Shown piece by piece: positions 1-64,000 of a stretch of 64,000 bases of DNA. Position numbers and translations under genes: made by a program. The DNA is from Candidatus Nomurabacteria bacterium (GTDB taxonomy: Bacteria > Patescibacteriota > Minisyncoccia > Phycocordibacterales > UBA918). The notes beneath the pieces were generated by a model. That model saw nothing but the letters and a program-made list of their open reading frames with translations, searched no databases and was not told the origin of the DNA. The DNA lies in assembly GCA_023898565.1 (NCBI GenBank), contig CP060228.1, positions 776,930 to 840,929 on the forward strand, given 5' to 3'. The first letter of the stretch is position 1. Each line of letters opens with the position of its first letter.

Positions 1-3000
1 ACGCAGAGGATGATTTTGCTTTGCAGACATATTTCCCGAAAGGAGTCGGTGAAGTGAAGAGCCTGGAGGTGTTTAACCAAAACAAAGAACGTGATGCAGT
101 AATTCCTGAATACCATCCCTACGTCTACCACTGTGAAGCCGGCTGGGAGTATGCTGGTGAGTTTGCTCCAGGAACACTACAAGACCTTTCCAAGCAACTT
201 TCAGTTGAATTGCCTACTATGCCAAGTGCACCAGGAGACGCTTCAAGCACTTCTTCGTCCACCAGTGATGCTGTGAGTGAGATACCAACCGAAGCAGTAG
301 CCACTAGCTCTTCTTTTGATGAAGTTGTTGATGCTGAGGCGACAGACTTGTCGACTTCATCAGTGCTCGATATTCTGCCAGAACCAACACCTGCGCCACT
401 TTTCCAAATGTCACTCCTTGCAGGTACAAATACATCAGAAGTGGCAACATCAACTGAGTTACGTGCCTCTTCGGCTGAGGATGATTTTCTTACCGCGGGG
501 TATGCGTGTCGCGAGTCTGGACTCGTGCGTCAGTGTGATGAGCTTGATGGAGGTAACACGTCTTGCCGTGTGAATCGAGTAAAGGTAGCCGACCATGAAA
601 CAATCCAGTACGCACCAGGTTGGGACGCCGTCGCCACAAATGATGGAGTGATGCCAAAGCCAAACATGCTTCGACGCCTGGCTCAGTTCGTTGGTTTTGG
701 CCCGGATCGTAAAGATGTGCCTGATGAGTTTGAGGTTCGTCAGCACTCGGCCGACACCTATCATATCCGCCCGGGCGAAACAATGTACTTCAAGATGGAG
801 CTTGCATTCCCAGCCTTCTCAGAAGGTGAGTATTGGATTGAAGCGGTCGGCGATAGTGAGTATGGGTTGCTTGACCCGTTTTGGTCGTCTGATTGGAGCT
901 ACCGTATGCCGATTACGATCGATAATACAAACGGAACCACTGATCTCACTGAATACCAGGTATTCCTAGAACTCGATAATTCACTGACTGACTTCTGGAC
1001 AAACGTTCAGTCAGACGGTAGTGACATTCGCTTCGCGCAGCAACTTTCTGTCAATAACTTTAGTAATGCTGGCACAGCCAAGAACAACTGGTTTGATACT
1101 TCTTTCGGTGGACGTGTGCCGGTAACTATTCCGCCACTGACAGTCACTAGTGATCAACAAAATTTCCCGGTTTATGTAGACCTTTCACTTTTTGATGCTG
1201 GTTTCTGGAGTGCGGTGAAGACGGATGGTGGAGATATTCGTGTAACGACCAGTGATGGAACAGAGCTGCCGATTGATGTAGTTGAAATTGACACCACAGC
1301 AGAAACGGGTGAACTGCACTTCTTGGCAGATACTCTCGCTGCTAATGCTGCAAATACATTCTATGTGTATTACGACAAGCCAAGCGCCAGTGGGTATGCA
1401 GCTTCTGATCCGTTTGGATCAGAAGCAGTGTGGTCTGGTGCTGGGTACCAAGCGGTGTACCACTTTAGCGACGATCCAACCACAATTGGAAATACACTGA
1501 CCGACGAAACGGGTAATGGAAATAATTTGATTGTCACTACTTCTGCGCAAGCAACCACTACTGGTCAGATGGGTACAGCCTATGACTTCAATGGTTCGGC
1601 TGGGTATTTGTCAGCATCATCATGGACTTTTGATGGTGGTGATCCGCTTGTTACAACCGGTCTCTATAAAATGTCGTCTTCAGATAACTCTGCTATTTGG
1701 CAGTGGGGTACCGGTGCGCAGCCAGATGATATTGAGTTTCGCCCTTGGTATACGGGTGCAGACACAAATGGTTCAGGGCTTCACTATTTTGGAGCTACTG
1801 GCGGCGCGACATATTCGTTTGCTCGTGCTACGTCTTCATGGCATGCATTCGGGACAATCGGTACCACTTCTGCCTCAGACAATAACTTGGTGTACGAAGA
1901 TGGAGTGTTGGTTGAAACAGTTGCTCAAACAGTCGGTAATCCAACCAACACTGATGGTAATGGCTTTAGTGTTGGACGCACAGGCACGAATGGTTGGTGG
2001 GATGGATTGCTTGATGAGCTTCGTATTGCTACAACCACTCGTACTGAGGATCGAGTAAAATGGGAGACGGTCAACCTTTCTGAGCCGACTCACTTCTACG
2101 CCGTGAGCAGCTCTCAAGTGCCAGACAATGCTGCGAATCTCAACTGGTACAGTACTAGCTGGGAGCGGCGTGCGAAGTTCACAATTCCACAGGGGAAGGT
2201 TGAATCAAACCTGACTGATTTTCCTGTCTACGTTGATTTGGCAATGTTTGGCCCCGACTTCTTTGCTGCGGTACAAAATGATGGTGCTGATATCCGCGTT
2301 ACAACTGGCGATGGTGTTACTGAACTGCCGATTGAGTTGGTAGCAATCGACACTGGAGCGAAGACCGGTGAATTGTACTTTAAGACTGATTTATACCGCA
2401 ACGCAGCAAATGATTTTTATGTGTATTACCAAAACGAAGACGCCATTGCCTACGCTCGCACTAATACCTATGGATCAAATAATGTTTGGACCAATGGCTA
2501 CTTGGCGGTGTATCACTTAGAGGAGGATATGGCTGGCGTTAGCAATCTTAATGTCTATCAGGATTCAACTGCCAATCAGTATCATGGAGATGACTACAAC
2601 ACTTCAAATGACAAAACTGGTCTCTTTGGTAAGGGGCAGGAATTTGGTGATGATCAAAATGACTACTTGAGTCTTCCAAATACTGTCTTGGATGGCGTGG
2701 GAGATCTTACCACTTCATGGTGGATGTCTACGGTAAATGGTGGCGCGCAAGGTATCGTGTCTGGCGCAATGGACAATACGGGTGCCGGTGCCAATGAGTA
2801 TATTGTATGGTTTAACTCAAGCACAAATTTTCAGATTTATTATCAAAATGCAGCCGAGTCGTTTGGACTCTCTGATACAATCACAAACATTGATACTGGT
2901 AACTGGAACTACTTCGTGTCTACTGCAGAAGACGCTATCGATGAGGTTAATTTCTATGTAAATGGTGTTGGCGACACCGAAAACCCTGATCCTCAACCAA

Positions 3001-6000
3001 TTGCTCCACTTACGATTGCTAATGGAGGCTTGGTGGTAGGGCAGGAACAAGATGCACTCGGCGGCGGCTTCCAAACTACCCAAAACTTCGAAGGTCAGCT
3101 CGATGAACTGCGCTTTGCAGACGTGGTACGCGATGCTGATTGGGTAGCAACCGAATATGCCAACATGGGTGATGTGACTACCTTCATTGCCACTACTACG
3201 GCTGAAGAACTGAACATTACAGATTTTGTTGAACTTGATTTCTGGTTGCAGCACTTTGACAGTACTGCTGACGAGGCTGATATCTGGCTGCAGGTAGCAG
3301 ATCTTCCGGCGGGAGAAGAAACCGTTATCTACATGTATTACGGTGCGACCGGCGCGTCCTCAGCGAGCGATGAATTGGCTACCTTCTCTTACAGCACATC
3401 GACTGATTTGTACTATGTGGTTGATAATTCCGGCGCAACCAGTATTTCGGTACAGAGTTTGATTGATAATAATCAAGTATCAATTGATGGCGGCGCACCA
3501 GTTATCTTACACCAAGGTGAGCGAACCACCTTCGGTACCTTCACTGCTGCTTCAGTCATTAGTGCCCTTGGTCCAATTTCAGGGACGGTGACTGGATCTG
3601 GTAATGACGGCGGCGACACAATCGTGCCAGTTTCATTTGCCTCTACAACTATGGTAGTTCCAACCAATCGTGCCAACGAAAGTTGGTATCTATATTCGCC
3701 ATTTGCTTCTACCACAGTGCGTTCATACATAGCCAATAGTGGCACTGCAAACCAAACGATCAATATCGCGACCAGTAGCGCGGCTACCATCACGACTAAT
3801 CCTGGTACAAATCAGGGTGTGGTCTTTGAGTCAACGAGTCCAGTGCTGCTCACACAACGTAGTAATACGCCGGGTGACGGAGTGGTGGCATATCCGCCAA
3901 CCTTGCGTGACTTGTACGGTGTCTACTCAAACACTATTTACATTTCAACAGTCACTGACAATCCAAATCCACTGGTAACTTGTTCAGGTGGTGGTAGCGG
4001 AACTGTGTCTGGTATTACGAGAGGTGAGGCGCAATCTGAAACTGTTTGTAGCAATGGATCAGAAGGTGCGGGTAATGCGGTGCGATACCGCAGTCAAACA
4101 TATCCAATTGTTGCTATCCAACAGGCTGACTCCGATGGTAATGAAAGTACAGTGTTCTGGCCACAGCATGAATTTGGTACTCGTTATTACATGACAAATG
4201 ATTCAGCATACGCAGCAATTGTGTGTTCACCACGCTTTGGCGACGTGAACCTTGAAGTGCACGATACTGTTGGCGGTTTAGTTGAAAGCGCTACATGTTC
4301 CCCGGCCGGTAATAATCCAGGAAAAGCTTACTTCACTAATGGTACTGGTAATGGGGACTCGATAAACTTCACAGCAGGTCACGAAATTATTTCCACTAAC
4401 GGTAAACCATTCTACGTAATTTACGAAGATGTGGCGGTTGATCAGGACGAAAAGAATATTTTAGGCTCTGTGCAAGGGCGCAAATTTGATGGTGCTGCCG
4501 ATCGTGCTATAACGTTCGGCGCTGAAGAACCAGCCACTACAATTACATATGACGATAATCACGAGCAGCTTTCATATGCTTGGTACGAGAATACAACAAG
4601 CCAAACACCAACAGTGCGTTGGCCAATTGGTCCGACTGAAGATGCTGAAGAAGGTGTTGCGATTAGTGGTTCTGGTGCGGTTGATGAAGGTGATGTTCTC
4701 CGTCTGCGTCTCAATCTAGCAGTCAGTAGTGCAACCACTACAGCGCAGTCTTCAGCTTTCTCACTACAGTATGCAGCGGCGGCTGGCGTAGGTCAGTGTT
4801 CAGCGGCAGCCGGCTGGACAGATATTGGCGGTGTTGGCAGTACGACCGCGCTCTTTAGTGGGCATGATAACGCAGTGCTTGAAGATGGCACGACCTTGGC
4901 CTCAACCACACTCAGTCAAACAACCGTAGCTGGAACCTACGAAGAAAGAAATTACTCAGATTTCAATCCGTATGAAATCGGTGTTGGTGAAGTGGCAGAA
5001 TGGGATTGGGCTCTTGAAGTGGGTGCTGTCGATATTAATACCACCTACTGTTTCCGTATGATTCGTGCGACAGGAGAAGAGCTTACGACCTACACAGCAT
5101 ACCCAGAGCTTATTACTGTTGGTCCACCAAACGTGCCAACCAATTTAACCTACTTTGATAACGAGCACACAACAGACCTCACTCCTGTACTTGAATTTGT
5201 GGCGGTTGATTTAGCTGGTGATGATATTCAGTATCAGGTGCAAGTAGACGATGATCCTGCGTTCGCGAGTATTGATATTGATCGAAACTCAACTGATCAT
5301 TTTCTTAATTTTGAAAACGTTACCAATCCTCCTGACAAGGCGCCGTTTACTTCAGGCGATTTGATTCGCTTCACATCACCGACAGGGTTAGCTTCGAGTA
5401 CGACGTACTGGTGGCGTGTGCGTGCATCAGACCCAGATGGCTCAGCCACTACGAGTGACTGGTCTACCCCAACGAGCTTCACTACCAACCAAAATCTAGA
5501 GACGAGTGAGTGGTTCCAAACAACTGGCGCGCAGTTCGACACCAACTCTCTCAGCAGCCTTACTACTGCGGCTGGTTCGGTGAGTGTAAGCGGTATTTTG
5601 GGAACTATGGTAGGTACATCAGTAGATTTTGATGATGCAGTGGTTGGAAACGCCTGGGCTGAGGTGGACTGGAATGATACTGAAACATCAGGCGAAATTC
5701 GTGTACAAGTTGAGTATAAAAACGGTGGATCATGGCAACTTATTCCGGATTCGTTAATTCCTTCAAACTCAACCGGTATCAGTACTGCGCCGATTAATTT
5801 ACGAGAGCTTGATACTGATACATATAATGAGCTCCGCCTAGTAGCTACGTTTGACGGTAGTACATTGTCGCTACAGGACTGGACCATTCGCTGGGGCTTG
5901 CGCGTGGAGACGCCGGTTCTGGGTGATTTGTTCGATAATCAAAAAACAGTTGATACCTTGCCAATCTTTGATTTTATCTCTTCAGATCCACAAGGTGATG

Positions 6001-9000
6001 ATCTAGAATACGAAATTTCATTTAGTACGGACAAAACATTTGTCACCGGCAGTAGCACGTATAACTCTGGATCAGATGCCGGTTTTGCCAACCTTTCTAA
6101 TGGTGGTGACACCACTCCGTTTACTTCCGGTGATACGGTCACATACACCACACAGCCTGGCTCACCATTTACAAATGGTGTGACGTATTGGTGGCGTGCG
6201 CGTGCCAAGGACCCGAACGGTGATGATAGCTGGTCTCCGTGGTCACAACCGGATTCGTTCACCGTAGACACGGGCCTTTCGGTTTCGACGTGGTTCCAGA
6301 CCACGCGAGGTCAATTTGAAGAAGGTGAACTAACAGGAACCATCGCAACCACATCTGGTTCTGTGGTAGTAAATGATCTGGTGGGAGAGTACGGCAAGAC
6401 TACGGTGACTAACGGAACGTGGACCACGGTCAATCTCCAATCTGAATACAATACGCCAGTGGTGGTTGCGTCAGGACGCTATACGCCGCTCGGTGATACG
6501 CAGCGCTCAATTCGCGTTCGCAACAAAACAACTACTTCGTTTGAAGTCTTGGCCGACAATTTTGATTCGTCTGTGGGTGGTACCACGGTGGTGGATTACC
6601 TGGTAATGGAAGCTGGAGTATGGAATATCGATGATGGTGGTACTGGTACGCAAGTAATTGCCGGTACGTATGAAGATGTGTCAGATGTACAGGCAAATAC
6701 GTATGCTGCGGCTGGATACGGTGCTGATGTCACATTCTCACCAGCCTTCAGCAGTCCACCAGCAGTGATTGCGACGGTTTCTAGTGATAATGATTCAACC
6801 TGGGTGACCGCTCATTTAAATGATGGAAACACTCGAAATAATCCGCCGACTGCGTCTGCCATGGGCTTGTATCTTGGTCGTGGTTTTGAAAGTGCGGTAC
6901 ACGATCCTGAAGATATCGACTATATTGCATTCGAGACCGGCCATGGAGTCAATAATGGTGCCGAATTCGATGCTGATTTTAGTACTGACAATCACGACGA
7001 GCCTCCGGTGTCTGCTGAAGCATTTACCTCGGCTTTTTCTAGCGCGCCACAAGTGGTAATCGTGATGCAGGCAGCTGAACAGGGCGGCAATGGTGGATAC
7101 GCTGGTCTCTACGCAGCGACACCGCCAACTACTTCTAACTACTATCCATTTATCGATGAGGATGGTACCGGTGCCGACCGCAATCACACCACAGAGCCAG
7201 TTTTAACCTTGGCTTTTGAAGATGTTTCTGGTGTTTTGAAGCGCTACGCTGGCCCGGGCCTCTCAGGTACGATTGCTGGAGAAAACATTATCTTTAGTGA
7301 TGGTGCCGGACCGAAGTACGATAATTTCTCCTGGAATGACTCCACTCCTGGTGGTAGTGATATTTTGTATCAGATTGAATATGAAGTATCTCCAGGAGTG
7401 TATGCGCTAGTGCCAAACACTGCTATTCCAGGCAATAGCGCCGGAACCTCAACCAGTCCAATTGATCTCACCAGTGTTGATATTAATACGTATCCAGTGA
7501 TTCGACCGTTTGCAACACTTACCTGTTCGGGTGGCACCTGTCCACAAATTAACGACTGGCAGCTCGAGTGGAGCGAGGGGGTTAACATGTCTGGTACTCT
7601 TAAAGAGTATGACCGACTTACGGGGGTCGCTACTGGTACAATTCGTGTTGCGGTAGATGGCAGTATTATTCCAAGTACAGGCACCGTGTCTGGTGGTATC
7701 TGGTCAGTGGCCAACGTGACTGCTTTTGCGGGAGAAATAGTAACCGTGTGGGTCGATGGTGCAACTGAATCAGAAGAAGCAGTAGCCGCTTTTGTCTACG
7801 ATGGAACCGGCGACATCACTGGTGTTGAGCTGTTCGAGCAGCATCTCTCTATTTCGGCAGATGAAGAAGCAGTAGTGACAAACGCCTTGCTTGGACAGAA
7901 TGATAATCTTGCACTTGGTGACGAAGACATTTTCTATAACGTAGATGGTTCAAACAATCTGGTGGTTTGTAGTGCTGGTTCATGTTCTGATGCAAATATA
8001 TACGTAGGCCCAGGCAATACATATACACCAGCTTCTGCTGGCGGGGTGTCTGTGTCAACTCATGATGTTATTAACGATGGTTTCTTGGAGCTTGATACCA
8101 ATACCATCAACGTTTCAGGTTCTTGGACGAACAATGCCACTACATCGGTAGATACCTCGACCATAAATCTCACCGCAGCTACAGGCACCGAGTCTGTATA
8201 CAGCGGCGAGAATCCAATGCAGTTTTACAACCTTTCATTTGGTAGCGGTGCCGGAGAGGCCCTCTTTACACTTGCTGCCGGCCTTGATCTCGCGGGTAGT
8301 TTGACTGTGGCAAGTGGTACGCTCGATCGTAGCGATTATGCAATCTCAATTGCAGGTAATCTCACTACAGGAACAGGCGGATTTTGGCAGGGTACAGGCA
8401 CTACCACATTTGACGGCGCCGGTGCTAAGACCTGGCGTGATGACAATCTGCTCACGCAAAAAGTGGGTGATGTGCTTATTGATGGCGCATCAACCAATGT
8501 GACCGCTCTTACAAATGTTGCGGCGTACGACATCACTATTGGTGCCAATGACCGTTTGAATGGCACATCCGGAAAGGTGATTTATGTGGCAGGGGACTGG
8601 ATTAATAATGGTACCTTTACTGCTCAGTCAAGCCGAGTAGAAATCATTGAAGACGATCGCACGTACCCACCGGCGGTGCCTGGTTCTCAGAATTGGTATA
8701 GCGATAGCGCTTTTGATAAGCGTATTATGATCGCGGTTAATCCAGCTGAAGTATCTGCTGATTTGGTAAACTTCCCGCTGTATGTTGATCTCTCAACACT
8801 CGGCACTAATTTTTGGTCAGCTGTCGCAAGTAACGGTCGTGATATTCGCGTTACGAGTGGAGACGGCCAGACCGAGTTGCCACACGATCTTGTGTCGATT
8901 AACACGACTGCAAAAACAGGGGAGTTACACTTCTTGGCGGATGCGGTAGACAGTGCGACCACTACGTATTTCTTCGTGTACTTTGACAATCCAGCCGCTT

Positions 9001-12000
9001 CAGCATATTACCCAACTGATACGTATGGCAGTCAGGCTGTCTGGGCGGAGTATGAAGCGGTGTATCACTTTAGTGACTCTTCGGTTGCGGTGGATAGCTA
9101 CGCCCTTGATGCAACAGCCAATGAGCGTCACCTCTTGATTGAAGGGGCTGCGCTTGCAACATCGACCGGTCGTCTTGGGCAAGGTATCAACCTTATCGGG
9201 TCTACTGGTATCTTGCGTAACGCCGGCTTTACTTGGACAGCGGGCAATCCGCTCGTGACCTCTGGTTGGTACAAGATGCCTGCGTCTAGTAATGAATCAT
9301 TGTGGCAATGGGGTACTGGCGCATCACCAGACAACCTCGAGTTCAGGCCGTGGTACAACACAACGGGTGGTCTACACTACTTTGGTGTGACCAGTGGTGC
9401 GACGTATACACTTACTCCGCGTGATACGGTAAATTGGCTGCACTTTACTACTGTTGGTGCAACCACTACTGGACAGGATAATCTTGTGTACCAAAATGCT
9501 ATTGAAGTTGAGCGTGTGACACAGACGGTAGCAAATCCATATAATGACGCTGCGACCGGACTACAGGTTGGTCGCAACGGTACAGGTGGTTCATTACAGG
9601 CTCAAATTGATGAGTTCCGTATTACTACCAGCCCTCGTAGTGCGGGTTGGGTGCAAGCTGAATACAGTAACCAAAAGACACCTAAAATCTTTTATGCGAC
9701 TACTTCCGTACAAACATACACGCCTGATTTAGTGCTCGATGAAGCAACACACAATATCAAGATGGGTGGTTCAACCTTCTATGATTTGACGATTGATGAT
9801 GCTACCACGTCAGCAGCCTTTATCGATACTGCAGTAACCGTGTCGCGGAACTTCGTTGTAGTAAACGGTGATGTGACACTACCAACGACCCGATTAACCG
9901 TTGGGGGTTCTTTCACAAATACCGGCTACTTCCAGCATAACAATGCAGAAGTACGTTTCACTTCAAACTCACCAGCTTCTATCACGCTAAATGGGACGGA
10001 GTTTTACAATAGTTTCTACAATGTTACTTTCTCTGGAAACGGTACATTCACTTTCCTTGATACAAATGCTACCACCACCAACGACATGAGTATTACGAAA
10101 GGAACCGTTGTGTTCCCAAGCGGCAAGCTTACGATTGGCGGTCACTTGTCGGTAACCGGGACTGGTATTTTCAACGCCAACAACGGTACGGTTGAGTTTA
10201 TTTCTGAAGATAATGAATCAATTACTACTCGGGGATCATCTTTCAATAACGTAGTCTTCGGTGTTAATGAGGGTGGTGATGGTTGGTACAGTGCTGATTG
10301 GAGTGAGCGTGCTGCTATTCGAGTAGCCTCAACCTCTGTGGCTGGTTATATTGCAAATTTCCCAGTGTATGTCGATCTTTCAATGTTGGGTGCGAGTTTC
10401 TGGGGAGGTGTTGCGACCGACGGGCGTGATATTCGCGTTACCAGCGCTGATGGCAAAACAGAGCTGCCGGTTGAAATCGCTGAAATAAGCTATGGTGCAC
10501 AGACGGGTGAATTACACTTCTTAGCGCCAGCCCTCTCACCAATTAGCGATACCACGTTCTACATTTACTTTGATAATACTGACGCGACCGAGCCTGACGC
10601 GGCGAGTCAATATGGCTCTGAAGCTGTCTGGGCGGAGTATGAAGCGGTGTATCACTTTAATGGCGATCCAGTCGAGGGTGTAGCTGACGTTTCTGGCAAC
10701 GGCAGAGACCTTGCTCCGACGGTAGGTACTCCATCAACCACAGCAGGTGTGCTGGGTACTGCGCTTGATACGACAAGTAGTAACGTCATGCTTGAGGACG
10801 CCGATTGGACGTGGACAGCGGGTGAAGATTTGGTGTCATCCGGATTGTACTTCATGACTGGCTTTGACACCGGTGCGCTTTGGGAGTTTGGCTCATCGTG
10901 TGCCACTGACGATTGTCTAGCATTCATGCCGTGGTATGACAATGCGACTCGCGGGTATCATCGTTTTGGTGAGACGAGTGGAAATGATTACAACTTTACT
11001 CGCGACAACTCAAAGTGGCATCACTTTACAACCAATGGACGAGCAACAAATGGTGAGGCAGTTCGTATCTTTGAAGACGGTATTCTTCGCGGCAGCTACT
11101 TGCAGACGGGCACCGGTGAAAACCCAAGTCAGACTGGACTCCAAATTGGTCGATACGTCACTAATACCTACATGGATATCGACATTGATGAGCTTCGCTT
11201 TGCAACTACGACACGCAGCCAGCAATGGATTGTTACCGAGTACAACAACTTAACTGATGTTGACACTTTTTACAGCACATCCACTGAGTCCTATCTAGAT
11301 GTTGTTTCTTCATTCACACTGAACGAAGCGCTAACTGACGTACATGGTGACGTGACCATTTACTACGCAGATCTGGTTGCTCCAACCAATAACTTCACCA
11401 TCGGTGGTTCAGCGCTAAATGTCGGTGGTTCGTATAACCCAAACAATGCGACTACCACGTTTGATAGTACTGACGCTGGCGAAACAGTAGCCTTTGGTGA
11501 TGGTGCGTTTTATAACTTAAGCTTCAACGGCGCTGGAGGAGGCTGGACGATTGCAACGACTACAGTGCTCAATAACGCTTCCTTGGTAACTGGCGCTGAC
11601 TTCACGCTGGCACCAAACACCACCATGTCTGTGGCTGGAACGTTCCAAAACTCTTTCAATTCTGCGGCCACAACGTGGACTGGCAGTACGCTGGTGCTTA
11701 CTGGCGGTGACTACACTGTTACTGACCGTCTCGATTCGGGTGACACCTACGCAAAACTTGTTGTGTCTGGTGATTCTGATTTGGTGATGTGGAATTCTAG
11801 TGCAAGTACCTCAACGGTACTTGATACCTCATCGTTGTATATGCCAGCGTTTGCAGGTACGCCGGGATTGCTACGTATTTATGGTGCGTACGAACGTACA
11901 GCTGGTACTGAGCACTGGAGTTACGATACTGACTTTGACGGCACTGATCTCACTGGCGGTGGTGAGCGGCCGGCGACTGTTGAGATTGGTCGTGGTAGCA

Positions 12001-15000
12001 GCATTTACCTAGCAACCAGCACCACACTTTCTGTGCAAGGTGCAGCAGGGGCGACCACTACAGTGAGCGCAATTTCAGGTATTTATTCACTTAATGTAAA
12101 TGCCGGAACTGCTGATATTGCCTACGCTTCATTCCAAAACGTTGGTCCGAAAGGTCTGTATCTAACCAACGGCACAGTACTCAGCAGCCTTACTGCCACT
12201 GAATTTTCAATAGCGGGAGGACGGAGCGGTATCACGGTCGATGCTGCAACGGTGAATGCACAACCGTCAACTGAGTACACCAATGTCACATTTGGTACTT
12301 CAAGCGCCAATAGTGTGTATGAGCCAGCTTGGACTGATCAGGTCGTGATTACTCTGCAGTCAAGTGTTATTCCAGGAGATTTATCAAACTATCCAGTGTA
12401 CGTTGATCTTTCAACCCTCGGCAGTTCATTCTGGAGCGGGGTGCAGAGTGATGGTCGCGATATTCGTGTAACGACAGATAATGGTACGAAGTTACCGATT
12501 GATCTCGTGGAGATTGACGCATCTGCGCAAACGGGTGAACTGCATTTCTTGGCTTCAAGTATTTCGTCAAATAACGATACTTCATTCTATATTCACTTTG
12601 GCAATCCGGCTGCCACTGCGTATGCTGCAGATGACACGTACGGTGCTAATGCAGTATGGACTGACTATGAAGCGGTGTACCACTTTAATGAGGATCCGAC
12701 AGTGCAGATTACAGATATGACAGGCAACGGTCGGAACTTGTATGCAACGGTTGGTACCCCGGCTACTACCACTGGTCTTATTGGTACAGCACTTGATACG
12801 ACGGCTAGCAATGTTCGGCTTGAGAATGTTGGCTGGACCTGGCAAGCGGGAGATGACCTAGTGTCGTCTGGTCTGTACTTCATGAGTGGTAATGATACGG
12901 GCGCGCTGTGGCAGTTTGGTACTGGTAACGGAGCTGATAACGGTACGTATCTATCGTTCATGCCTTGGTACAACACTGCAACACGTGGCTACAACCGCTT
13001 TGGTGTGACCAGTGGTAGTGATTATGACTTTGCTCGTAATAGCACCATTTGGCACCACTTTACTACCAACGGTCGAGCGACGGCTGGTGAAAGTATTGAT
13101 ATTTATGAAGATAATTTACTGCAGGATTCGGTTACACAGCTTGGCTCTAGTGAAAATCCAACGAACACAGGCTTGCGAATTGGCGCGTATCAGTCAACTA
13201 CCTACATGGATATTGATGTTGATGAGCTCCGTTTCTCAACCGACCCTCGGTCAATTGATTGGATTGATGTGGAGTACCGCAACTTCACTGACCCGACCAG
13301 CTTGTACGCTACCAGTACTGCTTTGACTGATTCATTTAACGTGTCGGTCATTGGTGTGCCAACCACCTTCTGGCTATTTTCTGCTGGGACTGGTAACCGC
13401 TACGGTGAAGCATTTGATAACGACGATGGAGACCCGGGTTCAATCCAGTGGGATGATAGTAACTTCTCAATTACCATTTCTGGTGTGGTGTACAACGACG
13501 ATGGAACTACTCCGGCAACAGCACCGCTTTGTAATGCTTCAACTGAGGTGGTCACTGTGGTGCTTGATGGAGTTGATACATACACTGCAGCCTGTGATCC
13601 GCGTGACGGTAGTTTTGAAGTCACTGGCATTGTCTACACCGGCGAGCCAGAAATTGTCACGTACATCAGTAGTTCTGCCGCAACGCCACAAACAAACGTT
13701 GCGATTTACGACGAAACTACCGGTACCGGCACAGTGTCTGGTGGAGTCATGACTGTCGCACGACCAAATGTGATTGATGGTTCGGTGTTAGTCTTGATTG
13801 CTGGTAAAGACGATGACCCAACTATAATGGCAGCAGGAGGCTGGACACAGATAGATGTGCTCGGAAATACAACGGGTGACCAAATTGACACAGGCGCCTG
13901 GTACCGTGTGGTCGCTGACGCTGGCACTGAAGCAGCCACGTATGATTTTCCAGCAGACAATGGTGAAGGCTACAGCTACTGGATGGGAACGCTCATCAAT
14001 GTTGATACTAGTACTCCGATTGATGTTGCTAGCACTTGGTCAAAACTGCAAAATCAGTACGATCCGGCGGCACCAAGTATTACTACAGTGACAGACGGTG
14101 CGTTGGTACTGGGTGCGTGGTACACCTATCGAGACACTGAAATGATTACTCCAGTGTATGGCTGGTCTGACCGAGGGAAGAATATCGTTGGTCCAGAAAC
14201 AAACAACCTTAGTGTTTCTTCTAAGTCAATGCTCACTCAAGGTGCAACCGGTGCAGCGACGACAAGTGGCATTATTTCCAGTCGAGAAACGCACGTGGCG
14301 CAATTTGCCTTCAGGCCAGCCAGCGCACCAACTGCAACGAGTTCAATCGTAGCTGCGGCTGTTACTAAGACTCCGCTTGGTAACACTGGCTTGCCGTACG
14401 ACACAATTACGCTTCGGGATCAGACAAGTGCGTATGGTACAGCTGCTGCTGCTGCAAATATCGTTGTTACACGCCCAGAGATTGAAAATGGTGATGTGAT
14501 GGTATTGATAGTAGGAAAGGAAGATGACTTCAACATCACTCCACCAGCAGGTTGGGTCTTGGGTGACGAACGTATTGAAGCGACGGGAAATGATATGTAT
14601 ACGGCAATTTGGTATCGAGTGGTTGGAAACGCTGGGGCAGAACCAAGTACGTATGATTTTGTAAACAACGATACTACAACTGAAGAGTATTCATACTGGA
14701 TTGGTTCGTTCTCTGGTGTTGACACGAATAATGTCTTCGACGTTACGCCGGCATGGTCTAATTTGCAGAATGACTCTTCTCCAGCCGCGCCGGCTGTCAC
14801 TACTGCTTCTGATGGCGCCTATGTACTGGCCACGTGGTATGTAATCGACGATGGCGCAATGGACATGCCTGGGTCACCGTGGATCACACTGGCGCAAGAC
14901 GTGGTAACAAACAACCGCCTTCTTGCGGTAGCTGGTCGCTACATGGCAACAAATGGCAACACCGGAGCAGCGGTTATGACTGGTGGTAGCACTGATGATG

Positions 15001-18000
15001 TAAACGTTGGTCAGTTTGCATTGCGTCCGGCAGCGCTGTCAGTTGCAGACACCGTTGCTGATATGGATTTGTATCAGAACCGCGTGATTGTGCGCCACGA
15101 AGACATTAGCCCGCTTTCAATTGCTGATATGGCAATCTTTGATAACGATGACGCATTTGATCTACCATTTACCGCAACAATTGGAGCAACTGATTTGCTC
15201 ACGGTGCTTCCGGGAAGTGGACTGTTTGTGTGGTCAAACCGTACGTTTGCACCGGCGGGTGAAGTGATTCTGGCTGGTAGTGGTGCAACTGCAGCAGATG
15301 GGTCGCTCACTATTGGTGCCGGAGCAACGCTGCAAGCAAACGCAGCAGACGGTGTCACTATTGGTGGTTCACTACATCTTGCTTCTGGAGCAGTTTTCCA
15401 AGGAGCGACAAGTTTAATTGACTTCACGGCTACCAACGGCGGACAGACCATCACTTCAGCTGCTAGTTCCACTATTACGCTGCACGATGTTTCATTTACT
15501 GGCGTAGGCGGTGCATGGGCGGTGCAGACACCGCTAGTGTCTGAGACTGATATCCTTGTCTCCACGGGTACTGTTTCTGGCGTGGCAAACATTACTGTGA
15601 ATGACGGCTCGTTCTACGGCGACGGTACTGTTTCTCTGACTGGCGGTACAGCATTGCTCAAGAAAACTAATACTCTTGGGGGAGCTCGCGCGTGGACATT
15701 TAATAATCTTACGCTTGGTAGTGGTGGCGTGGCAGGCGTGACTACTCCGGCTTCATCAGCTACGACGACAGTACGAGGTGTACTCACGATTGCTTCAGCG
15801 CACTTCCTTGACGCGCTTGGTTCAACGTTTGATTTGCAAGGAAGCGGCAATGTGCTCGTTGAGAGTGGTACGCTGCTTGAGGGAACCAGTACCTTCCGCT
15901 ATAGCGGTCTGACACCAAATATTCTCCGCACTCCGTATTACAACCTTAAGATTGATACTGACAGTGGCCTCAGTGTTACCGCAAACGCACCAACGGTTGG
16001 TCTGCAGATTTTGGGCAACTTGACGGTGGGTGCAAGCGGCACATCAACGCTAAACGTGAACACCAATGACCCAGCTTTGGCTGTAACCAACAACGTTTAT
16101 ATTGGTACTAAAGGAACAGTCCTCGGTAGCAACTCCGCACTCTTTAGCGTTGCTGGCAGTTGGGACAATGATGGTGTCTTTACTGCAAATGGCGGATCGG
16201 TAGAGTTTGTGAAGACTGGCGGATCGGCAACTATCGCGGCAGGGAATTCGAGTTTTGGTACCGTCAGTATTGCAGGCACCGCGTCATACACTATGAGCGA
16301 GAGTGCTACTACAACCGGAAATCTAACGCTCAGCACCGGTTCATTCACATTGGCCGGCGGCTCAACGCTCGCGGTTGGTGGTATTTTCTCCAGCCAAATG
16401 AGTGATGCAGCTACCACATGGGCGGGCACAACGCTCAGTCTCTATGGCGGTCAGTCATACAACATCAATGCTAAGAATCGTTCTGAAACCTTTGACACAG
16501 TCGTTGTGTCAGGCAGTACACATCCTCGCGTATGGAACGCAACATCATCAGCTGTTGTTACTACCAGCGGTAGCTCACTTTACTCACGAAATCATTTGGG
16601 CGTGATTGGCGATCTATATATTTTTGGCGACTATGTAAATAGCAGCTTCGCTGATTACTGGAGTTATGCTGAAGATTTCGATGGAGCAGTGCTTGGCTCA
16701 CCTCGTACTGCCAATGTTTTGGTTGAAGACAATGGTTCTGTTTTATACACTGGCGGATCGCTTACTGTTGAGGGCGATGCAAGCGCATCAACCACTATTG
16801 CTTCACAGACCGGTGGTACCTATGACTTTACTATTGGCGGCTCCACTGATGTGTTGCTTGACCACTACGTAGTACGAGACACTACGAGCGCAGGTTTGGT
16901 GTTTACTGGTGTGCCAAGTGTGACAGATATTTCAAATGGCGATTTTGAAGTTGCGATTGCTGATGGAACAGCGATGACAGTGGGTGGAACAGTCATTAGT
17001 GCCAATCAGGCGATGAACTTTACCGGCATCCGTTTTGCTACAACTACAGCCATCAATGCATACAACGTAACTGCAACTGGTACGAGCGCAAGTGCATGGC
17101 GCTTTGTGAATGTAATTGGAAACCTTGATGGTGAAGCGAAGGATATAGATCCGGCAGGAGACCCAGGCTATGTTGTGTGGGAAGATTCAGCCGCGATTAT
17201 CAATATCTCAGGTACGGTCTACAGTGATGAAGGTGCCACGCCGATGGGCATCACTGTCTGTGACGGAATCACGAAGAGTATTGAACTAAGTATCGCTGGA
17301 CTCACATTCGCGTCTACCACTTGTGGAATTGGTACAGGTGCGTACACCTTCACTGGTATCAGCTATGGTCTTAGCGATACGCTTACGGTGTACATCAATG
17401 GTGAGGCTGAAAAGGCAGTGACTGTCACACAGGATCCTGTGTCATCTATCAGCGGTCTTGATTTGTATCAAAATCGCGTGATCGTGCGTCATCAGAGTGG
17501 CGCGCCACTTACTATTGCTGACATGGCGGCGTGGGATAGTGATGACGATCCTGATGTGCTCTTTGATGCAGAAACAACTGGCACTGATACGCTTGTATTA
17601 CCAGCTGACACCAAGCTAATCGTGTGGACTGGTCGTACGTTTGCGCCAAATGGTGACGTGACCGTTTCGGGCGGTGGCGCGGGCGCTTCATTTGATGGCA
17701 CGCTTGAGCTCCAGACTGGCGCAACGTTTACCGCTGCAAATGGTGAAACGCATACCATCGGTGGTAGCTTGATTGCGGGTGCTGGTGCACTCTTTACTCC
17801 AGCGCAGTCATCAATCGTGTTCACTACCGATGATGCCGGTCGGACTATCGATACAAATAACGCTGGTTTTTACAACCTTTCACTTACTGGAAGCGGCGAC
17901 TGGACAGTGACCGACACAACCCTTACGGTCGCTAATGATTATCTGCAAAATGCTGGAGCGGTAACACTGCCGACAGCTACCACAACGATTGGTGGTGCAA

Positions 18001-21000
18001 TGACTGTTTCTGGCGGTACGTTTGATGCCAATGGAGGACTCCTCTATTTCACTGCTGCCGACGCCGGCAACAATGTTTCATTTGGGGGATCAGATGTGGC
18101 AACAGTCCGCTTCAATGGCGCAGGTGGTTCGTGGATCATGAGTGATACTAATGCTACCGCCACTGACTCATTCACCGTTAGCGCAGGTACTGTAACACTG
18201 CCGACAGGTAATTTGGTAGTCGGTTCAGATTTTGTGGTAACCGGGGCAGTAAATCACTCAAATGGCACCGTTGTCTTGACCGCGTCTGATGCCGGCAATC
18301 TCATTACGCTTTCAGGTAGTAGCTTGTACAGCTTGGACCTTACTGGTACGGGGGACTACACCATGACAGACGCTAGCGCCGCTGCGCTCGGTAGTGTCAT
18401 TGTGACTAATGGTGAGTTGATTGCGCCGTCAGCAACCCTTTCGATCGGCGGCTCATTTGATGCAACTGGCGGCGTGTTTACGCACAGTTCAGGCACCGTT
18501 CTCTTCAACTCAGCTGATACTGGAGAATTTGTCGATCCGGGTGCAAATGATTTCTACAATGTCATCTTTGGTAGCGCTGCTGGTGGTTGGACGCTCTTTA
18601 GTGCAACAACGACTCGAAATTTTGCTCTCTCTAGTGCAAACAGCTTCACGCTAGCTTCTGGTGAAAGTCTGACGGTCGAAGGAGTGTTTTCAAACGCAGT
18701 TGGTGGCACGGCTACGACATGGGCAAATACACAGCTCATTCTAAACAGCGGTACTGAGTATGAAATCGGTGCCAAGACCGTGGCGACAGAGTTGTATGAA
18801 AACCTTCAGATTGGAGCAAACACAGACGTAAGCATGTGGAATTCAAGTGCCGTCGCAGTCACTGTTTCTCCGACTGGTTCTCTCTATTCACAAGATCATG
18901 CAGCGGTTAACGGTAGCTTGTACATTTACGGTGATTACCATGTGGCAACTACCACTGAGTACTGGAGCTACGCGACTGACTTTGATGGTGCTGCGCTTGG
19001 CGGTTCGCCGCGAGCGGCAACTGTTGCAATCTCCAGTGGTTCAACAGTGCACGTTGACGGCGGAGTCCTTCGTTTGCTTGGAAATGCTGCCGGAACTACG
19101 ACCGTGTCCAATCAAGGATCAGGTACGTTTGATTTCAAGGTAAAGAACGGCACCTTCAATGCAAGCTCTTATTCGTTCCGCAATCTGTCGGCGCTCGGCT
19201 TACAGTTTACTGGTAACGCGAGTGTACCGTCGCTCAGTTATGGAGACTTTGAGCAAGCGGCTGACAGTACGGTGTTGATTAGCTTGGCATCTACAACACT
19301 AAACGCCAATGCCTCTTTGCTCGTCACAAATACTCGCTTTGCTACTGGTGGCTTTGTAAGCGGTGCAAACGTTTCACTCGACGCCACAACTACCAATAGC
19401 TGGCGCTTCACTGGCGCCACTGGCAATCTCTGGGGTGAGGCGTTCGATGTTGACGGCTCTGATGATTGTAGTTCGGTGCGTTGGGACGACAGCCAGTGTT
19501 TGCTCACTGAGCAATCAGCCTACCGCTGGCGTAATGATGATGGTGGAGAAGGAGCGCCGGCCGGTACTTGGTTTGATTCCAGCTGGACAGATCGAAAGCG
19601 CATCCGAGTCGTAAATGATGACGCCAGCTCGTATGCCGACGTTGCTGTGAAGGTTCCGGTTGATTTTGAGGCTAATATGCAGACAAGCTTTGATGACCTT
19701 CGCTTCACTGATGCGAGCGGTACAACGACACTTTCGTACTGGATTGAAACATACAATACAGGTAGTGATGCGCTCGTGTGGGTAAAGGTACCTAGCTTAG
19801 CTGCTGCAGCCGTAACTGAAATCTATATGTATTACGGTAATGGTGCCGCATCATCACTGAGCGACCCAAGCAACGTGTTTACTGTAGCCGAAGACTTCGA
19901 AGACAATAATATTACTGAGTATTCTGGTGACATTACAAAGTTTGCTACTGCCGGTACCTATGCCTACGGTGGTGGTTATGGTCTTGATGCGTCACCAAAT
20001 CAGAGCGCAAAAGCAACTGACGGCATTGCTCGAACTGACCTCACCGTTGCACAAGGACAAATCATTCGCTACATGCAATACGTCGACACGACCGCGGGTA
20101 GTGGTGATGAAGTGTGTACACTCTTTGCGGTGCAGAGCCCGGTCACCGCAAATCAAAACTACGCCGTGTGTCTGGAGCAGTTTGGTACTGATCGTGTATC
20201 TTTGGTTAAAAATGCAGAAAACACAGACTCTACTGGTACTCTGCTTTCTTCAAAGAACATGACACTGAGCACGGGTTGGTATGAAGTGATGATTGATTGG
20301 CAGACCAATAACGATATCGACGTGTCTGTTTTCAACAGCTCGGGCGCCCTGCAGGCTACCACTTCAGCTACAGATAGTACGTACTCTTCTGGAGGTATCG
20401 GCTTCACGTTCTGGTTCCAGCACGGTGGCTGGGATAGCTACGTGTCATGGCCGCGCACTGCAACGCAGCCAACTGTGTACGTGGGTGCTGAACAGCAGCA
20501 AGGGGGTGCAACCTGGGCAGCGCCACAAGATACGTCAGTTGGCGGCTTTAACTTCGGTGAAACAGCACGCTTGCGCGTTGGTATCAATAACACGGGGCTA
20601 CCAATTGAAAGTCAACAATTCCGTCTAGAATTTGCGCCAAAACTAACTGCACCTAGTTGTGAAGCGGTATCTGGGGGATCATTTACTGCAGTACCAGTAG
20701 CTGCAAGTTGCGGTAGCTCGGCGGTGTGTATGGCTGCTTCCGCCAGTACCACCAACGCTGATCCAACCACTGATCATTTGGTGATTGACGCAGGCAACTT
20801 CCTGCCTGGTGAAATGGTGGTTGAGACAAGTAATCAATCAACTCCATTTGACGTTGACCAAAACCGTTACACCGAGCTTGAGTACGCAATTGCCCTCACA
20901 ATAAACGCAACGAGTGATTCGTACTGCTTCCGTGTTACCGACGGCGGCTCAGCGCTTGACTCATACGCCATCATGCCAGAACTTACCCTGGCGTTTGACC

Positions 21001-21773
21001 CACAGCTTGGCAGTATCAATCTTAATGACGGAGCAGATATCGTGCTTACTCCGGGAACGACGACTACTATCATGGCGTCTACTACGGTCACTGACTACAA
21101 CGGATATGGCGATTTGTTTGCGGCCACGACAACCTTCTACAAGAGCACTGTCTCAGCTGCTTGTACACCAGACAATAACAATTGTTACGTAGCTAGCGGT
21201 GCAGCTTGTTCGTTTACGAACTGTTCTGGCGCTACCTGTACGCTCACCTGTAGCGCGGATTTTGAATTCCATGCTGATGCGACCGATAATGACGGTGGGC
21301 AATTCTGGTATGCTTTTATGGAGGTCTCTGATCAGGGTGGTGCAACTGACTTTGACACATCACTTGGTGTGGACGTACTGACTATTCGTGCGCTCGAGGT
21401 TTTGAATAGCATCAACTATGGTTCAATTGGTATTAACGAAAATACTGGTACCTATAACCCGACAGTGACTATTGAAAACTTTGGAAACGAAGCGATTGAC
21501 GTGCAAGTAGCGGGAACCAGTATGACTGATGGTGCCGCTTCTACCATTCCTGCCTCACAGCAACGCTTCGCTACTTCAACGTTTGATTACGATGTGTGTA
21601 CTGAGTGTCAGACGCTTTCAGAATTGGGCACCAATCTAGAAGTTGATCTCTCAAAACCAACCACGACAACACCAGCAACTACGGATGAGATTTATTGGGG
21701 CATTGAAGTGCCGTTTGGTATCGCAAGTAACCCGCACAACGGCGTAAACACCTTCACGGCGATTTCAGATTAA
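1..21773 (+). CDS. Giant secreted/surface protein (>7,250 aa), 5'-truncated at the window edge. It contains repeated DUF2341-like and LamG units, FN3 domains, CarboxypepD_reg-like domains, beta-helix-like repeats and a conserved C-terminal domain
   Basis: The open frame runs 21.7 kb without a stop and continues upstream of nt 1. The motif 'NFPVYVDLS...DG.DIRVT..DG.TELP.E...ID....TGELHF' recurs, and LamG-type 'LDELRFATTTRS' follows each copy. 'YWWRVRA.DP.G' indicates FN3 domains. G/T/S-rich repeats resemble a parallel beta-helix. Coding status is near certain; the domain names are recalled from memory and not verified by search. Confidence 0.9.
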   Translation, partial: AEDDFALQTYFPKGVGEVKSLEVFNQNKERDAVIPEYHPYVYHCEAGWEYAGEFAPGTLQDLSKQLSVELPTMPSAPGDASSTSSSTSDAVSEIPTEAVATSSSFDEVVDAEATDLSTSSVLDILPEPTPAPLFQMSLLAGTNTSEVATSTELRASSAEDDFLTAGYACRESGLVRQCDELDGGNTSCRVNRVKVADHETIQYAPGWDAVATNDGVMPKPNMLRRLAQFVGFGPDRKDVPDEFEVRQHSADTYHIRPGETMYFKMELAFPAFSEGEYWIEAVGDSEYGLLDPFWSSDWSYRMPITIDNTNGTTDLTEYQVFLELDNSLTDFWTNVQSDGSDIRFAQQLSVNNFSNAGTAKNNWFDTSFGGRVPVTIPPLTVTSDQQNFPVYVDLSLFDAGFWSAVKTDGGDIRVTTSDGTELPIDVVEIDTTAETGELHFLADTLAANAANTFYVYYDKPSASGYAASDPFGSEAVWSGAGYQAVYHFSDDPTTIGNTLTDETGNGNNLIVTTSAQATTTGQMGTAYDFNGSAGYLSASSWTFDGGDPLVTTGLYKMSSSDNSAIWQWGTGAQPDDIEFRPWYTGADTNGSGLHYFGATGGATYSFARATSSWHAFGTIGTTSASDNNLVYEDGVLVETVAQTVGNPTNTDGNGFSVGRTGTNGWWDGLLDELRIATTTRTEDRVKWETVNLSEPTHFYAVSSSQVPDNAANLNWYSTSWERRAKFTIPQGKVESNLTDFPVYVDLAMFGPDFFAAVQNDGADIRVTTGDGVTELPIELVAIDTGAKTGELYFKTDLYRNAANDFYVYYQNEDAIAYARTNTYGSNNVWTNGYLAVYHLEEDMAGVSNLNVYQDSTANQYHGDDYNTSNDKTGLFGKGQEFGDDQNDYLSLPNTVLDGVGDLTTSWWMSTVNGGAQGIVSGAMDNTGAGANEYIVWFNSSTNFQIYYQNAAESFGLSDTITNIDTGNWNYFVSTAEDAIDEVNFYVNGVGDTENPDPQPIAPLTIANGGLVVGQEQDALGGGFQTTQNFEGQLDELRFADVVRDADWVATEYANMGDVTTFIATTTAEELNITDFVELDFWLQHFDSTADEADIWLQVADLPAGEETVIYMYYGATGASSASDELATFSYSTSTDLYYVVDNSGATSISVQSLIDNNQVSIDGGAPVILHQGERTTFGTFTAASVISALGPISGTVTGSGNDGGDTIVPVSFASTTMVVPTNRANESWYLYSPFASTTVRSYIANSGTANQTINIATSSAATITTNPGTNQGVVFESTSPVLLTQRSNTPGDGVVAYPPTLRDLYGVYSNTIYISTVTDNPNPLVTCSGGGSGTVSGITRGEAQSETVCSNGSEGAGNAVRYRSQTYPIVAIQQADSDGNESTVFWPQHEFGTRYYMTNDSAYAAIVCSPRFGDVNLEVHDTVGGLVESATCSPAGNNPGKAYFTNGTGNGDSINFTAGHEIISTNGKPFYVIYEDVAVDQDEKNILGSVQGRKFDGAADRAITFGAEEPATTITYDDNHEQLSYAWYENTTSQTPTVRWPIGPTEDAEEGVAISGSGAVDEGDVLRLRLNLAVSSATTTAQSSAFSLQYAAAAGVGQCSAAAGWTDIGGVGSTTALFSGHDNAVLEDGTTLASTTLSQTTVAGTYEERNYSDFNPYEIGVGEVAEWDWALEVGAVDINTTYCFRMIRATGEELTTYTAYPELITVGPPNVPTNLTYFDNEHTTDLTPVLEFVAVDLAGDDIQYQVQVDDDPAFASIDIDRNSTDHFLNFENVTNPPDKAPFTSGDLIRFTSPTGLASSTTYWWRVRASDPDGSATTSDWSTPTSFTTNQNLETSEWFQTTGAQFDTNSLSSLTTAAGSVSVSGILGTMVGTSVDFDDAVVGNAWAEVDWNDTETSGEIRVQVEYKNGGSWQLIPDSLIPSNSTGISTAPINLRELDTDTYNELRLVATFDGSTLSLQDWTIRWGLRVETPVLGDLFDNQKTVDTLPIFDFISSDPQGDDLEYEISFSTDKTFVTGSSTYNSGSDAGFANLSNGGDTTPFTSGDTVTYTTQPGSPFTNGVTYWWRARAKDPNGDDSWSPWSQPDSFTVDTGLSVSTWFQTTRGQFEEGELTGTIATTSGSVVVNDLVGEYGKTTVTNGTWTTVNLQSEYNTPVVVASGRYTPLGDTQRSIRVRNKTTTSFEVLADNFDSSVGGTTVVDYLVMEAGVWNIDDGGTGTQVIAGTYEDVSDVQANTYAAAGYGADVTFSPAFSSPPAVIATVSSDNDSTWVTAHLNDGNTRNNPPTASAMGLYLGRGFESAVHDPEDIDYIAFETGHGVNNGAEFDADFSTDNHDEPPVSAEAFTSAFSSAPQVVIVMQAAEQGGNGGYAGLYAATPPTTSNYYPFIDEDGTGADRNHTTEPVLTLAFEDVSGVLKRYAGPGLSGTIAGENIIFSDGAGPKYDNFSWNDSTPGGSDILYQIEYEVSPGVYALVPNTAIPGNSAGTSTSPIDLTSVDINTYPVIRPFATLTCSGGTCPQINDWQLEWSEGVNMSGTLKEYDRLTGVATGTIRVAVDGSIIPSTGTVSGGIWSVANVTAFAGEIVTVWVDGATESEEAVAAFVYDGTGDITGVELFEQHLSISADEEAVVTNALLGQNDNLALGDEDIFYNVDGSNNLVVCSAGSCSDANIYVGPGNTYTPASAGGVSVSTHDVINDGFLELDTNTINVSGSWTNNATTSVDTSTINLTAATGTESVYSGENPMQFYNLSFGSGAGEALFTLAAGLDLAGSLTVASGTLDRSDYAISIAGNLTTGTGGFWQGTGTTTFDGAGAKTWRDDNLLTQKVGDVLIDGASTNVTALTNVAAYDITIGANDRLNGTSGKVIYVAGDWINNGTFTAQSSRVEIIEDDRTYPPAVPGSQNWYSDSAFDKRIMIAVNPAEVSADLVNFPLYVDLSTLGTNFWSAVASNGRDIRVTSGDGQTELPHDLVSINTTAKTGELHFLADAVDSATTTYFFVYFDNPAASAYYPTDTYGSQAVWAEYEAVYHFSDSSVAVDSYALDATANERHLLIEGAALATSTGRLGQGINLIGSTGILRNAGFTWTAGNPLVTSGWYKMPASSNESLWQWGTGASPDNLEFRPWYNTTGGLHYFGVTSGATYTLTPRDTVNWLHFTTVGATTTGQDNLVYQNAIEVERVTQTVANPYNDAATGLQVGRNGTGGSLQAQIDEFRITTSPRSAGWVQAEYSNQKTPKIFYATTSVQTYTPDLVLDEATHNIKMGGSTFYDLTIDDATTSAAFIDTAVTVSRNFVVVNGDVTLPTTRLTVGGSFTNTGYFQHNNAEVRFTSNSPASITLNGTEFYNSFYNVTFSGNGTFTFLDTNATTTNDMSITKGTVVFPSGKLTIGGHLSVTGTGIFNANNGTVEFISEDNESITTRGSSFNNVVFGVNEGGDGWYSADWSERAAIRVASTSVAGYIANFPVYVDLSMLGASFWGGVATDGRDIRVTSADGKTELPVEIAEISYGAQTGELHFLAPALSPISDTTFYIYFDNTDATEPDAASQYGSEAVWAEYEAVYHFNGDPVEGVADVSGNGRDLAPTVGTPSTTAGVLGTALDTTSSNVMLEDADWTWTAGEDLVSSGLYFMTGFDTGALWEFGSSCATDDCLAFMPWYDNATRGYHRFGETSGNDYNFTRDNSKWHHFTTNGRATNGEAVRIFEDGILRGSYLQTGTGENPSQTGLQIGRYVTNTYMDIDIDELRFATTTRSQQWIVTEYNNLTDVDTFYSTSTESYLDVVSSFTLNEALTDVHGDVTIYYADLVAPTNNFTIGGSALNVGGSYNPNNATTTFDSTDAGETVAFGDGAFYNLSFNGAGGGWTIATTTVLNNASLVTGADFTLAPNTTMSVAGTFQNSFNSAATTWTGSTLVLTGGDYTVTDRLDSGDTYAKLVVSGDSDLVMWNSSASTSTVLDTSSLYMPAFAGTPGLLRIYGAYERTAGTEHWSYDTDFDGTDLTGGGERPATVEIGRGSSIYLATSTTLSVQGAAGATTTVSAISGIYSLNVNAGTADIAYASFQNVGPKGLYLTNGTVLSSLTATEFSIAGGRSGITVDAATVNAQPSTEYTNVTFGTSSANSVYEPAWTDQVVITLQSSVIPGDLSNYPVYVDLSTLGSSFWSGVQSDGRDIRVTTDNGTKLPIDLVEIDASAQTGELHFLASSISSNNDTSFYIHFGNPAATAYAADDTYGANAVWTDYEAVYHFNEDPTVQITDMTGNGRNLYATVGTPATTTGLIGTALDTTASNVRLENVGWTWQAGDDLVSSGLYFMSGNDTGALWQFGTGNGADNGTYLSFMPWYNTATRGYNRFGVTSGSDYDFARNSTIWHHFTTNGRATAGESIDIYEDNLLQDSVTQLGSSENPTNTGLRIGAYQSTTYMDIDVDELRFSTDPRSIDWIDVEYRNFTDPTSLYATSTALTDSFNVSVIGVPTTFWLFSAGTGNRYGEAFDNDDGDPGSIQWDDSNFSITISGVVYNDDGTTPATAPLCNASTEVVTVVLDGVDTYTAACDPRDGSFEVTGIVYTGEPEIVTYISSSAATPQTNVAIYDETTGTGTVSGGVMTVARPNVIDGSVLVLIAGKDDDPTIMAAGGWTQIDVLGNTTGDQIDTGAWYRVVADAGTEAATYDFPADNGEGYSYWMGTLINVDTSTPIDVASTWSKLQNQYDPAAPSITTVTDGALVLGAWYTYRDTEMITPVYGWSDRGKNIVGPETNNLSVSSKSMLTQGATGAATTSGIISSRETHVAQFAFRPASAPTATSSIVAAAVTKTPLGNTGLPYDTITLRDQTSAYGTAAAAANIVVTRPEIENGDVMVLIVGKEDDFNITPPAGWVLGDERIEATGNDMYTAIWYRVVGNAGAEPSTYDFVNNDTTTEEYSYWIGSFSGVDTNNVFDVTPAWSNLQNDSSPAAPAVTTASDGAYVLATWYVIDDGAMDMPGSPWITLAQDVVTNNRLLAVAGRYMATNGNTGAAVMTGGSTDDVNVGQFALRPAALSVADTVADMDLYQNRVIVRHEDISPLSIADMAIFDNDDAFDLPFTATIGATDLLTVLPGSGLFVWSNRTFAPAGEVILAGSGATAADGSLTIGAGATLQANAADGVTIGGSLHLASGAVFQGATSLIDFTATNGGQTITSAASSTITLHDVSFTGVGGAWAVQTPLVSETDILVSTGTVSGVANITVNDGSFYGDGTVSLTGGTALLKKTNTLGGARAWTFNNLTLGSGGVAGVTTPASSATTTVRGVLTIASAHFLDALGSTFDLQGSGNVLVESGTLLEGTSTFRYSGLTPNILRTPYYNLKIDTDSGLSVTANAPTVGLQILGNLTVGASGTSTLNVNTNDPALAVTNNVYIGTKGTVLGSNSALFSVAGSWDNDGVFTANGGSVEFVKTGGSATIAAGNSSFGTVSIAGTASYTMSESATTTGNLTLSTGSFTLAGGSTLAVGGIFSSQMSDAATTWAGTTLSLYGGQSYNINAKNRSETFDTVVVSGSTHPRVWNATSSAVVTTSGSSLYSRNHLGVIGDLYIFGDYVNSSFADYWSYAEDFDGAVLGSPRTANVLVEDNGSVLYTGGSLTVEGDASASTTIASQTGGTYDFTIGGSTDVLLDHYVVRDTTSAGLVFTGVPSVTDISNGDFEVAIADGTAMTVGGTVISANQAMNFTGIRFATTTAINAYNVTATGTSASAWRFVNVIGNLDGEAKDIDPAGDPGYVVWEDSAAIINISGTVYSDEGATPMGITVCDGITKSIELSIAGLTFASTTCGIGTGAYTFTGISYGLSDTLTVYINGEAEKAVTVTQDPVSSISGLDLYQNRVIVRHQSGAPLTIADMAAWDSDDDPDVLFDAETTGTDTLVLPADTKLIVWTGRTFAPNGDVTVSGGGAGASFDGTLELQTGATFTAANGETHTIGGSLIAGAGALFTPAQSSIVFTTDDAGRTIDTNNAGFYNLSLTGSGDWTVTDTTLTVANDYLQNAGAVTLPTATTTIGGAMTVSGGTFDANGGLLYFTAADAGNNVSFGGSDVATVRFNGAGGSWIMSDTNATATDSFTVSAGTVTLPTGNLVVGSDFVVTGAVNHSNGTVVLTASDAGNLITLSGSSLYSLDLTGTGDYTMTDASAAALGSVIVTNGELIAPSATLSIGGSFDATGGVFTHSSGTVLFNSADTGEFVDPGANDFYNVIFGSAAGGWTLFSATTTRNFALSSANSFTLASGESLTVEGVFSNAVGGTATTWANTQLILNSGTEYEIGAKTVATELYENLQIGANTDVSMWNSSAVAVTVSPTGSLYSQDHAAVNGSLYIYGDYHVATTTEYWSYATDFDGAALGGSPRAATVAISSGSTVHVDGGVLRLLGNAAGTTTVSNQGSGTFDFKVKNGTFNASSYSFRNLSALGLQFTGNASVPSLSYGDFEQAADSTVLISLASTTLNANASLLVTNTRFATGGFVSGANVSLDATTTNSWRFTGATGNLWGEAFDVDGSDDCSSVRWDDSQCLLTEQSAYRWRNDDGGEGAPAGTWFDSSWTDRKRIRVVNDDASSYADVAVKVPVDFEANMQTSFDDLRFTDASGTTTLSYWIETYNTGSDALVWVKVPSLAAAAVTEIYMYYGNGAASSLSDPSNVFTVAEDFEDNNITEYSGDITKFATAGTYAYGGGYGLDASPNQSAKATDGIARTDLTVAQGQIIRYMQYVDTTAGSGDEVCTLFAVQSPVTANQNYAVCLEQFGTDRVSLVKNAENTDSTGTLLSSKNMTLSTGWYEVMIDWQTNNDIDVSVFNSSGALQATTSATDSTYSSGGIGFTFWFQHGGWDSYVSWPRTATQPTVYVGAEQQQGGATWAAPQDTSVGGFNFGETARLRVGINNTGLPIESQQFRLEFAPKLTAPSCEAVSGGSFTAVPVAASCGSSAVCMAASASTTNADPTTDHLVIDAGNFLPGEMVVETSNQSTPFDVDQNRYTELEYAIALTINATSDSYCFRVTDGGSALDSYAIMPELTLAFDPQLGSINLNDGADIVLTPGTTTTIMASTTVTDYNGYGDLFAATTTFYKSTVSAACTPDNNNCYVASGAACSFTNCSGATCTLTCSADFEFHADATDNDGGQFWYAFMEVSDQGGATDFDTSLGVDVLTIRALEVLNSINYGSIGINENTGTYNPTVTIENFGNEAIDVQVAGTSMTDGAASTIPASQQRFATSTFDYDVCTECQTLSELGTNLEVDLSKPTTTTPATTDEIYWGIEVPFGIASNPHNGVNTFTAISD
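8770..13290 (+). repeat. Three tandem intragenic repeat units of about 1.6 to 2.0 kb (DUF2341-like plus LamG-like) inside the giant gene, with near-identical DNA stretches
   Basis: Units begin at about 8770, 10357 and 12390 (NFPLYVDLSTLG / NFPVYVDLSMLG / NYPVYVDLSTLG). The DNA around 9030 and 10615 is nearly identical ('gctgtctgggcggagtatgaagcggtgtatcacttta'). Confidence 0.8.
15062..17850 (+). repeat. Dispersed intragenic duplicate of about 400 nt ('DLYQNRVIVRH...RTFAP.G.V') at about 15062-15460 and about 17458-17850
   Basis: The peptide blocks DMDLYQNRVIVRHEDISPLSIADMA and GLDLYQNRVIVRHQSGAPLTIADMA are colinear for about 130 aa. Confidence 0.7.
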
Positions 21774-21777
21774 TCTT

Positions 21778-23349
21778 ATGGCTGTGAATTTCCAAAAAGA
21801 AAAGGTAATGCATGATAGACTACTACGTATGAAACGAGCTCTTTCGGTCGTACTTTTCACAGCACTGCTTGCTACGTTCTTGCCTGTAGGCGTGTACGCT
21901 GCAGATCAGTCAGCTCCAAATATTTCTGGTGTGGAAGTAACTGATGTAACCGAAACCAGTGTCACGGTTACCTGGGAGACCGACGAAAATGCTGACTCAG
22001 CAGTAAACTATGGCCTCCAACCCGACTACGGTATCGTTCGTGTGCCGGTGGCTGATCGCACGACTCACTCTATTACGCTTGATAACCTTGAGCCTGGTCG
22101 TGTGTATTACTTCAGAGTAGTCTCAGCTGATGACAGTGGCAATCAAGGCATTTCAGCGGATTACCGCGTACAGACTTCGGGCACACCACAGACCGGTGAT
22201 GGTCAGTCGTCCTCAGATGGGCAGGGAACAGCTGCCGGTGATGGAAGTAGTTCGCAAACAGAGACGACCACCACCTCACAGACGCAGAGTCAGACAACCC
22301 AAGAAATTATTGAGCAAATTAACGAAATCACTAACCCCGAGCAGTTACAGGAAATTCTTAACGAAACCGTGAAGGCAATTGAGGGTATTACGGAGGATCT
22401 CACTATTGTGGGTCCGCCAACGGTAATCCCAGAAACAACCACTGCCATAGTAAAATGGACAACAGACCGTGAAGCAACGTCAAAAGTGCTCTTTTCAGCA
22501 ACTCGTGGCTTTGACGGAGTAAATTATGCGTATGCCCAAGAGTCAACCGCTGGCGATACTACCGAACATGAAGTACAGCTCATCGGTCTCACTGCTTTCA
22601 CTGATTATAGTTTCAAAGTGGTCTCTACTGATACGTTCGGTATTACTGGTGAAAGTCGTAATTACACCTTCCAGACCAAAGCAACAATGCCTGAGATTCG
22701 AAACTTGCGCGTGGTCAAGGTGGAAGAAAACTCAGCTACGCTGGCCTGGGACACAAATGTTCCAACCAAGGCGTTGGTTGAATATCAAGACCAAACCACT
22801 GGTGAACAACAGTCTGTCGGCCGTCCAACGCTAGCAACAACGCACCAGATGCGTTTGTCAGACCTTACGCTGGGTACTAGATACGTAGCCTTTGTGACTG
22901 CGGAAAACTCTGGTGGTGATCGCGTACGTAGTCAGCCAATTCAGTTCATTACCGTCCGAGACATTGCACCACCGATTATTACCAACGTGACTAATGAATC
23001 AACGTTATTCCCCGGGGGTGAGTCACGCATTCAGACGATTGTTGAATGGGATACCGACGAGCCAGCGTCGTGTCTTATGACATACCAGGAAGGTGTGGCT
23101 GGCGGTACTGATGCATATACGATTGAGAAAGAGCAAGTTGAGTATAAGACAAGCCATGTTGAAGTAGTAGTAGATTTTGCCCCGGCTACGGTGTATCAGT
23201 TTTACCTTGATTGTGTTGACGAAGCGGGGAATGACATTCGGTCAGAAAACTTTGTGCTGTTTACGCCAATTCAAGAAAAGAACATCATTGACTTGATTCT
23301 CGAAAACTTTGAATCAACCTTTGGATGGGTCAAAAATATCGGTGGCTAG
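21778..23349 (+). CDS. Secreted protein with four fibronectin type III (purple-acid-phosphatase N-terminal-like) domains. An alternative start at 21808 is possible
   Basis: The signal peptide is 'ALSVVLFTALLATFLPVGVYA'. FN3 blocks such as 'VTVTWETDENADSAVNYG...YYFRVVSADDSGN' repeat. Confidence 0.75.
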   Translation: MAVNFQKEKVMHDRLLRMKRALSVVLFTALLATFLPVGVYAADQSAPNISGVEVTDVTETSVTVTWETDENADSAVNYGLQPDYGIVRVPVADRTTHSITLDNLEPGRVYYFRVVSADDSGNQGISADYRVQTSGTPQTGDGQSSSDGQGTAAGDGSSSQTETTTTSQTQSQTTQEIIEQINEITNPEQLQEILNETVKAIEGITEDLTIVGPPTVIPETTTAIVKWTTDREATSKVLFSATRGFDGVNYAYAQESTAGDTTEHEVQLIGLTAFTDYSFKVVSTDTFGITGESRNYTFQTKATMPEIRNLRVVKVEENSATLAWDTNVPTKALVEYQDQTTGEQQSVGRPTLATTHQMRLSDLTLGTRYVAFVTAENSGGDRVRSQPIQFITVRDIAPPIITNVTNESTLFPGGESRIQTIVEWDTDEPASCLMTYQEGVAGGTDAYTIEKEQVEYKTSHVEVVVDFAPATVYQFYLDCVDEAGNDIRSENFVLFTPIQEKNIIDLILENFESTFGWVKNIGG

Positions 23350-23350
23350 A

Positions 23351-23382
23351 AAGAGTTGGGGATACCCCAACTCTTTCTTTTG
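23351..23382 (+). terminator. Rho-independent terminator after the FN3 gene
   Basis: A perfect hairpin AAAGAGTTGGGG-ATA-CCCCAACTCTTT is followed by CTTTTG. Confidence 0.7.
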
Positions 23383-23405
23383 CCGAAGAGTGCCATAATA
23401 GTGCT

Positions 23406-24728
23406 ATGGCAAAACCGCTCATTGTAGCTCGGGATCTTTCGATTATTTACAATCAGGGTAAATCGAATGAATTTAAAGCCCTGCAAGGGGTGAATACTGA
23501 CATCTACGAAGGTGAGTACATTATTTTGTTCGGTCCGTCAGGCTGTGGAAAATCTACACTCATGTACTCCATTCAAGGTTCTTTACCGCCAGGTGAGGGA
23601 ACGCTTCTTATCAAGGGTGATGACGTGTATGCGTATCCGCCTGCAGAGCGCGTGTATTTTCAGCGCCACGTGATGGGTATTATTTTTCAGCAATTCAACC
23701 TCATCATGTCACTATCAGTGCTTGATAACGTGGCTCTGCCAATGATTTTTTGCGATGCCGATAAAGCAACGAGAGAACGACGTGCCCAGGCTCTGCTTGA
23801 TCGTTTTGGGGTAGGACATGTTTCCCATAAGCTGCCCATGATGCTCTCTGGAGGACAGCAGCAGCGTGTGTCAGTAGCGCGGTCAATGGTTAACGACCCT
23901 AAAATTCTTTTGGCTGACGAGCCAACGGGAAACCTCGACTCGGTTTCTACGCAACAGGTGATGGATAAAATTGACGAAATTAACACGTTTGATCGCCGAA
24001 CGATTATCATGGTGTCACATAATGCGGCGCATCTTAGTTATGCGCACCGTGTGTACTATCTAAAAGATGGTTGGATTTTACGCGAGGTCGTCAATCCGCA
24101 ACGAAAGCAAATCAAGCCTGTAAATGAGGGAGAGACAATTGTAACTGAGCTTGAGCAGCTTGCCCGTTTGTATCCGTACGATTCGGTGGAGACATGGCGC
24201 GTTAAAAGTATGGTTAATTTTTTAACCCAACAATATACATTTGATCAGCTTGGCAAGCTTGAGCGTGCAATCAATTTCTTCATCCAAGGCAAAATTGACC
24301 GGGACGCTTTCATAAAGGCTCTCATGATGCCGCTTGAGCGAGGAGGAGTCGAGATTTCGGAAAAAGAAGCACGTCACATGGCTGGCGTGGTGGCAAAGAT
24401 GATGGATCAGGCAGCCGACGTGCGAAGGTTTAGAGCGAGAAAAGAAAATGACAACGTGTTCTTTAGTCAGCATAAGCTTGCAGAGCGTCTAAAGGAACAT
24501 TTATTGCACCAGTATCATATTAAGCTTACCAAAGAACAAGATACCAACATGACCGAGCTCATTGCTGACCGTGTGACGGGCGTAATCGAGGAACCTGCTA
24601 TGAACGAACGAATGTTGCAAGGTATTCGAGCTGGCGGACTCGGCCTGTCTGAGCGTGAAGCCGATGATCTTACTCGATACTTTGAAAAAGTCATCGCTCA
24701 AGGCGTTGATGTAGACTATAAGAAATAA
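23406..24728 (+). CDS. ABC transporter ATP-binding protein (MacB/LolD/FtsE-like) with a C-terminal extension of about 215 aa and unknown function
   Basis: It has Walker A 'GPSGCGKST', signature 'LSGGQQQRVSVARSM' and Walker B 'LLADEPTGNLD'. The start at 23406 is preferred because the upstream ATG at 23325 lies before the terminator hairpin. Confidence 0.85.
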   Translation: MAKPLIVARDLSIIYNQGKSNEFKALQGVNTDIYEGEYIILFGPSGCGKSTLMYSIQGSLPPGEGTLLIKGDDVYAYPPAERVYFQRHVMGIIFQQFNLIMSLSVLDNVALPMIFCDADKATRERRAQALLDRFGVGHVSHKLPMMLSGGQQQRVSVARSMVNDPKILLADEPTGNLDSVSTQQVMDKIDEINTFDRRTIIMVSHNAAHLSYAHRVYYLKDGWILREVVNPQRKQIKPVNEGETIVTELEQLARLYPYDSVETWRVKSMVNFLTQQYTFDQLGKLERAINFFIQGKIDRDAFIKALMMPLERGGVEISEKEARHMAGVVAKMMDQAADVRRFRARKENDNVFFSQHKLAERLKEHLLHQYHIKLTKEQDTNMTELIADRVTGVIEEPAMNERMLQGIRAGGLGLSEREADDLTRYFEKVIAQGVDVDYKK

Positions 24729-24730
24729 TT

Positions 24731-25945
24731 ATGCGTGTACAAGATCTTGCATCACTCTCCACTCGAATGTTTAAAACGAACCCAATGCGTACGTGGTTGA
24801 CGATTCTTGGTATGGGAGTAGGGACCGGAGCCGTGGTAGTTTTGGTGGGACTCGGTTTCGGTTTGCAGCAAATTATTTTGGAGCAAATTGTGTTCGGTGA
24901 AACGCTGCTTTCGCTCGGTGTTTCCTCTACCGGAGCACAAGGCCTACGTCTTACGCCAGAAACAGTAACGAGCTTTGAAAATATGACTGAAGTGCTTGAC
25001 GCTGCGCCGCTGGCACGTTTTCCGGCACTTATTACCTTTAAGGGTCTTACCGGCAACGTTTTCGTGCAAGGAGTCGAACCACCATATTTGCGCTACGCTG
25101 GTGTGACCGCACAAGCTGGCACGGTGTTTACTGATGAAGATGCTGGAGACGCTAATTCAATCATGATTTCACCAGCAACCCTTAAGTTGTTTGGTGTGGC
25201 TGATGACGAGATGGATAGTTTTATTGGCCAAAAAGTTTCTATTCGTCTTCTGGTGCCTGCAAATGATGGAACGGACAACGTAAACGAAATTCTGATTGAT
25301 AAAGAGTACACCGTGAGAGGCATCACCAAAGAGGAGGCTGTTTTGAACGTCATGATGATGTTGCCAGAATTGCGTAATCACGTCGGTATTGAAGAGTACG
25401 AGCGCATACAGGTGCGTGTGGATACGAATGAAAATCTGCCAATCGTAGAAGAACGCTTGATTGAAGAGGGGTATAGAGTGTCAGCTCTCTCCAAGACAGT
25501 GGAGCAGGCGTCAAAAATCTTCCAGGGTATCCAGGTGGTACTTGCCACGTTCGGAGGTATTGCCCTCGTTGTGTCTGCTATTGGTATGTTCAACACGATG
25601 ACCGTTACTTTGCTCGAGCGTACTAAAGAAATTGGAATCATGCGTACTATCGGTGCCTCGCCTAATGATGTGAAATATCTCTTCGTGTCGGAGTCTATTG
25701 TGGTAGGTTTTCTCGGCGGTCTTAGCGGTATTTTGATGGGGGTCGTTCTGGGGGTGACGGTGAATGTTTTCCTCAATATTGTGGCTGGACAATTTGGTGG
25801 CCAGTCGGTAAGGCTGTTCTCATTCCCACTGGACTTTTTGAGCTTTATTGCACTTTTTTCTGCGGCTGTAGGATACTTGACCGGTATTTTCCCAGCCAGC
25901 CGTGCATCAAAACTAAACCCGCTTGATGCAATCAGATATGAGTAG
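24731..25945 (+). CDS. ABC transporter permease of the FtsX/MacB family (N-terminal TM, large extracytoplasmic domain, C-terminal FtsX 3-TM bundle)
   Basis: The C-terminal motif is 'ERTKEIGIMRTIGASPNDVKYLF...'. It lies 2 nt downstream of the ATPase stop. Confidence 0.85.
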   Translation: MRVQDLASLSTRMFKTNPMRTWLTILGMGVGTGAVVVLVGLGFGLQQIILEQIVFGETLLSLGVSSTGAQGLRLTPETVTSFENMTEVLDAAPLARFPALITFKGLTGNVFVQGVEPPYLRYAGVTAQAGTVFTDEDAGDANSIMISPATLKLFGVADDEMDSFIGQKVSIRLLVPANDGTDNVNEILIDKEYTVRGITKEEAVLNVMMMLPELRNHVGIEEYERIQVRVDTNENLPIVEERLIEEGYRVSALSKTVEQASKIFQGIQVVLATFGGIALVVSAIGMFNTMTVTLLERTKEIGIMRTIGASPNDVKYLFVSESIVVGFLGGLSGILMGVVLGVTVNVFLNIVAGQFGGQSVRLFSFPLDFLSFIALFSAAVGYLTGIFPASRASKLNPLDAIRYE

Positions 25946-26057
25946 TGGATAGGCGCAGCGTTATCCACAGAAAGTTCATTTCTCTGTGTATAACTCGTCA
26001 TCGAGGGAAGAAGTTATCGTTACAATGTTAGTAAAAGTAATTTAGAAATTTATTGTT

Positions 26058-27941
26058 ATGTCGTACAACCGAGAAGAGCTTCCGCGCTACGTGCGCACAG
26101 CAGGGAAGATAACGATCGTTACCGCCTTAGCTGGTTTATTAGTGTTTATGGTCGCATTTATGTTTGATGTGGGGACACAGGAATTCAATCGTGTGTCTGC
26201 ACAGACAGCTACTACGACTCTAACCGTGCTTAATACGCCGCCGCAATTTACCTTAAATGCACATGAGCAGACAGAGTCGTCAACCTCAACCCCGACCAAC
26301 TCTGGTGATCAGATTGTCTGGAACGCAATTGGAGAGGATAGTAACGGTGCACCGTATTTCTTGCTCATTTGCAGCACTAATGCGTCACCAACTGCCAATC
26401 AGGCAGCTGATGCTGGAAGTCTGGGAACAGCGCCGCCTGACTGTGGTGTAGGTGCGACGCAGTGGGCCGTTTCCACTAGTACGACAAGTGGGGCAGTAGC
26501 AACAGCTGCAACAACCACGACTGAAGCTGCGCCATTCGCAGAAATTCAAGAGTGGTACGCGTGGGTATGTGACGACGACCCATTCAATCCGCGATGTAAC
26601 AATATTCCAGTCCAGGGTTACAGCGCAACAAATTCATCTCCGTTCAACGTAAATAGTCGTCCTGTACTCACCGATTTCGGTAACGATGGACCAGCTGATC
26701 CTGGAGCTACTCTCGTATTCCACTCAACATCATCCGACCCGGATGTGGTTGGTGGGGAAGATGCAATCTATCTTGTGGTTTGTAGCTCAAACACTGACTA
26801 CAATGCCACACTCAACACTTGTCCAAACGATTTTATCGCTTCAACTACCATTACTATTTTGAGTGATGCTTCGGCAACCTACACATTGCCAGCAATCATT
26901 CGAGATGATACATACGCTGCCTATGGGTACATTGTGGATGAACACGGCCACGAAGCTACTGCTAACCCGCTTAACCAGGACTTTGATGTAAACAACGTTG
27001 CTCCGGTGGTATTGAGTGGAGACATTGATCTCAACGGTGGTTCTGATATCACGCTCACTATTCCAGCTGGTGAAACACCAAGTACGACACTTGATTTCAC
27101 CATTAGAGATGCTAATAGCTGTTTAACGGCAGCTTCAACTACTGATGAAATCGCTAGCTTCACCGTATCGATTTTCCGGTCTGGTGTCGGAACAACAACC
27201 TGTGATGGAAGCGCTGGTTCATATGATCCAAACAACTGTTATCCAAGCGGTGTGCCAACTGCAACCTGGAACCTTTCTTGTACTGCTACCACCACCTGTG
27301 CAAGTCCACTTCAGGACTACATGGATTACACGTGTGAATTCCCGCTCTGGTTTATTGCAGATCCTACCGACTCTGGTCCTGAAACACCAGCTGCACTTGC
27401 TGCACAAAATTGGTCAGCCGGTGTGTCTGGGACCGACGATGATGGTTTGACGGGTCCAATGTCAACGACCTCAAATCCTGTTGAATTAAATAGCTTTACT
27501 GCCATTGATATTGAAAGTGCCCAGATTGCCTATGGATCAATTGAGCCAGGAAGTGATTCTGGTACACTGTCTGCAACTTCATCGGCGCTCAATGTGGGAA
27601 ATACAGGCCTTGACCAGGAAGTCCGTGGAGATTCAATGTGTGGCACCTATAGTCCATCTACACCATGTAGCAATTCAGCTACTTCTACAATTCCTGACGA
27701 TCAGCAGAAGTTCGCCTCTACCTCGTTGTCATACGCAAGTGGGTTGGCTTTCGCGCTGTCTTCTACCACAAACCAGGAAGTAGAACTTAACATTCCAAAA
27801 ACAACAGGTACTTCAAGTGCCTCTTGGGAACAAGATTATACTTACTGGGGTATCGCAGTTCCGGTAGCGATTACTCTTGCCGGTAACTACCAAGGCCTTA
27901 ACACCTTTACTGCAGTGACTGCAGAAGCAATCGACTGGTAA
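26058..27941 (+). CDS. Secreted surface protein (627 aa) whose C-terminal domain of about 150 aa is homologous to the C-terminus of the giant protein (WxL-like?)
   Basis: It has an N-terminal signal/anchor. Its C-terminus 'DYTYWGIAVPVAITLAGNYQGLNTFTAVTAEAIDW' matches 'DEIYWGIEVPFGIASNPHNGVNTFTAISD' at the end of the giant ORF. Confidence 0.7.
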   Translation: MSYNREELPRYVRTAGKITIVTALAGLLVFMVAFMFDVGTQEFNRVSAQTATTTLTVLNTPPQFTLNAHEQTESSTSTPTNSGDQIVWNAIGEDSNGAPYFLLICSTNASPTANQAADAGSLGTAPPDCGVGATQWAVSTSTTSGAVATAATTTTEAAPFAEIQEWYAWVCDDDPFNPRCNNIPVQGYSATNSSPFNVNSRPVLTDFGNDGPADPGATLVFHSTSSDPDVVGGEDAIYLVVCSSNTDYNATLNTCPNDFIASTTITILSDASATYTLPAIIRDDTYAAYGYIVDEHGHEATANPLNQDFDVNNVAPVVLSGDIDLNGGSDITLTIPAGETPSTTLDFTIRDANSCLTAASTTDEIASFTVSIFRSGVGTTTCDGSAGSYDPNNCYPSGVPTATWNLSCTATTTCASPLQDYMDYTCEFPLWFIADPTDSGPETPAALAAQNWSAGVSGTDDDGLTGPMSTTSNPVELNSFTAIDIESAQIAYGSIEPGSDSGTLSATSSALNVGNTGLDQEVRGDSMCGTYSPSTPCSNSATSTIPDDQQKFASTSLSYASGLAFALSSTTNQEVELNIPKTTGTSSASWEQDYTYWGIAVPVAITLAGNYQGLNTFTAVTAEAIDW

Positions 27942-27964
27942 CGCATATCTCCAATTAGCACAAA

Positions 27965-28005
27965 AGCAACAGCCACTGTTATCCAGCAGTGGCTGTTGCT
28001 TTTTA
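27965..28005 (+). terminator. Rho-independent terminator
   Basis: The 13-bp perfect stem GCAACAGCCACTG / CAGTGGCTGTTGC has loop TTATCCAG and is followed by TTTTT. Confidence 0.8.
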
Positions 28006-28037
28006 GGTACTTTTTATCGATAATATGTAGCATACAC

Positions 28038-28994
28038 ATGAATAGGGTTGTGCAAAATTTCGTGATGCTTGTTCTTTTTTTACCTGTGCTTTTTTTTAGC
28101 ATGGGTGCGCAGCATGTATTTGCTGGCTTTGGTATCACACCGCCGTATGTGCGAAATACAAGCCTAACTCGCAATTCAACGTACGAGCAGCAGATTCTTC
28201 TCGTTCGCAGTGACACGAATGTCGGGCAGATAGCTGAAATTTCTGTTGATGCTCCAGAAATTGAAAGTTGGATACAAATCGTTGAAGGTGAAGAAATTCA
28301 CATGCCCAAGGGTGCTCAAAAAGTGCCAATGACAGTGCGAGTTACAGTACCGTCTGACGCTGAATTTAAGGATTACGAGGGTGCCATTCGCATCCGTACA
28401 CTACCTGAAGATGGGAAGGTGTCACCGGGAGCTGTCAGTATTTCCCTCGGCGCACTGGTAGATATTAGTCTCTCTGTTATTGATAAACAAATCAAAGATT
28501 TTCGTGTTCGCAAAATTTCAGCGGCAGATTTAAACGAAGGACACAAAGTAGCCTGGCTCTATTTTCCGGGAAAAATTGATTTTGACATGATGATTGAGAA
28601 TACCGGTAACGTGGACATTGCACCGTCGAAAATTGAATTTAGAATTTTTGATAGAGCAGGTAAGGTGTTACTTGAAGAAACAAAAAACATCGGAAAGCTT
28701 GTAAAGGTTGCGCCGTATGGAACAGAGACAATTACCGCAGAGCTCCCGACTAGGCTTCCAGCCGGTAGTTATGTCGCTAGATACAGAATCTTCAATGGTG
28801 AGGACATTAAGCAGGAAGGAGACATTAGCTTAAATATCCTTGCGTACGGCACATTGCAGACAGCAGGTTTTGGTTTCATTGGTCTTTCTTTTGCTCACAA
28901 GATTTCAGTACTTCTTCCAATCTTCGCACTTGTTATTGCCGGTATTTACGCGTGGCAGTCACGACAAAAGGATAAAGTTCGTCGTCGCAGGTAA
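28038..28994 (+). CDS. CscA-like (DUF916/DUF3324-like) cell-surface protein with a signal peptide and a C-terminal TM anchor plus basic tail
   Basis: The signal peptide is followed by 'FGITPPYV...' and a 'DYEGAIRIRT' motif reminiscent of DUF916. The C-terminus is 'LLPIFALVIAGIYAWQSRQKDKVRRRR'. It is paralogous to the genes at 44196 and 45187. The family assignment is from memory. Confidence 0.55.
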   Translation: MNRVVQNFVMLVLFLPVLFFSMGAQHVFAGFGITPPYVRNTSLTRNSTYEQQILLVRSDTNVGQIAEISVDAPEIESWIQIVEGEEIHMPKGAQKVPMTVRVTVPSDAEFKDYEGAIRIRTLPEDGKVSPGAVSISLGALVDISLSVIDKQIKDFRVRKISAADLNEGHKVAWLYFPGKIDFDMMIENTGNVDIAPSKIEFRIFDRAGKVLLEETKNIGKLVKVAPYGTETITAELPTRLPAGSYVARYRIFNGEDIKQEGDISLNILAYGTLQTAGFGFIGLSFAHKISVLLPIFALVIAGIYAWQSRQKDKVRRRR

Positions 28995-28996
28995 GT

Positions 28997-30103
28997 ATGA
29001 AGTACCTCTTCTTTTTCTTCACCCTAAACATTCTTGTGGTGCCAACTTTTCTGCTGGCAGCAACACTCGATTACGCAACTACTACGCTAAGTGTAAGTAT
29101 TTGTGGAAACTCTATTGTGGATTCGGGCGAACAGTGCGATGTGCCTGGAGAGACTGGAGTGTACAGTCAAACAATTGCAGGTAGGCAGTGTACAGCTTCC
29201 TGCAATTTTGGTCCGTACTGTGGTGACGGTATTCTCCAGACCGTACACGGAGAAGAGTGTGATGATGGTAATAATGATAACGGTGATTTTTGCTCCGCGC
29301 TTTGTAAAATTGAGCCAGCAGGTTCTGGCGGCGGCGGTTCGTCTGGCGGCGGTTCGTCTGGCGGCGGCGGAAGCTCAAAAAGTGTTGGTGATACTTTAAT
29401 CAGCATCATCGGAAGAGCGTATCCCTCTCGTACAATAAACTTTCTTCTTGATACAGAGACCGTAGGCACGGTTCGTTCAGGCAGTGACGGACGTTTTGAA
29501 TTTACAACCGAGGCAGATCCAGGCACAGCTACGTTAGGCATCTGGGCTAATGACGATAGTGGTAACCGCTCAATCACTCTTAACAACACGTTTGATGTAA
29601 CGCAAGGCGCAATTACAAACATCAATGGTGTCATTCTGCCGCCAACCATTTCTGTGCCCAGCCAGAATGTTGATCCGGGTGCTGCGGTAACAGTGTCGGG
29701 ACAAAGTGTGCCAGGGTCAACCGTAGAACTGCATGTTGACAATAGTTCACTTATTGAAAAAGCAACGGCGGGTAGCGACGGTAAGTGGAGTATTCTTTTT
29801 GACACCTCTAAGATTTCAATAGCCGAACACACGCTGCGTGCTCGTACTATTACTGATACACCCCCACTTACTACCAATAGTAGCTTTAGTGCCTCACTGC
29901 AGCTGTTTGTTGGTGTTGAAGGTCGCGCGACCACGCCATCTGATCTTAATCGTGATGGGTTCATAAACTTGATTGACTTTTCTATTCTGATTTTCTGGTG
30001 GCAGACTGACGGCGGTGACTCAAATCCACCAGCAGATATCAATGGTAATGGGCGAGTGAGTCTGGAAGACTTTTCTATTTTACTTTTCAACTGGAGTGGC
30101 TAA
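28997..30103 (+). CDS. Secreted protein with two Myxococcus-type cysteine-rich repeats, a Gly/Ser linker, Ig-like domains and a C-terminal dockerin-like domain
   Basis: The cysteine-rich repeats read 'CGDGILQTVHGEECDDGNNDNGDFCSALC'. The linker is GSGGGGSSGGGSSGGGGSS. The dockerin-like Ca-binding repeats are 'DLNRDGFINLIDFSIL' and 'DINGNGRVSLEDFSILLFNW'. Confidence 0.7.
   Translation: MKYLFFFFTLNILVVPTFLLAATLDYATTTLSVSICGNSIVDSGEQCDVPGETGVYSQTIAGRQCTASCNFGPYCGDGILQTVHGEECDDGNNDNGDFCSALCKIEPAGSGGGGSSGGGSSGGGGSSKSVGDTLISIIGRAYPSRTINFLLDTETVGTVRSGSDGRFEFTTEADPGTATLGIWANDDSGNRSITLNNTFDVTQGAITNINGVILPPTISVPSQNVDPGAAVTVSGQSVPGSTVELHVDNSSLIEKATAGSDGKWSILFDTSKISIAEHTLRARTITDTPPLTTNSSFSASLQLFVGVEGRATTPSDLNRDGFINLIDFSILIFWWQTDGGDSNPPADINGNGRVSLEDFSILLFNWSG
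29321..29377 (+). repeat. Tandem nucleotide repeat (ggcggcggttcgtct x2 plus variants) encoding the Gly/Ser linker
   Basis: It is directly visible as 'ggcggcggcggttcgtctggcggcggttcgtctggcggcggcgg'. Confidence 0.8.
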
Positions 30104-30430
30104 CACCTGCCTTGCGGCAGGTTTTGCCGTTTTTATAAACTCATGAATGAATGTGTGAAATTATGCATTTCAGAAATAAAATTTTGTGAATAAACTAATT
30201 TTTAAAAAAACTCTTGCGGTAAAATTAAGTTGTACTTGCAAAGGAGGTAATCAATTAGCATTACTGCTTGTATCACATACGAGGGCACTTCAGCCGAGTG
30301 TTACTTTGTAGGTATGCTTACAGTGTATTTTGTTGTAGTCGGAGTGGAGACCGTACTACACGCATGGGTTTTTGCCCATCTGTTTTTACACCACAAAAAC
30401 AGGCTGTGAGTCTAATACAACGTAGAGTAT
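30104..30430 (+). promoter_or_regulatory. AT-rich upstream region of 327 nt (putative promoter plus long 5' leader) with an orphan strong Shine-Dalgarno sequence (AAGGAGGT at 30241-30248) that is not followed by a start codon
   Basis: It is very AT-rich (tttttaaaaaaa, taaaat). The SD-like element lies about 180 nt upstream of the ATG at 30431. The -10-like TAGAGT sits 3 nt before the ATG. Confidence 0.35.
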
Positions 30431-31588
30431 ATGCACAGAGCGTCCAACGCGTTCACTGTGCTCCAAGCTACCGCAGCTATCGTAGCTACAGCAATCATTT
30501 TTTGGTCGCTTGGCTTACCAACATTCCGCTTTGCGGAAGCTGCAAATGTCACGACGTTTAGCAACACCCTTTCTAGCTCTGCTCCAGCAGCAGCCGCTGA
30601 CCATACCATTGCGTTCACTACTCCAACCGGAGTGGCCAACGGAGAAACAATCACGGTTGATTTCTCAGATGGACCGTTTGTGGTTGGTTCAGTCGACTTC
30701 ACTGATATTGATGTAGCCACATCATCTGGTGAGTTCTCACTGGCAGCTGATTGTTCAGGCTCAGAAATGGCTAGCGCTGCTTTTTCAGGCACAACTCTCA
30801 CCATCACTATGTGTGCTGGTGACGGCAGCTTGATCGCAGCAAATGGAACCACAACGATTGAGATTGGTACTAATGCTACAAACCAAACTCTTGGTGATCA
30901 GCAACTAACCAATCCAGCAGCTGGTTCATACGAAATCAACCTTACTGCAGGTTCTGTTGATACAGGCGCAACACGTGTTGCAATTGTTGAAACAGTTACT
31001 GTTACCGCTTCAGTTGACACCCAGTTTACATTTACAGTAACTGGCGTTGCTGGAGGTCAAACAGTTAACGGTGAAACCACTGGCGGTACAACGACAGCAA
31101 CTACCATTCCATTTGGTCAGCTGGAAATTGATACCGCGAGTACTGCAGCACAGGATTTGGTTGTTGTGACCAACGCACGTAATGGTTTTGTTGTAACGGT
31201 AGAGGCAGATCAACAGCTTACATCGTCTAATGGTGCTGATATCGACAGCTTCCGCAACGGTAACGGAGATACTACTCCAACCGCCTGGGAAGCACCGTCA
31301 CAGACGCTTGGCGATGAAGATACATACGGTCACTGGGGTATTACATCTGATGACGACACATTGACATCAGGTCTCACCAATCCGTTCAATGTTGGTTCTG
31401 GCGGCGATCGATTCGCAGCCGTACTGACTACGCCAACAGAAGTATTTCGTCACACTGGGCCATCAAATGGTACAACACAGGGTGAAGGAACCACTCGAGT
31501 TGGTTACAAGGTCGAGGTTTCCTCACTACAGGAAGCTGCCGACGACTACACTGCTACACTGACATATGTAGCAACGCCGGTTTTCTAG
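30431..31588 (+). CDS. Secreted surface protein (385 aa), T/G/S-rich, with a C-terminal WxL-like motif 'DDYTATLTYVATPVF'. It has its own promoter region and a strong terminator, so it may be an abundant surface component
   Basis: The signal peptide reads 'AIVATAIIFWSLGLPTFRFAEA'. The C-terminus is colinear with the end of the 2,063-aa protein ('GDYTADLQYIVIPVF'). Confidence 0.65.
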   Translation: MHRASNAFTVLQATAAIVATAIIFWSLGLPTFRFAEAANVTTFSNTLSSSAPAAAADHTIAFTTPTGVANGETITVDFSDGPFVVGSVDFTDIDVATSSGEFSLAADCSGSEMASAAFSGTTLTITMCAGDGSLIAANGTTTIEIGTNATNQTLGDQQLTNPAAGSYEINLTAGSVDTGATRVAIVETVTVTASVDTQFTFTVTGVAGGQTVNGETTGGTTTATTIPFGQLEIDTASTAAQDLVVVTNARNGFVVTVEADQQLTSSNGADIDSFRNGNGDTTPTAWEAPSQTLGDEDTYGHWGITSDDDTLTSGLTNPFNVGSGGDRFAAVLTTPTEVFRHTGPSNGTTQGEGTTRVGYKVEVSSLQEAADDYTATLTYVATPVF

Positions 31589-31620
31589 TAAAATTGGCTT
31601 CAAGCTTGGAGTTAACAAAC

Positions 31621-31657
31621 AAAAAACCCTATCTCCCACCACGAGAAGGGTTTTTTG
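31621..31657 (+). terminator. Rho-independent (potentially bidirectional) terminator
   Basis: AAAAAACCCT pairs perfectly with AGGGTTTTTT around a 16-nt loop. An A-tract lies upstream and a T-tract downstream. Confidence 0.8.
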
Positions 31658-31707
31658 CTTGTGTACAGAGCGGATTATTTGTAAATGAGGTTGCTATACT
31701 GTGTGTA

Positions 31708-32778
31708 ATGAAACGAGGTACGTATTTGTTTTTTCTCGCCAGTTTTTTCTGGATGTTGTCATCAACTAACGTTTACGCGGCTTCACTATATATTGACCCG
31801 GGCACTCCAACATTACATAGCGGCGACTCGGCGACACTCGCGGTGAGACTTGATGTAGATGAAATGGCAGAGGAGTGCGTTAATGCCGTGAGTGCAGTGA
31901 TTAGCTACCCAACCAATATTGAACCAGTAGACGTTTCGATTGGCGAATCAATTTTTTCGATGTGGGTAGAACAGCCTACTATCAATCGAACGGAGCGAAC
32001 AATAACTTTCGCTGGCGGCATTCCAAATGGATATTGCGGCCGAGTAATTGGAGACCCGCGACTCAGTAATATTCTCATGAAGTTAGTTGTAATGGTGCCG
32101 GGTTTTTCAATTGGTGGTGCTGCTGATAGTAATATCGCTGAAATTTACTTTACAGACGAGAGTCTTGCGTATCTCAATGATGGACAAGGTACTGCTGTGC
32201 CGGTTGAAAGCTATCCATCAAGAATTTCAATTATCAGAAAGCCAGGTGCAGAATTACAGAACGCGTGGCAAAAAGAAGTTGATGCAGACAGGGTTTTGCC
32301 TGAAGAATTTAGCATCTCACTACAGCGTGACGAAAAGGCTTTTTCTGGAAAGTACTATATCGTCTTCAACACCTCAGACAAGCAAACTGGTATTGATCAT
32401 TATGAGGTTATTGAGGAGCCTATGAGTCAATTTGGTGCATTTCAATGGGGAAGAGCAGATGCGCCATGGATTACAGCGCGGAGTCCGTACGTACTAAAAG
32501 ACCAAAGTCTAAACAGTATTGTTAGGGTTAAGGCGGTGGACAAAGCAGGTAATGAGCGTATTGCAAATCTTCTGCCGGACGAAAGTATGCGTACGATGTC
32601 ATACTCACAAATTATAACGATTGCCGTTGTAGGAGCTTCACTCGTGTTAATGTTGCTGCTTCTTGTTGGTGGCCTGCTCTATGTTAAACGTAAGCGTCAA
32701 AAGCGAGTGAGTGAGAATGAGTTAGCTGCTACTCCAGATCAAAATGATGAGCGTAACAAGGATGAGTATGATGTATAA
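31708..32778 (+). CDS. Membrane-anchored protein with a cohesin-like domain (signal peptide, cohesin-like beta-sandwich, C-terminal TM and charged tail)
   Basis: The cohesin-like block is 'SLYIDPGTPTLHSGDSATLAVRLDVDE...VSAVISYP...'. The C-terminal TM is 'IAVVGASLVLMLLLLVGGLLYVKRKRQKR'. Confidence 0.55.
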   Translation: MKRGTYLFFLASFFWMLSSTNVYAASLYIDPGTPTLHSGDSATLAVRLDVDEMAEECVNAVSAVISYPTNIEPVDVSIGESIFSMWVEQPTINRTERTITFAGGIPNGYCGRVIGDPRLSNILMKLVVMVPGFSIGGAADSNIAEIYFTDESLAYLNDGQGTAVPVESYPSRISIIRKPGAELQNAWQKEVDADRVLPEEFSISLQRDEKAFSGKYYIVFNTSDKQTGIDHYEVIEEPMSQFGAFQWGRADAPWITARSPYVLKDQSLNSIVRVKAVDKAGNERIANLLPDESMRTMSYSQIITIAVVGASLVLMLLLLVGGLLYVKRKRQKRVSENELAATPDQNDERNKDEYDV

Positions 32779-34537
32779 AACAAATCTTATAGTCAGTTTT
32801 GCAAAAAAAGCTGCTCTTCTTCTTGGGCTTGTTTTGGCATATTTCGTATGCTTCAGTGCAACGTCCTATGCTGCAACATTGAGCCTCTCGCCAAACACCG
32901 GTGTATACCCAGTAAACAGCACTTTTTCAGTAAGTGTGAGTGTTGCGCCTGATGGAAAATCAATTAATGCCGCTGAAGGGACGCTATCGTTCAATCCGCG
33001 CGAGCTCTCAGTCGTCTCTGTGAACCGTAGCAGCTCGATTTTTAATCTATGGGTGACGGAGCCAACGTTTTCAAACAGTGCAGGAACAATATCCTTTAGC
33101 GGTGGTTCACCGGCTGGTTACTCCGGTCGAAGTGGAACCATTATGACCATTACATTTCGAGCGGTAACTGCTGGCTCACCCCGGGTAAGTTTTAAGAACG
33201 GTTCGGTGCTGGCCAACGACGGTAAAGGTACAAACATCCTAACCGCAATGAATGGTGGCAGTTATACAATTCAAGCAGCCGTTTCAACACCAGTTCCGGA
33301 AGTAATTGAATATGTGGCGCCTGCCAATACACCAGCAGCTCCGAAGGTGACTTCTAGTTCTCATTCGGATAGCACAGGCTGGTATACAAACACCAAAGCA
33401 GAGCTTGCTTGGCTCGTGCCGGAGGGAGTGACTGCGGTACGGACACTGCTCGACGCAAACCCGAGTTCAATCCCAACTAAAGTGTACGAAGAAGCCGTCT
33501 CACACATAACCGTAGATGACTTAGATGAAGGTGTGCAGTACTTCCATGTGCAGTTTAAGAACAGTGAAGGCTGGGGTAAGGTCGCACATTACCGCTTAGC
33601 AGTTGACACCGAAAAGCCTACTCGCATTGATATTTCGTTGGCGGCAGAGGCTGATTTGGCAAATCCTGTTCAGGTACTTAAAATAGACGTAAATGATGAA
33701 ACATCAGGAATTGAGAAATTTAAGATTAAGCTTGACGCAGACGACCCATTTGAAGTAACTGATTCAGTTGCCTCTGGCAGTGTGCGTTTGCCATCGTTGG
33801 AGCCGGGGTACCACACAGCAATTGTGGAGGCCTTTGATCAGGCTGGAAATAGCATCGTGGGCACGTTCTCATTTACTATCGCAGCGTTTGATCGCCCAAT
33901 TTTTACTGAATATCCAAGTGAAGTTAGCGAACAAGTTATTCCTGTTATAAAGGGTCAGACCAGACCGAATGCAGTAGTGGAGGTTTTTGTTACGAAGCTG
34001 GGGAGTGAGCCGCTATCCTATGAGGTGACTGCAAACGACAGAGGGGAGTTTACCTTTATTCCAGAAGGAAGATTTAGTCTTGGTGTGTATGAGCTTACGG
34101 CACGCGCCACAGACACTTTTGGGGCACAAAGTGAACTCTCAGATGTGGTGCGAATCGCTGTTCAACAGCCGGGCTTTGTTCGGATTGGTTCATTACTGGT
34201 AAGTGCTTTGTCAGTTTTGATACCGCTACTTGTCTTAATTGCCGTGCTGTTGCTTGGTGTGTGGTACTCGTTTATCTACGCACGCCGTTTCCGAAAAGCT
34301 GTTCGCGTAGAATCCATCGAAGCATTGCAAATCTTGAGGCGCGAGTTTGCTGACCTGCAAACTACCTTGATGCAGCAGTCACGTGTTATGGCCGAGTCGC
34401 GTCGAACAAAAAAACTAACAATCGCTGAAGAGTCAATGGTTGAGCTTTTTGCCGCAGCACTTCGCAATTCACAACAGAAAGTAGAGAGGGAAATTGTTGA
34501 TATCGCGGACCTTACAAATAAGTCAGATAAGAAATAA
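32768..34537 (+). CDS. Membrane-anchored protein with an N-terminal cohesin-like domain, Ig/FN3-like domains, a C-terminal TM and a cytoplasmic tail of about 100 aa
   Basis: The cohesin-like block is 'TLSLSPNTGVYPVNSTFSVSVSVAPDGKSINAAEGTLSFNPRELSVVSV'. The TM is 'LIPLLVLIAVLLLGVWY'. Its start overlaps the previous stop (ATGTATAA). Confidence 0.55.
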   Translation: MMYKTNLIVSFAKKAALLLGLVLAYFVCFSATSYAATLSLSPNTGVYPVNSTFSVSVSVAPDGKSINAAEGTLSFNPRELSVVSVNRSSSIFNLWVTEPTFSNSAGTISFSGGSPAGYSGRSGTIMTITFRAVTAGSPRVSFKNGSVLANDGKGTNILTAMNGGSYTIQAAVSTPVPEVIEYVAPANTPAAPKVTSSSHSDSTGWYTNTKAELAWLVPEGVTAVRTLLDANPSSIPTKVYEEAVSHITVDDLDEGVQYFHVQFKNSEGWGKVAHYRLAVDTEKPTRIDISLAAEADLANPVQVLKIDVNDETSGIEKFKIKLDADDPFEVTDSVASGSVRLPSLEPGYHTAIVEAFDQAGNSIVGTFSFTIAAFDRPIFTEYPSEVSEQVIPVIKGQTRPNAVVEVFVTKLGSEPLSYEVTANDRGEFTFIPEGRFSLGVYELTARATDTFGAQSELSDVVRIAVQQPGFVRIGSLLVSALSVLIPLLVLIAVLLLGVWYSFIYARRFRKAVRVESIEALQILRREFADLQTTLMQQSRVMAESRRTKKLTIAEESMVELFAAALRNSQQKVEREIVDIADLTNKSDKK

Positions 34538-35226
34538 TGAATATGAAAACAGCAATCAAAAATTGGTTTACCGTAAAGACTGTAGGTGCATGTTTGCTTG
34601 GAGTCTTGGTAATTTACTTTGCAACCACCGCGATCGTCGACGTTCGCCTTAGTGCTTATGAGCAGACGTCGCGGTTACAAATTGCAGATCAACAGACTGT
34701 TTTGCTTGCTATTGCAGAAGCTACTGGTAGAAACGGGGTAGACGTTGCAGGTGAGTCAATTATTCATGACTGTGCTGTAAACGAAAGGACGGAGTTTGAC
34801 AGTTTGCTCAGCCGCTTAAATGTTGGATTATCTCAAACTGAACTGATAACTTTAGAACGTCTATTCGGTCGTTGTGGTTCATTTTTTTCTGACCGAAAGT
34901 CTTTGATGTCCTCACGACTTACTCGAGAAATTGAAATATACGAAACGTACGTTACACAACTAAGTATTCTTTTAGGGGACAATCTAAGTGGAGCCTTTTT
35001 AGTTCAAAAATGGAAGGCGCTTGCGGCTGAGGAGGAGCGACAAAGCGAACTTTTTGGGAGACTGGTTGGCGCACAAGACAAAATAATCGCAACGTTGCTT
35101 TCTGGTAAGAGTGCAAATTCAGATGAAATCCAGGAAATTTTACAAGAAGCAAAAGAAATTCAAGAAACACTCCTGGTAGCAAATAAGCAAGCCTCAACCC
35201 TCCGTGCTGAGCTGGTGCCGCTCTAA
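34537..35226 (+). CDS. N-terminally TM-anchored hypothetical protein (229 aa), predicted helical/coiled
   Basis: The ATG overlaps the previous TAA (TAATG). The TM is 'VGACLLGVLVIYFATTAIV'. No recognisable domain was found. Confidence 0.5.
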   Translation: MNMKTAIKNWFTVKTVGACLLGVLVIYFATTAIVDVRLSAYEQTSRLQIADQQTVLLAIAEATGRNGVDVAGESIIHDCAVNERTEFDSLLSRLNVGLSQTELITLERLFGRCGSFFSDRKSLMSSRLTREIEIYETYVTQLSILLGDNLSGAFLVQKWKALAAEEERQSELFGRLVGAQDKIIATLLSGKSANSDEIQEILQEAKEIQETLLVANKQASTLRAELVPL

Positions 35227-35234
35227 ACTGGAGT

Positions 35235-35978
35235 ATGAACGCATTTATTCAGAAGTATCTTCTGCAGAGAAAAAGAAAAAGTACGAGAACGGTACGCTTC
35301 TTGTTCTCTGCAGTTTTCACCGCTGCGATGTTGCTTGGTGCAGCAGCAATCACGAGTACTTCTGATGTTTCGTATATTCGGCTCGCTACTTCTGCTGCCA
35401 CGGTTGAGTCAGGCCAACGTTTTTCAATTGATGTATACGCCTATGCTCACGTGCCTGTAAACGCCGTTGATATAACTCTTCACTTTGATCCAGATGCTGT
35501 CACCGTCCTTTCGGTTGACCGAGGTCAATCTGTGTTAACTATTTGGACTGAAGAGCCGGTGATTAAAAACGGCACAGTATCATTAAGCGGCGGTACGTTT
35601 AGGCGCGGGTTTGTTAAAGAGCACAAGATTGCAACTCTCGACATGGTGGCTAAAGAGACTGGTCAGAGCACGTTTAGCGTCTCAGACGTCATGCTTTTGG
35701 CGGGTGACGGCGCCGGTAGCCCTGTTTCAACAACTGAGACGGATAGCTCGTCAGTAAGCTTGTATGTGTATGACGAGAATACTTCTCCAGAAAACATAGG
35801 CGTAGACGTTAAAATTAAAGTGGTTTCCGACATTGATGGTGATGGAAAGGTTACATTGACTGACATAAGCGCATTTATGGCCGCTTGGCATAATAAAAAC
35901 ACACTTTATGACTTCAATAACGATGGCAAAATGTCCTTCCGAGACTTTTCGATCATACTGGCAAATTTCTTTTTCTAG
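35235..35978 (+). CDS. Protein combining a cohesin-like domain and a C-terminal dockerin-like domain
   Basis: The cohesin-like block is 'RFSIDVYAYAHVPVNAVDITLHFDPDAVTVLSV'. The dockerin repeats are 'DIDGDGKVTLTDISAFMAAW' and 'DFNNDGKMSFRDFSIILANF'. Confidence 0.6.
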   Translation: MNAFIQKYLLQRKRKSTRTVRFLFSAVFTAAMLLGAAAITSTSDVSYIRLATSAATVESGQRFSIDVYAYAHVPVNAVDITLHFDPDAVTVLSVDRGQSVLTIWTEEPVIKNGTVSLSGGTFRRGFVKEHKIATLDMVAKETGQSTFSVSDVMLLAGDGAGSPVSTTETDSSSVSLYVYDENTSPENIGVDVKIKVVSDIDGDGKVTLTDISAFMAAWHNKNTLYDFNNDGKMSFRDFSIILANFFF

Positions 35979-36001
35979 TGTGTAAGTCAAAATATGTTGA
36001 T

Positions 36002-36029
36002 AGCAGGACTCACAATTGTGAGTCCTGCT
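36002..36029 (+). terminator. Strong 12-bp hairpin (AGCAGGACTCAC-AATT-GTGAGTCCTGCT) with a weak T-tract, likely a terminator
   Basis: The perfect palindrome lies immediately after the stop at 35978. Confidence 0.5.
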
Positions 36030-36095
36030 TGGTATCATATGTATGTGGTATAGCCGCCACATCGGTACAACGTAGAGCGTGTTCTCAATACAAGA

Positions 36096-37949
36096 ATGAG
36101 CTCAAACCGAACTTTTTTTAATGGAGGAAGAAGCCACCAATCGTGGTTGTATTTTGCTGTATTTAGAAGTAATTTCTCACTCTTTTTAGTATTGTGTCTA
36201 TTCGGTTCGTTTTTACTGCAACCATTTCATAAAGTATTAGCAAATGAAGAGCTAGCTGCTGAAGTGGAAACCGTGGTGGTTCCAGTTGCGGACGATGTGA
36301 AGGTTCAAGAACGTTCTGATAACGAACAGCCTGAAGCGATGGGAGAAGCATCACAGAGCACTAGTGCTGTGTCAGACGAAGATGCAACAACTCCAAATAC
36401 ACACACCTTGTCTGTGGTAGATGACGTGAGCGATGACGCTGATGATGGTAGCCAAGCTGAAGAGCAGGAAAATCAATCAGGCGCTGAAGATTTGGCGGTA
36501 GATAGTGTATCAGGAACTGGTTCCGCTACAACAACAGATGACAGTCCTGTCGTACCAGAGACTGTCATTCCGCAAAACAACGCTTCTACAAGCATTCTAC
36601 AAGCGACTACGTCTGTGCTGGCAAGTGCAACAAGCACGGCCAGCCAAGCGGCTGAAACAAGCACAGAAGGTTCGGTTGATGGCGCTGACGACACAACGAC
36701 CGTTTCTACAGAAACAGACCCTGCTGATGTTTCAGATGACGAGGTTTCAGATTCTGGGGCAGAAGCTCCCTCTGAAGATGATGAGGCGGAACTTATCGTA
36801 GTGAATCACACAGATGATTCAACTGTGGAAAACGACCTGCCTGTAGACACCATTGAACCTGGCCTCACTTTGGATGGGCAGTATCTCGTTACCGATGATA
36901 ATTATTATCAGTTCAGCAGACAGTCTTGCGTCGCTGTTGGTAATGGAACCTATCACTGCAGTATTAGTTCTGAATTACCAGTTGATCAGCAGTCAACGGT
37001 GTACAGTGCGCGTGACGTCGATGGTGACATGGAGATTTTTTTGAAAACAAAACGTGGAGACATTGAACAGTTAACGAACAACGAACTCGATGACGCCTCG
37101 CCTCAACTAGACGCAGAGTCAATGCAGATTGTATGGCAGCGGTTCATTGATGGTCGGTATCAAATTATTTTGTATGACTTAAGAAGTCGTGAAGAGAGAC
37201 AGTTGACGTTTTCTCGTACCAACAACATGGAGCCAAAAGTTTCTAGTGAGGGCATTGTGTGGCAGGCGTGGGATGGTCATGACTGGGAGATTATGTATTT
37301 TGATGGATTTTACACGGATCAGCTCACCGATAACGCTGCACAAGATGTTGCGCCTGCAATTGAAGACGGTTATGTGTTGTGGAGTGTTCTAGGGAAAGAT
37401 CAACAAGAGGCTATGGTGTATTCTTTAGAGAGCGGTGAGAGTATGGCGATTGCAGGACATGAAGGGGGAGTAATTGAAAACCCTCGTTTTGTGCTGGTTT
37501 ATGACACAAAATTCGATAACGGTGACGTAGTGACGCAAGGATTTGACCCTGCTACTGGGCTTTCGGCTCCAATTGCTGCTAAGCCGGCCGAGGACCCAGT
37601 CGATATACCGGAGGCAGACCCGACCGGAGAGATTAGGGCTTTGATTCAGAACAAATCTGCTCAAAAGGAAAAGGACGTAATGCATACCACTCCCCAAACT
37701 GATTCACCAGATGGTGACTTAAATCTTGCAACCAGCACAGCGACTTCTACAGACATCTTAAATATTAAACAGATCCAATCTGACGCGGCTTCAGAGCCTA
37801 TGGCACCTGCAACTACATCACCAGCCGTTGACTTTGAGCTGACCGAATATGACTTAGTAATCGTTCCGACTACTACGCCAAGCACGATAAAAGTAGACAG
37901 TGTCGCCAATGTGGTCGTCTCGACAACCTCATCAAGTACACAACCATAG
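36096..37949 (+). CDS. Secreted or anchored protein with a long acidic D/E/S/T-rich region and PD40/TolB-like beta-propeller repeats
   Basis: The signal/anchor is 'FSLFLVLCLFGSFLL'. A low-complexity acidic stretch spans about 36300-36850. The repeats are 'DVDGDMEIFL', 'IDGRYQIILYD', 'WDGHDWEIMYFD' and 'EDGYVLWSV'. Confidence 0.6.
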   Translation: MSSNRTFFNGGRSHQSWLYFAVFRSNFSLFLVLCLFGSFLLQPFHKVLANEELAAEVETVVVPVADDVKVQERSDNEQPEAMGEASQSTSAVSDEDATTPNTHTLSVVDDVSDDADDGSQAEEQENQSGAEDLAVDSVSGTGSATTTDDSPVVPETVIPQNNASTSILQATTSVLASATSTASQAAETSTEGSVDGADDTTTVSTETDPADVSDDEVSDSGAEAPSEDDEAELIVVNHTDDSTVENDLPVDTIEPGLTLDGQYLVTDDNYYQFSRQSCVAVGNGTYHCSISSELPVDQQSTVYSARDVDGDMEIFLKTKRGDIEQLTNNELDDASPQLDAESMQIVWQRFIDGRYQIILYDLRSREERQLTFSRTNNMEPKVSSEGIVWQAWDGHDWEIMYFDGFYTDQLTDNAAQDVAPAIEDGYVLWSVLGKDQQEAMVYSLESGESMAIAGHEGGVIENPRFVLVYDTKFDNGDVVTQGFDPATGLSAPIAAKPAEDPVDIPEADPTGEIRALIQNKSAQKEKDVMHTTPQTDSPDGDLNLATSTATSTDILNIKQIQSDAASEPMAPATTSPAVDFELTEYDLVIVPTTTPSTIKVDSVANVVVSTTSSSTQP

Positions 37950-37991
37950 CATGGTTTTTGCTTAATTTATCTTGTAAAATATAGATAATTT

Positions 37992-40900
37992 ATGTTGTGG
38001 AGGAAACGCTTTTGGAGTCGGTGTATTGTTCCTGTGGCTGGATTGCTGCTGGCCTTAGTGTGGGTAGAAGCAATTCGCTTCGCTGTTCCACTTGACCGGC
38101 TGATTTCGGTATTTACCCTCGTCCAGGCGGCAGAGGTTACTATCGACAGTGCCGTAAGCACTACCCCCACTGAGCATCATATTTTGGGATCACAGACAGT
38201 TTTTGTGAGTGATCAGGTTGGCTATAAGTTTTATACTAACAGCAATGGTACTTGTGTGTACAACAAAACAAGCAATGGTGGCACGAGCTGGGGCACAGAA
38301 GTTACCTTCGATAGCCAGACCGACTGTTGGGGAGTAGTGGTTTGGTACGATCAGTGGACTGCCGGCGACACTGGGAATTACATCCATATCATCAGCGCAG
38401 ATAGCAGCAGCGACGTTGTTTGGTACAACCGTCTAGACACCACATCTGATACGCTGTTGCTCGGCTCAACTCCAGTAAATGTCTCATCAAACTCTGGTCA
38501 AACCGGCACACTTGCAACGGCTGCTAACAACCCAAGTATCACAAAGGCTACTAATGGCGTACTGTACATTGCCATTGCAGACAACACTGATAGTTATGTC
38601 GTTGAATGTTCTGCGAGTTGTGGCTCAGCAACCAGTTGGACAGAAACTGGCACAAACCCCATGGACCTGCAGCCAGACAAGTCACTCATCTTGCCGCTTG
38701 CAGACGGAGATATAATTCTCATTCAACGAGATCGGTCCGCAGATGATATGCGCAGCAAAATTTGGGATGATAGCGCCGGTACCTGGTCGGGCACTTGGAC
38801 GATAATCGATGCGAACGCTATTGAAAACAGCACCTACGATCCTTCTTTTGCCGCTATGGCAGATCCTGATTCGGGAGATATTTTTTTAGTGTATATAGAC
38901 AACGGGACAACGGGCGCGATTGGTGGAGGCAATGACAACATCAGAACGGCCAAATATTCAGGGGGTTCGTGGACCAATACTGCCAACGTGGTTACCAATA
39001 GCGCAATGGGTCTGACAAAACTCTCAATGGCGATGGATGGAAATAATTCTGAGATTTATGTTGCCTTTTCTGCGCGAGTCACTCCAGGCACGGCAAACAC
39101 AGCAAATATCTATTGGGCAACATCGACCGCTGCCATGAGTTCATGGGGGTCTGTGCAAGGCCCAGTCAACAGCACACCAGACGATATGTACGGAGTTGAT
39201 CTCAACAACTACAACAAGGAGCGCATTTATGTTTCATGGTATCAGCCAGCAATCGATGACATCTTAGGTGACACAATCGCGAACATTTCACCGATTACCG
39301 TTGTTAGTTCATTTGGTACTCAGAGTAGTGAAGTCAGGGCAAGTAGTACGGATACGTATATTGGTGGAGGCTTTGCAATCGTTGAAAATTCAGCTAGTCG
39401 AAATGTTACCGACATCATTATTTCGGAGAACGGCAGTGTTGATGCTGCAAATGCTCTAGACAACATTAAGCTCTACTACGACCTCGACACCAGCGCGCCG
39501 TACGATTGTGCGAGTGAATCATACAGCGGTACTGAAAGTCAGTTTGGTAGTACGGACACCAATGGCTTTTCCGGAGCAGATGGCGTTTCTGCTTTTACTG
39601 GCTCGGTCGGTATTTCTCCGACGACGGCAATGTGTGTGTATGTTGTCATGGACGTGCTTAAAGTAGCGGTAGACGGCAGTACACTGGATGTTGAGATTTC
39701 CAATCCAGCCACTGACGTGCTTGTGAGTGGAAGCGTGACGGCCGTGCCTCCGACTGCTCAGCAAATCGGCGGCACTACAAATATTGTTGACTCAGACTTA
39801 ACACAAACTCATTATCATTGGCGTAATGACGATAATATTGAACTGCTGGCAACTTCTCGAACGGGTGGTGCAGAGGACATTCCGCTGACAGCGCTGCAAA
39901 AAGAAACACCAGTACGTCTGCGTTTTGGGGTCTCCAACGAAGGGTCAACCACGACACTTCCAACAACATTGCGACTCGAATATGCAACCAATCCCTCAGT
40001 CTGCTCAGCTGCAACGGGGTGGACAGATATTGATGTGGTGGATGATGCTTGGAACTTGTATGATTCGACATACGTGGTAAACGGTACGGATACTACAGAT
40101 ATAAGCGTCGCCTCGGGAGGCGTAGACAATGAAAATAGTGTTTTCCTAACTCCAAACGGCGGACAGCTCGACACTTCCTCTGAAACAGGTTCGCTTGCTT
40201 TCTTGCCAACAAATTGGACGGAGGTTGAATATGCAATTGTTGCCTCAAGCTCTGCACAAGAGGGTGATGGCTACTGTTTTAGACTAACCAATGCAGGTGA
40301 ACCATTACCGCAATACAATACCTATCCATCGGCCGTCATTGCGGCAGATGTGCGCGTGCGTGCTACAAGTACCCAGATAGCTGCAGCCGACATACCAGCG
40401 GATAACGTGTACTTGGGTGGCGCATTTACTATTACGGAAAACAGCTCGGCGAGAACGGTGTCTGGAATCACAATCACTGAAAATGGCACTGTTGATGCTT
40501 CTGCTGGTCTGGCGAATATTCGTTTGTATTATGATCTCGACACCAGCGCGCCGTACGATTGTGCGAGTGAATCATACAGCGGTACTGAATTTCAGTATGG
40601 GGCAACCTCAAGCGCATTTAGTGCGGCAAATGGCACGTCCACTTTTAGTGATGCTGTTGGTATTACCACCACGCAAACGATGTGTGTGTACGTTGTGGCG
40701 GATGTTACAGAAACCGCTCAAAATGGAGAGAATATAAACATTTTACTTGCTTCACCCGCAACCGACATTGTGGTGTCAGGCGGGGGCACGGTCTCTCCAT
40801 CAACGCCGCTTGATATAAATGGCTCAACAACATTGGCGGGAGCAATCGTCACACAAACTGGATATCATTGGCGCTATGATGACGGTGACGAAACCTCCAG

Positions 40901-43900
40901 TGGTGCCACGTCGGCAACAGGGGGGGCAGAAAACACGGCGCTGGCTGATCTTGAGAACGGTAGCGCAATCAGGTTGCGTATGCAAATTTCTAATGAGGGA
41001 TCGACGACCTCTGTGCCTCGTCAATATGGGCTGGAATACGGAGTTAAAAGCACCACTTGTGATGCGATTAGTGTTTGGACGGACGTGGATGGCGGTGGGC
41101 TCATTTGGGCAATGAGTGATTCAAGCAATTTGACGCACGGCGCTGACACTACAGATGTTTCTGTTGGTTCAGGAGGTGTCAGTAACCCCGGTGGTAAAAC
41201 ATTTTTAACACCAAATGGAGGGGTGCGTGATATCTCATCATTTTCAGCTACTACCACACTTACGAATAGCCAATTTACAGAATTTGAGTACAGCATCACA
41301 ACGACAGAGGACACGCCATACGAGACTGATTTCTGTTTTCGTTTAACGCAAAATGGATCACCGCTATTGGCTTACACTCAGTACGCAGAACTCAATATTG
41401 AACCAAAGCGCGATTTTAAGATACAGCAGGGAGAATCAATTGTAAGTGGAACCGGTCTCACACTAACTGCGGGAGTCGACTACGAAGCACCAAGTTCTGC
41501 TTCTACTGCTTTTGTTCGGATTACAAATTCACACATGACTGGCGCAGGGCGCGATGCAGCAGGCGGTGCACAAAATGCAGACGACTACGGTGCGTACATC
41601 TCAAATCCAGCAAATCTTACAACGAGTTTTACCATCTCACGCGATACTGACTCAATCAATAATACCTATGTCGCTTGGGAAATTATCGAGTATGTCGGCG
41701 CGGCCGGCGGAGACAATGAAATTATTGTGAGAGACCAAAGCACGCTGAGTCTCGGTACTACCGCAAATACTGCCACTGGTTCCGCGGTGCCAACGGTCGC
41801 TGACGATGCGGATGTTGTGGTGTTCATTACTGGGCAGATGCATCATACCGGTAATCGAACTGAGACGTATTCCCACCAGTTCACATCAACGTGGAGCGCA
41901 GGTTCTGGTGAGCCAACGTTTGAGCGCGGAGATAATGGTGGTAATGCGGCAGAAGTGAGCTATGCGGTAGTAGAGTTTACTGGCCTCAATTGGAAAGTGC
42001 AGCGCACTGAGCACAATTACGCTGCCGCCGGAGTGACAGAAACTGAACCAATTACTGCAGTAAATAGTCTTGGACGAACATTTATACATGCACAAAAGCG
42101 ATACACAGCAGTTAGCGGCATTGGTAATGTGGGGCACGAAGTCTGGCTCTCGAGTATTGGAGCGGTTTCGTTTGAGGTCAACAATCTGGCAACAATCACA
42201 GGGGTGACACACACCTCCGTTGCCTGGATTATTGAAAATACTCAAACCGGAACTGGTGCCATGTCTGTGCAGCGTAGTTCTGGTAATACTACGGGTGGAA
42301 CGGAGCCTGTTCTTATTTCACTACCTATTTCTACGAGTCTCAACTCTGTAAATAATGCTTCTATCTTTGTCACGACAGACGTTAATCAAACGGGAGACAC
42401 GATGCCCCGACCAATTGCCGGTGCCTTCATCACATCAACTTCTACCTACCAGCTTTGGCGCAGTGAAGCCTCTGGCGGTGGTGTTTTGAGCTATCGTACG
42501 GAGATTGTGCAATGGCCGGCAGCTGACCTCGCCATTCGGCAAAACTATTACCGTCTGTATGCGGATAATGATGACCTTACCCCCTCCGATCCGTGGCCAA
42601 TTGGTGCGTACGACTTGGGTGAAAATGCTCCCATTACTGCTGTCGATGAGCCGCCGGCGGATGGTGGACATATTCGAGTACGTATGACGTTGCAAATTGC
42701 AAACGCAACACTGCCAAGTGGGTTCTTGACTACGAAACTACAATACGGTGAGCTAGAAACGACTTGTTCTGCTGTTTCTGTCTGGAGCGATGTGGGGGCA
42801 GCTGGAAGTGGTGCTATCTGGAGAGGATACGATGCTGCAGGAATAGTTGATGGCGCTTCTTTGTCTGGTAATCCACCGACTGGTGGTGATTTGCTTATCT
42901 CAGTGGCTGATCGAGCGGGTCGCTACACTGAAAGTAACCCTAGCTCTGCAAACCAGTATGCAACTTTGCGAACTGAGGATATTGAATATGATTGGCACAT
43001 TGAACACAACGGGGCTCCACAGCGTACAACGTATTGTTTTCGCATGGTTAAGGCGGATGATACTGAACTAGACGGATATTTTTATTACCCACAAATTCGC
43101 ACTGAAGGGTATAGTCCTGCAACGCAGAATTGGCGTTGGTATGATGACGAGACAAACGAAACCCCTTCGCTCGCACTTGCTGCCGAAAATGTTACGCCAA
43201 CCGGTCTGCCTGACCAGAATGAAATAAAACTTCGCATCAGCTTGACTGAGCTTAAGAATCTGTCGCAACTAAATGCCCGCTTCAAGTTGCAATATTCTGA
43301 GTCGCCAAACTTTGGCATTGCGTATGACTTGTCTGCGACCACATCGTGTACAGCCAGCTCCTTGTGGTGTTACGCTGACGGTGCAGGGGTCGATACTGCA
43401 CTCATCACTACAAGCGTGCTTAGTGACAGTGACGGCTGTGTCGCAGGGGTTGGTGATGGTTGTGGTACACATAACGAAGCAGGATACGCAGTAAATGGTT
43501 TTACCCATTATGGCAACAGAACGATTGAAAATGAGTTTACGATTAAATATAGCAGCGCCACGCGCAACTTCGGTAAAGTGTATTACTTTAGGTTATACGA
43601 CGTCACCAACGATGAGCCTGTCGCAGTGAATAATGGCTACACGATTCCCTCAATCGGAGTTGATCCAACATCACTCACGTTATCGGTTAACGGTGTCAAC
43701 AGCGGAACGTCTATCGCAGGAATCACAACTGACGTGACGACTACCGCAACGGGCGTGGATTTCGGCTCTTTGCCAGTCGGGAGCTCAGTAGCTGCGGCAC
43801 AGGATATTGATGTGAGCACCAATGCGACGGAAGGGTATCAACTACTTGTATTCAATACACAAGGATTATTAAATTCATACGGTGATGCAATCAATCCAAT

Positions 43901-44183
43901 AGCAAGTACTAATGCGGCCCCGCAGGGTTGGACAGCGGCTTGTGATGGTTCGACGGGTTGCTTTGGTTATCACACTACTGACGCCACTTTATGGGGAGGC
44001 TCAACCAGGTTTGCTCCGATAGACTCCTACGCACCATTAAGTACAAGTCCAGAAGAGATTATGTATAACTCAGCCTCGAGTAGCGAAAGTCACTCAATTA
44101 TTTATCGTGTGAGCGTTACTCCCGATCAACCAGCGGGCGACTATACGGCTGATTTGCAGTACATTGTGATTCCAGTCTTTTAA
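37992..44183 (+). CDS. Large surface protein (2,063 aa) with an N-terminal BNR/Asp-box beta-propeller, four copies of the 'WRxDDG...YCFR' domain, an internal tandem duplication of about 1 kb and a C-terminal WxL-like domain
   Basis: The N-terminus has a signal/TM. BNR motifs are 'SNGGTSWG' and 'SGGSWTN'. The WR...CFR repeats are 'YHWRNDDN...GYCFRLT', 'YHWRYDDGDE...DFCFRLT', '...TYCFRMV' and 'WRWYDDE...YYFRLY'. The C-terminus is 'GDYTADLQYIVIPVF'. Confidence 0.85.
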   Translation: MLWRKRFWSRCIVPVAGLLLALVWVEAIRFAVPLDRLISVFTLVQAAEVTIDSAVSTTPTEHHILGSQTVFVSDQVGYKFYTNSNGTCVYNKTSNGGTSWGTEVTFDSQTDCWGVVVWYDQWTAGDTGNYIHIISADSSSDVVWYNRLDTTSDTLLLGSTPVNVSSNSGQTGTLATAANNPSITKATNGVLYIAIADNTDSYVVECSASCGSATSWTETGTNPMDLQPDKSLILPLADGDIILIQRDRSADDMRSKIWDDSAGTWSGTWTIIDANAIENSTYDPSFAAMADPDSGDIFLVYIDNGTTGAIGGGNDNIRTAKYSGGSWTNTANVVTNSAMGLTKLSMAMDGNNSEIYVAFSARVTPGTANTANIYWATSTAAMSSWGSVQGPVNSTPDDMYGVDLNNYNKERIYVSWYQPAIDDILGDTIANISPITVVSSFGTQSSEVRASSTDTYIGGGFAIVENSASRNVTDIIISENGSVDAANALDNIKLYYDLDTSAPYDCASESYSGTESQFGSTDTNGFSGADGVSAFTGSVGISPTTAMCVYVVMDVLKVAVDGSTLDVEISNPATDVLVSGSVTAVPPTAQQIGGTTNIVDSDLTQTHYHWRNDDNIELLATSRTGGAEDIPLTALQKETPVRLRFGVSNEGSTTTLPTTLRLEYATNPSVCSAATGWTDIDVVDDAWNLYDSTYVVNGTDTTDISVASGGVDNENSVFLTPNGGQLDTSSETGSLAFLPTNWTEVEYAIVASSSAQEGDGYCFRLTNAGEPLPQYNTYPSAVIAADVRVRATSTQIAAADIPADNVYLGGAFTITENSSARTVSGITITENGTVDASAGLANIRLYYDLDTSAPYDCASESYSGTEFQYGATSSAFSAANGTSTFSDAVGITTTQTMCVYVVADVTETAQNGENINILLASPATDIVVSGGGTVSPSTPLDINGSTTLAGAIVTQTGYHWRYDDGDETSSGATSATGGAENTALADLENGSAIRLRMQISNEGSTTSVPRQYGLEYGVKSTTCDAISVWTDVDGGGLIWAMSDSSNLTHGADTTDVSVGSGGVSNPGGKTFLTPNGGVRDISSFSATTTLTNSQFTEFEYSITTTEDTPYETDFCFRLTQNGSPLLAYTQYAELNIEPKRDFKIQQGESIVSGTGLTLTAGVDYEAPSSASTAFVRITNSHMTGAGRDAAGGAQNADDYGAYISNPANLTTSFTISRDTDSINNTYVAWEIIEYVGAAGGDNEIIVRDQSTLSLGTTANTATGSAVPTVADDADVVVFITGQMHHTGNRTETYSHQFTSTWSAGSGEPTFERGDNGGNAAEVSYAVVEFTGLNWKVQRTEHNYAAAGVTETEPITAVNSLGRTFIHAQKRYTAVSGIGNVGHEVWLSSIGAVSFEVNNLATITGVTHTSVAWIIENTQTGTGAMSVQRSSGNTTGGTEPVLISLPISTSLNSVNNASIFVTTDVNQTGDTMPRPIAGAFITSTSTYQLWRSEASGGGVLSYRTEIVQWPAADLAIRQNYYRLYADNDDLTPSDPWPIGAYDLGENAPITAVDEPPADGGHIRVRMTLQIANATLPSGFLTTKLQYGELETTCSAVSVWSDVGAAGSGAIWRGYDAAGIVDGASLSGNPPTGGDLLISVADRAGRYTESNPSSANQYATLRTEDIEYDWHIEHNGAPQRTTYCFRMVKADDTELDGYFYYPQIRTEGYSPATQNWRWYDDETNETPSLALAAENVTPTGLPDQNEIKLRISLTELKNLSQLNARFKLQYSESPNFGIAYDLSATTSCTASSLWCYADGAGVDTALITTSVLSDSDGCVAGVGDGCGTHNEAGYAVNGFTHYGNRTIENEFTIKYSSATRNFGKVYYFRLYDVTNDEPVAVNNGYTIPSIGVDPTSLTLSVNGVNSGTSIAGITTDVTTTATGVDFGSLPVGSSVAAAQDIDVSTNATEGYQLLVFNTQGLLNSYGDAINPIASTNAAPQGWTAACDGSTGCFGYHTTDATLWGGSTRFAPIDSYAPLSTSPEEIMYNSASSSESHSIIYRVSVTPDQPAGDYTADLQYIVIPVF
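39363..41400 (+). repeat. Intragenic tandem duplication (2 units of about 1.05 kb) in the 2,063-aa gene, including a 54-bp identical stretch at 39483-39536 and 40536-40589
   Basis: 'ctcgacaccagcgcgccgtacgattgtgcgagtgaatcatacagcggtactgaa' occurs twice. The flanking peptides 'GGFAIVENSASRNVTDIIISENGSVDAANALDNIKLYYDLDTSAPYDCASESYSGTE' and 'GGAFTITENSSARTVSGITITENGTVDASAGLANIRLYYDLDTSAPYDCASESYSGTE' are colinear. Confidence 0.85.
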
Positions 44184-44195
44184 TGAATAAATGGT

Positions 44196-45212
44196 ATGAT
44201 TAAGACTAAGATGAAAAGAGGGTTCACTCAATTTCTAAATGCCATTACGATTGCGTTGGTCATATTTCCTTTAGCATCACAAGCATCTGATGTGACTGTT
44301 CGTCCATTTCTTATAGACCGAACGCTTTTACCTCGAGACACAGCAACGGAAACAATCACTATTAAAAGCGATTACGATATTCGAAAAGCTGTTCTTTTTG
44401 CAACGGTCAATGAGATTACTCTAGACTCTGAGGGGGAAATTAAAGAGTTTGTTTCTCCAGTAATGACCGATCGAACCAACACTATTACTAGTTGGATCGA
44501 GGTGTCCCGTGGTCGAATTGAAGTCCCGCCGGGTGAGACTGTTGAAGTTCCACTGACCGTACGAGTACATCCACAAGCTCAGCCAGGTGAGTACACGGCA
44601 TTTATTGGGTTGGTTGAAGCGGCAAATCGAGACAAGGCGGAAGCCATTGCTCTGGCTGGTGAAGCGAAGGGTGTATTACTTAAAGTGACAGTGAGTGATC
44701 AGCGTAAGGAAACAATGAGCATTACCAGCTTTATGATTAATCGATTCGTGACTGGTGAAGCTCGGAAGAAAATTGAGATTAGTGTTGAAAATAAGGGTGA
44801 TATCACCTCTGCACCAGCCGGAGAAATTATATTTTACGATTCTCGGGGGAGAGAAGTTGATTCTGTTACGGTAAAGGGAGAAGCTATCAATCCTGGTGAA
44901 ATGGGCACGCTTACTAGTGTTGTTCCTCTTTCTGAAAAATTGGGTCGCTTCAAGGCGAATGTGACCTTGCATTATGGTGACACACAGCAAGCCTCATTGT
45001 TTGATACCACATACTTTTATCTTGTGCCGATGTATCCACTGTTAATGCTGTTTGGCATTGTACTACTCATTTCAATTGCGATTGCTTTGATGTTTAGACG
45101 CGCATTCTTTAGTCACGAATCACCTGATGATTACCATGAAGTAACCATGTATGTTCGTGACGGACACGAACCTAACCCGCAAGATCATGACATCGACCTT
45201 AAACAAAACTAG
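44196..45212 (+). CDS. CscA-like (DUF916/DUF3324-like) cell-surface protein with a C-terminal TM anchor
   Basis: The signal peptide is followed by 'DVTVRPFLIDRT...'. The motif 'QPGEYTAFIGLVEA' is present. The C-terminal TM is 'LLMLFGIVLLISIAIALMFRR'. Confidence 0.55.
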   Translation: MIKTKMKRGFTQFLNAITIALVIFPLASQASDVTVRPFLIDRTLLPRDTATETITIKSDYDIRKAVLFATVNEITLDSEGEIKEFVSPVMTDRTNTITSWIEVSRGRIEVPPGETVEVPLTVRVHPQAQPGEYTAFIGLVEAANRDKAEAIALAGEAKGVLLKVTVSDQRKETMSITSFMINRFVTGEARKKIEISVENKGDITSAPAGEIIFYDSRGREVDSVTVKGEAINPGEMGTLTSVVPLSEKLGRFKANVTLHYGDTQQASLFDTTYFYLVPMYPLLMLFGIVLLISIAIALMFRRAFFSHESPDDYHEVTMYVRDGHEPNPQDHDIDLKQN

Positions 45213-46881
45213 TTCACTGCTAGCCTCGCTGCTATTCTTTTGTGGCATCACGTTTTTTCCTTTTGCGTCAGAAGCGGCGGATGGCTCAGTTACCTTAAGT
45301 GTGTCTCCAACACTCTATGAGATGAGTGCAGATCCAATGCAGGTCTGGACCAGCAATGTGCGAGTCATAAATCCAAATGGTTTTGATTTAGATGTATATG
45401 CACGGGTGGTAAATTTTGAAGCGCAAGATGAAACCGGTCGAGCTAGCTTCTTACCGGTTCTGGACGCGGCAACGACTGAAAACACTCTGGCAGAATGGGT
45501 CCATTTAGATCAGGATTCGTACACTATTCCAGCGGGCCAAACGGTTGAGATTCCGTTTCAAATCTCAATTCCAAAAAGTGCTCCACCCGGAGGTCACTTC
45601 GGAGCGATAATGATTGGAACTCGACCCCTTAGCAATGCGAGTGGTCAAAGCTCAGTAGAAACGTCACAAGTAGTAACGTCGCTCATTTTTTTGCGAGTTA
45701 CTGGTGACGTGGTTGAGAATGGCAGCATTCGTGAGTTCCGTAGCAGTAAGCGCCTCGCTGAAAAACCAGAAATGTCTTTTGAACTACGCTTTGAGAATAC
45801 CGGTAACGTGCACGTATTGCCGCAGGGTGAAATACGCATATTTAATATGTGGGGCCATGAGCGAGGTGTTATACCAGTAAATCGACAAACCATGTTTGGT
45901 AATGTGCTTCCAAATAGTGTTCGAAAGTATAGCTTTAGCTGGTCTGGTGAGTGGTCCTTGGCTGACATTGGAAGATACACTGCCGTTGCCACTTTGGCCT
46001 ACGGTGAAGATGGTCGAAAATTTACTGATGCAGAAACCGCTTTCTGGGTATTGCCTTGGAAAGCTGTTGGCTCTGTGTTGTTGCTTATCTGCAGTTTCTT
46101 CTATTTCTTGACCTGGGCAATTAAACTATACGTTAGAAAAATGCTTAAACTAGCAGGAGTCACTTCCGTAATGTCAGAGCAGCCTGCAGAAATGCACCAG
46201 CAGACAAAGGCGCGCAAACAGGTCGCAGAAGCTGGCAATACTGATACTCGGCATATTCTAACTAACGGGAAGGCGAAGAGGCTTTCTATCGTCGCACCGT
46301 TTGAGGAAGGCATGCTTGACCTTAGAAGTCGTTTCAAAAATTCGGTGACGTGGCGCGAGTACACAAAACAGGCATGGTTTTTTATTACTGCGTACAAAAC
46401 ATTCTTTATTGCTGCTGTGCTGTTTGCTGTCTTTGTTTCACTCGCTTTCTGGTTTTTGGATTCAGTCAAAGAGGAGAGAGGGTTTAATATCACTATCGAT
46501 GGGATTGATCAAAACATCACACTTTCGTCAGAGCAAATGCAATATGAAAACATGCGTAAGGAGTCGCCTGCAACAACTCAAGTAAAAATGAAAGGTACAC
46601 CATCAATAACCGTGATCAATCGTAGTGGTGTGGCAGGATTAGCGGCTGAGTGGAGACTGCGACTGGAACAAGAAGGATATGCGGTGGGGGAACTGAGAAA
46701 TGATCTTGATGCTGCGGAAAGCAAGACGGTCATTGTGTATGAGAGTAGCTATACAGATGAAGCATTAGTCTTGAGTGAACTTCTCCATGGAGCACTGCTT
46801 TCAGCAAACACAAACAGTGATGCAAAGGCAGAACCGTTAATTATTTATATCGGCAATGATTTGCAAAATGCGGTAGAATAA
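45187..46881 (+). CDS. CscA-like (DUF916-like) surface domain fused through two TM helices to a C-terminal LytR_C-like domain
   Basis: The DUF916-like motif is 'PPGGHFGAIMIGTRP'. The TMs are 'VLLLICSFFYFLTWAI' and 'FFIAAVLFAVFVSLAFWFL'. The C-terminal block 'ITVINRSGVAGLAAEWRLRLEQEGYAVGELRN...TVIVY' resembles LytR_C. The start at 45187 (MTSTLNK) overlaps the upstream gene by 26 nt. Confidence 0.55.
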   Translation: MTSTLNKTSSLLASLLFFCGITFFPFASEAADGSVTLSVSPTLYEMSADPMQVWTSNVRVINPNGFDLDVYARVVNFEAQDETGRASFLPVLDAATTENTLAEWVHLDQDSYTIPAGQTVEIPFQISIPKSAPPGGHFGAIMIGTRPLSNASGQSSVETSQVVTSLIFLRVTGDVVENGSIREFRSSKRLAEKPEMSFELRFENTGNVHVLPQGEIRIFNMWGHERGVIPVNRQTMFGNVLPNSVRKYSFSWSGEWSLADIGRYTAVATLAYGEDGRKFTDAETAFWVLPWKAVGSVLLLICSFFYFLTWAIKLYVRKMLKLAGVTSVMSEQPAEMHQQTKARKQVAEAGNTDTRHILTNGKAKRLSIVAPFEEGMLDLRSRFKNSVTWREYTKQAWFFITAYKTFFIAAVLFAVFVSLAFWFLDSVKEERGFNITIDGIDQNITLSSEQMQYENMRKESPATTQVKMKGTPSITVINRSGVAGLAAEWRLRLEQEGYAVGELRNDLDAAESKTVIVYESSYTDEALVLSELLHGALLSANTNSDAKAEPLIIYIGNDLQNAVE

Positions 46882-46910
46882 GAAGAATTATTAGTGTAAG
46901 TAAAACTACT

Positions 46911-47390
46911 ATGAGTCAAAAAACAATCATTCTCATCGTGACACTCTTTGTGCTCATTATCATTGGGATGTTTAGTTATGCACATCTAAAGAAAGTAGAA
47001 CTTGAAGCGGTGCCGACGCCAAGCGAGGAAGAACAAGCTCCTTCTGTCCCGTATCCAAACATTACACGTATTGATGCGAAACACTATTTTATTGATGGCG
47101 TTCATACACTCGTGGGTGAAATTGAAATGCCAACGCCGTGTGATTTAGTGGAATCTTCTGCACTTGTTATGGAGTCGTATCCTGAACAGGTTATGGTTGA
47201 TTTTACCGTGATAAACAATGCGGACATATGTACGCAGGTTATTACTGCACAGCGCTTTAAAGTAGCTTTTCAAGCCTCGGAAAACGCTTCAATAAAAGCA
47301 GTTTTTATGGGTAGAGAAGTTACTCTCAACCTTATTCCAGCTGCCGCAGGCGAAACACCTGACGAATTTGAATTATTCATTAAGGGGTAA
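46911..47390 (+). CDS. N-terminally anchored hypothetical extracytoplasmic protein (159 aa)
   Basis: The TM is 'IILIVTLFVLIIIGMF'. No known motif was found. It is immediately followed by the next gene (TAAATG). Confidence 0.55.
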   Translation: MSQKTIILIVTLFVLIIIGMFSYAHLKKVELEAVPTPSEEEQAPSVPYPNITRIDAKHYFIDGVHTLVGEIEMPTPCDLVESSALVMESYPEQVMVDFTVINNADICTQVITAQRFKVAFQASENASIKAVFMGREVTLNLIPAAAGETPDEFELFIKG

Positions 47391-47954
47391 ATGGTGACCA
47401 AAGAACGAGAACGAGCAGTTACGCTTGGAGCGATGTTAGTCGTCCTGGTTATTGCGTTGACATACACTGCCTATACTGTCTTAAAGGTGAAACAGGCGGA
47501 AAGAGCAGACAATCCAGCAGCACACGCCTTTAGCAACAAGGAGGGTCAAACTCCATACACAGACCTACAGGGAAATGCTGTGACTCTAGATACGTATGTC
47601 GGTGATGTTATTGTTGCCAATTCGTGGGCGAGCTGGAGTCCAAAATCAGCAACAGAGTTGCCACGCCTAGTCTCGATTGCAGATGAATTCAGAGAAGAAG
47701 GAATTGTCATCATTGCTGTTAATAGAGCAGAGCCTAGATCCACGGCAGAAAGATTTTTACGATCAATTGGCGTCTCGGGTGACGTAAAGCTTGTTCTGGA
47801 TCCAGATGATCGATATTACGAATCAATTGAAGGCTATGCTATGCCGGAAACCTTAATATACGACCGACAAGGTCAGGTAGTTTTTCACCAGCATGGCAGC
47901 ATTTCCACTGAAGTGTTACGTGCAAATATTAGAAGGGCGATTGAAGCTGAGTAG
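47391..47954 (+). CDS. Membrane-anchored thioredoxin-fold (TlpA/ResA-like) protein with a degenerate active site (CxxC replaced by SPKS)
   Basis: 'VIVANSWASWSPKSATELPRL' aligns to the canonical 'WASWCGPC' redoxin motif with both cysteines lost. It has an N-terminal TM. Confidence 0.6.
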   Translation: MVTKERERAVTLGAMLVVLVIALTYTAYTVLKVKQAERADNPAAHAFSNKEGQTPYTDLQGNAVTLDTYVGDVIVANSWASWSPKSATELPRLVSIADEFREEGIVIIAVNRAEPRSTAERFLRSIGVSGDVKLVLDPDDRYYESIEGYAMPETLIYDRQGQVVFHQHGSISTEVLRANIRRAIEAE

Positions 47955-48030
47955 CTTTACACTAACTAAAAAGTTTGTCATGATATAAAAGGGCAAGAGG
48001 CCAACCTGCGATTACTCTCAATATACTGAG

Positions 48031-48062
48031 AACTCCTTCTGTCGAGAAGGAGTTTGTAATCG
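48031..48062 (+). terminator. Rho-independent terminator
   Basis: The 10-bp stem AACTCCTTCT / AGAAGGAGTT has loop GTCGAG and is followed by TTGTAAT. Confidence 0.7.
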
Positions 48063-48075
48063 CAACAAGCAATCT

Positions 48076-48225
48076 ATGTTTCGAGCAGTTGGCTTTTTGA
48101 TAGTACTTTGGGGATTATCACAGTTCTTTTCCTCAGCTTTTGCAGCGGCGGATGACGCAGCTCGTGAATCATTCAAACTCATTGAACGAGCAGCAGTTGT
48201 CACACAAGCAAAAATTGGAGATTAG
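48076..48225 (+). CDS. Putative small secreted peptide (49 aa) that is below the 60-aa ORF-track cut-off
   Basis: It encodes MFRAVGFLIVLWGLSQFFSSAFAAADDAARESFKLIERAAVVTQAKIGD, which has a signal-peptide-like N-terminus with AFA|A. Terminator hairpins flank it on both sides (48031-48062 and 48235-48262). Confidence 0.35.
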   Translation: MFRAVGFLIVLWGLSQFFSSAFAAADDAARESFKLIERAAVVTQAKIGD

Positions 48226-48234
48226 CAAACATCT

Positions 48235-48262
48235 GGCTTCTGCTTTCCGCAGGAGCCTTTTT
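48235..48262 (+). terminator. Rho-independent terminator
   Basis: The stem GGCTTCTGC / GCAGGAGCC (one G.U pair) has loop TTTCC and is followed by TTTTT. Confidence 0.65.
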
Positions 48263-48297
48263 GCATGAGGCAGAGATGCTGTATACTAATATACAAC

Positions 48298-49353
48298 ATG
48301 CAATTAGCTCGGGTCGTTCAATACGTTTTTTTCTTTGCCCTTCTGTTGTTAGCGGGCTATATGGTGTGGCAAATTATCTCACCTTTTATTTCTGCACTTG
48401 CGCTCTCGGCAGTGATTGTCACTATTTGTCATCCACTATATCTCCGCATAAAACGAAGATTGCCTCGCCAGAACAAAACACTTGCTGCCTTTATTACGAC
48501 TATGGTTGTACTGGTCGTCGTAATCATTCCAGTAGTACTACTTTCGTCATTGGTAGTTAGAGAAATTGTGGGTTTTTATCAAGACTTAGATACTGGCAGT
48601 TTATCAATTCAGCCAAGTATTGCAGCGCTTGAGACAAAAATTCATACCTTTGCACCAGATTTTAGAATTGACTTAACCGAGCAGATAAAGGTTACTGCCC
48701 AGTGGCTTACAGGCAATCTTGGTGCCATTTTCAAAGGAACGGTATCAACGATATTTGTCTTCTTCATTTCACTGATTGGTTCTTTTTACTTTTTTAGAGA
48801 TGGTAAGGAATTTTTGGAAGTGCTTATCAAAGCGAGCCCTCTTCCTGACAAAGAAGATCGGATTATTTTTGATAGACTTGCGGTTGCTGTGCGCTCAGTA
48901 GCGACAGGAACAGTGCTTGTGGCGATTATTCAAGGGTCGCTTGTGGCAATAGGATTTGCGTTATTCGGCATTGAACGAGCTATTTTATGGGGGTCATTAG
49001 CGTCTGTAGGAGCACTTATGCCTGGCGTTGGTACCACAATTGTCACAGCTCCGGCAATTGTGTACCTCTTTTTTACTGGAGACATGTTAAGCGCAACCGG
49101 TCTTCTGGTGTGGTCAATGCTTATTGTCGGTTTGGTGGACAACTTAATCGGTCCATATCTTATAAGCCGGGGTAATAATCTACACCCATTCATCGTACTG
49201 ATTTCAGTACTTGGCGGTATCGCTTTATTTGGACCAATTGGTTTTATTATTGGACCTGTAGTGGTGACCTTCTTCTTGGTCCTGCTTGAGATTTATCATC
49301 AATACATCATCAAGGAGCAGCCAATAGAGACAATCAATGAACTCGAGCTATGA
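48298..49353 (+). CDS. AI-2E family transporter (PerM/UPF0118-like membrane protein)
   Basis: It is a multi-TM protein of about 350 aa with the family-typical C-terminal half 'GTVLVAIIQGSLVAIGFALFGIERAILWG...'. The start at 48298 is preferred because TTGCAT-15nt-TATACT lies just upstream. Confidence 0.7.
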   Translation: MQLARVVQYVFFFALLLLAGYMVWQIISPFISALALSAVIVTICHPLYLRIKRRLPRQNKTLAAFITTMVVLVVVIIPVVLLSSLVVREIVGFYQDLDTGSLSIQPSIAALETKIHTFAPDFRIDLTEQIKVTAQWLTGNLGAIFKGTVSTIFVFFISLIGSFYFFRDGKEFLEVLIKASPLPDKEDRIIFDRLAVAVRSVATGTVLVAIIQGSLVAIGFALFGIERAILWGSLASVGALMPGVGTTIVTAPAIVYLFFTGDMLSATGLLVWSMLIVGLVDNLIGPYLISRGNNLHPFIVLISVLGGIALFGPIGFIIGPVVVTFFLVLLEIYHQYIIKEQPIETINELEL

Positions 49354-49769
49354 TTTCACGCGACCAAATTGAAACGCTTTTAAAGATTAATGGAGTCTCA
49401 TCTTCCTCTCCAGATGAGCACATTAGATCGGTGTTACTCAGTGCTCGTTACACGAAGGATGAAGTCGACACCGCTATAATGGTGCTGCGAGAAGATGTAA
49501 AGACCAAACAAACGAGAGTAGACGGACTGCACAAAGTCTTTCGCACCAATGAAGCACTTGCCCCTGCTGAAGTTTCGGCACTGCTGGGAATCGACGTATC
49601 CATTGCTGACACAATTGAACAGCGTCAGAAAGCAAGACAACTTTCGACTTTACAGATTATGATTGTTTGGCTTATGTCGGTGGCTGTCGCAGTCTCTGGA
49701 ATCATGTTTTATATGTATATGCAAAAAGTTGGCGTTTTTCACCCAAGCGTATACGCTAGTAACAAATGA
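49350..49769 (+). CDS. Hypothetical protein with a C-terminal TM helix (139 aa)
   Basis: It forms ATGA overlaps with both neighbours. The C-terminal TM is 'IMIVWLMSVAVAVSGIMFYMY'. Confidence 0.55.
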   Translation: MISRDQIETLLKINGVSSSSPDEHIRSVLLSARYTKDEVDTAIMVLREDVKTKQTRVDGLHKVFRTNEALAPAEVSALLGIDVSIADTIEQRQKARQLSTLQIMIVWLMSVAVAVSGIMFYMYMQKVGVFHPSVYASNK

Positions 49770-50893
49770 CCAATTATACCTTCTTCTCGCTTGTTGCTGG
49801 CGGAGTTTTGCTATTTGAAATTGTATCACTGCAATTTTCTTTTAGTATGACGGCCCATTCATACGGCATTACAGCTTTACGAGCCGAGTTTGCGCTCCCG
49901 GCCAGAGTACAGCGTGCGCTTCCAGCTTTATTTACTACGGCGAAGAGTAGTGTTCCAGACACCGTCATGTTTACAGGAGATGTGCTTCTGGCGAGAAACG
50001 TAGAATATCTAATGAACCAGAAAGGCTCAGATTATCCTTTTCGAGGTATTGATTTTTCTCAGTTTGAAACTAACTCGTACTTGGTGGGCAATTTTGAGTC
50101 CGCTATACCAAATGTTCACCTGCCGACCGAAGCTGGGCAAATGCGTTTTTCAGTAAACCCAGCACATGTACCTGCTGCTAAGCAAGCTGGCTTTACTCAC
50201 TTTTCTTTAGCTAATAATCACACTCTCGACTACGGCTCGTCTGGATATCAAAACACTTGGCAAACTTTAATTAATAATGAAATAAAGCCGGTAGGGGATC
50301 CGCGTGGCTTATCGCAACAGTCTGTGACTATTTTGGATACTGAATCACAAAAAGTGGCCCTTGTAGCCGTGGAATTGCTTCAGAGCGTACCGTCAGAGGC
50401 AGAAGTGCGCGCGTTAATGCAGTATGCAAACAGTGTTTCTGATATGCAGATTTTGTACGTTCATTGGGGCGATGAGTACATCTTGACAAACAATAAAACA
50501 CAACGTTTTTTTGCTGAGCTGTTTATTGCAAACGGGATTGATTTGATTGTCGGACATCACCCTCATGTGGTGCAAAATGTTGAAAGAATTGATGGAATTC
50601 TTGTGTTCTATTCATTAGGAAATTTTATTTTTGACCAATACGACACAAGCGACACACAAGAAAGCCTCGTGCTTAAACTAAACCTAGGCAGAACAGCAAC
50701 CATTGATTTACTGCCTGTTACTAGCGAAAACCAGTTATCGCAACCAGAGCTTATGACACCAAAAAATCATGCAAAATTCCTTGCCTCACTTGCAAATCGG
50801 AGTGATTCGAGTCTTCACTCATTTATTGAGGCGGGCAGGTTGCCATTGCATAGTCTGGTTGCAAGTTCAACAAAAATGGCTATGATAAACTAA
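49766..50893 (+). CDS. CapA/PgsA-family metallophosphoesterase (poly-gamma-glutamate synthesis CapA-like)
   Basis: It carries 'MFTGDVLLARNVE', 'YVHWGDEY' and 'DLIVGHHPHVVQ'. Confidence 0.75.
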   Translation: MTNYTFFSLVAGGVLLFEIVSLQFSFSMTAHSYGITALRAEFALPARVQRALPALFTTAKSSVPDTVMFTGDVLLARNVEYLMNQKGSDYPFRGIDFSQFETNSYLVGNFESAIPNVHLPTEAGQMRFSVNPAHVPAAKQAGFTHFSLANNHTLDYGSSGYQNTWQTLINNEIKPVGDPRGLSQQSVTILDTESQKVALVAVELLQSVPSEAEVRALMQYANSVSDMQILYVHWGDEYILTNNKTQRFFAELFIANGIDLIVGHHPHVVQNVERIDGILVFYSLGNFIFDQYDTSDTQESLVLKLNLGRTATIDLLPVTSENQLSQPELMTPKNHAKFLASLANRSDSSLHSFIEAGRLPLHSLVASSTKMAMIN

Positions 50894-50906
50894 TAATTTC
50901 TTGAGT

Positions 50907-51458
50907 ATGTTTAATAAATTTGAATTAATCGGGGCTGGTATTAGCGTGTTTGCAATGGGGTTAGCTCTCTACTTGATACAAGTACAGACCACTCTGCTTC
51001 GTCCGCTTGAGACCGATGTAGCAGCTCAGGTAATTTCAGCAACAGATCAGGGTGTTGTTGTGGTTGCAAATGACGGTGACAGAACGGCTGCTCGCACCGC
51101 GGCATACACAGCCGCAGCAGATAATCAGGGTAATATTTATCGTATGGTAATTGATGACATTAAATTTGGCACAGGGGAAGAAGTAAAAGAAGGTGATGTT
51201 GTGGCGGTGCACTATGTTGGCACACTACAAAATGGTCAGGAGTTTGATAATTCCCGAAAGCGCGGTGAACCATTTGAGTTCAAAGTAGGTGGAGGGATGG
51301 TTATTGAGGGTTGGGACAAGGGATTACTCGGCATGAAAGTTGGTGGTCAGCGAGTGCTGGTTATTCCACCAGAGATGGCCTATGGCGATCAAGGCATTGG
51401 CCCTATCCCGGGAGGATCTACACTGGTGTTCTCTATCGAGCTGATGGACATCAAGTAA
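50907..51458 (+). CDS. FKBP-type peptidyl-prolyl cis-trans isomerase with an N-terminal TM anchor
   Basis: It carries 'GDVVAVHYVGTLQNGQEFDNS...FEFKVGGGMVIEGWDKGLLGMKVGGQRVLVIPPEMAYG'. Confidence 0.85.
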   Translation: MFNKFELIGAGISVFAMGLALYLIQVQTTLLRPLETDVAAQVISATDQGVVVVANDGDRTAARTAAYTAAADNQGNIYRMVIDDIKFGTGEEVKEGDVVAVHYVGTLQNGQEFDNSRKRGEPFEFKVGGGMVIEGWDKGLLGMKVGGQRVLVIPPEMAYGDQGIGPIPGGSTLVFSIELMDIK

Positions 51459-51471
51459 CCAGGACGACTCT

Positions 51472-51504
51472 AAATGCCAGCAGTCGCTGGCATTTATTTA
51501 TTTC
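51472..51504 (+). terminator. Rho-independent terminator
   Basis: AAATGCCAGC-AGTC-GCTGGCATTT is followed by ATTTATTTC. Confidence 0.7.
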
Positions 51505-51507
51505 ATT

Positions 51508-52710
51508 ATGAGCGACAGACCAGTAACATTTGAAATTGAAAAACGGATTCCCGGCACCTTAGGGAGAGCTGGTGTGATTCATACTCCACATGGCGACATA
51601 CAGACGCCGGCGTTTGTCGTCGTGGGTACAAAAGGTACCGTAAAAAGCCTCAAACCAGAAGATTTGCGTGACTATGTTGGCAACCAAGTAACGCTAGCAA
51701 ATACCTATCATCTTTTCTTGCAGCCAGGCGACGATATTGTTAAAGAGGGTGGGGGACTAAACAAATTTGCCAACTGGGAAACGCCAACCATGACCGACAG
51801 TGGTGGCTTTCAGGTATTTTCACTTGGTGCCGCGTTTGGTAAAGGGGTGACCAAGTTTGCTAAAGGAGAAGCGCAAGAAACAGTTGAAAAGGCTGGACTC
51901 AATGTCTACTCAAAGAAATTTGCCGAAGAACACGGAAAACTCTGTGTGATTGACGAGGAGGGAGTGACCTTCACTTCGCATCTCGATGGCTCTATGCACC
52001 GCTTTACGGCTGAACGCTCAATTGATATTCAGCACAACATCGGCGCAGATATCATTGTGGCCTTTGACGAATGCACGAGTCCGACTGCCGATAAAGAATA
52101 CCAGCGTGAAGCTATGGAGCGCACACACCGCTGGGCGAAGCGCAGTATAATGGCGCATAAACAGAACTACGAAGCGTTAAAAAAGCAAGGCTTGTATGGT
52201 GTGGTGCAGGGCGGACGTTTTCTTGATTTGCGCGAAGAAAGCGCCAGAGTCTTGGCGGCAATGGATTTTGACGGCTTTGGCATTGGCGGCTCATTCACTA
52301 AAGAAGACCTAGGCGATGCGCTTCGCGTAGTTAATGAAATTTTGCCAGAAGATAAGCCGCGGCACCTGCTTGGTATTGGTGAGCCAGAAGATATCACCGA
52401 GGGGGTAAAGCTTGGTTGCGATACGTTTGACTGTGTAGCGCCAACCCGTATTGCACGCACCGGCACTATCTACGAGCGCACTAGTGAAGGTCATAAGCGC
52501 ACCAATCTCCTTAATAGCAAGTACAAACGTGATTTCGGTAAGCCAGATGAATCGTGTGACTGCTATGTGTGCCAGCACTACACCAAGGCCTACCTGGCAC
52601 ACCTCTTTAGGAGCCAGGAAATGCTTGGTGCCCATCTTGCCTCACTGCACAATCTTTACTACATCGTCAATTTCACCAAGCGTTTACGCGAGCAGATTCT
52701 TACCCTCTAG
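51508..52710 (+). CDS. tgt: Queuine tRNA-ribosyltransferase
   Basis: It has 'DSGGFQVFSL' and 'VAFDECTSP', and the zinc site 'CDCYVCQHYTKAYLAHLF'. Confidence 0.9.
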   Translation: MSDRPVTFEIEKRIPGTLGRAGVIHTPHGDIQTPAFVVVGTKGTVKSLKPEDLRDYVGNQVTLANTYHLFLQPGDDIVKEGGGLNKFANWETPTMTDSGGFQVFSLGAAFGKGVTKFAKGEAQETVEKAGLNVYSKKFAEEHGKLCVIDEEGVTFTSHLDGSMHRFTAERSIDIQHNIGADIIVAFDECTSPTADKEYQREAMERTHRWAKRSIMAHKQNYEALKKQGLYGVVQGGRFLDLREESARVLAAMDFDGFGIGGSFTKEDLGDALRVVNEILPEDKPRHLLGIGEPEDITEGVKLGCDTFDCVAPTRIARTGTIYERTSEGHKRTNLLNSKYKRDFGKPDESCDCYVCQHYTKAYLAHLFRSQEMLGAHLASLHNLYYIVNFTKRLREQILTL

Positions 52711-52807
52711 TAACGCTACGCAGTAGCAGAATAGGTCAAGGCAGGTATTGCTTTTTTACGATTCTCTGTCATTATGCACCCAGACTAGTACTCGAAGGAG
52801 GTGCATC

Positions 52808-53452
52808 ATGCACCAAGACCTCAAGCGGGTACGGAAAATCATCCGGGCCCACAAATACCGCTCGCAGCTTAATGCGAGAATCATTTCCATCTTTGCTGAA
52901 GGTTCGCACGAGCATCAGGAACTCATGGGTGCACTAGATGATGTTGCCGCCACACACGACAAAGGACGTCGCGATGACGGTCAGTTTCTGAAGTCGCACG
53001 AGTACGCCATGCTGGCGATTGCACTTGTGTATTGCAGGATTCGCGACCTAGCAACGCTTCTGGCGATTGTCTACCACGATATGTACGAAGACTACCCAGA
53101 CATCTGGCCTCTTTCTAAGATTGAAAGGAAGCGTGGTGCAGAGGTGGCGCAACTTGTAGACAGTGTCAGCAAACCCCCGAAGGAGGATTACGCTACCGAG
53201 GAAGATCATGATGAAGCGGTCTTCGCAAAAGTGCGTGCTGGAGGAATCAAAGCGATGCAAATCAAATGCATTGATCGTCTGCACAATCTCTTGACTTTGG
53301 TTGGTGAAGTTAAGAAGAAAACGCGGAAGATTTTACAGACCGTACAACACGTGATGCCAATTGCGTGCGAGATCAGCTTTCTGATTCCGGAACTCGTCGC
53401 TGCGCTTGGCGAGCAATCCGTCTACCTCACAAGCAAAGTGCCAGCTCATTGA
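52808..53452 (+). CDS. HD-domain protein resembling the RelA/SpoT N-terminal (p)ppGpp hydrolase domain (small alarmone hydrolase-like)
   Basis: It carries 'LLAIVYHDMYEDYPD', '...VAQLVDSVSK' and 'IKCIDRLHNLLTL'. The RBS AAGGAGG lies 7 nt upstream of the ATG at 52808. Confidence 0.6.
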   Translation: MHQDLKRVRKIIRAHKYRSQLNARIISIFAEGSHEHQELMGALDDVAATHDKGRRDDGQFLKSHEYAMLAIALVYCRIRDLATLLAIVYHDMYEDYPDIWPLSKIERKRGAEVAQLVDSVSKPPKEDYATEEDHDEAVFAKVRAGGIKAMQIKCIDRLHNLLTLVGEVKKKTRKILQTVQHVMPIACEISFLIPELVAALGEQSVYLTSKVPAH

Positions 53453-53455
53453 GGT

Positions 53456-53485
53456 GCCGAGGAACTATGTTCCTCGGCTTTTTTT
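53456..53485 (+). terminator. Rho-independent terminator
   Basis: GCCGAGGAAC-TATG-TTCCTCGGC is followed by TTTTTTT. Confidence 0.85.
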
Positions 53486-53529
53486 ATCCAATTACTTTAA
53501 AATCCTGAAAAACCCAGTATAGTACTACA

Positions 53530-55557
53530 GTGGAATTTCAAATCTCAACGAGCAAGCAGCCGGCAGGGGATCAGCCAAAGGCAATTGAAGCATTGGTAAA
53601 CGGAGTAAAGGCTGGGCACCAACACCAGACGCTTTTGGGTGTGACCGGCTCAGGGAAAACATTTACCGCTGCAAATGTTATCCAGCAAATCCAGAAGCCA
53701 ACGCTCGTAATCGCGCACAACAAAACCTTGGCTGCACAGCTCGCTCAGGAGTATCGAGACTTCTTTCCTAATAATGCTGTGCATTATTTTGTGTCATACT
53801 ACGACTACTATCAGCCAGAGGCCTACATGCCCACTTCTGACACGTATATTGAGAAGGAGGCGCAAATCAATGAGGAAATCGACCGTTTACGTCACGCTTC
53901 TACCCAAGCTCTCCTGACTCGTAAGGATGTGATTATCGTCGCTTCGGTGTCGTGCATTTACGGTCTTGGTTCGCCGGCTGAGTATGAGCGCGTCCATCGT
54001 AAAATCGAACGTGGCTACGAGACAAACCGCACTGAAATGCTCCGGATTTTAGTCGATATGTACTTTGAGCGCACCAACGCCGACCTGACACCAGGTCACT
54101 TCCGCGCGGTAGGAAATACTATCGAAATCATGCCCACGAACGAGCGAACCATTTATCGCTTAGCATTTTCAGGTAATAGCGTGTCACACATTACTAAGAT
54201 TGATGGGGTAACGCGGGAAATTATTGAAGAACCAGACGTCTTTTATCTGTTTCCAGCCAAGCACTTTGTTACTCCGGAAGATGAACGAAAAGTGGCTATT
54301 AATGACATTAAGCTTGAGCTAGATGCGCAGCTAAAGCAATTTAAAAAAAACGGCAAACTACTCGAAACCGAGCGCCTCAAGCGCCGTACCGACCATGATT
54401 TGGCGCTCATTCGCGAGATTGGGTATTGTAACGGGATTGAGAACTACTCACGACATTTTGATCGCCGCAAGCCAGGTGAGGCCCCGTACACGCTGCTTTC
54501 ATATTTCCCGCACAAAGAGGATGGAACGCCCGATTTCCTGACCATTATCGACGAGTCTCACGTCACCATTCCGCAGCTCAACGGTATGTTTGCCGGCGAT
54601 CAGTCACGAAAAAAGACGCTCGTCGAGCACGGATTTCGCTTGCCAAGCGCGGTTGATAACCGACCGTTGCGTTTTGAGGAGTTTGAGGAGCGCGTAGGGC
54701 AACAGATTTACACTACCGCGACACCAGGCAAGTTTGAACTGGCAGCCCTCGAAAAGGAAGGGCTAAAACCGGTAGAGCAGATTATTCGTCCAACTGGTCT
54801 TGTAGACCCTGAGATTGATGTGCGCGGTGTGGTAGAGGAGGGTGAGTATCCGGGGCAAGTAAAAGACTTTATTGCTGAAGCTGAGAAAGTGATAAAGGGC
54901 GGTGCACGCGTACTAGTGACAACCCTTACTAAGAAAATGGCGGAAGATCTCTCTGAGTTTCTTTCTGAAAAAAATCTAAAAACCAAGTATATTCACAGTG
55001 ATGTTGAAACCATTGAACGCATTGAGATTCTAACTGACTTTAGAAAGGGTGTGTTCGACTGTTTAGTGGGCGTAAACCTGCTCCGCGAAGGTCTCGATTT
55101 GCCTGAAGTAGAGCTGGTGGCCATTCTCGATGCCGACAAAGAAGGCTTCCTACGCAGCGAAACCGCCCTTATTCAGACGATTGGTCGCGCTGCCCGTAAC
55201 GTAAATGGACGAGTGATTGTCTACGCTGACGAGATAACCAAATCACTCAACTATGCGCTGACTGAAACTTCTAGACGCCGTGAGCTCCAGCTGGCATACA
55301 ACAAAGAGCACGGTATTACACCAAAGACCATCATGAAGGAAATTAAGTCCATCGCCGACCAAATGCGCACCAGTCATGATGAAACTGTAGATACACTGCT
55401 TAAGGTAGATGTTGAGCTTTATAAAAAGAATCCTAAGAAAGTCCTCAAAGACAAGCGCCGGCAGATGGAAGAAGCTGTGGCTATCCTGGATTTTGAAACT
55501 GCCGCAATCATTCGTGATGAAATTAAATATCTAGAAGAATTGGCAGCCAAGAAATAG
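53530..55557 (+). CDS. uvrB: Excinuclease ABC subunit B
   Basis: It has 'GVTGSGKTFT', helicase motifs and a C-terminal UVR domain 'ILDFETAAIIRDEIKYL'. The GTG start lies 6 nt after a TATAGT box. Confidence 0.95.
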   Translation: MEFQISTSKQPAGDQPKAIEALVNGVKAGHQHQTLLGVTGSGKTFTAANVIQQIQKPTLVIAHNKTLAAQLAQEYRDFFPNNAVHYFVSYYDYYQPEAYMPTSDTYIEKEAQINEEIDRLRHASTQALLTRKDVIIVASVSCIYGLGSPAEYERVHRKIERGYETNRTEMLRILVDMYFERTNADLTPGHFRAVGNTIEIMPTNERTIYRLAFSGNSVSHITKIDGVTREIIEEPDVFYLFPAKHFVTPEDERKVAINDIKLELDAQLKQFKKNGKLLETERLKRRTDHDLALIREIGYCNGIENYSRHFDRRKPGEAPYTLLSYFPHKEDGTPDFLTIIDESHVTIPQLNGMFAGDQSRKKTLVEHGFRLPSAVDNRPLRFEEFEERVGQQIYTTATPGKFELAALEKEGLKPVEQIIRPTGLVDPEIDVRGVVEEGEYPGQVKDFIAEAEKVIKGGARVLVTTLTKKMAEDLSEFLSEKNLKTKYIHSDVETIERIEILTDFRKGVFDCLVGVNLLREGLDLPEVELVAILDADKEGFLRSETALIQTIGRAARNVNGRVIVYADEITKSLNYALTETSRRRELQLAYNKEHGITPKTIMKEIKSIADQMRTSHDETVDTLLKVDVELYKKNPKKVLKDKRRQMEEAVAILDFETAAIIRDEIKYLEELAAKK

Positions 55558-55606
55558 CTGTGAGTTACTCTAAATACTAACGTCTCTAAGGTGCTAATAT
55601 TTAGAT

Positions 55607-56413
55607 ATGTCGGTACTAACTCACAAAAATATTCTTATCGTTGGAAGCGAACATGTGTACGTCACAAAACTTTCAGAAGTACTTGTCGCAGAGGACGCTA
55701 AGCTTCATCACACTAGCTGTGCTGATTTTAGTGCCAGTTTAATTGAAGAATTACATATTGAGCTCATTCTAGTAAACGACTTAATCGTAGACCCAGCTTG
55801 CAATGAAGCGCTGCATATGATTCGTGACTTTTTCACTGAAAAGGCCATTCCTGTGTTCGTACTAATTAATGACGATTCAGAGCGAATCCAGGAGGTGCTC
55901 GCCCTTGGCGCTGCTGATTACATTACTCCGCAAGAAGACCACGAATCTGTGGTAGCAAAAATGAAAGCGGTGTTTGGGCAAGGCGACGCGTTTTCTGGCA
56001 GTACCGCAATCGACATCTCAACCGTTGATGCAGAAGTGACTGCTACTGGCATTCGCGTGTTTGTGGTTGAAGACGATCCTCTTTTACGCAATCTCTTGTC
56101 GCTTAAGATGGATAAATCAAAGTTTCCATATGAATTCAGCAAGGACGGCATGAACGTGCTGCCAGCGATGCGTCAGTTTAAGCCAGATATTGTTGTACTA
56201 GATCTCATGCTTCCAGGCAGAAGTGGCTTTGATGTCTTAGCTGAAATAAAGGGAGATGAAAAACTAAAATCAGTACCAGTTGTTATCTTTTCAAATAAAG
56301 ACACTCAGGAGGATAAGCAAAAGGCTCAAGAGATGGGAGCTCGAGGTTTTTATGTAAAAGCAATGACTGATCTCTCTGAACTTATTGAATTAATCGAGTC
56401 TTTAGTTAAGTAA
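55607..56413 (+). CDS. Response regulator with a degenerate N-terminal pseudo-receiver, a canonical C-terminal receiver domain and no output domain
   Basis: The C-terminal half reads 'VFVVEDDPLLRNLLS...IVVLDLMLPGRSGFDVL...VPVVIFSNK'. The N-terminal half lacks the acidic pocket (IVGSEH). Confidence 0.75.
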   Translation: MSVLTHKNILIVGSEHVYVTKLSEVLVAEDAKLHHTSCADFSASLIEELHIELILVNDLIVDPACNEALHMIRDFFTEKAIPVFVLINDDSERIQEVLALGAADYITPQEDHESVVAKMKAVFGQGDAFSGSTAIDISTVDAEVTATGIRVFVVEDDPLLRNLLSLKMDKSKFPYEFSKDGMNVLPAMRQFKPDIVVLDLMLPGRSGFDVLAEIKGDEKLKSVPVVIFSNKDTQEDKQKAQEMGARGFYVKAMTDLSELIELIESLVK

Positions 56414-56457
56414 CATGCAACGCACGAGCCTGACGCGAGCTCGTGTATACTTTACAT

Positions 56458-58767
56458 ATGGCGGATTCTGAACGAAAGCGCAGTGTAGCATCTAAGAAAA
56501 AAAATGCCACCAAGCAAGCGGCTGTGAAAGCTGTTCCTAAACGAGCTCCCCGAAAGCGCGCTGCTAGAAAAGTTGCACCGAAATCTGCTCCTAAGAAAAG
56601 CGAATCCAAGCAACCTAAGAAACCAGCCGAAAATGACATACATCTTCCCCAAAATATGAGCGTCCGCTCAATCGAAAAGAGCTTGGTCTATCAGAGGGAA
56701 TTCGATTACTTCTACCGCAATGCGATGTATAAAATCGCGTATGCAAGCGGCCTTTGTTTTTTGTTGGTTGGCATTTCATATTTGAGTTTAGGACACATTG
56801 CTGACACGAAACTGCAGAGAGCGACAGTGATTGAGAGTACTGCAGACAACATTCTTGGCGCTGCTGATAGTCTTGTCGACAATTCTGCCTCAACATTTAG
56901 ACTTATTTCTGATATACCAGCAAACATCACCGCACCGACTCAAGTTGCTTTTGAAGTCACAAATGCAGCGGATGTAAAAGTAGTGGTGGCGCCAAAAGAC
57001 AAATTTAATGGTTACTCCACTGAGCTTAAGAAAATTAGTGACAGCAAATACTCGGTAACGTTCAGTGGTCCAGATAAAATTTCTGCTGGCTATTACACGC
57101 TGCTTTTCTTTATTAAGACCCCCTCAGGAGAGCGATACCAGAAGCGTAGTGATCTTTTCTTCATGGGCAATCAAGATGTTGAAGCTTGGTACAATAAGCC
57201 AGTGGAGGCAGTCACAGAGTCAGGAATCATTTCCGAAGAGTCTCATGCTGAGCCTGTTGATGAAATTTCAGTAAAGCAAGAAGTCACTCCTGAAGTTATC
57301 AACAAAGATGAAATTGAGCCTCCTGAGGATGCACCTTCTGCGGAAAACACTGACACTGCTGCGACAACAGACGAGGAGGCGCTAACCCTACAATTATTGA
57401 CTCCTCCCGCTGACATACTTACCGGCACTACCGTTCTTTCTTTACGGACATCTGCAACACCCCCATTTGTGGAACTGTACGCACGATCGACATCAGCGAC
57501 CACGCCAACATTTGTCACTTTAGGAGTGGAGCGACTTGATCGATGGGTTTTTCAGTTTGACAGTAGCAATCTTCCGAACGGAAGCTACGCTTTTTTTGTC
57601 AAAACAAAGGTTGACGGAAAATCAGTAGTTTCACCATCACTCACACTTCGCGTTGCAAATACAGTCAACACGACATCCAACACCGTATCACTTCCAAGCA
57701 CTGAAGATCGGCCAGTAATTACAACAGCGGATTTCCTTCCATCATCAAAAGCAGCTTCATTACCAGAAGTTGCGCACGAAACAGATTTGATTATTAAAGA
57801 AAACGAAGAAAGCATCAACGAACTGCTCAAACGCTACGCCACAGCGAAGCAAGCCGGCGATGACTCATTGGTGCAGGCGGCACGCAATGCTTTATCTGAA
57901 GAACAGGAACGCATTGCCATCAAAACCACAACCAATCTTCGCACCAGGGATATTTCAGACAGCATCGACACGGAGCTGCAAGAACGGCTTATCGATTTGC
58001 AAGATCGCATCGATACTTTTGAATCACTTCGGAAAGAGCAATCTGGCGGTAATAGTTCGAAGGATAGCGATAACGACGGCATTTCAGACGTTGATGAGGT
58101 GAACTTGTATAAAACTGACCCATCATCACCTGACACCGACGGAGATGGTTTTGCCGACGGTATAGAAATTGTGCGTGGCTACAATCCTATTGACCCTGCC
58201 GTCGAAGCCGTTATTTCTTTTGAGTCGCCAAAGGAGTCAGTTGGCCTTGTTCGAGATGATGTTCTCAGTGTGACAGTAACTCCAGTGGAAGTGATTGCCG
58301 CAAATACCACCTCAGGTACGCTAAACGCAGAAATTCGCGGCACTGCACTACCAAATAGTTATGTGACTATTTATATCTTTAGTTCTCCAACAGTTGTTAC
58401 TGTGCGCACTGATGCTGATGGTTCATTTGTTTATTCTTTTGATAAAGAGCTCGAAGATGGTACTCATGACGTATATGTAGCCATCACGGACAATGCGGGA
58501 GAAATTCTTGCACAGAGCAGTCCATTTTCTTTTGTGAAAGAGGCACAAGCTATCACACCGATTGCTGCCGCTGGGGCAGAATCGGTTTCTCCATCTCCAC
58601 TTGCTGTGACAGAGTCTAAGCAAAGTGGCTATAATGCAGCACTAGGGATTGGTGTACTCGCATTCGGATTAATTCTCTTCATGCTTGGCATCAGCCTCCG
58701 AAAGCGTAACGAGGAAATTATTGTACCTGAAGATACTGTACTGAATGACGACACTGAAAATATATGA
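56458..58767 (+). CDS. Bitopic or double-TM membrane protein with a Lys/Ala/Pro-rich cytoplasmic N-tail, a large extracytoplasmic region including thrombospondin-type-3-like Ca-binding repeats, and a C-terminal TM
   Basis: The N-tail reads 'KKKNATKQAAVKAVPKRAPRKRAARKVAPKSAPKK'. The Ca-binding repeats are 'DSDNDGISDVDEVNLYKTDPSSPDTDGDGFADGIE'. The TMs lie at about aa 95 and at the C-terminus. Confidence 0.65.
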   Translation: MADSERKRSVASKKKNATKQAAVKAVPKRAPRKRAARKVAPKSAPKKSESKQPKKPAENDIHLPQNMSVRSIEKSLVYQREFDYFYRNAMYKIAYASGLCFLLVGISYLSLGHIADTKLQRATVIESTADNILGAADSLVDNSASTFRLISDIPANITAPTQVAFEVTNAADVKVVVAPKDKFNGYSTELKKISDSKYSVTFSGPDKISAGYYTLLFFIKTPSGERYQKRSDLFFMGNQDVEAWYNKPVEAVTESGIISEESHAEPVDEISVKQEVTPEVINKDEIEPPEDAPSAENTDTAATTDEEALTLQLLTPPADILTGTTVLSLRTSATPPFVELYARSTSATTPTFVTLGVERLDRWVFQFDSSNLPNGSYAFFVKTKVDGKSVVSPSLTLRVANTVNTTSNTVSLPSTEDRPVITTADFLPSSKAASLPEVAHETDLIIKENEESINELLKRYATAKQAGDDSLVQAARNALSEEQERIAIKTTTNLRTRDISDSIDTELQERLIDLQDRIDTFESLRKEQSGGNSSKDSDNDGISDVDEVNLYKTDPSSPDTDGDGFADGIEIVRGYNPIDPAVEAVISFESPKESVGLVRDDVLSVTVTPVEVIAANTTSGTLNAEIRGTALPNSYVTIYIFSSPTVVTVRTDADGSFVYSFDKELEDGTHDVYVAITDNAGEILAQSSPFSFVKEAQAITPIAAAGAESVSPSPLAVTESKQSGYNAALGIGVLAFGLILFMLGISLRKRNEEIIVPEDTVLNDDTENI

Positions 58768-60104
58768 TTTCACGTGTACTCACAGCACTAGAAAACGGTT
58801 TACGCACGATGCGCTTGAATACTCGGTTCATGCTCGTTGGAGTGCTTGTATTTGTATTTCCTCTAGCATTTATTTGGATCACCGAGAGCTTTTTTAGCGC
58901 CTCATACGAGAATATTCACACTGTGCAAAAACAGCGAGTAGGAATGGCACACGACACAGTCACCGCACTTCTCCTGAATGCCGAATCAGACAGGCAGCTC
59001 CTAACATCCGTCATAAAAAAGGTGAAAACCGATAACGAGGACGTTTCAAAGTTTAGAGTATATCTACAGACGCCAAACGGCCTCCTGGTGGTAGCTGCGG
59101 CTGATGATGCACTGATTGGGAATTATGATCCTACTGCCGAAGAGATCAAAAAGCTTGGTTTCTCAAATGTGTTAGACTTCCAGCTCTTAGAATTTCTGAT
59201 TGATGGCAATAGGGTTTGGCAAGCCTATAAATGGGTGCCCGTTGCAAGTAACGATTACTATATTTTTACGGAACTCGACCTATCTCGCGTGGACCGCACC
59301 ATGTCATATCGTCGTCAGCAGTCGTACTTCGGACTGACTGGCATCTTTATTTTTTTGCTGGCGCTGGCATATTGGCTACGTAAGCAAGTTGACTGGAAGG
59401 CTAAACACGAGCATTTGTCTGAACTCATGCACGAGCGTGACCTTTTTTCTAACATGATTGCCCATGAATTTAGGTCTCCACTAACAGCTATCAAGGGCTA
59501 CGCAAGTTTTCTTGAGGAATCACAAAACCTACCTCCTGACGAACGTCGTTTTGCAGGGAATATCCATAAATCTGCTCAAGGACTTATCGCACTTGTGAGC
59601 GATTTCCTCGAGGTAGCTCGCCTACAGTCTGGTACTTTGAAGCTAAACCTAGAGACGGTGGACGTGCGCACGCTCGTAGCAAACACCCTTGAAAACATGC
59701 AATCACTAGCGCAAGAAAAGGGGTTGGCACTCGAATTCGAGGAGCCGAGCGCCCCACTCGAACTTCATACTGATCCGGCCCGCTTATCGCAAGTGCTGAC
59801 CAACATCATTTCAAATGCTATTAAGTACACCAATCACGGCTCTGTTAAACTCCGGTGTGATTCAGACTACAACACAGTGAGCATTAGAGTTATGGACACG
59901 GGAATGGGCATTAGCGCCGAAGATCAAAAAAAGCTTTTTACTCCATTCATGCGCGTCGGGGGCGTTGATAATGCAAAGATTACCGGCACCGGTCTCGGCA
60001 TGTACATCACGAAACAGTTGGTAGGGATTTTACACGGCACCATTGGAATTGAATCAATTAAAGGTGTCGGCAGTCACGTGGTGATTACCATTAAAACAAA
60101 GTAA
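58764..60104 (+). CDS. Sensor histidine kinase (2 TM, HisKA plus HATPase_c)
   Basis: The H-box is 'HEFRSPLTAIKGYASFL'. N/G boxes are present ('ISNAIKYTNHGSV', 'GTGLGMYITKQLV'). Confidence 0.85.
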   Translation: MISRVLTALENGLRTMRLNTRFMLVGVLVFVFPLAFIWITESFFSASYENIHTVQKQRVGMAHDTVTALLLNAESDRQLLTSVIKKVKTDNEDVSKFRVYLQTPNGLLVVAAADDALIGNYDPTAEEIKKLGFSNVLDFQLLEFLIDGNRVWQAYKWVPVASNDYYIFTELDLSRVDRTMSYRRQQSYFGLTGIFIFLLALAYWLRKQVDWKAKHEHLSELMHERDLFSNMIAHEFRSPLTAIKGYASFLEESQNLPPDERRFAGNIHKSAQGLIALVSDFLEVARLQSGTLKLNLETVDVRTLVANTLENMQSLAQEKGLALEFEEPSAPLELHTDPARLSQVLTNIISNAIKYTNHGSVKLRCDSDYNTVSIRVMDTGMGISAEDQKKLFTPFMRVGGVDNAKITGTGLGMYITKQLVGILHGTIGIESIKGVGSHVVITIKTK

Positions 60105-60170
60105 CGCACTATTTTGCTGCACTGCTCAAAAGTGTGTCGTGCGCTCATTCGCTCGACTACTTGCAAGTAA

Positions 60171-60198
60171 TTGCACCTAGGCCGCTTATTTGTATAAT
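60171..60198 (+). promoter_or_regulatory. Sigma70-type promoter for uvrA (TTGCAC-16nt-TATAAT). A downstream inverted repeat TTCAC-N6-GTGAA (60211-60226) lies at or after the predicted TSS
   Basis: It was read directly from the sequence. The -10 is a perfect TATAAT. Confidence 0.55.
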
Positions 60199-60237
60199 GA
60201 CTATACGACCTTCACCATCATGTGAAGGTATGCTCAT

Positions 60238-62889
60238 ATGGCAGAAAACAACAAGAAAAAAACAACTAAAACAAAGTGGGAAGATGATACAGGAGTAGGC
60301 GGTGGCAAGCTCTCAATTCGCGGTGCGCGCACACACAATCTAAAAAATATCGATGTCGAGATGCCTCGCGGCAAGATGATTGCGATTACTGGTCCATCAG
60401 GCTCAGGAAAGTCATCTTTAGCGTTTGACACCATCTTCGCCGAAGGACAACGGCGTTATGTCGAGTCACTTTCGCCGTATGCGCGTCAGTTCCTCAACAA
60501 AATGCAAAAGCCTGACGTCGACGAAATCTCTGGTCTTTCACCAGCCATTTCTATCGATCAAAAATCTGCCTCACGAAACCCACGTTCAACAGTTGCTACC
60601 ATCACTGAAATTTACGACTACCTCCGTATCGTCTACGCGCGTATTGGTCAGCCGTACTGTCTTGATGTTGACACGCCAATTCAGAAGCTGTCTCAAGACG
60701 AAATCCTCAATATCGTCCTTAAATCAATCGAGGAAAAAGAAGTAAAAGCTGCTACTAAAAAGCAGTCGGAAAAGGTGATGGGGATTGAGGTCTCAAAGGG
60801 TCGCGTGGCAATTTTTGCTCCGATGGTAGTGGGGCGTAAAGGCGAATACTATCAACTCCTCTATGATTTGCTCGGCAAGGGATTCGAGACAGTAAAGATC
60901 GACGGCCAAATTAAGCAGCTACGTGAACGCATTGAGCTGACGAAGACAAAGCGACATGATATCGATGTTCTTATTGATGAGATTTATGTCAGCGAATTTA
61001 CTGACGATCCGAAAGGATCACGTGAGCGATTGTCTGAAGCGGTGGAAATTGCACTGCATGAAGCTAATGGTCTGGTGAAAATCGAAAGCCCCGATGGCGG
61101 AGAGCGCACACTCTCAGCAAAATTTATTTGTCCAGTCGACGGGTCATCATTTCCAGAAGTAGAACCACGTCTCTTTTCATTTAACTCACCGTACGGAGCC
61201 TGCCCAGAGTGTAATGGCCTGGGTGTAGTGGGAATTTTTCAAAACGACGAGTGTCCAGTCTGTAAGGGTGCGCGTTTGCGCAAAGAAGCGCTGCGTGTCT
61301 ACCTCGGTGGCGATGGTAAAAAGAACTTAGGTACGAATATTGTTGGTTTTACCAATATGACGGTAGCAGAAGCAGCCGATTTTGTGTCAAACCTCAAGCT
61401 CTCAAAGAAAGATGAAGAAATTGCCTGGCCAGCGCTTCGTGAAGTAATCGAACGGCTCGACTTTATGAAGGATGTAGGAATTGAGTATCTCACGCTTGAT
61501 CGTCGAGCCAACACACTTTCTGGTGGCGAAGCACAGCGTATTCGCTTAGCTTCTCAGCTCGGCTCAGGACTCGTAGGAGCGCTCTACGTGCTCGATGAGC
61601 CAACGATTGGTCTTCATCAGCGCGATAATGACAAGCTGATTAAAACCCTGCAGGAGTTGCGCGACCTCGGAAATACCATTGTGGTTGTTGAACACGATGA
61701 AGATACCATTTACGCTGCTGACTATTTGGTAGACATTGGTCCTGGAGCCGGTGTTCATGGCGGTAATGTAATTGTAGCTGACTATCTGGAGAAGCTCCTT
61801 AGTGATAAGAAAAATGAGTCCGGCTCAATCACACTCGACTACTTGCGTGGCGACCGAAAAATTGAAATTCCAGAACGTCGTACGAGTGAAAAAGGAAAGA
61901 TTCAAATTAAGGGTGGCAAAGCCTTTAATATTAAAAACTTAAATGTCGATATTCCACTCGGCCGCCTCATCTGTGTCACTGGGGTTTCTGGCTCTGGTAA
62001 ATCTACCTTCATGTACGAGATCGTAGACCGCAATCTTAAGGCACGCCTTGAGAAACGTCACCGCACGGCAAAAATTTACAACTGCAAAACTTTCACGGGT
62101 ACCGAATACCTCGGACGTTCAGTGCTGATTGATCAATCTCCGATTGGGCGTACACCACGCTCAAACCCCGCTACCTACACCGGTGCGTTTACGCACATTC
62201 GCGACTTATTTGCGGCCACGAGCGAAGCGCGAGCGCGTGGCTGGAAGCCAGGCCGCTTCAGCTTCAACGTGAAGGGCGGACGCTGTGAGGCGTGTCAGGG
62301 TAATGGCGTGATCGCGGTTGAAATGCATTTCTTGCCGACGGTGTTTGTGACCTGTGACGTCTGTGACGGCAAGCGTTTCACCAAAGAGACGCTTGAAGTC
62401 TACTACAAGAAGAAAAATATCCACGAAGTGCTCCACATGACCATCGAGGAAGCACATGATTTCTTCATTGATGTCCCGGCAATTCAGGAGCGCTTGAAGT
62501 CACTCCTTGATGTGGGACTCAGCTACCTCGAGCTCGGCCAGAGCGCTACTACACTTTCTGGTGGCGAAGCACAGCGCGTAAAGATTGCGTCTGAACTCTA
62601 CCGACCACACACCCAGAAGACGATTTATCTTCTCGATGAGCCGACCATTGGTCTTCATTACGAAGATGTGCGCAAGCTGATTGAAATCTTGCAGCAGCTC
62701 GTCGACCGTGGTAATACCGTAATGGTAATTGAGCACAACCTTGATCTCGTCAAAAGTGCTGATTACATCATTGATATTGGCCCTGAAGGCGGAGCAGGCG
62801 GCGGTCAGATTGTTGCCAAAGGCACCCCTGAGGAAGTCGCCGAGGTAGAAAAGTCACACACCGGACGATACTTAAAGAAAATATTGTAA
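60238..62889 (+). CDS. uvrA: Excinuclease ABC subunit A
   Basis: It has two ABC modules ('[12 protein letters not shown]' and '[13 protein letters not shown]'), zinc-finger cysteines and the signature 'LSGGEAQR' twice. Confidence 0.95.
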
Positions 62890-62893
62890 TTGT

Positions 62894-62919
62894 AAAAGCG
62901 GCCAAAGGGCCGCTTTTGG
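62894..62919. terminator. Bidirectional Rho-independent terminator between convergent uvrA and the minus-strand small gene
   Basis: AAAAGCGGCC-AAAG-GGCCGCTTTT has symmetric A and T tracts. Confidence 0.8.
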
Positions 62920-63231
62920 TTATGCCACATCAAGGAGTGGCGAAAGCAAAGGGGAGCCATGTTTCCGCTCGAGTGCAGCTGTAATGCGTCCAAATGCTTG
63001 CATTGCGCCATGCTCGTGGAAAAGCTCGTCCCAACGTGGATCAGTTGCTGACTTTGGCGTATCACCGTACACCCAGATGAAAAATTCTCGCCAAAATACT
63101 TCGTCTACTGATGAAGTGGTTTGGCGAACCAACTCGCAATTGTTTGACTTGCGAATAAAGCGCAGCAGCCGCTTGCGCGTAGCGCGATACATGGGATCAG
63201 ACCGCTTATGAACAGCAACTTTTACAGTCAT
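62920..63231 (-). CDS. Hypothetical protein (103 aa), the only minus-strand gene in the window
   Basis: A GGAGGT Shine-Dalgarno sequence lies 6 nt upstream of the ATG (rc of 63232-63250). It is convergent with uvrA and shares the terminator. No recognisable domain was found. Confidence 0.5.
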   Translation of the reverse strand: MTVKVAVHKRSDPMYRATRKRLLRFIRKSNNCELVRQTTSSVDEVFWREFFIWVYGDTPKSATDPRWDELFHEHGAMQAFGRITAALERKHGSPLLSPLLDVA

Positions 63232-63305
63232 TGCGCACCTCCATATGACAACTAGAACACTCTAAAAACTAACTATACCACCAGTAACGAAACTAATCTG
63301 CGCAT

Positions 63306-63333
63306 TTGTGCACAATTCTAAAATTGCTATAGT
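63306..63333 (+). promoter_or_regulatory. Putative promoter of uvrC (TTGTGC-16nt-TATAGT) with the -10 box 7 nt before the ATG, suggesting a leaderless mRNA. A 10-bp palindrome TTGTGCACAA overlaps the -35
   Basis: It was read directly from the sequence. Confidence 0.45.
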
Positions 63334-63340
63334 TAGCAGC

Positions 63341-64000
63341 ATGAAAAAAGCGGATTTGGCCAAGAAAAAGCTACCTGATGCACCTGGTGTGTATTTTTTT
63401 CTTGGATCAAAAAAGAAAATCCTTTATATCGGAAAGGCAACTTCACTCAAGAACCGCGTCCGCAGCTATTTCTCAGACGACCTCATCGAGAAGCGCTCCG
63501 AGCTTATCGACAAGATGGTAAAGGAAGCTGTGACTGTCGAATGGACCGAAACCGACAGCGTGCTTGAAGCGCTTATCCTTGAAACCAATCTCATTCGCAG
63601 TCACAAGCCTCATTTCAACACTCGCAGCAAAGACGACAAAAGTTACAACCATCTGGTAATCACTAATGAGGAATTTCCACGAGTACTAGTAGTACGTGGT
63701 AAAGACCTGACCGAAAAGTTTAGTAACGACGACATTAAGTATGAGTTCGGTCCATTTCCGAGTGGCTCACTATTCCGCGAGGCGCTTAAAATTATCCGTA
63801 AACTCTTTCAGTTTTATGACACCAGAGTGCCAGTCGGTAGCGAGAAAACAAAAATGGCTCGTGGAAAAATAGATTTTAATCGCCAAATTGGACTCTATCC
63901 AGGCCAACAATCAAAGGCAGAATACGCTAAGACCATTCGCCACATCAAGCTTTTTTTTGAAGGCAAAAAGCAGCAAATCATCAAAGAACTGGAGAAGGAA
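63341..64000 (+). CDS. uvrC: Excinuclease ABC subunit C, N-terminal GIY-YIG part (3'-truncated by the window end)
   Basis: The GIY-YIG block is 'GVYFFLGSKKKILYIGKATSLKNRVRSYF'. The frame is open to nt 64000. Confidence 0.85.
   Translation, partial: MKKADLAKKKLPDAPGVYFFLGSKKKILYIGKATSLKNRVRSYFSDDLIEKRSELIDKMVKEAVTVEWTETDSVLEALILETNLIRSHKPHFNTRSKDDKSYNHLVITNEEFPRVLVVRGKDLTEKFSNDDIKYEFGPFPSGSLFREALKIIRKLFQFYDTRVPVGSEKTKMARGKIDFNRQIGLYPGQQSKAEYAKTIRHIKLFFEGKKQQIIKELEKE

What the first reader, a model, noticed from the sequence alone, without database searches (positions are those of the whole stretch)
28997..35978. Cohesin-dockerin gene set embedded in the surface locus
Two proteins carry C-terminal dockerin-type double EF-hand repeats (28997-30103 and 35235-35978). 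Three carry cohesin-like beta-sandwich domains (31708-32778, 32768-34537 and 35235-35978). Two of the cohesin proteins are membrane-anchored by C-terminal TM helices with cytoplasmic tails. This has the logic of a cellulosome-like scaffold: anchored cohesins displaying dockerin-tagged cargo. No glycoside hydrolases are present. The dockerin cargo is a Cys-rich-repeat protein and a cohesin-dockerin adaptor, which suggests assembly of a non-cellulolytic surface structure.
Basis: partly seen in the sequence, partly recalled or inferred. Interest (0 to 1): 0.75.

Follow-up and report, generated by a model that had tools for sequence, protein, structure and literature searches.

The report
Membrane-anchored cohesin–dockerin set in CPR pilus locus
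Four neighbouring genes of an uncultured ultra-small (CPR/Paceibacteria) bacterium really do encode the 'plug and socket' modules known from cellulosomes, but with no enzymes attached; the set is kept almost unchanged across the whole lineage inside an operon that looks like a recently discovered CPR pilus system, so it probably fastens a surface fibre or adhesin to the cell membrane.

Summary

No glycoside hydrolase and no multi-cohesin scaffoldin is present, so this is not a cellulosome. It is a fixed set of 3 cohesins and 2 dockerins. Next to g6, g5 is present in 58/59 related Paceibacteria loci and g8 in 57/58.

The surrounding 20-kb operon looks like a variant of the Pam pilus system (bioRxiv 2026). 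g4 and the C-terminus of the 2063-aa g10 are remote homologs of the Pam pilin C-domain. The Pam paper mentions neither cohesin nor dockerin.

In distant relatives the Ig-stalk and dockerin stay constant while the head changes: Cys-rich repeats, MG2, or a pilin-like domain.

Most likely function: calcium-dependent cohesin–dockerin contacts tether g3 and g8 to the membrane anchors g5 and g6. Binding itself is inferred, not shown. Who binds whom is unresolved.

The parts
28997..30103 (+). g3: secreted protein. Signal peptide (res 1-21), two Cys-rich acidic repeats (res 36-103; 29102-29305), Gly/Ser linker, two Ig-like domains (about 29384-29896), C-terminal dockerin.
   Evidence: Pfam DUF4215 39.8 bits, Big_6 40.1 bits, Dockerin_1 29.4 bits. 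NCBIfam myxo_disulf_rpt 47.7 bits. Orthologs are 55-78% identical.
29930..30100 (+). g3 dockerin (res 312-368): two F-hand segments, DLNRDGFINLID-FSILIFWW and DINGNGRVSLED-FSILLFNW.
   Evidence: It is the most conserved module of the whole cluster (mean p-distance 0.15 against 0.30-0.60 for the others).
31708..32778 (+). g5: type-I membrane protein. Signal peptide, cohesin domain (res 25-176; 31780-32235), second beta domain (32305-32577), TM helix (32611-32685), 30-aa cytoplasmic tail.
32771..34537 (+). g6: type-I membrane protein. Signal peptide, cohesin (32846-33280), middle beta domains including Big_13 (33935-34141), TM helix (about 34181-34276), conserved about 86-aa helical cytoplasmic tail (34277-34534). 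The ORF could also start at 32744.
   Evidence: Pfam Cohesin 29.4 bits above cut-off, Big_13 44.6 bits. 1414 homologs at about 60% identity over the full length. The tail is conserved even in a distant homolog.
34537..35226 (+). g7: small protein with an N-terminal TM helix and a helical domain. Translationally coupled between g6 and g8. Function unknown.
   Evidence: Its start codon overlaps the g6 stop by 1 nt; an 8-nt gap separates it from g8. Present in 53/58 loci, but it is the fastest-evolving member.
35235..35978 (+). g8: cohesin-dockerin protein. Conserved N-terminal hydrophobic segment (35298-35354; signal anchor or signal peptide), cohesin (35364-35780), dockerin (35826-35975).
   Evidence: Pfam Dockerin_1 24.5 bits (above cut-off), Cohesin 22.2 bits (below cut-off). 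AF2 model plus Foldseek: 49 of top 50 hits are cohesins, TM 0.82. 723 homologs at 60-70% identity.
30431..31588 (+). Context, g4: Pam-like pilin. Signal peptide, N-terminal beta domain, conserved linker VTVTASV, C-terminal pilin domain (res 222-385).
   Evidence: NCBIfam NF058581 CPR_Pam_pilin_C over the whole model, E 2.5e-3. 33 of 41 orthologs hit it, best 1e-7, and it is the only family hit. All scores are below the curated cut-off.
37992..44183 (+). Context, g10: 2063-aa surface protein ending in the same Pam-like pilin C-domain (43434-44183). Candidate tip adhesin.
   Evidence: hhalign to the g4 family 98.8%, E 8e-17. NF058581 E 6e-6; the L001 ortholog gives 6e-8.
27996..28994 (+). Context, g2 (start probably 28038): signal peptide, two beta-sandwich domains, C-terminal TM helix. 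Candidate membrane-anchored pilus chaperone, by architecture only. g11 (44196-45212) has the same layout.
   Evidence: Only generic E-set/Ig hits. The layout matches PamC/PamD as described in bioRxiv 10.64898/2026.03.03.709456.
23325..25945 (+). Context: ABC ATPase (23325-24728) and MacB_PCD/FtsX permease (24731-25945), heading the conserved operon.
   Evidence: Pfam. 75-90% identical across loci.

Best explanation
The region encodes a non-cellulosomal, enzyme-free cohesin-dockerin system that belongs to a lineage-wide cell-surface operon of Paceibacteria (CPR).

LAYOUT. g5 and g6 are type-I membrane proteins that hold one cohesin each at their outer tip. g8 carries one cohesin and one dockerin and probably also stays in the membrane through its N-terminal segment. 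g3 is secreted. It has a Cys-rich adhesin-like head, an Ig-like stalk and a C-terminal dockerin.

PROPOSED MECHANISM. After Sec export, the calcium-loaded dockerins of g3 and g8 plug into the cohesins. The result is a defined membrane-anchored complex that holds the g3 head at the cell surface. The most parsimonious pairing is g3 dockerin with g6 cohesin. The conserved helical cytoplasmic tail of g6 couples or oligomerises the anchor on the inside.

CONTEXT. The set sits in an operon with a Pam-type pilin (g4), a giant protein with the same pilin C-domain (g10), chaperone-like membrane proteins (g2, g11) and a MacB/FtsX ABC transporter. The complex therefore most likely serves as the base, socket or accessory adhesin of that pilus-like surface structure.

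SHOWN: module identity, topology, conservation and synteny.
INFERRED: the binding itself, the partner assignment, and the link to the fibre.
For: Module identity.

Ca-loop ligands are invariant over 39 and 57 orthologs.

The g3 dockerin is the most conserved module of the entire cluster: p-distance 0.15 against 0.30-0.60. That is what one expects of a binding interface.

The module set is fixed. 40 loci show exactly g3(doc)-g5(coh)-g6(coh)-g8(coh+doc), and no extra modules lie within 10 kb on either side. Co-location next to g6: g5 58/59, g8 57/58, g3 37/40.

The g5/g6 reading frames overlap, g6/g7 overlap by 1 nt, and only 8 nt separate g7 from g8.

Distant lineages keep a dockerin protein next to g5/g6-like cohesin anchors while everything else changes:
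- L065: MG2 + Dockerin_1 (39 bits), then a g5-like gene, then a g6-like gene.
- L068: g3-like, g5-like, g6-like and g8-like genes.
- L069: a dockerin protein with a pilin-like head close to a g6-like cohesin.

Dockerins 55-77% identical to that of g3 sit at the C-terminus of many non-enzymatic Ig-type proteins.

Pam context: and the paper read.

Established knowledge: cohesin-dockerin pairs are Ca-dependent, high-affinity protein-protein connectors, and non-cellulosomal ones sit mostly on non-catalytic proteins (Peer et al. 2009, as cited in PMC13487519).
Against: No interaction was tested or modelled, because the structure-prediction quota allowed monomers only.

The mirror-tree partial correlations between the dockerins and the g5/g6 cohesins are all weak: at most 0.16 in absolute value, against 0.23 for the g8 dockerin with its own cohesin.

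The g8 dockerin part of the model has low confidence (pLDDT 62-71). Its best sequence matches among solved structures are EF-hand calcium-binding proteins (E about 1e-4), not dockerins (E 0.2).

g5 has no sequence-profile match to Pfam Cohesin, and g8 falls below the cut-off.

Three cohesins for two dockerins leaves one socket unexplained.

The published Pam system has no cohesin or dockerin component. All Pam-domain hits here are below NCBIfam's curated cut-off (17.9-32.9 bits against 55).
Confidence: 0.6

Rival explanations
1. The modules are structural look-alikes that do not pair with each other. On this reading, the 'dockerins' are calcium-stabilised C-terminal caps or EF-hand-type calcium sensors. 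The cohesin-fold domains bind something else, such as host-cell glycans, peptidoglycan or pilin subunits. Co-location would only reflect membership of one surface operon.
Confidence: 0.2
2. The set forms a self-assembling lattice or chain instead of displaying cargo. The g8 dockerin would bind the cohesin of the next g8 (or of g5/g6) head-to-tail, building a membrane-proximal polymer or S-layer-like sheet. g3 would be a minor decoration.
Against: g8 is missing from the distant variant L065, which still has a dockerin protein plus g5- and g6-like genes. The conserved N-terminal hydrophobic segment suggests that each g8 is itself membrane-tethered, which limits polymer growth. r = 0.23 is within the noise and concerns two parts of the same protein.
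Confidence: 0.1
3. It is a true (mini-)cellulosome for polysaccharide degradation. The dockerin-tagged enzymes would be encoded elsewhere in the genome.
For: One cohesin is unaccounted for by the local dockerins. 2449 database proteins carry related dockerins.
Against: The window holds no glycoside hydrolase, CBM or multi-cohesin scaffoldin. None was found in the 10-kb flanks of 66 related loci. Ten proteins with the closest dockerins carry only Ig-like domains. From my own knowledge: the host lineage consists of reduced-genome CPR bacteria.
Confidence: 0.03

Closest known systems
Cellulosomal single-cohesin anchoring scaffoldins (C. thermocellum OlpC/OlpA; R. flavefaciens ScaE)
   Different: Those proteins are attached to the wall by SLH domains or sortase. 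g5 and g6 use a C-terminal transmembrane helix with a cytoplasmic tail. Their partners are enzymes or enzyme-loaded scaffoldins. Here no enzyme is involved.
ScaC-type adaptor scaffoldin of Ruminococcus flavefaciens (one cohesin + one dockerin)
   Same: g8 has the same two-module layout and similar size. The ScaC cohesin (5lxv) is the top Foldseek hit of g5 and is in the top 5 for g8.
   Different: g8 has a conserved N-terminal hydrophobic segment that may keep it in the membrane. Sequence identity is only 12-18%. Its function in a fixed complex is inferred, not tested.
Non-cellulosomal cohesin/dockerin modules (Peer et al. 2009; Archaeoglobus fulgidus cohesin 2xdh; Clostridium perfringens toxin/glycosidase cohesins 2vo8, 2jh2)
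   Same: Cohesin and dockerin modules sit on mostly non-catalytic proteins outside cellulose degraders (PMC13487519). 2xdh and 2vo8 are among the very best structural matches.
   Different: Here the modules form a strictly conserved four-gene set with TM anchoring. It sits inside a pilus-like operon of CPR bacteria. No paper in the searched library links cohesin or dockerin to Parcubacteria/Paceibacteria.
Pam pilus system of CPR bacteria (Ca. Mycosynbacter amalyticus; bioRxiv 10.64898/2026.03.03.709456)
   Same: g4 and g10 carry a remote homolog of the Pam pilin C-terminal donor-strand-acceptor domain. g2 and g11 have the layout described for PamC/PamD: a secreted beta-domain pair plus a C-terminal TM helix. 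All components have signal peptides. The system is CPR-specific.
   Different: The published system is reported mainly in Saccharimonadia and Microgenomatia. Its anchor is the RbmA-like PamR, and the paper mentions no cohesin, dockerin or ABC/FtsX component. Scores here are below the family cut-off. Donor-strand assembly and the chaperone fold were not tested.

Membership tests
Dockerin (Pfam PF00404 Dockerin_1) | Profile score at or above the curated gathering cut-off (22.9 bits) | tested here: met
   g3 29.4 bits; g8 24.5 bits. The distant L065 dockerin protein scores 39.3 bits.
Dockerin (Pfam PF00404 Dockerin_1) | Two tandem segments of about 22 residues, each a 12-residue Ca loop (D/N at positions 1, 3, 5; D at 12) followed by a helix, with no entering helix (F-hand) | tested here: met
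   Loop positions are invariant in 39 and 57 orthologs. The g8 model has only helices 208-220 and 235-246.
Dockerin (Pfam PF00404 Dockerin_1) | Binds calcium and a cohesin partner | not testable with these tools
   Needs biochemistry or multimer prediction. The mirror-tree analysis was uninformative.
Cohesin (Pfam PF00963) | Profile score at or above the gathering cut-off (24.1 bits), in g6 | tested here: met
   29.4 bits, residues 51-166.
Cohesin (Pfam PF00963) | Profile score at or above the gathering cut-off, in g8 and g5 | tested here: not met
   g8 scores 22.2 bits; g5 has no hit at E<=0.1. Both are clear paralogs of the g6 cohesin.
Cohesin (Pfam PF00963) | Nine-strand beta-sandwich whose closest solved structures are cohesins | tested here: met
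Cellulosome | [quoted passage not shown] | tested here: not met
   Each of g5, g6 and g8 has one cohesin. No other cohesin lies in the window or in the 10-kb flanks of 66 loci.
Cellulosome | At least one dockerin fused to a glycoside hydrolase | tested here: not met
   No GH catalytic domain in any window ORF. The closest dockerin proteins elsewhere carry only Ig-like domains. The whole genome was not available.
Adaptor scaffoldin (ScaC type) | A single cohesin followed by a C-terminal dockerin in one secreted protein | tested here: met
   g8 has this architecture. The adaptor function itself was not tested.
Pam pilus system (NCBIfam NF058581 CPR_Pam_pilin_C; bioRxiv 10.64898/2026.03.03.709456), considered for the surrounding operon | Pilin C-terminal domain scoring at or above the curated cut-off (55 bits) | tested here: not met
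   g4 17.9 bits; g10 C-terminus 26.4; L001 ortholog 32.9. However, 33 of 41 g4 orthologs hit this model and no other, over its full length. That supports remote homology, not curated membership.
Pam pilus system (NCBIfam NF058581 CPR_Pam_pilin_C; bioRxiv 10.64898/2026.03.03.709456), considered for the surrounding operon | Membrane-anchored PapD/FimC-like chaperones (PamC/PamD) | tested here: inconclusive
   g2 and g11 have a signal peptide, two beta-sandwich regions and a C-terminal TM helix. Only generic E-set hits were found.
Pam pilus system (NCBIfam NF058581 CPR_Pam_pilin_C; bioRxiv 10.64898/2026.03.03.709456), considered for the surrounding operon | Donor-strand-exchange polymerisation, and a PamR-like terminator/anchor | not testable with these tools
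   Needs multimer models or cryo-EM. No RbmA-like TM protein was recognised.
WxL / Csc surface-complex clusters of Firmicutes | WxL domain proteins plus DUF916/WxLIP proteins | tested here: not met
   No WxL or WxLIP hit in 41 g4 and 36 g2 orthologs. Only weak WxLIP_PGBD hits were seen: g12 (E about 1e-3) and a 366-aa protein in L069.

The most novel reading that the evidence does not exclude
The cohesin-dockerin set is how Paceibacteria fasten a Pam-type donor-strand pilus to a cell that has no outer membrane, no usher and no sortase. It would work as a two-piece functional replacement of the PamR terminator/anchor.

A dockerin-tagged subunit (g3, or in other lineages a protein with a pilin-like head) would end or decorate the fibre. 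It would snap into transmembrane cohesin sockets (g5/g6, bridged by g8). The conserved cytoplasmic tail of g6 would link the fibre to the cell interior or to the adjacent MacB/FtsX ABC machine.

The changeable heads on a constant stalk-plus-dockerin would make this a plug-in adhesin system for host attachment in CPR bacteria.
Probability: 0.25. Interest if true: 0.8.

Novelty: new variant of a known kind. Interest (0 to 1): 0.62.

Why it matters
CPR/Patescibacteria may make up a large share of bacterial diversity and mostly live attached to other cells. How they build and anchor their surface appendages is largely unknown.

This finding supplies a concrete, testable set of four small proteins. 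The set is conserved at 50-70% identity across a whole class, which is unusual for surface proteins. It uses the best-understood protein 'plug and socket' in microbiology in a new setting: transmembrane-anchored, enzyme-free, and embedded in an operon related to the Pam pilus described in 2026.

If the pairing is confirmed, three things follow:
- It would extend the Pam-type system to Paceibacteria.
- It would add an anchoring principle not described for any pilus.
- It would offer orthogonal, naturally membrane-anchored cohesin-dockerin pairs for surface-display engineering.

Tried and rejected
(1) Single-sequence and profile searches of g5, g6 and g8 against PDB sequences found no cohesin. 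The fold had to be shown by structure prediction.

(2) An EF-hand reading of the g8 C-terminus was considered, because Entamoeba CaBPs are its best PDB sequence hits. It was rejected as the main reading: Dockerin_1 passes its cut-off, and only two helices follow the two loops.

(3) A WxL/Csc-type surface cluster was suspected from the C-terminal motif ...DYTATLTYVATPVF and from a weak WxLIP_PGBD hit. Pfam and NCBIfam scans of 41 g4 and 36 g2 orthologs gave no support. The motif instead belongs to the Pam pilin C-domain.

(4) A mirror-tree (distance-matrix correlation with background removed) on 22 complete loci was used to assign dockerin-cohesin partners. It gave no usable signal.

(5) A search for extra cohesin or dockerin modules found none. 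It covered the 7250-aa giant protein, the rest of the window and the 10-kb flanks of 66 loci.

(6) Literature searches for cohesin/dockerin together with Parcubacteria, Patescibacteria or CPR found no description of this system. The only near item is an essential dockerin-domain protein in a Saccharibacterium (PMC10633639). Its relation to this set could not be checked.

(7) Promoter and terminator scans gave counts no higher than chance. Only the hairpin right after the g3 stop codon is noted.

(8) Peer et al. 2009 (PMC3035643) could not be read.

Full report
WHAT IS THERE. All genes in the region lie on the + strand and are tightly packed. I name them as follows:
- g1: 26058-27941
- g2: 27996-28994
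- g3: 28997-30103
- g4: 30431-31588
- g5: 31708-32778
- g6: 32744 or 32771 to 34537
- g7: 34537-35226
- g8: 35235-35978
- g9: 36096-37949
- g10: 37992-44183
- g11: 44196-45212

Upstream lie a 7250-aa ORF, an fn3 protein, an ABC ATPase and a MacB_PCD/FtsX permease. Every one of g1-g11 has an N-terminal signal or anchor segment.

CHECKING THE OBSERVATION: DOCKERINS. Pfam Dockerin_1 is above its curated cut-off in g3 (29.4 bits against 22.9) and in g8 (24.5 bits). Both modules consist of two 12-residue calcium loops, each followed by a helix. In 39 g3 orthologs and 57 g8 orthologs, loop positions 1, 3, 5 and 12 are D, N/D, D/N, D almost without exception.

CHECKING THE OBSERVATION: COHESINS. Pfam Cohesin is above its cut-off in g6 (29.4 bits against 24.1), just below it in g8 (22.2 bits) and absent in g5. 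The three domains are paralogs. BLASTP gives 9e-12, 1e-8 and 5e-6. HMMs built from each ortholog family detect the other two at 1e-8 to 1e-18.

CHECKING THE OBSERVATION: ANCHORS AND CENSUS. g5 and g6 have cleavable-looking signal peptides and one strong C-terminal hydrophobic helix. Charged tails of 30 and about 86 residues follow. A six-frame census of the whole window with the family HMMs finds exactly two dockerins and three cohesins. No glycoside hydrolase domain is found in any ORF of at least 150 aa.

WHERE IT COMES FROM AND HOW CONSERVED IT IS. g5, g6 and g8 have 1460, 1414 and 723 database relatives respectively. Most are 55-70% identical over the full length. They are named Kaiserbacteria, Nomurabacteria, Pacebacteria or Parcubacteria where a name exists.

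A scan of one genome per species returned 66 loci, all from Patescibacteria-type MAGs. The best is Ca. Elulimicrobium. In every locus whose contig reaches far enough, the full order is kept: fn3, ABC, FtsX, g1 to g11. Next to g6, the other genes are present as follows:
- g5: 58/59 loci
- g8: 57/58 loci
- g3: 37/40 loci
- g4: 42/46 loci

The module set is fixed. 40 loci show exactly g3(doc), g5(coh), g6(coh), g8(coh+doc), with no further cohesin or dockerin within 10 kb on either side. The remaining loci are truncated versions of the same pattern. The g3 dockerin is the most conserved piece of the entire cluster, with mean pairwise distance 0.15 against 0.30-0.60 for the others.

WHAT VARIES IS INFORMATIVE. 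Three distant relatives keep the association while the rest changes.
- L065 has a 982-aa protein with an MG2 domain and a strong Dockerin_1 (39 bits). It is directly followed by a g5-like and a g6-like cohesin protein. No pilin-like genes lie nearby.
- L068 has g3-like, g5-like and a short g6-like gene in a row, with a g8-like gene on the other strand.
- L069 was reached through a search with the g3 dockerin alone. It has, in order: a g4-like pilin; a g11/g12-like membrane protein; a 140-aa protein; a 653-aa protein; HSP20; and a g6-like cohesin with TM helix and conserved tail. The head of the 653-aa protein resembles the N-terminal domain of g4 (E 1.8e-13). Its Ig stalk and dockerin are those of g3.

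Ten other proteins whose C-terminal dockerins are 56-77% identical to that of g3 contain only Ig-type domains and no enzymes. The stalk and dockerin are therefore constant, and the head is exchangeable. This is the cellulosome's modular logic, applied to binding or structural heads instead of enzymes.

THE SURROUNDING LOCUS. NCBIfam model NF058581 ('Pam pilus system pilin subunit', C-domain) matches g4 over the whole model (E 2.5e-3). It matches 33 of 41 g4 orthologs (best 1e-7) and is the only family hit. It also matches the C-terminus of the 2063-aa g10 (6e-6), its ortholog in L001 (6e-8) and the L069 pilin (1e-4). The g4 and g10 C-domains align at 98.8% hhalign probability. All scores are below the curated cut-off of 55 bits. 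This is remote homology, not curated membership.

The Pam system was described in 2026 from cryo-EM of Ca. Mycosynbacter amalyticus filaments (bioRxiv 10.64898/2026.03.03.709456). Its pilins have a nine-strand N-domain, a donated linker strand and a truncated Ig-like C-domain. Its PapD/FimC-like chaperones carry a C-terminal TM helix. The RbmA-like PamR is proposed to end the fibre and anchor it in the membrane.

g2 and g11 (signal peptide, two beta-sandwich regions, C-terminal TM helix) fit the chaperone layout. No fold test was possible, and family scans gave only generic E-set hits. The paper does not mention cohesin, dockerin, Paceibacteria or ABC/FtsX components. It reports the system mainly in Saccharimonadia and Microgenomatia.

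HOW IT MOST LIKELY WORKS.
Shown: four Sec-exported proteins carry 3 cohesins and 2 dockerins. Two are type-I membrane proteins with the cohesin distal to the membrane. The calcium ligands are conserved. The genes are translationally coupled and co-inherited.

Inferred: calcium-loaded dockerins of g3 and g8 plug into the cohesins and give a defined membrane-anchored complex. g6 is the only member present in every variant, and its cohesin is the most conserved of the three (p-distance 0.33). The g3 dockerin is the most conserved module overall. Pairing of the g3 dockerin with the g6 cohesin is therefore the most parsimonious guess. g8 has a conserved N-terminal hydrophobic segment (TVRFMF...) and may bridge to g5.

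The operon context suggests that the complex is the base, socket or accessory adhesin of a Pam-like fibre built from g4 and tipped by g10. A more daring version holds that g3 plus g5/g6 replaces PamR as a two-piece terminator/anchor. That version rests only on architecture and on the L069 fusion. I give it about 25%.

RIVALS.
(a) The modules do not pair. The dockerins are calcium caps or sensors, and the cohesin folds bind something else. Supporting this, the g8 C-terminus matches EF-hand proteins better than dockerins in PDB sequence searches, and covariation is silent. Against it stand the Pfam cut-offs, the two-helix layout, the extreme conservation of the g3 dockerin and the persistent adjacency in rearranged loci.
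(b) g8 polymerises head-to-tail into a lattice. This is possible, but g8 is dispensable in L065.
(c) It is a real cellulosome with enzymes encoded elsewhere. This is very unlikely given.

COMPARISON WITH WHAT IS KNOWN. As modules, these are members of the dockerin and cohesin superfamilies. The system is not a cellulosome: it has no multi-cohesin scaffoldin and no dockerin-fused hydrolase, the two features used to define one in PMC13487519. It belongs with the non-cellulosomal cohesin/dockerin proteins catalogued by Peer et al. 2009 (cited there; I could not read the paper).

Several things look new:
- transmembrane anchoring with a conserved cytoplasmic tail;
- the fixed four-gene set;
- its class-wide conservation in CPR bacteria;
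- its place inside a Pam-like pilus operon.

I found no paper describing any of this. Note, however, that database pipelines already tag some of these proteins with Cohesin or Dockerin Pfam domains.

LIMITS. No interaction was modelled or measured. g6 was not modelled. The dockerin part of the g8 model has low confidence. Only the window and 10-kb flanks were examined, not a whole genome. The taxonomic labels of several MAGs are doubtful.

Noticed in passing
window 30431-31588 (g4) and 43434-44183 (C-terminus of g10, 37992-44183): Both carry a remote homolog of the Pam pilus pilin C-domain (NCBIfam NF058581, below cut-off) and align to each other at 98.8% hhalign probability. The locus therefore looks like a Paceibacteria variant of the CPR Pam pilus operon described in 2026, which was reported mainly for Saccharimonadia and Microgenomatia.
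   Followed up: partly
window 23325-25945: An ABC ATPase (467 aa, with a long C-terminal extension) and a MacB_PCD/FtsX permease head the operon. They are 75-90% identical across all related loci, far more conserved than the surface proteins they precede. Their role (assembly motor? extraction of anchored subunits?) is unknown. No such component is mentioned for the published Pam system.
   Followed up: no
window 21-21773: A 7250-aa ORF with two DUF2341 domains and a LamG/pentraxin-like domain. No enzyme domain and no cohesin or dockerin. It lies directly upstream of the fn3 protein and the ABC genes.
   Followed up: partly
window 34277-34534 (g6 tail): The roughly 86-residue cytoplasmic tail of g6 is helical, charged and conserved, even in the 36%-identical homolog of locus L069. 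This suggests an intracellular partner or coiled-coil oligomerisation of the anchor.
   Followed up: partly
window 27996-28994 (g2), 44196-45212 (g11), 45151-46881 (g12): Three proteins have a signal peptide, beta-sandwich domains and C-terminal TM helices. g12 also has a weak WxLIP_PGBD hit and a LytR_C domain. g2 and g11 match the layout of the membrane-anchored Pam chaperones, but no fold evidence was obtained.
   Followed up: partly
window 36096-37949 (g9): A 617-aa protein with a very acidic low-complexity N-terminal half and TolB-like beta-propeller repeats (weak NCBIfam hits only). The propeller half is conserved in the operon, while the acidic half is variable.
   Followed up: no
window 30114-30182: A G+C-rich hairpin followed by a T-run (30114-30130) sits 11 nt after the g3 stop codon. 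A promoter-like site (30155-30182) lies before g4. This hints that the pilin gene g4 is transcribed separately. Overall site counts in the region are no higher than chance.
   Followed up: no
window 56443-58767: A 774-aa secreted-type protein with Big_13 and bacterial TSP3 (calcium-binding) repeats lies between a response regulator (55607-56413) and a histidine kinase (58764-60104).
   Followed up: no
loci L004, L005, L022, L034, L036, L042, L061 and others: Contigs carrying this Paceibacteria operon at 50-66% identity are titled 'uncultured Candidatus Saccharibacteria', 'Acidimicrobiales' or 'Azotimanducaceae'. These are probably mislabelled or contaminated bins.
   Followed up: no
proteins P0362, P0375, P0402, P0426: The search with the g3 dockerin also finds proteins of 800-2800 aa with 10-16 tandem dockerin-like stretches. 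This is a different architecture from the single C-terminal dockerin seen here.
   Followed up: no
proteins P0262, P0342, P0360: JGI annotates some g8 homologs as 'archaellum component FlaF'. This is probably a weak beta-sandwich similarity and was not examined.
   Followed up: no
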